Positions 1-32,180 of a stretch of DNA of 32,180 nt are shown piece after piece (position 1 is the first letter of the stretch; each line of letters starts with the position of its first letter). Made by a program: the position numbers and the translations under genes. This DNA is from Nemertoderma westbladi. Its lineage: Eukaryota; Animalia; Xenacoelomorpha. Under the pieces are notes generated by a model. That model was not told the DNA's origin. It saw nothing but the letters and a program-made list of their open reading frames with translations, and searched no databases. The stretch spans positions 1 to 32,180 of the forward strand of contig JAUCBJ010002970.1 of assembly GCA_032718475.1 (NCBI GenBank), in the 5' to 3' direction.

Positions 1-62
1 TAATTGATAATTTTGGAATCCGGATCCGAGTTTTACACCTACCCCCATAAAAGGAACAACCC

Positions 63-1093
63 TACTACTACTACTAGTATCGGCATGCTGCATTGCAGCT
101 GCATTTTTAAGAATGCTGTGCCGGCTTGTCGACAAAATTGCGCCGCTACAACTCCCTATCACCCATGACATTTGCTAGATCATCCGCATCTTTAAGGCCA
201 GTGTCCTTTAAGATGCGTCTCAAGAAAGTCATGGGCTGTCCACCATGCTTATTCACTCCATGAGGCTGCCAAAGTACAAGATTATGCACTGGCTGGTCCT
301 CACGGCGAAAGCAATGTCCTGCAAAGCCGAGGCGATTTTGTTCTAGTGTCAAGCTTGGGGGAACCAATGAGACACCTCCAATGTTATATAGTGTCTGGTT
401 GGAGATGTGTGCATTGTACTTGACAAAATGAACCCGGCGTAGCATTCTTGTGAATGTGCCATCCAGAGATTTGGTGTCCTCAGCAGTAAGAGCCCAGCAT
501 GGACTCCCATAGAGGAGTACTGTAACTACTGCTGCTCTAAATAGTCGGCCCTTAAGTTTCCGATTAATTCTCGGTGATCCTGGAAAGCCTATTCAAGGCT
601 GCCCATGCCTTTCCCTTACGTATTCGAAGGTCCTGACCTGACTTCCGGATCCATGATCCCAGGTAACAGAAGTCGTCCACATGCTCAAGCATACCATCCT
701 TTGAGCTTATGCTCATCCGATCAGAGACTTGCTGATAACTTTCAAAGTTAACTGTCAAAATGTTGGTCTTTCTGGAGTTAATAAAAAGACCAACACTAGA
801 AGCAGCATGTTCTAATGAGCTGAGGAGCCGTTGGGTTCCCTCTAGTGATTCTGAGAGTACTCCTAAGTCATCAGCAAAGTCTAGATCAGTTAGGTACTTG
901 GCAGGATTTCCTCGACTTCTGGAGCCAGTAGGTGGAGTTATCATCACCCCATCATCATTATGATGATCTAAGGACATGCGTAGAACATAGTCAACCACAA
1001 TTATGAACAAGAATGGTGCAAGTGTGTCTCCCGTGAGGACGTCCCATAACACTTCAAATGGTTCTGTGTCACCATCAACAGTAGACAGTAGAC
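63..1093 (-). mobile_element. 5'-truncated RTE-clade LINE with (TAG)n tail and 11-bp target-site duplication
   Basis: AGGAACAACCC occurs at 52-62 and 1094-1104 (TSD). (CTA)n at 62-76 is a (TAG)n 3' tail on the minus strand. RT motifs GDTLAPFLFIIVVD, LDFADDL, INSRKT, FCYLGS and DLRIRKGKAW are typical of RTE-type RT. Confidence 0.9.
146..1085 (-). pseudogene. C-terminal part of RTE reverse transcriptase, frameshifted near 570
   Basis: ORF 564-1052 (RT core with FADD) continues after a frameshift into LFRAAVVTVLLYGSPCW...RMLRRV...RLGFAGHCFR (ORF 146-445). Confidence 0.85.
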
Positions 1094-2342
1094 AGGAACA
1101 ACCCAGTTTTCTTTAAGCTTTTAACTCTAAGAACTAGCGTCAGTACTCTCCTAGCTGTAACAGTAACCTGATATATGCCGGGGTAGTAAAGAAAATGGTT
1201 GGGTAGTGAGAGTATTCGTGACACCTTCCATGCCTTACAGGTAACAGCCAAGAGAGGGGGACTTTTGGGTGATCTATATAACGCTCAACACACAACCCAA
1301 ACCATCTTCGTATTTACGATACCAGACTAATTGAATAAACATGTGATAGTTGAATCATTATTTATTAATGACGTTTTACCAACATTAGATAAATAGTAAT
1401 TGTATATGAATTAAAAATAACAGGAGGTTATACTTTAAATAAATATAAGTTAACATTAGCTAAAATAATATCTATGTAACAACTTTAAAAAGGATATATC
1501 CAAATAATTACAAGTTATTGAGAATCTCAACTCAATGTAAAATTCTAAATATTTCCAATTATAACGCGGTTGTTTTGAAATTTAAAAATATCAACGTCAA
1601 ATTCGACTTCTTAAAGTCGACCAAAGAAAACCATTTAGTTTTTAGATGAATCAAACGGGTAAATTGTTAGATGAGATGAGATAGTGGGTCATCTGGATCA
1701 ATTAGTTGTACAAAGCGCGGTATAAATTAAATTAAATAACAAATTGCAATAGTTTTTTTTGCGATTTCTTCTAACTGTAATTCACCAACATGAAGAAATG
1801 TTAAAAAAACAAAGATACAAATGTAAAATACACTAATAAACAATGGGTTGATTCACCTCAAAAGGGGCCAAGTTTCCGAGTTGATTCAAAAATTTTGTCA
1901 TTTTGTCGTTGTAGATAATTTTTCAGAGAAGTTGACCACCAATCAAGGGTTACGTAAAGAAAGACCTGCTGTTATTCTCGAGTTGTGGCTGTTGAAGCAG
2001 AGTTGAAGAATTCAGGAATTTGAAGTACCCGGAAGTATTTAAGAATTTCAACCTCCAAATACTACTCATCATCAATAATAAGAGCGCCATTCTACCCATA
2101 CATGGTTGGAAAGCACAGATTTTGCTCTACTCTATTGCATTTACTTCAGTCAACAAATACTCGGTTGAACGCTGTTCTGCCAAAGAAAATAAGTGTCAAG
2201 AATTTACAATAAAGTCTGTCCCCTCAGCTGTAATGCATCATATTTCCACCAACTTCCCTTGGCCCGTTAATAGTTATGTAAAAAACAAACATATTTGAAA
2301 TCTCCACTTTAGAAGGTTTACTCGTAAAATTTCATATTCGGC

Positions 2343-2468
2343 TAACAAATCAAACGGGATTGGCTACAGGTTAAACAAATCAAACGGGATTGGCTACAGG
2401 TTAAACAAATCAAACGGGATTGGCTACAGGTTAAACAAATCAAACGGGATTGGCTATAGGTTAAACAA
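2343..2468. repeat. 30-bp minisatellite, about 4 copies (TAAACAAATCAAACGGGATTGGCTACAGGT)
   Basis: Direct tandem copies visible in the sequence. Confidence 0.95.
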
Positions 2469-2719
2469 AAAAAGCCGAAAATATAAAGCATAAACGTTTA
2501 GATTCTTTAGAACTTTTTACCAAATAAATTTAGTAAAACTTTTGGTACCATTGGAATCGCCTTTCGATTCTCTTCTGAAATGAAACCTACAGAGTTTGCC
2601 TAACTAAATACTGAAGCTGAAATAAAGGCTAAAAAAGAAAGATGCTGGACGTTGAAGGTAGTGAATTAATAATAGTGGGAATGTGTATAATTAATTGGTT
2701 AATGAGAGGGAGGGGGGGG

Positions 2720-2980
2720 GGGGGGGGGAGTAAGTTATTGGGGGGTGGCGAGTATGAACAAGGGAGGGAAGAAGCCATTAGGGGCAGTGAAGAAGAAGAA
2801 GGAAGTGATATTGAGACGGAGAGCGTGGTAGTTGATTCTGAAGGAGTTGTCTTGGGGTGCCAATAGGAGTGGAGAGTTTGGCAATAATGATGAAGATGGT
2901 ATGGTGGGTGGCAGTGGAAACAAATATAGTGAGAGTTGGAAGGATTGAGGTCGTATTCCGAGGATTTGTAATTAAAGAAT
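2720..2980 (-). pseudogene. Relic of a gag/ORF1-like protein with a CCHC zinc knuckle followed by a Ser/Pro-rich tract
   Basis: Minus-strand frame (not in the ORF track) reads SHYI-CFHCHPPYHLHHYC-QTLH, i.e. CX2CX4HX4C at 2922-2881. An in-frame stop lies upstream and there is no start codon. Confidence 0.45.
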
Positions 2981-3286
2981 TAAACTGGATATATATTATA
3001 TATAGTATTATTTAGCCGTATTAAGTTAATTTATTACCATAGTTATCTAACTGCATGTTTTATTATATTCATTAACCCTTACCATCTGGCGTTATACCTA
3101 ATATTTAATAATATTTAATCACAAATTTAATTTCTACGAATTTTAATTTTGGAATCGAGTTTCTAATACAGTGGAGAGGAGATATTGTGTGATATCTATT
3201 TATTGATTGATAATTAGCATACTTAGGTACAATTAATACTATAAACATTACCGCATTACCTCAATTTGTCCACGAAATGCGAAATA

Positions 3287-3705
3287 CATTACAGCAGGGG
3301 ACAGGACATTACCATTACCATTACAGCAGGGGACAGGGCATTACCATTACAGCAGGGGACAGGACATTACCATTACAGCAGGGGACAGGACATTACCATT
3401 ACAGCTGGGGACAGGACATTACCATTACAGCAGGGGACAGGACATTACCATTACCATTACAGCAGGGGACAGGACATTACCATTACAGCAGGGGACAGGA
3501 CATTACCATTACAGCAGGGGACAGGACATTACCATTACAGCAGGGGACAGGACATTACCATTACAGCAGGGGACAGTACATTACCATTACAGCAGGGGAC
3601 AGGACATTACCATTACAGCAGGGGACAGGACATTACCATTACAGCAGGGGACAGGACATTACCATTACAGCAGGGGACAGGACATTACCATTACAGCAGG
3701 GGACA
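3287..3705. repeat. 26-bp minisatellite (CATTACAGCAGGGGACAGGACATTAC), about 15-16 copies, occasional extra CATTAC
   Basis: Direct tandem copies. The ORFs over it only reflect the periodicity. Confidence 0.97.
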
Positions 3706-4048
3706 TCAGTTTTTGGTTTGTAATTCCTTATAAAGTGACAATGACCATCATGCTTTAAACATAGCACCTCACCAACCCAAAATCCGTTTCGAATGATGTC
3801 TGTCCCATACGTTTCGATATTTTTTTGTAATTTTGTTTGAAAAAATCACGTAATTTGTCCACTTTTGAGGAGAATAAACCAATAGCATAATAATACATTA
3901 ATTTAGCAAACAAACAGCACATCTAATACTACATTAACACAATAAATACCTGCTAAACTTTAATTACCTGCACTAAGATAGATAAGTAGCATTTTCTATT
4001 GCAAATAATAAAAAATAATCTTTAAGAAGTCACTACTGAGTACCGGTA

Positions 4049-4430
4049 GTGTTTAAACGGGATCCCGATCACGAAAACCCGGGAATCCGACGAAAAATGC
4101 AATCCCGGTCCCGATCCCTACATTTCTGGAACGGGATCCCGAAATAGGTAAATTTGTTGAATATCTGATAAATAGTTCCAGCAGAATGGTAATGTTTTGA
4201 TTATATCGAATTTTTATGTCAGTAAACCATCGAGTAATCAATTGCAAAATAATATTAATATAACTTTATCTTACTAATATTTCAGAAGAGTAAGATAAAG
4301 TGAGTGTTACCCAAAACCCGCCACATATTAAGGAATTTAATCCAAAATTACAATCAGGATCCCGAAAATCGGGATCCCGAGAGTGATAATCCCGGTCCCG
4401 ATCCCAGAAAGTCTGATCCCGTTTAAACAC
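4049..4430. mobile_element. MITE-like element with 16-bp perfect terminal inverted repeats and GATCCCG subterminal repeats
   Basis: GTGTTTAAACGGGATC (4049-4064) pairs with GATCCCGTTTAAACAC (4415-4430). Many GATCCCG/ATCCCGGTCCCGATCCC motifs lie near both ends. No clear TSD. Confidence 0.75.
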
Positions 4431-4524
4431 AACTACAGATCGCGCTCAATCTGATCAGATTATAAATAATTAATAATTATAATAAATGTTACTTATAGTT
4501 GACGTGAATATTATAAGTATTTTA

Positions 4525-5017
4525 CTCTGTAGTCCCGAATAGACGGGGCGACACGGCTGTAAAATTAAAAAACAAATCCACCCACAATTCTCTCCCGATA
4601 TTAATAAATTAGTACATTTTTTATTATGAGTAAATAAACTTTTGTTCTCAAAATAATTGAATTGAAAGTGAAAGAAAACAAAAACCGCGTACCGAGTATA
4701 CCACCGGTAGCCTTAGGTACTACAACTGTACCTGTACGCCTATACTGTATGTTAAGTAAGTAGGTAAAATTTTCCACCCACCACGTTTATTCCAGCCACC
4801 CCGACTATTAGCACAACGAAATGTTTCCACCCAGCCACCCCGACTATTAGCATAATGAAATGTTTCCACCCAGCCACCCCGACTATTAGCATAACGAAAT
4901 GTTTCCACCCAGCCACCCCGTCTATTAGCATAACGAAATGTTTCCACCCAGCCACCCCGTCTATTAGCATAATGAAATGTTTCCACCCAGCCACCCCGTC
5001 TATTCGGGACTCCAGAC
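4525..5017. mobile_element. MITE with about 24-bp TIRs and TA target duplication (Tc1/mariner-type ends), just 3' of the ZnT1 stop
   Basis: TA-CTCTGTAGTCCCGAATAGACGGGG (4523-4548) versus CCCCGTCTATTCGGGACTCCAGAC-TA (4994-5019): 2 mismatches, TA on both sides. Confidence 0.8.
4770..5004. repeat. 39-bp tandem repeat (AATGTTTCCACCCAGCCACCCCGWCTATTAGCATAAYGA), about 5.5 copies, derived from the MITE right subterminus
   Basis: Direct tandem copies; each unit contains the inner part of the right TIR (CCCCGTCTATT). Confidence 0.93.
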
Positions 5018-5160
5018 TACTTAATTAGAATATATAACTGACTGACGTTGTCGCAGCACTAAAAAAGTAACCGAATAAACAAAGAGAGAGAGAAAGAGAG
5101 ACATAGAGCAACAGAGATCGATAAATACAACCGCGTAACTCTCACTGAGAAAATCTGTGT

Positions 5161-5595
5161 TCACAAAACGGTATGGAACTCCAATGGCACATCCTCTGTG
5201 GATGCGTGGGGCGGATTGGAGTCCGCAAAGGAAACCAAACCCCTCCTCTGCCGCAGTTCCTCCCAATCGGATGGGTTGGCAGCCCCTGGGACCCCGGCCG
5301 TCGCGAGATTCTTCTTGGAGGGACAGCAGGTCTGCTGCTCACAGCCGGCCTTGGGCTCGCACTCCAACATACAGCTGTCGGACTGCTGGCTCTCCTCGGA
5401 TGGATCCCCAGGGGCGACGAACTCGGGTTGGATCGTCGTCGAGTGGATCCCCTGGTCGTGCAGCAGGTCCTTTATCTGACGCGCAATCCGCATGTAGTCG
5501 CTGAGGTTGCGGCACTGGATGTGGGCCGAGGCGATGATTCGACGACCGGCGAGACGCCAAACGTGGAACTCGTGGACTCCCAGAACTCCAGACAC
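5161..5595 (-). CDS. SLC30A1: Zinc transporter ZnT1-like (CDF family), exon 2: cytosolic C-terminal domain and Cys-rich tail
   Basis: Acceptor ...TTCCGCTTCCGCAG|GTG (intron ends at 5596), phase 0. Translation VSGVLGVHEFHVWRLAGRRIIASAHI...LHDQGIHSTTIQPEF and CMLEC...CEQQTCC match ZnT1 CTD motifs. Confidence 0.93.
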   Translation of the reverse strand: MSGVLGVHEFHVWRLAGRRIIASAHIQCRNLSDYMRIARQIKDLLHDQGIHSTTIQPEFVAPGDPSEESQQSDSCMLECEPKAGCEQQTCCPSKKNLATAGVPGAANPSDWEELRQRRGLVSFADSNPPHASTEDVPLEFHTVL

Positions 5596-5605
5596 CTGCG
5601 GAAGC

Positions 5606-5932
5606 GGAACAGTCGCGCATTAGTGGTAGTGGAACAGTCGCGCATTAGAGGTAGTGGAACAGTCGCGCATTAGTGGTAGTGGAACAGTCGCGCATTAGTG
5701 GAACAGTCGCGCATTAGTGGTAGTGGAACAGTCGCGCATTAGTGGAACGAACAGTCGCGCATTAGTGGTAGTGGAACAGTCGCGCATTAGTGGAACGAAC
5801 AGTCGCGCATTAGTGGTAGTGGAACAGTCGCGCATTTAGTGGTAGTGGAACAGTCGCGCATTAGTGGTAGTGGAACAGTCGCGCATTAGTGGAACAGTCG
5901 CGCATTAGTGGAACGAACAGTCGCGCATTAGT
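5606..5932 (-). repeat. 14-copy 19-25-bp tandem repeat of the intron's branch-point segment (minus: CCACTAATGCGCGACTGTTCCACTA)
   Basis: 14 copies of CAGTCGCGCATT counted. The exon-proximal copy places CTAAT about 24 nt before the 3' AG. Confidence 0.93.
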
Positions 5933-6015
5933 AATCAATAAGAAAATGTCTTATCAGTTCGTGATAGTCAACATGACTCGAATAAATTTGGGTGAATCTT
6001 CGACATTTGGCACTT

Positions 6016-6419
6016 CTAAAGCAAAAGGGTCCCAAAATCGGCTACCCGCTGTCATTTTTTAGAGTTTTTTTTGTGTTTTTGGGTGTTCTTTTGATAAATT
6101 GGTGAATGTTAATCTAGTGTTGTTGACAACGATTAATTTGAGCTGTTAACTGTTACCGTTAATATCATCAATATTTTAGGTCATTACTATAATTCTGCAA
6201 CAGTTTAAATCTGAAATATCAATGTTTTCACAAATTTTTTTATAATTTCCAAAAATACTAGCTAGTAAAAAAACACTATATAGATACCATTACAAAAAAC
6301 ATCTAACTGATGCTCTAGGACACTTACACTTCTTACCAATATCAAAAAATTTAAAAAATACTAAAAAAGAACTTGTGAAAAATGGAAGGGCTGTCGATAG
6401 GGTGAAGCTTTTGCTTTAG
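6016..6419. mobile_element. Possible old MITE with short TIRs
   Basis: CTAAAGCAAAAG (6016-6027) pairs with CTTTTGCTTTAG (6408-6419). AT-rich interior. No TSD recognised. Confidence 0.4.
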
Positions 6420-6584
6420 GACACTATTTCCATTACGGACACACCCCTCATAAAACACAGACCCCCTATGTATAAAACACAGACAACCCACCACATATAG
6501 GAGCCCAGCATAAATTAACAAGTGGCTCAATTATCATGTAGTAATCTCGTTTCTTTAAATAGACGACAGAGATTTTTAGAGACA

Positions 6585-7888
6585 TTACGTCAGGAATAAG
6601 TTGATTCTATTAGATTTCTATTAATAACTTACCTCAGCAATAAGTTGATTCTATTAGATTTATATTAATAACTTACCTCAGCAATAAGTTAATTCTATTA
6701 GATTTCTATTAATAACTTACCTCAACAATAAGTTGATTCTATTAGATTTATATTAATAACTTACCTCAGCAATAAGTTGATTCTATTAGATTTCTATTAA
6801 TAACTTACCTCAACAATAAGTTGATTCTATTTGATTTATATTAATAACTTACCTCAGCAATAAGTTAATTCTATTAGATTTCTATTAATAACTTACCTCA
6901 ACAATAAGTTGATTCTATTAGATTTCTATTAATAACTTACCTCAGCAATAAGTTGATTCTTTTAGATTTCTATTAATAACTTACCTCAGTAATAAGTTGA
7001 TTCTATTAGATTTTATTAATAACTTACCTCAGCAATAAGTTGATTCTTTTAGATTTCTATTAATAACTTACCTCAGTAATAAGTTGATTCTATTAGATTT
7101 TATTAGATAACTTACCTCAGCAATAAGTTGATTCTATTAGATTTTATTAATAACTTACCTCAGCAATAAGTTGATTCTATTAGATTTCTATTAGATAACT
7201 TAACTCAGCAATAAGTTGATTCTTTTAGATTTCTATTAATAACTTACCTCAGCAATAAGTTGATTCTATTAGATTTATATTAATAACTTACCACAGCAAT
7301 AAGTTAATTCTATTAGATTTCTATTAATAACTTACCTCAGCAATAAGTTGATTCTATTAGATTTTATTAATAACTTACCTCAGCAATAAGTTAATTCTAT
7401 TAGATTTCTATTAGATAACTTAACTCATCAATAAGTTGATTCTTTCAGATTTCTATTAATAACTTACCTCAGCAAGAAGTTGATTCTATTAGATTTATAT
7501 TAGATAACTTAACTCAGCAATAAGTTGATTCTATTAGATTTTATTAATAACTTACCTCAGCAATAAGTTGATTCTATTAGATTTCTATTAGATAACTTAA
7601 CTCAGCAATAAGTTGATTCTTTTAGATTTCTATTAATAACTTACCTCAGCAAGAAGTTGATTCTATTAGATTTATATTAACAACTTACATCAGCAATAAG
7701 TTGATTCTATTAGATTTCTATTACATAACTTACCTCAGGAATAAGTTGATTCTATTAGATAACTTACCTCAGCAATAAGTTGATTCTAATAGATTTCTAT
7801 TAATAACTTACCTCAACAATAAGTTGATTCTTTTAGATTTCTATTAAGAACTTACCTCAGCAATAAGTTGATTATATTAGATTTCTAT
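6585..7888 (-). repeat. Splice-donor satellite block 1 (34-45-bp units)
   Basis: Tandem ATAACTTACCTCAGCAATAAGTTGATTCTATTAGATTTCTATTA; the core is identical to the exon-1/intron junction at 23844-23871. Confidence 0.97.
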
Positions 7889-9596
7889 TAGAGTTGTAAC
7901 AGAGACTTTGTCACTGATCTCTGAATTCTCCGGGCAATTTTTTGCTCTCCGGATAGGTCTCTGGTTCCCGGGTATTGAAGACAGACATTTTACCCAGAGA
8001 TCAGTTATTTTACAAATTAGAAATAGTTATTTAAAAATAGATCCTGTACAACACAAAATGTGAAATGAAGATTATTTTTCACAAATTTTTTACACTTAAT
8101 TCTTTAATTTTTAACTATTTTTAATACTCAGCTTCAACAAAATTATATATTCACTTTTACACTATTTTTAATCTAACTCTAAATGTTACTCAAACTAAAT
8201 GTACCGATAATCTTCTATTTAATTAATTTAAGGTGCGTTTAATTTTAAGTTAAATTAGCACCTAAAGATGGTTCTTATTTAAGGATAAAGGTGCTTAATT
8301 TGAGCACTCATAATGTTTAAAAGTGAAAGAAAGGGCTGATCTCCATTCAATTTGTTGTAGGATAGATAATATGACGACCAAATGAAGAAAACGAGCGTAA
8401 CGAGGCTTGTAAATGGGGCGAGTAGAGTACCATACCTGTGCACTGTATTTGTAATTTACTAAGTTTATTTTATAGTACATTGAATGAAATGTATATGATT
8501 TGAACAATTGTAAAATAAGTGCCTTTAATTAACCAAGTACCGGTAACTATGGCGCAAAACAAATTTATGTAACATATTATGGCTCTCACAGTTTGCCGTG
8601 CCACCTATTGCTATAATGGCACGGTAAAGTGTAATAGGACTGAGGAGCTCTCTTACATTTTGCCGGGCCACCTATATATATATTCAATATAATTCAAAAA
8701 AATATAATAGTTATATTTATATAACATATATTTACGGAAGTGATACCGTAATTACTCTACGTACAATTACATTTTGTTACGTCTTGTGTAGCTAATGTTT
8801 TTTTTATTGTTTGTTACTAAACCGGGTACACTTCCTTCACGTCCTTCTAGTTTCCCTAATTATGATATGATAGATTAAAAACTATCATTTTATTATATAA
8901 AAAAAATTGCAAAATAGCAAGCTAGCTAGTTTTTGTTTCTTGTCTTTTAAATGTTCTAGAGCATTATCAATCTATTTCATATAAAAATGTTGTTATAGAA
9001 CAAATATTTTTTGTTCTAGAACAAAAAATACAAAGCACTAGCTAACTTGTTAATTTTTTATTGTATGTTATCTTTGTATAATTTTTTTTTTACTAGCTAG
9101 TTTTGTTTATTTTTTAATGTTCTAGAACATATTATCTATACATTTAATATAAACATTTTGTTCTAGAACAAATATTTTTTGTTCTAGAACCTATATTTTA
9201 AGATCATTTTATTATATCAAAATATGGCTATAATGGCACGGTAAAGTGTAAGAGTCCCCACCCCATATTATTAACAATAACAAAATAAGAACGAATTAAT
9301 AAACAAATAACCAAATTAATATTAATTAAGTCCCCCAACCTGTACGTGAACTTATTTTCTTCCAATGGGTAAGGGTTGACATGGGTTGGATTTACTGTAA
9401 TTCAACCATATAAAAATAGTTATCAGTCCATATGTACGTACCTGTTTGTGCTTTATGGGACTAATCAAAATGTAAAGTAGAAAAATAAGCCAAGTCTCTG
9501 ATCTCTGGGTCTGGTCTCCGGTATTTTTCAAAATAATTATCTGGGTAGGTCTCTGGTTTACCGGGATTAAGAAAAACAGGCTCTGTTGCAACTCTA
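7889..9596. mobile_element. Non-autonomous hAT-like DNA transposon (1708 bp) inserted in the satellite
   Basis: TIRs TAGAGTTGTAACAGAG (7889-7904) and CTCTGTTGCAACTCTA (9581-9596), 1 mismatch. 8-bp TSD ATTTCTAT at 7881-7888 and 9597-9604. Subterminal GGTCTCTGG-like motifs. No transposase ORF. Confidence 0.88.
8581..9257. mobile_element. Nested inverted-repeat (MITE-like) sequence inside the hAT-like element
   Basis: Motif GCTATAATGGCACGGTAAAGTGTAA occurs at about 8610 and 9227, with degenerate inverted copies at about 8581-8603 and 8648-8670. Interior is rich in TTCTAGAA and CTAGCTAG palindromes. Confidence 0.5.
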
Positions 9597-9995
9597 ATTT
9601 CTATTAATAACTTACCTCAGCAATAAGTGGATTCTATTAGATTTATATTAATAACTTACCTCAGCAATAAGTTGATTATATTAGATTTCTATTAGATAAC
9701 TTACCTCAGCAATAAGTTGATTCTTTTAGATTTATATTAATAACTTACCTCGGCAATAAGTTGATTATATTAGATTTATTTTAATAACTTACCTCAGCAA
9801 TAAGTTGATTCTTTTAGATTTCTATTAATAACTTACCTCAGCAATAAGTTGATTCTATTAGATAACTTACCTCAGCAATAAGTTGATTCTATTAGATTTA
9901 TATTAATAACTTATCTCAGCAATAAGTTGATTCTATTAGATTTATATTAATAACTTACCTCAGCAATAAGTTGATTATATTAGATTTCTATTAGA

Positions 9996-9997
<2 letters not shown>
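9597..9997 (-). repeat. Splice-donor satellite block 2
   Basis: Same unit, lying between the hAT-like element and the LINE tail. Confidence 0.97.
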
Positions 9998-10029
<32 letters not shown>

Positions 10030-10514
10030 ATAAATTTACACCATAACTTAGAACTGAACAAAGACTGCATAGACAATTTAACTATAGTATTATATGGTGA
10101 TGGGGTTTCCCCCATAAGAGATACATTACATACATTTCATACATTACTTAGTTTAAAATATGAGTTAATAATTATTTAAGGTACATTAAAATACATCGAG
10201 TTAAAATTATTACTGTATGTAATTGGTCTCAAAAAGGCCGTGCTAATTATGAGATTAAACGAAGAAGTTAAAAGGGTCAGAAGACTGGATGTTATATGAA
10301 ATTAGATAGAAATATTTGTATTAAAATAAGATGAAATATATATATACGTATTAATAAAAGGGTCGGTCTCTGATGTCGTAAAAATGAGATTAAATATATG
10401 CGTATAAATTTAAAATGAGATGCAGTAAATACGTATTAAAAGGGTCAGAGTGGATGTGAAATGTAATAAAATTTGTATTAATTAAATAAAGCATTATAGA
10501 ATATAAGTCGTTAT

Positions 10515-13500
10515 CTATGGGTATAAATCATCGAGACGAGAGTTATTATTTCTACAGTTCATCAAGACGCAGCTGCAGCACACCGACCAGCTACAGCTAT
10601 ATGCCAAATGCAGTGTTAGCTCAACTTTTTGAGATTGATGTGGAAAGTCACCTACGACTTACTAACTTTCGAGGACTATATAATACATTTAACACCTCCA
10701 ATAAAAAGATATCTTCTTTCTTTGGGTCTTTACTGTGTGACCACTGGACAGACGAGGATAATAAAGACTCAATATTTACTCTTTATCAGATGTCCAGCTG
10801 GTATCATGACTTGCCACCACTGAATTCACTAGCTGTGCATAATTACTCCCCTCAACACTGCATTCAAAAACGGAAGAAAGAGTTGCAGCACCAAATCACT
10901 GATCATGATATGTTCCTCACGCTGATTAATCTATCTCTCCTCAACAGGCCAGACATACCTATGTCACTGAGAAAGGAGGTTTTGCAAGAGACTAATAAGA
11001 TGGTCTTGGTGGGCTTATAACTTCTGTTTTCGCTGGACATACTTATTTAGTTAACTGCACATTCATTTCAAGTAATATTTTAATGCAATTTTAATGTGAA
11101 TCCTTTTCAGCTAACTGCACATTTAATTCAGTTTAATATTTAAATGCAATTTTGATGTGAACCGTTTATTGTGGTTCTCTTTTACTAATTATGACTCTAA
11201 TATAGCCGCCGGGGCGCAAGCCGGATAATAATAATAATAACAGGGAATATCAATTGAGTAGTGTTTAATGAAGTACCTCCAAAATAAATCGATCAGACGA
11301 GATTTAAGCCCTACATGGTTTGTGAAATTGATTCGATTAGGTAATACATTTGCAATGTAAGGTACTCGGAACCAAAAGTTTTGTTCTGACTTGCATTTCT
11401 TCGGCCGCACAACATTAAATAAAATCCGATCATTTGAACGAGTATTTTGGTTTGATGGTCTGCTTAGTTTGAGGTGTTCTTCCCAGTTGATATCGCATTT
11501 TCCAGCGATAATCTTCGACAGCGTCATCAAATCTAAGAGTTGTAGGTAGAGAGAAAGGGGGAGTATGTTAAGTGATTTGAGCCGATCTGTGTAGGTCGAT
11601 TCATTATCTCGTAGTATCCAGATAGTGGCACGTCGTTGTAGACTCTCTATACGTGATAGGTCGTGTTTATTTGGAGACCAACATGGTGATGCATAGGTTA
11701 TTATCGGTAGAATCATAGATTTGTACATATTTAATTTCGATAGAGCGGTAAGATTTGATGCACAGTTACGTTTTATTAGTTGGAAGGCCATGTTTCCTTT
11801 ACTGCATTTTTCAGTTACGTGTGCGGTCCAGGTAATATTCGATGAGAAGGTGACTCCCAGATCTTTTTCTGAGGTGGTTCGTTCTATCGGATGGCTATTA
11901 ATAAATTTTACGTTGGACTGCCCTTGAAAGATAAGTTGTTTACATTTGCTGATATTAAATTCAAGACCGTTACTTTGACCCCAGACTGATAATTTATTTA
12001 AATCGTCTTGTATTTGTGGGGGATTGGTTGTCGGATATATGGAAACAAGTTTGCAATCGTCAGCGAGTAGATAAGGGTCTGTTTGTGTGCAAATGTTCGG
12101 TAGGTCATTCGATTCTACTAAGAATAACAATGTTGCTAGAATACTTCCTTGCGGAGTCCCGCTGTCAACATCTTTAGTTTTTGACACTGCATCCACAACT
12201 TTCACTGATTGAGTTCTATCTGATAAGATAGCTACGTATCATTTCCCATAGTTTTCCCCGAATTCCTAATTTCCATAACTTTAGTGGCACCGAACTATGA
12301 GATATTGAGTCAAAAGCCTTTTGAAAGTCTAGATAAATTATTTATATTGTTGAATCATTATTTTCTATAGCGTGATATATTTTATCTAAAACCACAAGCA
12401 GTTGAAGAACAGGTGAGCGGCCTTTTCTAAAACCATACTGAGCGCGATGATAAAGTGGACGAAGATGGCTGTAAATTGGCATGTAGATACATCGTTCTAG
12501 AATTTTCGAGGGGATGGCAAGTAAAGATATTGGACGGTAAAGCGGTACTGGAGTTCTATTGCCCTTCTTATGTCGTGGTGATATTGATGCATGTTTCCAT
12601 TCTCGTGGAAAGTAACAGTTGTCTTTAAACACCAAAAATAATGCAGCTAAAGATGGTGCTAGTTGTACTTTTAATTGTTGGAGGAAATGTGGTGGTAAGT
12701 TATCGGGGCCTCTGGCTTTGGTAACATTTAGTGATGTTAGGAGTAGTTGTACAGTGGATACAGACACATCGTAGTCGTCAATAAAATTATCATGGTAGGG
12801 ATCCTCAGTGGGGGATAATGTTGGAGGAGTAATTGATGCTGTTTTTATTGCTGGCTTTTTGTAAACTGAGTGGAAGAATTCGGAAAAATGGTCAGCTTGT
12901 TCTGCCGGTGTACATGCGGTATACCCATTATAAGTTACAAGAGGTGGTATTGCACTGGTGTTTCGTAAAGATTTGAAGTATTTATAGAGTTGTTGCATAG
13001 AGCGACTACTGGCTAGTTTGCATTCATGTTGAGCCTGGTCAGTTTCTAGATCCGTATTTATTTCGTGTTCCATATTTCGTAGTTTATTCAATAGAGATGG
13101 TGGTGGCTTTTTGTGTTCGGGGTATTTGTTAACTCTGCGTTTCAATGTTTCCAGTTTGTGTAATTTGTGTGAGGTGTGTTGGGTAACCCATGGTGGTAAG
13201 ATTGAGCGATGGAGAGTTCGTCTTGGTACGCTAGCTTCAATTATTTTTCCAATCCATTCGTACCATCTTGTGAGTAAATTATCTAGGTCTTCTATTGTAT
13301 GGGGTCCAACCATTACGCTGAAGGGGTTCTTTGTGCAGATGGTTGTGGCAACACCCACATCAAGTTTACAGAAACTATGACGATTAGTTGAGTTAATGGT
13401 GGGAACACGTTTTGGTGTTGCATTTAGTATGACTTGTACTGGATGGTGGTCGGATTTACAATTAGTTTTCAAATAATTATAGCCTTCGAAAAATGAATTT

Positions 13501-14162
13501 ACATCCACAATTAGGTTATTAGAGTTCGAAAGCAATATGTCTAGCGTATTTGTACCTCTCGTGGGGAATGTAACGTATTGTTTAAAATTAAATTCATCAA
13601 AAATATTTAAAAATGCACTTTCATATGGATCCCTAGAAAAAAATGAGTCCCAATGCACATTAGGCAGATTCAAGTCACCACAAATAATTAAATCATTGAG
13701 ATTTATTTCCCAGTTTTTGATTATGTTAAAAAGAATAATAAAATTAGATATTGGAATACGATATATACTTTCACTTGGGGGATTGTATATACATACAAGC
13801 CCTATTTTCCTATTGTTTAAAATACAAGTACAAGCACAAACGGCATTGGTTAAGAGATTAAAATTATCGGATAGCTCATCCTTGATGTTTAGTGTGGTAT
13901 ATGGTATACCGGATTTGATAGCGATTAAAGCACCACCATGTGAGGATACACCATCGGGTTTACCTGGTCGTTCTGCACGAACTAAGTTATATTTACTGAG
14001 AAAAAGTACCCTATTATTAAAATCTGGTGTTAACCATGTTTCACATAAACACACGAAATTATAATCTAACGTGAGTAGAGTATTTGCGAGGTTCTTTCGT
14101 TTATCTAGCCGAATAATACCTTGTGTGTTATATATAAGTAAGTCCGATCTATGGGTGTTCAT
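10515..14162 (-). pseudogene. LINE ORF2 (APE endonuclease + reverse transcriptase), disrupted
   Basis: APE motifs YNTQG, CLCETWL, GDLN, TLDILL, SDHHPV. RT motifs YRPISLL, QYGFR, YLDFQKAFD, PQGS, LADD, EKDLGV. In-frame TAA at 12342-12344, frameshift near 12225, insertion at 10597-11239. The Cys-rich end IPC|SWSVCCSCVLMNC...YP* resumes at 10595-10515. Confidence 0.92.
10597..11239 (+). mobile_element. 5'-truncated non-LTR retroelement nested in LINE ORF2 in opposite orientation, (ATA)n tail
   Basis: ACAG is duplicated at 10593-10596 and 11240-11243, and removing the insert restores ORF2 I-P-C-S-W. Open frame to TAA at 11020, a duplicated ~50-bp segment in the 3' UTR, a GC hairpin CCGG...CCGG, then (ATA)5. 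Confidence 0.8.
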
Positions 14163-14171
14163 GTTTGAGTT

Positions 14172-14778
14172 TGACCCGCTGGGTGCCATGGGTCTGCACG
14201 TAGGGAACAGAGATCCGCTGCGTGCCGTGGTTCTGGATGAGGGTCCGGAGAAGACCCGCTGGGTGCTGTGGGTCTGGACGCAGGGACCTGAGACCCGCCG
14301 GGTGCCGTGGGTCTGGACGCAGGGAACGGAGACCCACTGGGTGCCGTGGGTCTACATGCAGGGACTGGAGACCCGCCGGGTGCCGTGGGTCTACACGCAG
14401 GGAACGGAGACCCCCTGGGTGCCGTGGGTCTACACACAGGGAACGGAGACTCGCTGGGTGCCGTGGGTCTACACGCAGGGACCGGAGACCCGCCGGGTGC
14501 CGTGGGTCTGCACGCAGGGAACGGAGACTCGCTGGGTGCCGTGGGTCTACACGCAGGGACCGGAGACCCGCCGAGTGACGTGGGTCTGCATGCAGGGAAC
14601 GGAGACCCGCCGGGTGCCGTGGGTCCAGACGCAGGAACTGGAGACTCGCTGGGTGCCGTGGGTCTACATGCAGGGACCGGAGACCCGCCGGGTGCCGTGG
14701 GTCTACACGCAGGGAACGGAGACCCGCTGGGTGCTGTGGGTCTGGATGCAGGAACCGGAGACCCGCTGGGTGCCGTGT
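14172..14778. repeat. GC-rich 39-bp tandem array (about 15 units) between LINE ORF1 and ORF2, encoding PTAPGGSPVPACR-like repeats in the ORF1 frame
   Basis: Unit GAGACCCGCCGGGTGCCGTGGGTCTACACGCAGGGAMCG with an internal AGACCC/GGGTCT inverted repeat. Confidence 0.93.
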
Positions 14779-14800
14779 GTCTTGTTATTGGATTATATAG

Positions 14801-16120
14801 TCATTCTATATTTATTACCTGTGATTGAGATGGATTTGTTGTAGTTGGGGATATATTACAGGAGGTACTAAATGAAGATGAGTCAGATCTGTAGAATGTT
14901 CGTTGTCTATGTAAACATTGATCGTTGGTTAGCCGAGCTGTGTTCATGGTTTTTCCTAGATTGTTAATAGATGCCGAGTCAACCACTTCGTTTCGGTAGA
15001 TGACCCAGCGTTTATCTGGGTGACTAGATTGCATCGCACGCCTTTCCTGTCGTAAGTCATATTGCAGACGACTTTCTTCTGGTGTGAGATCTAACGATAT
15101 ATATATGTGGTTATATCTTTGTGATTTACATAAATCACGAGCTTTCTGTAGTAGTTTAGCTCGCTTTTCTGGGGGTAATGTAACTACTACGGGTTGCGAG
15201 TTGTTTTCTCGTAGTTTCCCCACACGTTTAAAGTTTATATCGTTCTCTTCTAGTGTGACATTGAGAGTAGAGGCGATGTCGATAATAAGATCTTTGTCAT
15301 TATCTTGCGGACTGGAACCGGATATAACGATGTTTGATCTGCGTTTATTTTGTTCAGATTCTTCGTGTTTTAATTGCCGTGTTAGTATAGCAAGGTTTGT
15401 TGTATTGTTTGGTTTTTTGCAGCGGGAATATGACACGTTTTTCCATGGCCAAGCTTCATTACTTGTTGTATCACCATTAGTAGTCGTATTTTCAGTCGTG
15501 CGATTACTGGCAGCGGATTTTAAATCTTCGAGTTCTAGGTCTATATCATCGTGTTTCTTTTGTAGCTCTTCGATGTTACTTTCTGTCTCAACCCTAAGGT
15601 TCTTGAAAGCATTCTCCATAGCTCGTCTATTATCTTTGATCTGTACCTCCAAGATCTTAGATCGAGAATCGTAGTCATTTACTTGTCCGTGGAGTTTTGT
15701 TATATTGTGGTCTACTCGCAGTTCCAAGGCTTCCATTTCCTTTGATAAATTAGATAAACGACAACCAACACATTTTCCGCAGTAGAAGTCGATGCGACCA
15801 AAATCCGTCCCTATCTTTACGATGCAAATCATCGATACATCGCAATTGGAGCCAGAGCAACTCACCTCAATCTCAGTTAGTCCATCGTCACTATTTGCTG
15901 TGGGATCCACTACCGATTTAGTAGTTGCTGTGACCAAATTTGACGATTTCCCGCTTATCCTTTTGTTTTCTTCTTTTGATTGTTTGTGTAGTTGAGATTT
16001 CGGCTCGTTTATATTGGGGTTCCCAGCTGCAACTCCAATGCTGAGACGACGAGAAGATAAGGACATACTTTGACGATGGTTGTCATCGCTGTTATTGTTT
16101 CTTTTCCGCTGCGACGACAT
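14801..16120 (-). CDS. LINE ORF1 protein (Cys-rich region, coiled coil, RRM/L1-ORF1-like C-terminal part)
   Basis: First ATG (MSSQRKR) at 16120. Cys cluster CSGSNC...FYCGKCVGC, heptad-rich region, and RRSNIVISG, RVGK, PVVVTL, IYISLDLT motifs typical of CR1/L2 ORF1. Confidence 0.85.
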   Translation of the reverse strand: MSSQRKRNNNSDDNHRQSMSLSSRRLSIGVAAGNPNINEPKSQLHKQSKEENKRISGKSSNLVTATTKSVVDPTANSDDGLTEIEVSCSGSNCDVSMICIVKIGTDFGRIDFYCGKCVGCRLSNLSKEMEALELRVDHNITKLHGQVNDYDSRSKILEVQIKDNRRAMENAFKNLRVETESNIEELQKKHDDIDLELEDLKSAASNRTTENTTTNGDTTSNEAWPWKNVSYSRCKKPNNTTNLAILTRQLKHEESEQNKRRSNIVISGSSPQDNDKDLIIDIASTLNVTLEENDINFKRVGKLRENNSQPVVVTLPPEKRAKLLQKARDLCKSQRYNHIYISLDLTPEESRLQYDLRQERRAMQSSHPDKRWVIYRNEVVDSASINNLGKTMNTARLTNDQCLHRQRTFYRSDSSSFSTSCNISPTTTNPSQSQVINIE

Positions 16121-16258
16121 TCTTAAAGTAGTAGATACTAATCCAGATCGGCCCAAAGGGTGCCAGATATAAATTAATTTGTAGTACCGGTAAATCAAAT
16201 AAAAAGTTGCAAAGGTTTCAGTGAATGTCAGAATGTCAAAAAAATTGAAGTGAAATAG

Positions 16259-19200
16259 GATAACTTACCTCAGCAATAAGTTGATTCTATTAGATTTATA
16301 TTAATAACTTACCTCAGCAATAAGTTGATTATATTAGATTTCTATTAGATAACTTACCTCAGCAATAAGTTGATTCTTTTAGATTTCTATTAATAACTTA
16401 CCTCAGCAATAAGTTGATTCTATTAGATTTCTATTAGATAACTTAACTCAGAAATAAATTGATTTTATTAGATTTCTATTAATAACTTACCTCAGCAATA
16501 AGTGGATTCTATTAGATTTATATTAATAACTTACCTCAGCAATAAGTTGATTATATTAGATTTGTATTAGATAACTTACCTCAGCAATAAGTTGATTCTT
16601 TTAGATTTATATTAATAACTTACCTCAGCAATAAGTTGATTATATTAGATTTATTTTAATAACTTACCTCAGCAATAAGTTGATTCTTTTAGATTTCTAT
16701 TAATAACTTACCTCAGCAATAAGTTGATTCTATTAGATAACTTACCTCAGCAATAAGTTGATTCTATTAGATTTATATTAATAACTTACCTCAGCAATAA
16801 GTTTATTATATTAGATTTCTATTAGATAACTTACCTCAGCAATAAGTTGTTTTTTTTAGATTTCTATTAATAGCTTACCTCAGCAATAAGTTGATTCTAT
16901 TAGATTTCTATTAGATAACTTAACTCAGAAATAAATTGATTTTATTAGATTTCTATTAATAACTTACATAAGCAATAAGTTGATTCTAATAGATTTCTAT
17001 TAATAACTACCTCAGCAATAAGTTGATTTTATTAGATAACTTACCTCAGCAATTGATTCTAATAGATTTATATTAATAACTTACCTCAGCAATAAGTTGA
17101 TTCTAATAGATTTATATTAATAACTACCTCAGCAATAAGTTGATTTTATTAGATAACTTACCTCAGCAATAAGTTGATTCTAATAGATTTCTATTAATAA
17201 CTTACCTCAGCAATAAGTTGATTCTAATAGATTTCTATTAATAACTTACCTCAGCAATAAGTTGATTCTATTAGATAACTTACCTCAGCAATAAGTTGAT
17301 TCTAATAGATTTATATTAATAACTACCTCAGCAATAAGCTGATTTTATTAGATAACTTACCTCAGCAATAAGTTGATTCTAATAGATTTCTATTAATAAC
17401 TTACCTCAGCAATAAGTTGATTCTAATAGATTTCTATTAATAACTACCTCAGCAATAAGTTGATTTTATTAGATAACTTACCTCAGCAATAAGTTGATTT
17501 TATTAGATAACTTACCTCAGCAATTGATTCTAATAGATTTATATTACCTCAGCAATAAGTTGATTCTAATAGATTTCTATTAATAACTTACCTCAGCAAT
17601 AAGTTGATTCTAATAGATTTCTATTAATAACTACCTCAGCAATAAGTTGATTTTATTAGATAACTTACCTCAGCAATAAGTTGATTCTAATAGATTTCTA
17701 TTAATAACTTACCTCAGCAATAAGTTGATTCTAATAGATTTCTATTAATAACTTACATAAGCAATAAGTTGATTCTAATAGATTTCTATTAATAACTACC
17801 TCAGCAATAAGTTGATTTTATTAGATAACTTACCTCAGCAATTGATTCTAATAGATTTATATTAATAACTTACCTCAGCAATAAGTTGATTCTAATAGAT
17901 TTCTATTAATAACTACCTCAGCAATAAGTTGATTTTATTAGATAACTTACCTCAGCAATTGATTCTAATAGATTTATATTAATAACTTACCTCAGCAATA
18001 AGTTGATTCTAATAGATTTCTATTAATAACTACCTCAGCAATAAGTTGATTCTATTAGATAACTTACCTCAGCAATAAGTTGATTCTAATAGATTTATAT
18101 TAATAACTACCTCAGCAATAAGTTGATTTTATTAAATAACTTACCTCAGCAATAAGTTGATTCTAATAGATATCTATTAATAACTTACCTCAGCAATAAG
18201 TTGATTCTAATAGATTTATATTAATAACTACCTCAGCAATAAGTTGATTTTATTAGATAACTTACCTCAGCAATAAGTTGATTCTAATAGATTTATATTA
18301 ATAACTACCTCAGCAATAAGTTGATTTTATTAGATAACTTACCTCAGCAATAAGTTGATTTTATTAGATAACTTACCTCAGCAATAAGTTGATTCTAATA
18401 GATTTATATTAATAACTACCTCAGCAATAAGTTGATTTTATTAGATAACTTACCTCAGCAATAAGTTGATTCTAATAGATTTATATTAATAACTACCTCA
18501 GCAATAAGTTGATTTTATTAGATAACTTACCTCAGCAATAAGTTGATTCTAATATATTTATATTAATAACTACCTCAGCAATAAGTTGATTTTATTAGAT
18601 AACTTAACTCAGCAATAAGTTGATTCTATTAGATTTATATTAATAACTTACCTCAGCAATAAGTTGATTCTAATAGATTTCTATTAATAACTTACCTCAG
18701 CAATAAGTTGATTCTATTAGATTTATTTTAATAACTTACCTCAGCAATAAGTTGATTCTATTAGATTTATATTAATAACTTACCTCAGCAATAAGTTGAT
18801 TCTAATAGATTTCTATTAATAACTTACCTCAGCAATAAGTTGATTCTAATAGATTTATATTAATAACTACCTCAGCAATAAGTTGATTTTATTAGATAAC
18901 TTACCTCAGCAATAAGTTGATTTTATTAGATAACTTACCTCAGCAATTGATTCTAATAGATTTATATTAATAACTTACCTCAACAATAAGTTGATTCTAA
19001 TAGATTTCTATTAATAACTACCTCAGCAATAAGTTGATTTTATTAGATAACTTACCTCAGCAATAAGTTGATTTTATTAGATAACTTACCTCAGCAATTG
19101 ATTCTAATAGATTTATATTAATAACTTACCTCAGCAATAAGTTGATTCTAATAGATTTCTATTAATAACTTACCTCAGCAATAAGTTGATTCTAATAGAT

Positions 19201-22200
19201 TTCTATTAATAACTTACCTCAGCAATAAGTTGATTCTATTAGATAACTTACCTCAGCAATAAGTTGATTTTATTAGATAACTTACCTCGGCAATAAGTTG
19301 ATTCTATATGATTTCTATTAATAACTTACCTCAGCAATAAGTTGATTCTATTAGATTTATATTAATAACTTACCTCAGCAATAAGTTGATTCTAATAGAT
19401 TTCTATTAATAACTTACCTCAGCAATAAGTTGATTCTAATAGATTTATATTAATAACTACCTCAAGTTGATTTTATTAGATAACTTACCTCAGCAATAAG
19501 TTGATTCTAATAGATTTCTATTAATAACTTACCTCAGCAATAAGTTGATTCTAATAGATTTATATTAATAACTACCTCAGCAATAAGTTGATTTTATTAG
19601 ATAACTTACCTCAGCAATAAGTTGATTTTATTAGATAACTTACCTCAGCAATTGATTCTAATAGATTTATATATTAATAACTTACCTCAGCAAAAAGTTG
19701 ATTCTAATAGATTTCTATTAATAACTTACCTCAGCAATAAGTCGATTTTATTAGATAACTTACCTCAGCAATAAATTGATTCTATATGATTTCTATTAAT
19801 AACTTACCTCAGCAATAAGTTGATTCTAATAGATTTCTATTAATAACTTACCTCAGCAATAAGTTGATTTTATTAGATAACTTACCTCAGCAATAAGTTG
19901 ATTCTAATAGATTTATATTAATAACTTACCTCAGCAATAAGTTGATTTTATTAGATAACTTACCTCAGCAATAAGTTGATTTTATTAGATAACTTACCTC
20001 AGCAATTGATTCTAATAGATTTATATTAATAACTTACCTCAGCAATAAGTTGATTCTAATAGATTTCTATTAATAACTTACCTCAGCAATAAGTTGATTT
20101 TATTAGATAACTTACCTCAGCAATTGATTCTAATAGATTTATATTAATAACTTACCTCAGCAATAAGTTGATTCTCATAGATTTCTATTAATAACTTACC
20201 TCAGCAATAAGTTGATTTTATTAGATAACTTACCTCAGTAATAAGTTGATTTTATTAGATAACTTACCTCAGCAATAAGTTGATTCTAATAGATTTATAT
20301 TAATAACTTACCACAGCAATAAGTTGATTCTAATAGATTTATATTAATAACTACCTCAGCAATAAGTTGATTTTATTAGATAACTTACCTCAGTAATAAG
20401 TTGATTCTATTAGATAACTTACCTCAGCAATAAGTTGATTCTAATAGATTTATATTAATAACTTACCACAGCAATAAGTTGATTCTAATAGATTTATATT
20501 AATAACTACCTCAGCAATAAGTTGATTTTATTAGATAACTTACCTCAGTAATAAGTTGATTTTATTAGATAACTTACCTCAGCAATAAGTTGATTCTAAT
20601 AGATTTATATTAATAACTTACCACAGCAATAAGTTGATTCTAATAGATTTATATTAATAACTACCTCAGCAATAAGTTGATTTTATTAGATAACTTACCT
20701 CAGTAATAAGTTGATTCTATTAGATAACTTACCTCAGCAATAAGTTGATTCTAATAGATTTATATTAATAACTTACCACAGCAATAAGTTGATTCTAATA
20801 GATTTATATTAATAACTACCTCAGCAATTAGTTGATTTTATTAGATAACTTACCTCAGTAATAAGTTGATTCTATTAGATAACTTACCTCAGCAATAAGT
20901 TGATTCTAATAGATTTATATTAATAACTTACCTCAGCAATAAGTTGATTCTAATAGATTTCTATTAATAACTTACCTCAGCAATAAGTTGATTCTAATAG
21001 ATTTCTATTAATAACTTACCTCAACAATAAGTTGATTCTATTAGATAACTTACCTCAGCAATAAGTTGATTCTAATAGATTTCTATTAATAACTTACCTC
21101 AGCAATAAGTTGATTCTAATAGATTTCTATTAATAACTTACCTCAGCAATAAGTTGATTCTAATAGATTTCTATTAATAACTTACCTCAACAATAAGTTG
21201 ATTCTATTAGATAACTTACCTCAGCAATAAGTTGATTCTAATAGATTTCTATTAATAACTTACCTCAGCAATAAGTTGATTTTATTAGATAACTTACCTC
21301 AGTAATAAGTTGATTCTAATAGATTTATATTAATAACTTACCTCCAGCAATAAGTTGATTCTATTAGATTTCTATTAATAACTTACCTCTGTAATAAGTT
21401 GATTTTATTAGATAACTTACCTCAGCAATAAGTTGATTTTATTAGATAACTTACCTCAGCAATAAGTTGATTTTATTAGATAACTTACCTCAGCAATAAG
21501 TTGATTTTATTAGATAACTTACCTCTGTAATAAGTTGATTCTATTTGATTTCTATAAGATAACTTACATCAGCAATAAGTTGATTCTATTAGATTTCTAT
21601 TACATAACTTACCTCAGGAATAAGTTGATTCTATTTGATTACTATAAGATAACTTACATCAGCAATAAGTTGATTCTATTAGATTTCTATCACATAACTT
21701 ACCTCAGGAATAAGTTGATTCTAATAGATTTATATTAATAACTTACCTCAGCAATAAGTTGATTTTATTAGATAACTTACCTCTGTAATAAGTTGATTCT
21801 ATTTGATTACTATAAGATAACTTACATCAGCAATAAGTTGATTTTATTAGATAACTTACCTCAGCAATAAGTTGATTTTATTAGATAACTTACCTCAGCA
21901 ATAAGTTGATTTTATTAGATAACTTACCTCTGTAATAAGTTGATTCTATTTGATTTCTATAAGATAACTTACATCAGCAATAAGTTGATTCTATTAGATT
22001 TCTATTACATAACTTACCTCAGGAATAAGTTGATTCTATTTGATTACTATAAGATAACTTACATCAGCAATAAGTTGATTCTATTAGATTTCTATCACAT
22101 AACTTACCTCAGGAATAAGTTGATTCTAATAGATTTATATTAATAACTTACCTCAGCAATAAGTTGATTTTATTAGATAACTTACCTCAGCAATAAGTTG

Positions 22201-23871
22201 ATTTTATTAGATAACTTACCTCAGCAATAAGTTGATTTTATTAGATAACTTACCTCAGCAATAAGTTGATTTTATTAGATAACTTACCTCTGTAATAAGT
22301 TGATTCTATTTGATTTCTATAAGATAACTTACATCAGCAATAAGTTGATTCTATTAGATTTCTATTACATAACTTACCTCAGGAATAAGTTGATTCTATT
22401 TGATTACTATAAGATAACTTACATCAGCAATAAGTTGATTCTATTAGATTTCTATCACATAACTTACCTCAGGAATAAGTTGATTCTAATAGATTTATAT
22501 TAATAACTTACCTCAGCAATAAGTTGATTTTATTAGATAACTTACCTCTGTAATAAGTTGATTCTATTTGATTACTATAAGATAACTTACATCAGCAATA
22601 AGTTGATTCTATTAGATTTCTATCACATAACTTACCTCAGGAATAAGTTGATTCTAATAGATTTATATTAATAACTTACCTCAGCAATAAATTGATTTTA
22701 TTAGATAACTTACCTCAGCAATAAGTTGATTCTAATAGATTTATATTAATAACTTACCTCAGCAATAAGTTGATTTTATTAGATAACTTACCTCAGCATC
22801 AGCAATAAGTTGATTCTTTTAGATTTATATTAATAACTTACCTCAGCAATAAGTTAATTCTATTAGATTTCTATTAATAAATTACCTCAGCAATAAGTTG
22901 ATTCTAATAGATTTCTATTAATAACTACCTCAGAAATAAGTTGATTATATTAGATTTCTATTAATAACTTACCTCAGCAATAAGTCGATTCTATTAGATT
23001 TCTATTAATAACTTACCTCAGCAATAAGTTGATTCTATTAGATTTCTATTAATAAATTACCCAGCAAAAAGTTGATTCTAATAGATTTCTATTAATAACT
23101 TACCTCAGCAATAAGTTGATTCTATTAGATTTCTATTAATAACTTACCTCAGCAATAAGTTGATTCTATTAGATTTCTATTAATAAATTACCCAGCAAAA
23201 AGTTGATTCTAATAGATTTCTATTAATAACTTACCTCAGCAATAAGTTGATTCTAATAGATTTCTATTAATAACTTACCTCAGCAATAAGTTGATTCTAA
23301 TAGATTTCTATTAATAACTACCTCAGAAATAAGTTGATTATATTAGATTTCTATTAATAACTTACCTCAGCAATAAGTCGATTCTATTAGATTTCTATTA
23401 ATAACTTACCTCAGCAATAATTTGATTCTATTAGATTTCTATTAATAAATTACCCAGCAAAAAGTTGATTCTAATATATTTCTATTAATAACTTACCTCA
23501 GCAATAAGTTGATTCTATTAGATTTCTATTAATAACTTACCTCAGCAATAAGTCGATTATATTAGATAACTTACCTCAGCAATAAGTTGATTTTATTAGA
23601 TAACTTACCTCAGCAAGAAGTTGATTTTATTAGATAACTTACCTCAGCAATAAGTTGATTCTATTAGATTTATATTAATAACTTACCTCAGCAATAAGTT
23701 GATTCTATTAGATTTCTATTAATAAATTACCCAGCAAAAAGTTGATTCTAATAGATTTCTATTAATAACTTACCTCAGCAATAAGTTGATTCTATTAGAT
23801 TTCTATTAATAACTTACCTCAGCAATAAGTCGATTATATTAGATAACTTACCTCAGCAATAAGTTGATTCT
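16259..23871 (-). repeat. Splice-donor satellite block 3 (7.6 kb) with higher-order repeats; the last unit is the authentic exon-1 end
   Basis: Continuous 34/43/44/45-bp units. The terminal unit at 23844-23871 reads CAG AAT CAA CTT ATT GCT GAG|GTAAGTTAT on the minus strand. Confidence 0.97.
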
Positions 23872-24922
23872 GTACGGCTTCCACTTTAATATGCGTCGGA
23901 ACGGTTTGTAGTAGAATGTGAGCTGATTCCTTTAGAAGGGGGACAGTAGTGGACATAATGATAGAAAGCATAACGAGAGTTAGAGCGGGGTCTACATAGA
24001 CCACCCAGGATCCTTCCACCCTCCATATAATAACGGCCGATATAACGACAACTATAGAGCCGAGGAAATCGCCTAAGACGTGAAGGAAGACCGCTTTCAT
24101 ATTGAGTTGCTCGTCTTTAACGGCATGATGGCTATTTACGTTGGATAGCCCGATTATGTAATTATCACCTCTCTCGTTTTCTAGCGGTTCTGAAGCCGTT
24201 GAACAATTATTAATAGCGGAGGGAGGGCGATCGTCTACTATAGATTCTAGAACCGCGGGGATAGGCGACTTGTGGGTGTCGCTAGAAGGCCGTGTTAGTG
24301 GGGTTTTAGCGGGGGTTGAGCGAGCGAGGCTATACGATTGTGTGTCGCTACAATGCGAGGTGCCGATACTAGGCGTAGCCGGTGCGGTGGAATGTCCTGC
24401 AAAGTTGTCCTCCTCTTCGAGATAACCAGCCTGCTCTGCGATACTTTCCGCGACAAGGACAGCCTCCACTGCGCGACTGGCTCCGTGAGAGTGGCCGTGG
24501 AAGAGTTTCAAACCGATCAGATTAACTAAGAGACCGACGCCACCAACAATGAGAACCATCATTGGGTTGTCGACTGGTTCCGGCTGTATCAATCGTTTAA
24601 CAACATTTACGAACATCGATAAACAAAGTGAAGCGAGGAACACAGCGTTAACCAAGGCGCCTAACACTTCCGCACGGGCCCATCCAAACGTGTTCTTAGA
24701 AGTTTTTCTTTTTGAGATTCGGACTGCGAACAGGCCAATTAGAAGAGCTAAAACGTCGGACAACATATGGAAGGAATCGGACACCAAGGCCATTGATTTG
24801 GTTAGGTACCCCACGACTATTTCGACGAGGAAGTAACTCGCTGTTAGACCAAGCATCACTGCGAACCGCCATGTGCGGTTACCGTGACCGCCGCCGTGAG
24901 AGTGTCCGTATCCTCCCCCCAT
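23852..24922 (-). CDS. SLC30A1: Zinc transporter ZnT1-like (CDF family), exon 1: six TM helices with HD/HD transport site
   Basis: FLVEIVVG, SDSFHMLSD (TM2), NTFGWARAEVLGALVN, HGHSHG, LNMKAVFLHVLGD (TM5), YVDPAL, LLQTVP. 357 codons, ending at GAG|GTAAGT. Confidence 0.95.
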
Positions 24923-25185
24923 CGTTTTGTGATCGGTGAGTAGTAGGCCTATCGGTACGGTACCTGCCTACCTCTTCTTGATGTCTTGACTATCATGTAT
25001 CACCTCTCTAGTCAGCTAGTCTCTACCAGTTTACGGTCGGTCAGACGGTACCAGTACACAACATAGGTACACCATGGCCGTACACACTGTACAGTTGTAG
25101 TACCGGTACAACTGTACCTATCTGACTAAACCATGTCCCAGAATATTACAGGTATTATTATAGTGTCGTAATTCAGTGATAATAA

Positions 25186-25630
25186 CCCCCCCCCCCCCCT
25201 AATTTTTCTACAATTAATCTTACTCAGATTGCACGAAATTTGAAACAGAGATAGTTTCACCTCCCGACTACTGACTGGGTGAGCCAGAATTTATACTTTT
25301 GCTTTCAATCTTTAGCTACAAGCGTTTAAATAAAGTGTCTCCGGCGATATTGCACCAATCCCGCCGCAGTTTGCCTTAGCTGTTTGTTGGTACAGTATTA
25401 CTGGAAAGCTGGCCCTGCAAGGATTCCAAATAAGTTACACAATTTTGCCGGAGACACTTAATAGTTAATAGCTACGTAATCCAACGATTCACAGCGAAAA
25501 TAAAAATTCTGGCTCAACCAGCAAGGAGGAGGAAGGTGAAAATAATAATGTTTAAAATTTCATGCAAACTCATGAAGAGTTGTAGAAAAATTCATTTTTT
25601 TTTGGGGGGGGGGGGGGGGGGGGTGGGGGG
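25186..25630. mobile_element. Foldback/MITE-like long imperfect inverted repeat upstream of ZnT1
   Basis: Poly-C 25186-25199 pairs with poly-G 25604-25630. Nested arms AATTTTTCTACAA/TTGTAGAAAAATT, GAGCCAGAATTT/AAATTCTGGCTC and AAGTGTCTCCGGC/GCCGGAGACACTT. Confidence 0.75.
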
Positions 25631-26240
25631 TTGGATCCGCGATCCGCCATTGCAAGTCCCAGTATATTCCTTATGACACATTGCAAATAAATAAATCGAA
25701 TTACTAACTCCCTGATAATATTATCTATGAAAGGATATGGTGTGACATAAATTAATTAATAAACAATCCAAACTGAAATAACAATCAAAGAAATTACAAT
25801 TAAAACAAAATGAAATAAAATTAGCACAAAATAGCCTTTAGTTCAATCGAAATGTTTTATACATAATGTATACAGAAATAAATATATTTACTATTATTAT
25901 CTAAAATATTTAATTATGACTCCAACATAAGTTTATCAGGAGGCCAAACTCGATCAACCGACAATCTCTATGTTAATTCTACGAGTAAAAGCTGAAACCG
26001 AAGGAGTCCAAGTGGATCCCAAACTGATTCCCGTATATAACCAGACTACCCAGACCGCGCGGCTGATGGACTTTGGCTGCTACAGACAGCTGCTACCTAT
26101 GAGCTACAAAATGATGTTAGTTAGTTATTTTTTAAATATTCGAATAATTGCCAACCAATTGGGAGTTTATAAAGTTAAACCGATACGAGAGACAATAACA
26201 GCTCGGTTCCGTATAATAATAAGACGACTAATCTACTGGG

Positions 26241-27205
26241 TTAGTAAGATTGTTCCAGACAGATTGGACAGCGTTTTACGTTCTCGCCGCATATCTGGCA
26301 GGTTCCGTGGCCGCAGGGGAAGCCGCCACAACAACGGCGTTTCACACAGAGCGGACAAATAGAGCCGCCGTACTGCTGCTCGAGTTTACGGATGTACGCC
26401 GCGTTCTTGGACGACGGTTGTGGCGCCTTAATGTTTGTCTCTCGTGGTGTTGCTGATTCTGATAGGATGGAGCCGCTTGGAGGCGCCACACAGCCGCTAG
26501 GGGGCGCCACACCGCCGCTAGGGGGCGCCACACCGCCGCTAGGTGGCGCCACACCGCCACCAGGGGGCGCCACACAGCCGCTAGGGGGCGCCACACCGCC
26601 GCCACCCGTAGCAGACAGACCAACATCCGACGCCACTCTACACACAGCCGCCGAGTTGAACACAAATGTATCCCCCCCGCCCAGCCGCACCTTAACTCCC
26701 CCCTCGAACACATCCTCAACCCCCCCAGTGCGACCCGCGACGCCAACCATCGAGTCGCACCACCCGAAACTATCCTCTTGCAGCGACCGCAAAGCGACCT
26801 CGTTGCTACATATAACAACCCGGTCGCCCACCGATATACGCCTACTAGCGGGCGACACCGGACCGGAGTTTACACGCTCTCTCTCGGCTGACCGGGTAAT
26901 AATTTCCTCGGATACAATCTCCCTATCGGAGGACCCAACTCGCTCCCTATCGGTTGGTACGTCGTCCTTTTGGATCCTCGTCAGGATCGCGGGATTAAAG
27001 AAACATTTCTTCCCGTCGAGGTAATGCACCTCGACATCGTTATCGTCGTCGATCCATACGATCAGGCCGGTGGCCCCCAGAACCCCCGCCATCTGTTCGT
27101 TCCAACCGCCGTGACCCTGTTGCAGCCGTTTCACCGTTTTCTCTTCCAAGTCAATCCGGATTTGATCTCCCACCCGAAACCGAGCCGCTTCATTGCTAGC
27201 TAGGC
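26241..27205 (-). CDS. Mind bomb-like E3 ligase-related gene, last exon: Mib repeats 3 and 4, VAPPSGG repeats, RING finger
   Basis: Acceptor TTTAG|GC, phase 1. FRVGDQIRIDL...LQQGHGGW...FNPAIL and ISVGDRV...FNSAAV (SH3_15-like). CPLC...CGHGTCQIC...CPIC resembles the MIB1 C-terminal RING. Confidence 0.85.
26480..26602. repeat. 21-bp coding tandem repeat (VAPPSGG/C x6)
   Basis: GGCGCCACACCGCCGCTAGGG tandem copies inside the exon. Confidence 0.93.
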
Positions 27206-27807
27206 CTAAATATTATAATATAATAATAATATTCCAATATACTAAACAATATGAAATAATGTGGAATGACCTAAGTGGGGGTTGAACCCGTGGTATACAT
27301 TACCGAACCAGCTCAGCCACTTTCCCCTGACATTCACTTGAATATTTAATCCACTCCTATTGAACTGGTATTCTTATAAGCGGACTTATCCGACTTAAAA
27401 TGGAAATTGTTTAAGTTATTTTGGTATTTTTTAAAGAAGGTATCGAATAATAATTAAAACATTTTAATATTTCTACCGGCTGACCGGGTAGGTATTTCCA
27501 CATGCGAAGAACATCTGGTGTTTTTTATAGGAATTTTATGTGAAGAATTCTTATCTTTCCTAAATTCCTTCTTATTAAGTGTTTTATAGCGCTTATTTCT
27601 ATCTTATAACCTGTACAGATACTAATTTGTTTATTGTTTTGTTTATATTCGGTAACCTTGGCTTTTAGTGAAAACCTGTTAATCTTCGCATGGGGGTATA
27701 AACTGCAAAGTGAAATATAACAGCAGAAAGTCTGCTATCCGTATACTTCAGATGGGCGGTGTTTATAGCCTAACAATTTTATAATAATTATATAGAACAC
27801 TAATCAC

Positions 27808-28158
27808 CTCCACTGAACTGCTGAGGCGGCGGATCAGGAATTATATGTCCTTTCAGAGGCGTTGTGGCGGTCGGTGGCGTTGTGGCTGCCGGTGGCGCGG
27901 TGTCTCTCGGTGGCACATCGACTACGGGAGGCGATTCCACTATCGATAAAACCGCGGGGTTGAAATACCAGCAGTTACCGCTAGGGTACCGCACCCGTAT
28001 GTCTGCGTCCGAGTCTATCCCAATGACTTCTCCGTCTGCGTTCAATGTCTCTACCATGGTGTCGGTCCAGCCACCATGGCCTGTCTGTAACGTTTTAACC
28101 ACCTCCAATTCCAGAGTTAGTTTGACTCGATCGCCGATTGAGAATTTAGAGGATTCGC
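27808..28158 (-). CDS. Mind bomb-like gene, exon 3: Mib repeat 2 plus Pro/Thr linker
   Basis: Acceptor poly-C...CCCCAG|GC, donor G|GTGATT, phase 1-1. [34 protein letters not shown]...[14 protein letters not shown] closely resembles MIB1 REP1. Confidence 0.85.
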
Positions 28159-28715
28159 CTGGGGGTGGGGGGGGGGGGGGGGGGGGGAGTGCTGGCGGTA
28201 AACAATAGCATTCTCGCTAAATCATTACCTACTTGTTCTACAATAAACTGCTGCACACAACTCTAGGGTTAGGCCTATATTGAAAAATATCTAAACATGA
28301 AAATTATTGTGAGTAACAATTTTTTTTAATAAGGGTTGTATGATAATTTTTAGAACAAAAAAATATGTTCTAGAACAAAAATATTTATCAAAATTGATAG
28401 CATAAAAAATGCAATATTTTTACTCTCGATATTTTTACTCTCGATATGTTTACTCTCTATATCTTTACTCTCGATATCTCAGTAAAAAAACGTTGCACAT
28501 ATTTCAGTGTATGTATACTGTACTGTATATTTCCAAAAGTTAATTTCTTTACAACAAAAATCAGTTTTGAATTATTGATTTGGAACCAAAAATTTATATT
28601 ATATAGAAAAAGGAGGGGGGCATCCAGGTGTTATTGATACAATAAGCTTTTATATGCTAGAACATGGTGCACACAACGTGTACATATTATGTATGACATC
28701 TACTGACTGACCAAC

Positions 28716-28991
28716 CCTTAGAAATTTTAGTCAAGGCGATAGGATTAATCCTCCAGGTTTTATCGTTGGGATAGGAAACTCTGACGTCATTGTTTGATAA
28801 AATCGACACGACACTACCGACAACCCCCAAACAGAAGACTATTTCCTCGTTCCAACCTCCGTGTTTATCGTCGTGTAGAGCCTTCACCATTTCCCCATCC
28901 AAGTCTATTCGGACTATATCGCCCACACCAAAATCCGACCGCTGATCTAAAGGGATAAACATCAAAGTATCTAACGTGGTAAACAAGTTAA
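28716..28991 (-). CDS. Mind bomb-like gene, exon 2: Mib repeat 1
   Basis: Perfect TACTAAC branch site just before CTCCAG|TT; donor G|GTTGGT; phase 1-1. FGVGDIVRIDLD...HGGW...YPNDKTWRINPIAL. Confidence 0.8.
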
Positions 28992-29379
28992 CTGGAGCGT
29001 GGCGTTAGTACGTTATGTCTGTATGTGAAAGAATAAGAGGGGAGAAATTGTCATATAAGGAATTTGTTTTACTTAGAATCGTGGCTTAGACCCTTACAAC
29101 ACCAATATAACTCGATTTTAGTATGTATTCGCCGCGAACGACATCTTTCAAACTCGCTTCATATTTAAACTTAAGAGGGGAGTGGCATAGTCAAAAGTCA
29201 ACCTCTGATATCTGAAACAAATCACAATTTGTATTAATTATAGAGTTGCGCTCTAAGTCAGACAGGCCATAAAATAAAATTTAGTGAAATTTCTGTATTT
29301 CCATTGTCGGCCATTTTGGCAACAATGTCTGATATTCCGCTAAATTTGATCACTATAATTTGATCTTTTATTTTACAGT

Positions 29380-29720
29380 GACTCAAGAGAGGCCATACAG
29401 CTTGAACTGGATGAGGTAGCGAAGTGGTCCAAAGATAATGGTCTCGAAGTTAACCTGCGGAAGTCAAGGAAATCGAGGAAGTCAAAAGTTACGGCATTTT
29501 TCAACCATATTGGAATTGATAAACAAATTAAAACAACCACCACTTACCCCCACCCCCTCAATAGTCAACACTTCGATAAACCATGCAGCCATGTGAATAC
29601 TGGGGAAATAATGTTTTGAGGAGCACCTTTTCATTGTACATGTTTACACAGTCTCAACCTCGAAAGGCCCTGTCAACACTATGAAAAGGAACAATTTGAG
29701 GAATAATTTTTGCCGAATAG
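29380..29720 (+). pseudogene. Decayed CR1/L2-type RT fragment in intron 1 of the Mind bomb-like gene
   Basis: The + frame reads DSREAIQLELDEVAKWSKDNGLEVNLRKSRK, the classic post-YADD segment of non-LTR RT. The rest is degenerate. Confidence 0.55.
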
Positions 29721-30097
29721 TGCAATGAATTTACAAATGTACTCGTACTGTAGCCTAACTATATGACATGATTACATATCATATAAGTACATTATCTGCC
29801 ATCTAAATTAAACGATACATTTTACCATTAAAGTCTGTCACAGTCAGTTCTGCAGTTAGTAACTGCAGCTGAAAGCAGGAAAGGAAAGGGCATTCATTAC
29901 CAACGGGTATACCTGAACCTGCCCCTGCTGCCTGCATACGATACGAGTAAAACTGCATTCTACTCCAGTTCCGATAACAGGATAAGTTACCTAGGCCTAT
30001 AGTACCTACCGCACCGAGCTACCGCAGTACCGGTATAGGCCTACTGACCTACTGAATTACTGTGATAATACTGTTATGTGATAACAGGAATGCCTAC

Positions 30098-30182
30098 TTG
30101 TCGATTCCGTGGAGAGTTGTTGTACCATTTCTTCTAAAACCATTCCAGCGAATAGAGTTCGCACCAATTCTTCAGCAGCCAT
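30098..30182 (-). CDS. Putative first coding exon of the Mind bomb-like gene (MAAEELVRTLFAGMVLEEMVQQLSTEST)
   Basis: ATG at 30182 in AATATGG context; donor A|GTAGGC in phase 1, compatible with the 28991 acceptor. The four exons total 1677 nt = 559 codons. No homology support. Confidence 0.55.
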
Positions 30183-32180
30183 ATTCAATCAGTCTGTCAG
30201 TCAATACCGGTAGAACTATGGATGTCTCGACGTCCTATTGACTATCAATCGTAGTCGATCATTACTACACCACTTACTCACATAGGCTTGGTCTAGTATG
30301 TACCAGTAGTACCGGTAGGCTAATCTGTAATACTACAGTACAGCAGTAATCTTACTCCTGCAATCCTGTAATCAGTCTATCACAGTTGGCCTACCACTGC
30401 AGTATCCTGGTAGCGGTCTCATATTACATACCGGTACTGTACAGCAGTACTACAGTATTACCAGCTAACCAGGTGATCAGCTGACCGAATAGTAATTTTT
30501 TACGTCTGATTTTTTAACTTTTTCGTCAAATTGTCGAATTTGCACTACCATTTTTTCGTCCTTTTAATTGCTTTTTATGTCCGCGTCTCTTTAAACTGCC
30601 AGACTAATGTAACTGTAACCTGTTCTATTGCGTGTTTAGTTTATTGTTTTGGTTAAAATAACGTGCCACTGTAACCTGCTCATTTACCTAAATTGAGAAT
30701 TTAACATTGAGGCGGGATATTAATTCGCCAAGATGGGAGTTGCGTCCAGCCCCCCCCCCCCCCCCCCCCCGTCTCAAACATATACTGAATCGTTAATAAT
30801 AGAAGGAAAGGAGCAAATTAGAAGCGGGCTTTTTTTTAACCAAAACAATAAACGATCTCTTCAACAATTGTGGAAAGGTGCAGGTTTCAGAGACCGTGTT
30901 TTCTAACAAACACAATAAACGATATCGAAACCAATTGAAGGAGGGGTTACTGAAGTAGGCTTTTCTAATCAAAACAATAAACGATCTCATTAATAATATA
31001 GGGAAAGGAGCATGTTACAGTGGCAGACTTTTCTAACATAACCAATAACTATTTCGTGAACAATACAGGGAAAGGATCAGGTTAAAGCGTATTATTCGAT
31101 TATTATTATTACTCGAACCACTGTAACTTTACCCCCCCACGAGATAAAAATAGAGAAATTTAAGATAAATATACGTATTTGTTTTACATAATAAATAACA
31201 ATATTCAATTGCTCTCTTTATAATATAACTTTATAAAATTTATTGCATAAAAAATATGCTAAAATACACGAAATTAATGTGAGAAAAAAGTAACACATAA
31301 ATATTAATAAAGATAATAAACCACGAACACATAAAATATAAGTACAAAGACACGCCGTGATATGGATTGGCAGTGATATGATAATATCGATTATTGATAA
31401 AAACAAACTGACCGATTATTCTTTTATCTTATAAATATCCAGAAACTGAACGAAAACTCTAATAAAAAAAATAATTGTGGCCTAAAGATTAATTAAATAT
31501 ATTGCTCTATATTATTGTGCCATAGTTTACGATATAATTACAGTAAAGGTTGCAATTTGCATAACTTCGTGGTAAATCTGCCTCCAACACCAAATAAAAT
31601 AAAAGAGTTTTAGTTTATAAAATTGTTTAAAACATTATTAGCAAACATACCTGGTATTGCACTACATCTAGATGACTGCGACATTGAGTACTAATTATTA
31701 ACACATAATTGATTCTGTAGAAACACCAATATTAATGAAGTTACGGGTTTTTATCGCGAACAATATAAAAAAAAGAGAAAAAAGCCCATTTGTATAATAA
31801 ATAGTAATAATTATTTATTACATGGGAAAAAAAGTAGAACTTTTTTTTCATTATTCCCGAGGCATTTTATTAACCGGGCGTCTGCGAGGTTAATAAAGGG
31901 TCGAGAGAATATTGGAAAAAAGTTGTACGTATTTTCCCATGTAATACGTAGTAAAATTATTCTTAAATTTGACTTTTTTGTTGCTCAATTCTTTAATAAA
32001 ATATAGAATGATATCGAATGGGCTACAAGTAGCGGCCATGGTGTAACAGAATAAATTGAACTGTAGTATTTTACTATTATTTCTTCCATAGTTACTGCGA
32101 TTTAAATTATTGTACTCTTCAACTCTCGATGTTGCCTTACTCATTGTTAAAATAATTTGTAGTGTTCTCCTCGAATATTT

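Follow-up and report, generated by a model that had tools for sequence, protein, structure and literature searches.

The first intron of a ZnT1/SLC30A1-like gene of Nemertoderma westbladi raises the question of how the exon-intron junction of a zinc exporter came to be repeated in tandem behind itself, and of how the gene is spliced in the presence of the copies. The gene lies on the minus strand of the window, the whole stretch of 32,180 nt that was analysed.

The host gene and its donor array

The gene has the following parts:

23852..24922, minus strand: exon 1 coding sequence, ZnT1/SLC30A1-like, 1071 nt, 357 codons, phase 0, Cation_efflux
23851-5596, minus strand: intron 1, 18,256 nt, GT..AG
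5161..5595, minus strand: exon 2 coding sequence, ZT_dimer cytosolic domain and tail; acceptor CAG at 5596

Splicing of exon 1 to exon 2 gives an ORF of 502 aa, and Pfam places Cation_efflux in exon 1 and ZT_dimer in exon 2. The presence of both domains, together with best matches named SLC30A1, assigns the protein to SLC30A1/ZnT1 of the CDF family. The best protein matches of exon 1 are ~45% identical across its length. LQTVP and HEFH are spaced by 27, a value shared with 57 of 114 homologues; in the other 57 it is 26. In 1 of 120 proteins, a read-through isoform from horseshoe crab, homology ends at this very residue (LLQK|VS..), a hint that the intron position predates the array.

The unit repeated in tandem takes its exonic half from the last 20 nt of exon 1 and continues into the 5' splice donor. 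Fuzzy matching with at most 4 differences counted 226 units over ~9.3 kb as assembled, all within three blocks and none elsewhere in the window:

16261..23871, minus strand: donor array block A, 188 units; unit 1 is the authentic junction 23852/23851
9597..9995, minus strand: donor array block B, 9 units
6585..7888, minus strand: donor array block C, 29 units; decayed last unit at ~6590

Exact GAG|GTAAGT was found in 172 of the 226 units (141 in A, 8 in B and 23 in C, the real donor counted) and nowhere on the plus strand. GT is retained in 218 units, and 79 carry both the exact 20-nt exon end and the 9-nt donor; by chance, GAGGTAAGT would be expected 0.06 times in an intron composed like this one. 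Donors are spaced at 37 per 2 kb of array. When cut into 229 pieces, the array yielded lengths of 44 nt (90 pieces), 34 nt (65), 43 nt (32), 45 nt (27), 40 nt (7) and others (8), with 82 distinct unit sequences in ordered higher-order patterns. Exact internal duplications in block A reach 451 nt. These counts confirm the initial annotation, which had described a unit made of the exon 1 end and its donor, with the real junction as the terminal copy, and had put the array at ~9.3 kb and 200+ copies, most with GAG|GTAAGT. Its prediction that downstream copies lead to VSYLI and a stop also agrees with our translation of read-through from exon 1 into the intron. The stop lies 16-18 nt past the donor; from donor 3 onward it is at least 60 nt upstream of the exon junction, and donor 2 leaves 16 nt.

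Insertions in the array and contigs of other runs

The three blocks noted initially are present, but they are one array that was later interrupted by a LINE and by an element with terminal inverted repeats:

9996..16260, minus strand: LINE in sense orientation, inserted inside one unit, with a (TAA)n tail
~14801-16123, minus strand: ORF1 of this LINE
14173-14782, minus strand: 39-bp repeat of this LINE
11189-14240, minus strand: ORF2 of this LINE, endonuclease/RT; a frame change near 12240-12345 breaks the ORF
7889..9596, no strand assigned: non-coding DNA-transposon-like element, 1.7 kb, with inverted repeats and target-site duplication

Block B is identical to 16869-16472, across the LINE, in 388 of 397 letters; a clear target-site duplication of the LINE was not found. 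The smaller element has 16-bp terminal inverted repeats (15/16 matching) and an 8-bp target-site duplication, ATAGAAAT, derived from a repeat unit; from the length of this duplication we take it to be hAT-like. The array is old enough to have received two mobile-element insertions.

Contigs of sequencing runs were aligned to two stretches, 23770-24990 and 5010-5690. X1 is possibly from the source sample, and X2 and X4 are from one other sample, S2, with SNPs in exon 1; X5 covered only 5110-5234, and X6-X8, without shared words, were left out. High-depth array contigs were present in X1, X2 and X4, so that the array does not stem from a single faulty assembly, and a second individual carries it too. 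Two of five junctions between array and other DNA were recovered in contigs; an X1 contig runs from array units into the unique flank at 6585, and the junction of LINE tail and array is contained in one from X2. Each of the 8 loose ends found on the donor-side stretch could be traced to this locus, with letters of its flank, LINE tail, exon 2 or array. For single-copy sequence in X1, depth was 11.6 (exon 1) and 23.7 (exon 2). Contig depth was rejected as too imprecise a guide to copy number: besides this difference, the donor-array depth ratios of X2 and X4, two runs of the same sample, were threefold apart, and contigs cannot size the array.

X3 yielded a single contig of 1732 nt at depth 187, in which unique sequence of exon 1 is joined to exon 2, from donor 1 (23852/23851) to the start of exon 2 at ~5595-5597. 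It is the sole X3 record on either stretch, and X3 depth is zero on both repeats. None of the matching runs listed is registered as RNA, and the tool label of this run is 'DNA?'; we judged it likely to be RNA from its spliced, repeat-free contig. The authentic donor was thus used in 1 of 1 X3 contigs, contigs being blind to minor isoforms, and no contig from a downstream donor was found in this one likely RNA run, in which rare isoforms would be dropped at assembly. The earlier statement that full-length protein comes from the first donor alone is right.

Probable neutral expansion and its alternatives

We consider it quite probable that the array is a minisatellite seeded at the real junction of exon 1 and intron 1, expanded by neutral slippage and unequal crossing-over and tolerated through commitment of the spliceosome to the most upstream donor. 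The seed would have been a 34-45-nt duplication across the junction, which unequal exchange would then have amplified while newer variants swept the centre. First-come donor choice, by analogy with human F7, would silence the 171 spare donors, although leak to donor 2 or 3 may occur, as in 6-16 and CBS. For decay, a stop must precede the exon junction by 50-55 nt; leak would be mostly removed given the stop position from donor 3 onward, and the donor 2 product could escape. U1 bound to each unit would mask any AATAAA 10-12 nt downstream, so that polyadenylation signals could drift in without cutting the transcript.

Neutral expansion is supported by the state of the donor itself. Units with an intact donor 9-mer make up 0.77 of the total, compared to 0.62-0.87 for other core 9-mers, and alternative letters per position number 1.0 for the donor and 1.26 for its neighbours; conservation of the donor does not exceed that of adjacent letters, with a weak exception beside AATAAA (P=0.20 by allele). 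Of the readings offered initially, a tolerated array and the footprint of a mutational process fit; the functional ones were left without support. Variant turnover points in the same direction. The CTATTAG variant, with 71 copies in the array, occurs in 57 of 108 units at 21300-17000 but in only 2 of 55 in the LINE-side edge of A plus B and C. These regional counts, with the near-identity of B and the edge of A, reveal concerted turnover with lagging edges. The internal duplications, the donor-1 contig, the two mobile elements inside the array and the precedents of F7, LMNB2, PDGF and the lancelet mirages likewise support this reading, as do 7 other minisatellites in the window, a sign that the local DNA forms them readily. 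Against it stand a second repeat located at this intron's branch point, the F7 scanning rule having been shown in mammalian cells, and RNA support that comes from one run, as contigs. In addition, intronic AATAAA near donors is reportedly selected against in 17 eukaryotes, according to the accessible text of PMC5499120.

The second repeat bears on how the array arose:

5606..5932, minus strand: second minisatellite, 19-25-nt units, ~14 copies, in the branch-point region of the same intron

That the branch-point region of the array-bearing intron is also a repeat is new here. CTAAT motifs resembling a branch point occur 13 times in this minisatellite; the last lies at -25 relative to the acceptor, and the stretch is AG-free over 352 nt. 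The repeat is ~14 units long here compared to ~2.5 in S2 (run X2). Duplications might arise or survive preferentially at splice signals in the present genome, a proposal about origin that is compatible with neutral expansion and that we regard as possible but rather unlikely. At either end of the intron, the splice signals located there are repeated, with a rough chance of 0.012 that one of seven arrays falls on the branch point of this intron, and several lancelet genes have mirages at 5' and 3' boundaries in the accessible text of PMC3087553 and PMC3902484. However, the estimate is post hoc and from a single window. Selection alone halts repeat spread at exon edges. A Mind-bomb-repeat gene adjoins in the window, and no comparable array was seen at its junctions. 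The junction hairpin did not exceed shuffles in strength (z -0.26 as RNA; 0.02 and -0.23 as DNA), and thus no structural trigger was found; in RNA folding, 1 of 5 stretches reached z -2.3, and Rfam gave 0 matches. Hairpin masking was also rejected as the cause of donor 1 choice, as donor 1 has the same unpaired probability (0.23) as the other 171 (0.23 +/- 0.06).

The array might instead be a selected, self-shielding U1 scaffold or rheostat, in which U1 on up to 172 sites suppresses 64 AATAAA motifs and slows or diverts splicing, with array length or U1 level setting the ZnT1 dose. Array donors form 8 predicted U1 pairs, the predicted U1 pairing of -10.7 kcal/mol exceeds the -5.6 kcal/mol of the local hairpin, and U1 protection of intronic polyadenylation signals is established (PMC5499120, accessible text). 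An intact donor lies 10-12 nt upstream in 60 of 61 AATAAA-bearing units compared to 112 of 165 others, an excess that pure drift would not predict, and the adjacent exon-derived 9-mer is not better kept there (39/61 vs 132/165). The per-copy P is 1e-7, but copies are not independent, and by allele (1/10) P is 0.20; moreover, most units with the AATAAA variant (50 of 61) fall in the homogenised centre, at 22700-17000. The link is only a hint of self-shielding. Overall excess donor conservation is absent, X3 has no alternative product, and U1 binding would be a by-product even of a neutral array. We consider a selected scaffold improbable, and the initial proposal of a U1 sponge or unproductive-splicing rheostat found no support in donor conservation or in the likely RNA run. 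A broader version appears equally doubtful: splice signals would seed their own repeats at both intron ends, and the array would be a self-shielding scaffold of ~170 U1 sites, selected from within, whose length tunes full-length versus truncated exporter. Under such self-shielding, U1 would mask the AATAAA 11 nt behind it, so units gaining a polyadenylation signal would have to keep their donor.

A dispersed satellite or transposon repeat that landed here, with the exon match secondary and the intron possibly created by it, is very unlikely. Summed array contig depth is hundreds of times single-copy depth, and one X1 contig has a depth of 1102.6, or 47-95 times single copy compared to 27 for the best window 49-mer, so that extra copies elsewhere are possible. 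Against this, the 20 exonic letters are translated in register, with an LQTVP-to-HEFH spacing shared by 57 of 114 homologues, the horseshoe-crab isoform hints at an older intron, and every donor-side loose end belongs to this locus.

We find a stepwise (recursive) splicing aid, with each AG|GT a ratchet point, scarcely credible. Each unit has AG|GTAAGT and a CTAAT-like motif ~20 nt upstream, but the polypyrimidine tract and YAG directly before GT that mark recursive sites are absent: the would-be acceptor is GAG, pyrimidines at -23..-4 average 0.52 compared to 0.65 at the real acceptor, and TAG or AAG lies just upstream (AG contexts in block A: TAG 219, GAG 171, AAG 163, CAG 7). An 18-kb intron that is half array also needs no 40-nt steps, and this initial suggestion is left without support. 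An assembly artefact is just as remote: array length is that of the assembly, and the common CTATTAG variant is absent from the differences in X1, X2 and X4, where contig simplification is possible, but the distinct, ordered units, the clean insertion junctions with a target-site duplication, the high-depth contigs in two samples and the two recovered junctions argue against it.

Relation to known boundary repeats

The array belongs to the known exon-boundary minisatellites, as in human F7, 6-16 and CBS and the lancelet mirages, and the initial treatment of the arrangement as unprecedented is superseded by the accessible text of PMC1557585 and PMC3087553. It shares their head-to-tail tandem units (226, mostly 34-45 nt), a terminal unit on the authentic boundary, here joined to exon 2 in X3, a splice signal kept in many but not all units, and an authentic site that dominates the mRNA, as far as the one X3 contig can reveal, minor isoforms being invisible to it. 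Its interest lies in its size: behind the real donor, 171 strong spare donors of identical sequence extend over 17 kb. It is about 9 times longer than the longest published case found, and no donor-spanning array near this size was found in the open-access text searched; the supplements of PMC10078293 may list longer human cases. Among the published cases found (5-25 copies), none puts first-come choice of the 5' splice site to so extreme a natural test, and the present one comes from a non-mammalian animal. The unit variants are barcodes by which long reads could identify a leaking donor, and with 64 AATAAA beside U1 sites, the array could serve to test directly whether U1 protects against premature polyadenylation. 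The question of why mirages form, unclear according to the accessible text of PMC3087553, is touched by the polymorphic repeat in the branch-point region at the opposite intron end.

In the accessible text of PMC1557585, only the most upstream of 5-9 identical donors in the 37-bp VNTR of F7 IVS7 is used, the same holds for LMNB2 and PDGF, and leak to donor 2 or 3 is reported for 6-16 and CBS; CBS IVS13 has 16-21 repeats (PMC2630376, accessible text). Like the present array, these VNTRs have a first monomer that crosses the exon-intron boundary, identical pseudo-donors behind it, a dominant upstream donor and a similar unit length. In contrast to their 5-25 copies, the present array has 171 exact spare donors, predicted to form 8 pairs with U1; a stop follows within 16-18 nt of intron, and the array contains 64 AATAAA. 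The lancelet mirages are minisatellite-like duplications of exon-intron boundaries in Adh3, the globins BflGb6 and BflGb9, troponin C and PGBD5 (accessible text of PMC3087553 and PMC3902484), with undisturbed splicing and concerted evolution (PMC3087553). They, too, are found in an invertebrate, have units that cross a real boundary and keep splice signals while normal splicing persists, and share concerted evolution and the duplicability of both 5' and 3' boundaries; their length instability has its counterpart here in the branch-point repeat. BflGb6 has 3-6 units of 150-160 bp compared to 226 units over 9.3 kb here, and the 3'-side repeat here copies the branch-point region without the AG. 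Chicken LL2R is also a transcribed, donor-rich tandem repeat; its RNA concentrates snRNPs according to the accessible text of bioRxiv 10.64898/2026.03.19.712899, and it serves as the model of such a U1/snRNP scaffold. LL2R is non-coding, with long monomers, depleted polyadenylation signals and >5 donors per 2 kb, whereas the present array lies in the spliced intron of a protein-coding gene, is rich in AATAAA and has ~7 times the donor density, a density that would suit a U1 scaffold, with snRNP loading here hypothetical.

Structure and history of the donor array

A two-exon ZnT1-like gene on the minus strand and its intron have the following parts.

24922-23852, minus strand, ZnT1/SLC30A1-like exon 1 coding sequence
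16261-23871, 9597-9995 and 6585-7888, minus strand, blocks A, B and C of the donor array
9996-16260, minus strand (sense), near-complete LINE with endonuclease and RT domains
7889-9596, 1.7-kb element bounded by terminal inverted repeats of 16 bp, its 8-bp target-site duplication derived from an array unit
5606-5932, second minisatellite repeating the branch-point region, its unit lacking AG
5595-5161, minus strand, ZnT1/SLC30A1-like exon 2 coding sequence

Splicing out the 18,256-nt GT..AG intron gives a predicted protein of 502 aa, with Pfam Cation_efflux within exon 1 and ZT_dimer within exon 2. The top named homologues are SLC30A1-like proteins from a hemichordate, lancelets and molluscs, none of them close. 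Across the spliced junction, LQTVP and HEFH stand 27 apart, a spacing shared with 57 of 114 scored homologues (26 in the other 57), and the predicted junction is in register with them. One homologue in 120, a horseshoe-crab ZnT1 isoform (P0028), loses homology at the residue matching the junction and continues into an unrelated, read-through-like tail opening with VS, a hint of an old intron position. On this hint from protein comparison, the intron is probably older than the array.

The initial annotation described a satellite of donor copies starting from the real exon 1 junction, and this description was borne out. A fuzzy search recovered 226 units in three blocks (188, 9 and 29) and none elsewhere in the window. 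The exact 9-mer GAG|GTAAGT was present in 172 units, including the real donor, against a chance expectation of 0.06, and the complete 20-nt exon end plus donor was preserved in 79. Units comprise 20 exonic letters followed by 14 intronic letters (34-mers) or 23-25 (43-45-mers), the longer ones containing a 10-11-nt internal duplication.

Deleting the LINE (16260-9996) in silico restored a 45-nt unit without mismatches. Block B is identical to 16869-16472 at 388 of 397 letters. The three blocks are one array split twice. The CTATTAG variant is carried by 57 of the 108 units in the centre versus 1 of 17 at the LINE-side edge, 0 of 9 in block B and 1 of 29 in block C, and exact internal duplications reach 451 nt. 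This is the pattern of ordinary satellite turnover with lagging edges, implying that the array has some age. In the LINE, ORF1 has no Pfam match and is separated by a GC-rich 39-bp repeat from ORF2, which carries one frame change; a 176-codon opposite-strand open frame in the 3' part (10490-11020) also has no Pfam match.

Minisatellites are unusually abundant in the window. Two further ones, with units of 30 bp and 20/26 bp, occupy 2344-2469, 3313-3705, 4046-4433 and 6016-6419 together with two candidate inverted-repeat elements. A second LINE has left a broken reverse-transcriptase ORF (Pfam RVT_1) at 146-1112 (minus). The upstream gene (26241-29004, minus) encodes several Mind bomb SH3 repeats, with three ORFs matching Pfam SH3_15, and a RING-like cysteine cluster at its end; a coding 21-bp repeat lies at 26472-26602. 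Palindromic TGTTCTAGAACA-type motifs at 8950-9190 inside the 1.7-kb element recur at ~28350-28380 in an intron of this gene and likely represent a small dispersed element.

Evidence from sequencing runs

Exon 1 words were shared by five of eight runs, none labelled as RNA on record. In run X3, the donor-side and acceptor-side stretches each returned one record, the same 1732-nt contig (depth 187), in which the predicted splice sites link unique exon 1 letters with exon 2, with zero depth on either repeat. X3 is likely an RNA run and shows the authentic exon 1 donor (donor 1) as the dominant donor, at the resolution of contigs that could miss minor isoforms. The contig stops at ~5021, at the 3' end of the gene, where a small element with terminal inverted repeats begins (4523-5019; internal 39-bp repeat 4792-5004).

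Numerous array contigs, hundreds of times deeper than single-copy sequence, came from X1, the possible source, and from X2/X4, a second sample with exon SNPs. One contig of X1 continues from array units into unique flank at 6585, and the LINE tail junction with the array is contained in one of X2; the array and LINE are therefore common to two individuals. All eight loose ends on the donor-side stretch came from its own locus, and only two of five array junctions with other DNA were recovered, which limits sensitivity to other loci. One X1 contig had a depth of 1102.6, or 47-95 times single copy, whereas its best matching 49-mer has 27 copies in the window and the commonest 31-mer has 60. Array length cannot be read from depth, and a longer allele or further loci possibly lie behind the excess. 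CTATTAG, with 71 window copies, was missing among the listed contig differences, possibly through contig simplification. X1 depth was 23.7 on exon 2 (5110-5595) versus 11.6 on exon 1 (23852-24990), a gap that may reflect library unevenness or one haplotype.

At the acceptor end, CTAAT motifs number 13 in the branch-point repeat and end at -25; the 352 nt upstream of the acceptor are free of AG. A flat-depth X2 contig runs from exon 2 through ~63 nt of repeat to the flank at 5933. With ~2.5 units there and ~14 in the window, this repeat is length-polymorphic; high-depth contigs of it were found in X1. Both intron-end repeats have a harmless polarity, with spare donors behind the first, and spare branch points but no spare AG. 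The post hoc chance of one of the seven other arrays ending this near the acceptor is ~0.012.

Donor choice, tolerance and known systems

Extension past exon 1 reads VSYLI and then a stop, as had been claimed. This stop would lie 16 nt before the exon junction for donor 2, 60 nt for donor 3 and 147 nt for the next exact donor. Nonsense-mediated decay follows a 50-55-nt rule, under which products of donor 2 alone would be spared.

The fraction of units with an intact donor 9-mer is 0.77 versus 0.62-0.87 for the remaining core 9-mers, with 1.0 versus 1.26 alternative letters per position; overall, the donor motif is not under selection. In predicted RNA structures, donor 1 was no more exposed than other donors, and a small hairpin over the junction did not exceed shuffled sequences. 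The array contains 64 AATAAA motifs (6.9 per kb versus 1.8 in the remaining intron), and 60 follow an exact donor at a distance of 10-12 nt. The donor is intact in 60 of 61 AATAAA-bearing units versus 112 of 165 others, whereas the adjoining exon-derived 9-mer shows no such advantage (39 of 61 versus 132 of 165). Because array copies share descent, we also counted alleles: 1 of 10 donor-breaking alleles ever occurs with AATAAA (27% expected, P=0.20). The association is one hint toward selection on the donor. U1 is established to suppress nearby intronic polyadenylation signals (PMC5499120), making self-shielding of the array plausible as tolerance rather than demonstrated function.

The proposal that the array aids stepwise (recursive) splicing of a giant intron was rejected on sequence. 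We consider it likely that a short duplication across the pre-existing junction was amplified via slippage and unequal exchange. The array would persist since splicing takes the first donor. X3 shows this result, and the scanning rule proposed to bring it about is borrowed from F7. Leak to later donors would mostly be degraded, and AATAAA variants may be masked by U1.

F7 IVS7 has 5-9 copies, of which only the first donor is used (PMC1557585). Pseudo-site copies summarised in that source number 25 in 6-16, 15-20 in CBS, 10-15 in LMNB2 and 16-18 in PDGF, with leak to two further sites in 6-16 and CBS; another source gives 16-21 CBS repeats (PMC2630376). Lancelet mirages occur at 5' and 3' boundaries and leave splicing undisturbed (PMC3087553, PMC3902484), human splicing-associated repeats are catalogued in PMC10078293, and the LL2R preprint (bioRxiv 10.64898/2026.03.19.712899) provides a precedent for donor-rich repeat RNA concentrating snRNPs. 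No published exon-boundary array approaching 226 units was found in the literature searched, which included passages of PMC10078293. The donor array is an unusually large new instance of this described repeat class. Its value lies in letting donor choice and U1 shielding be tested in a natural setting, not in being a new system.
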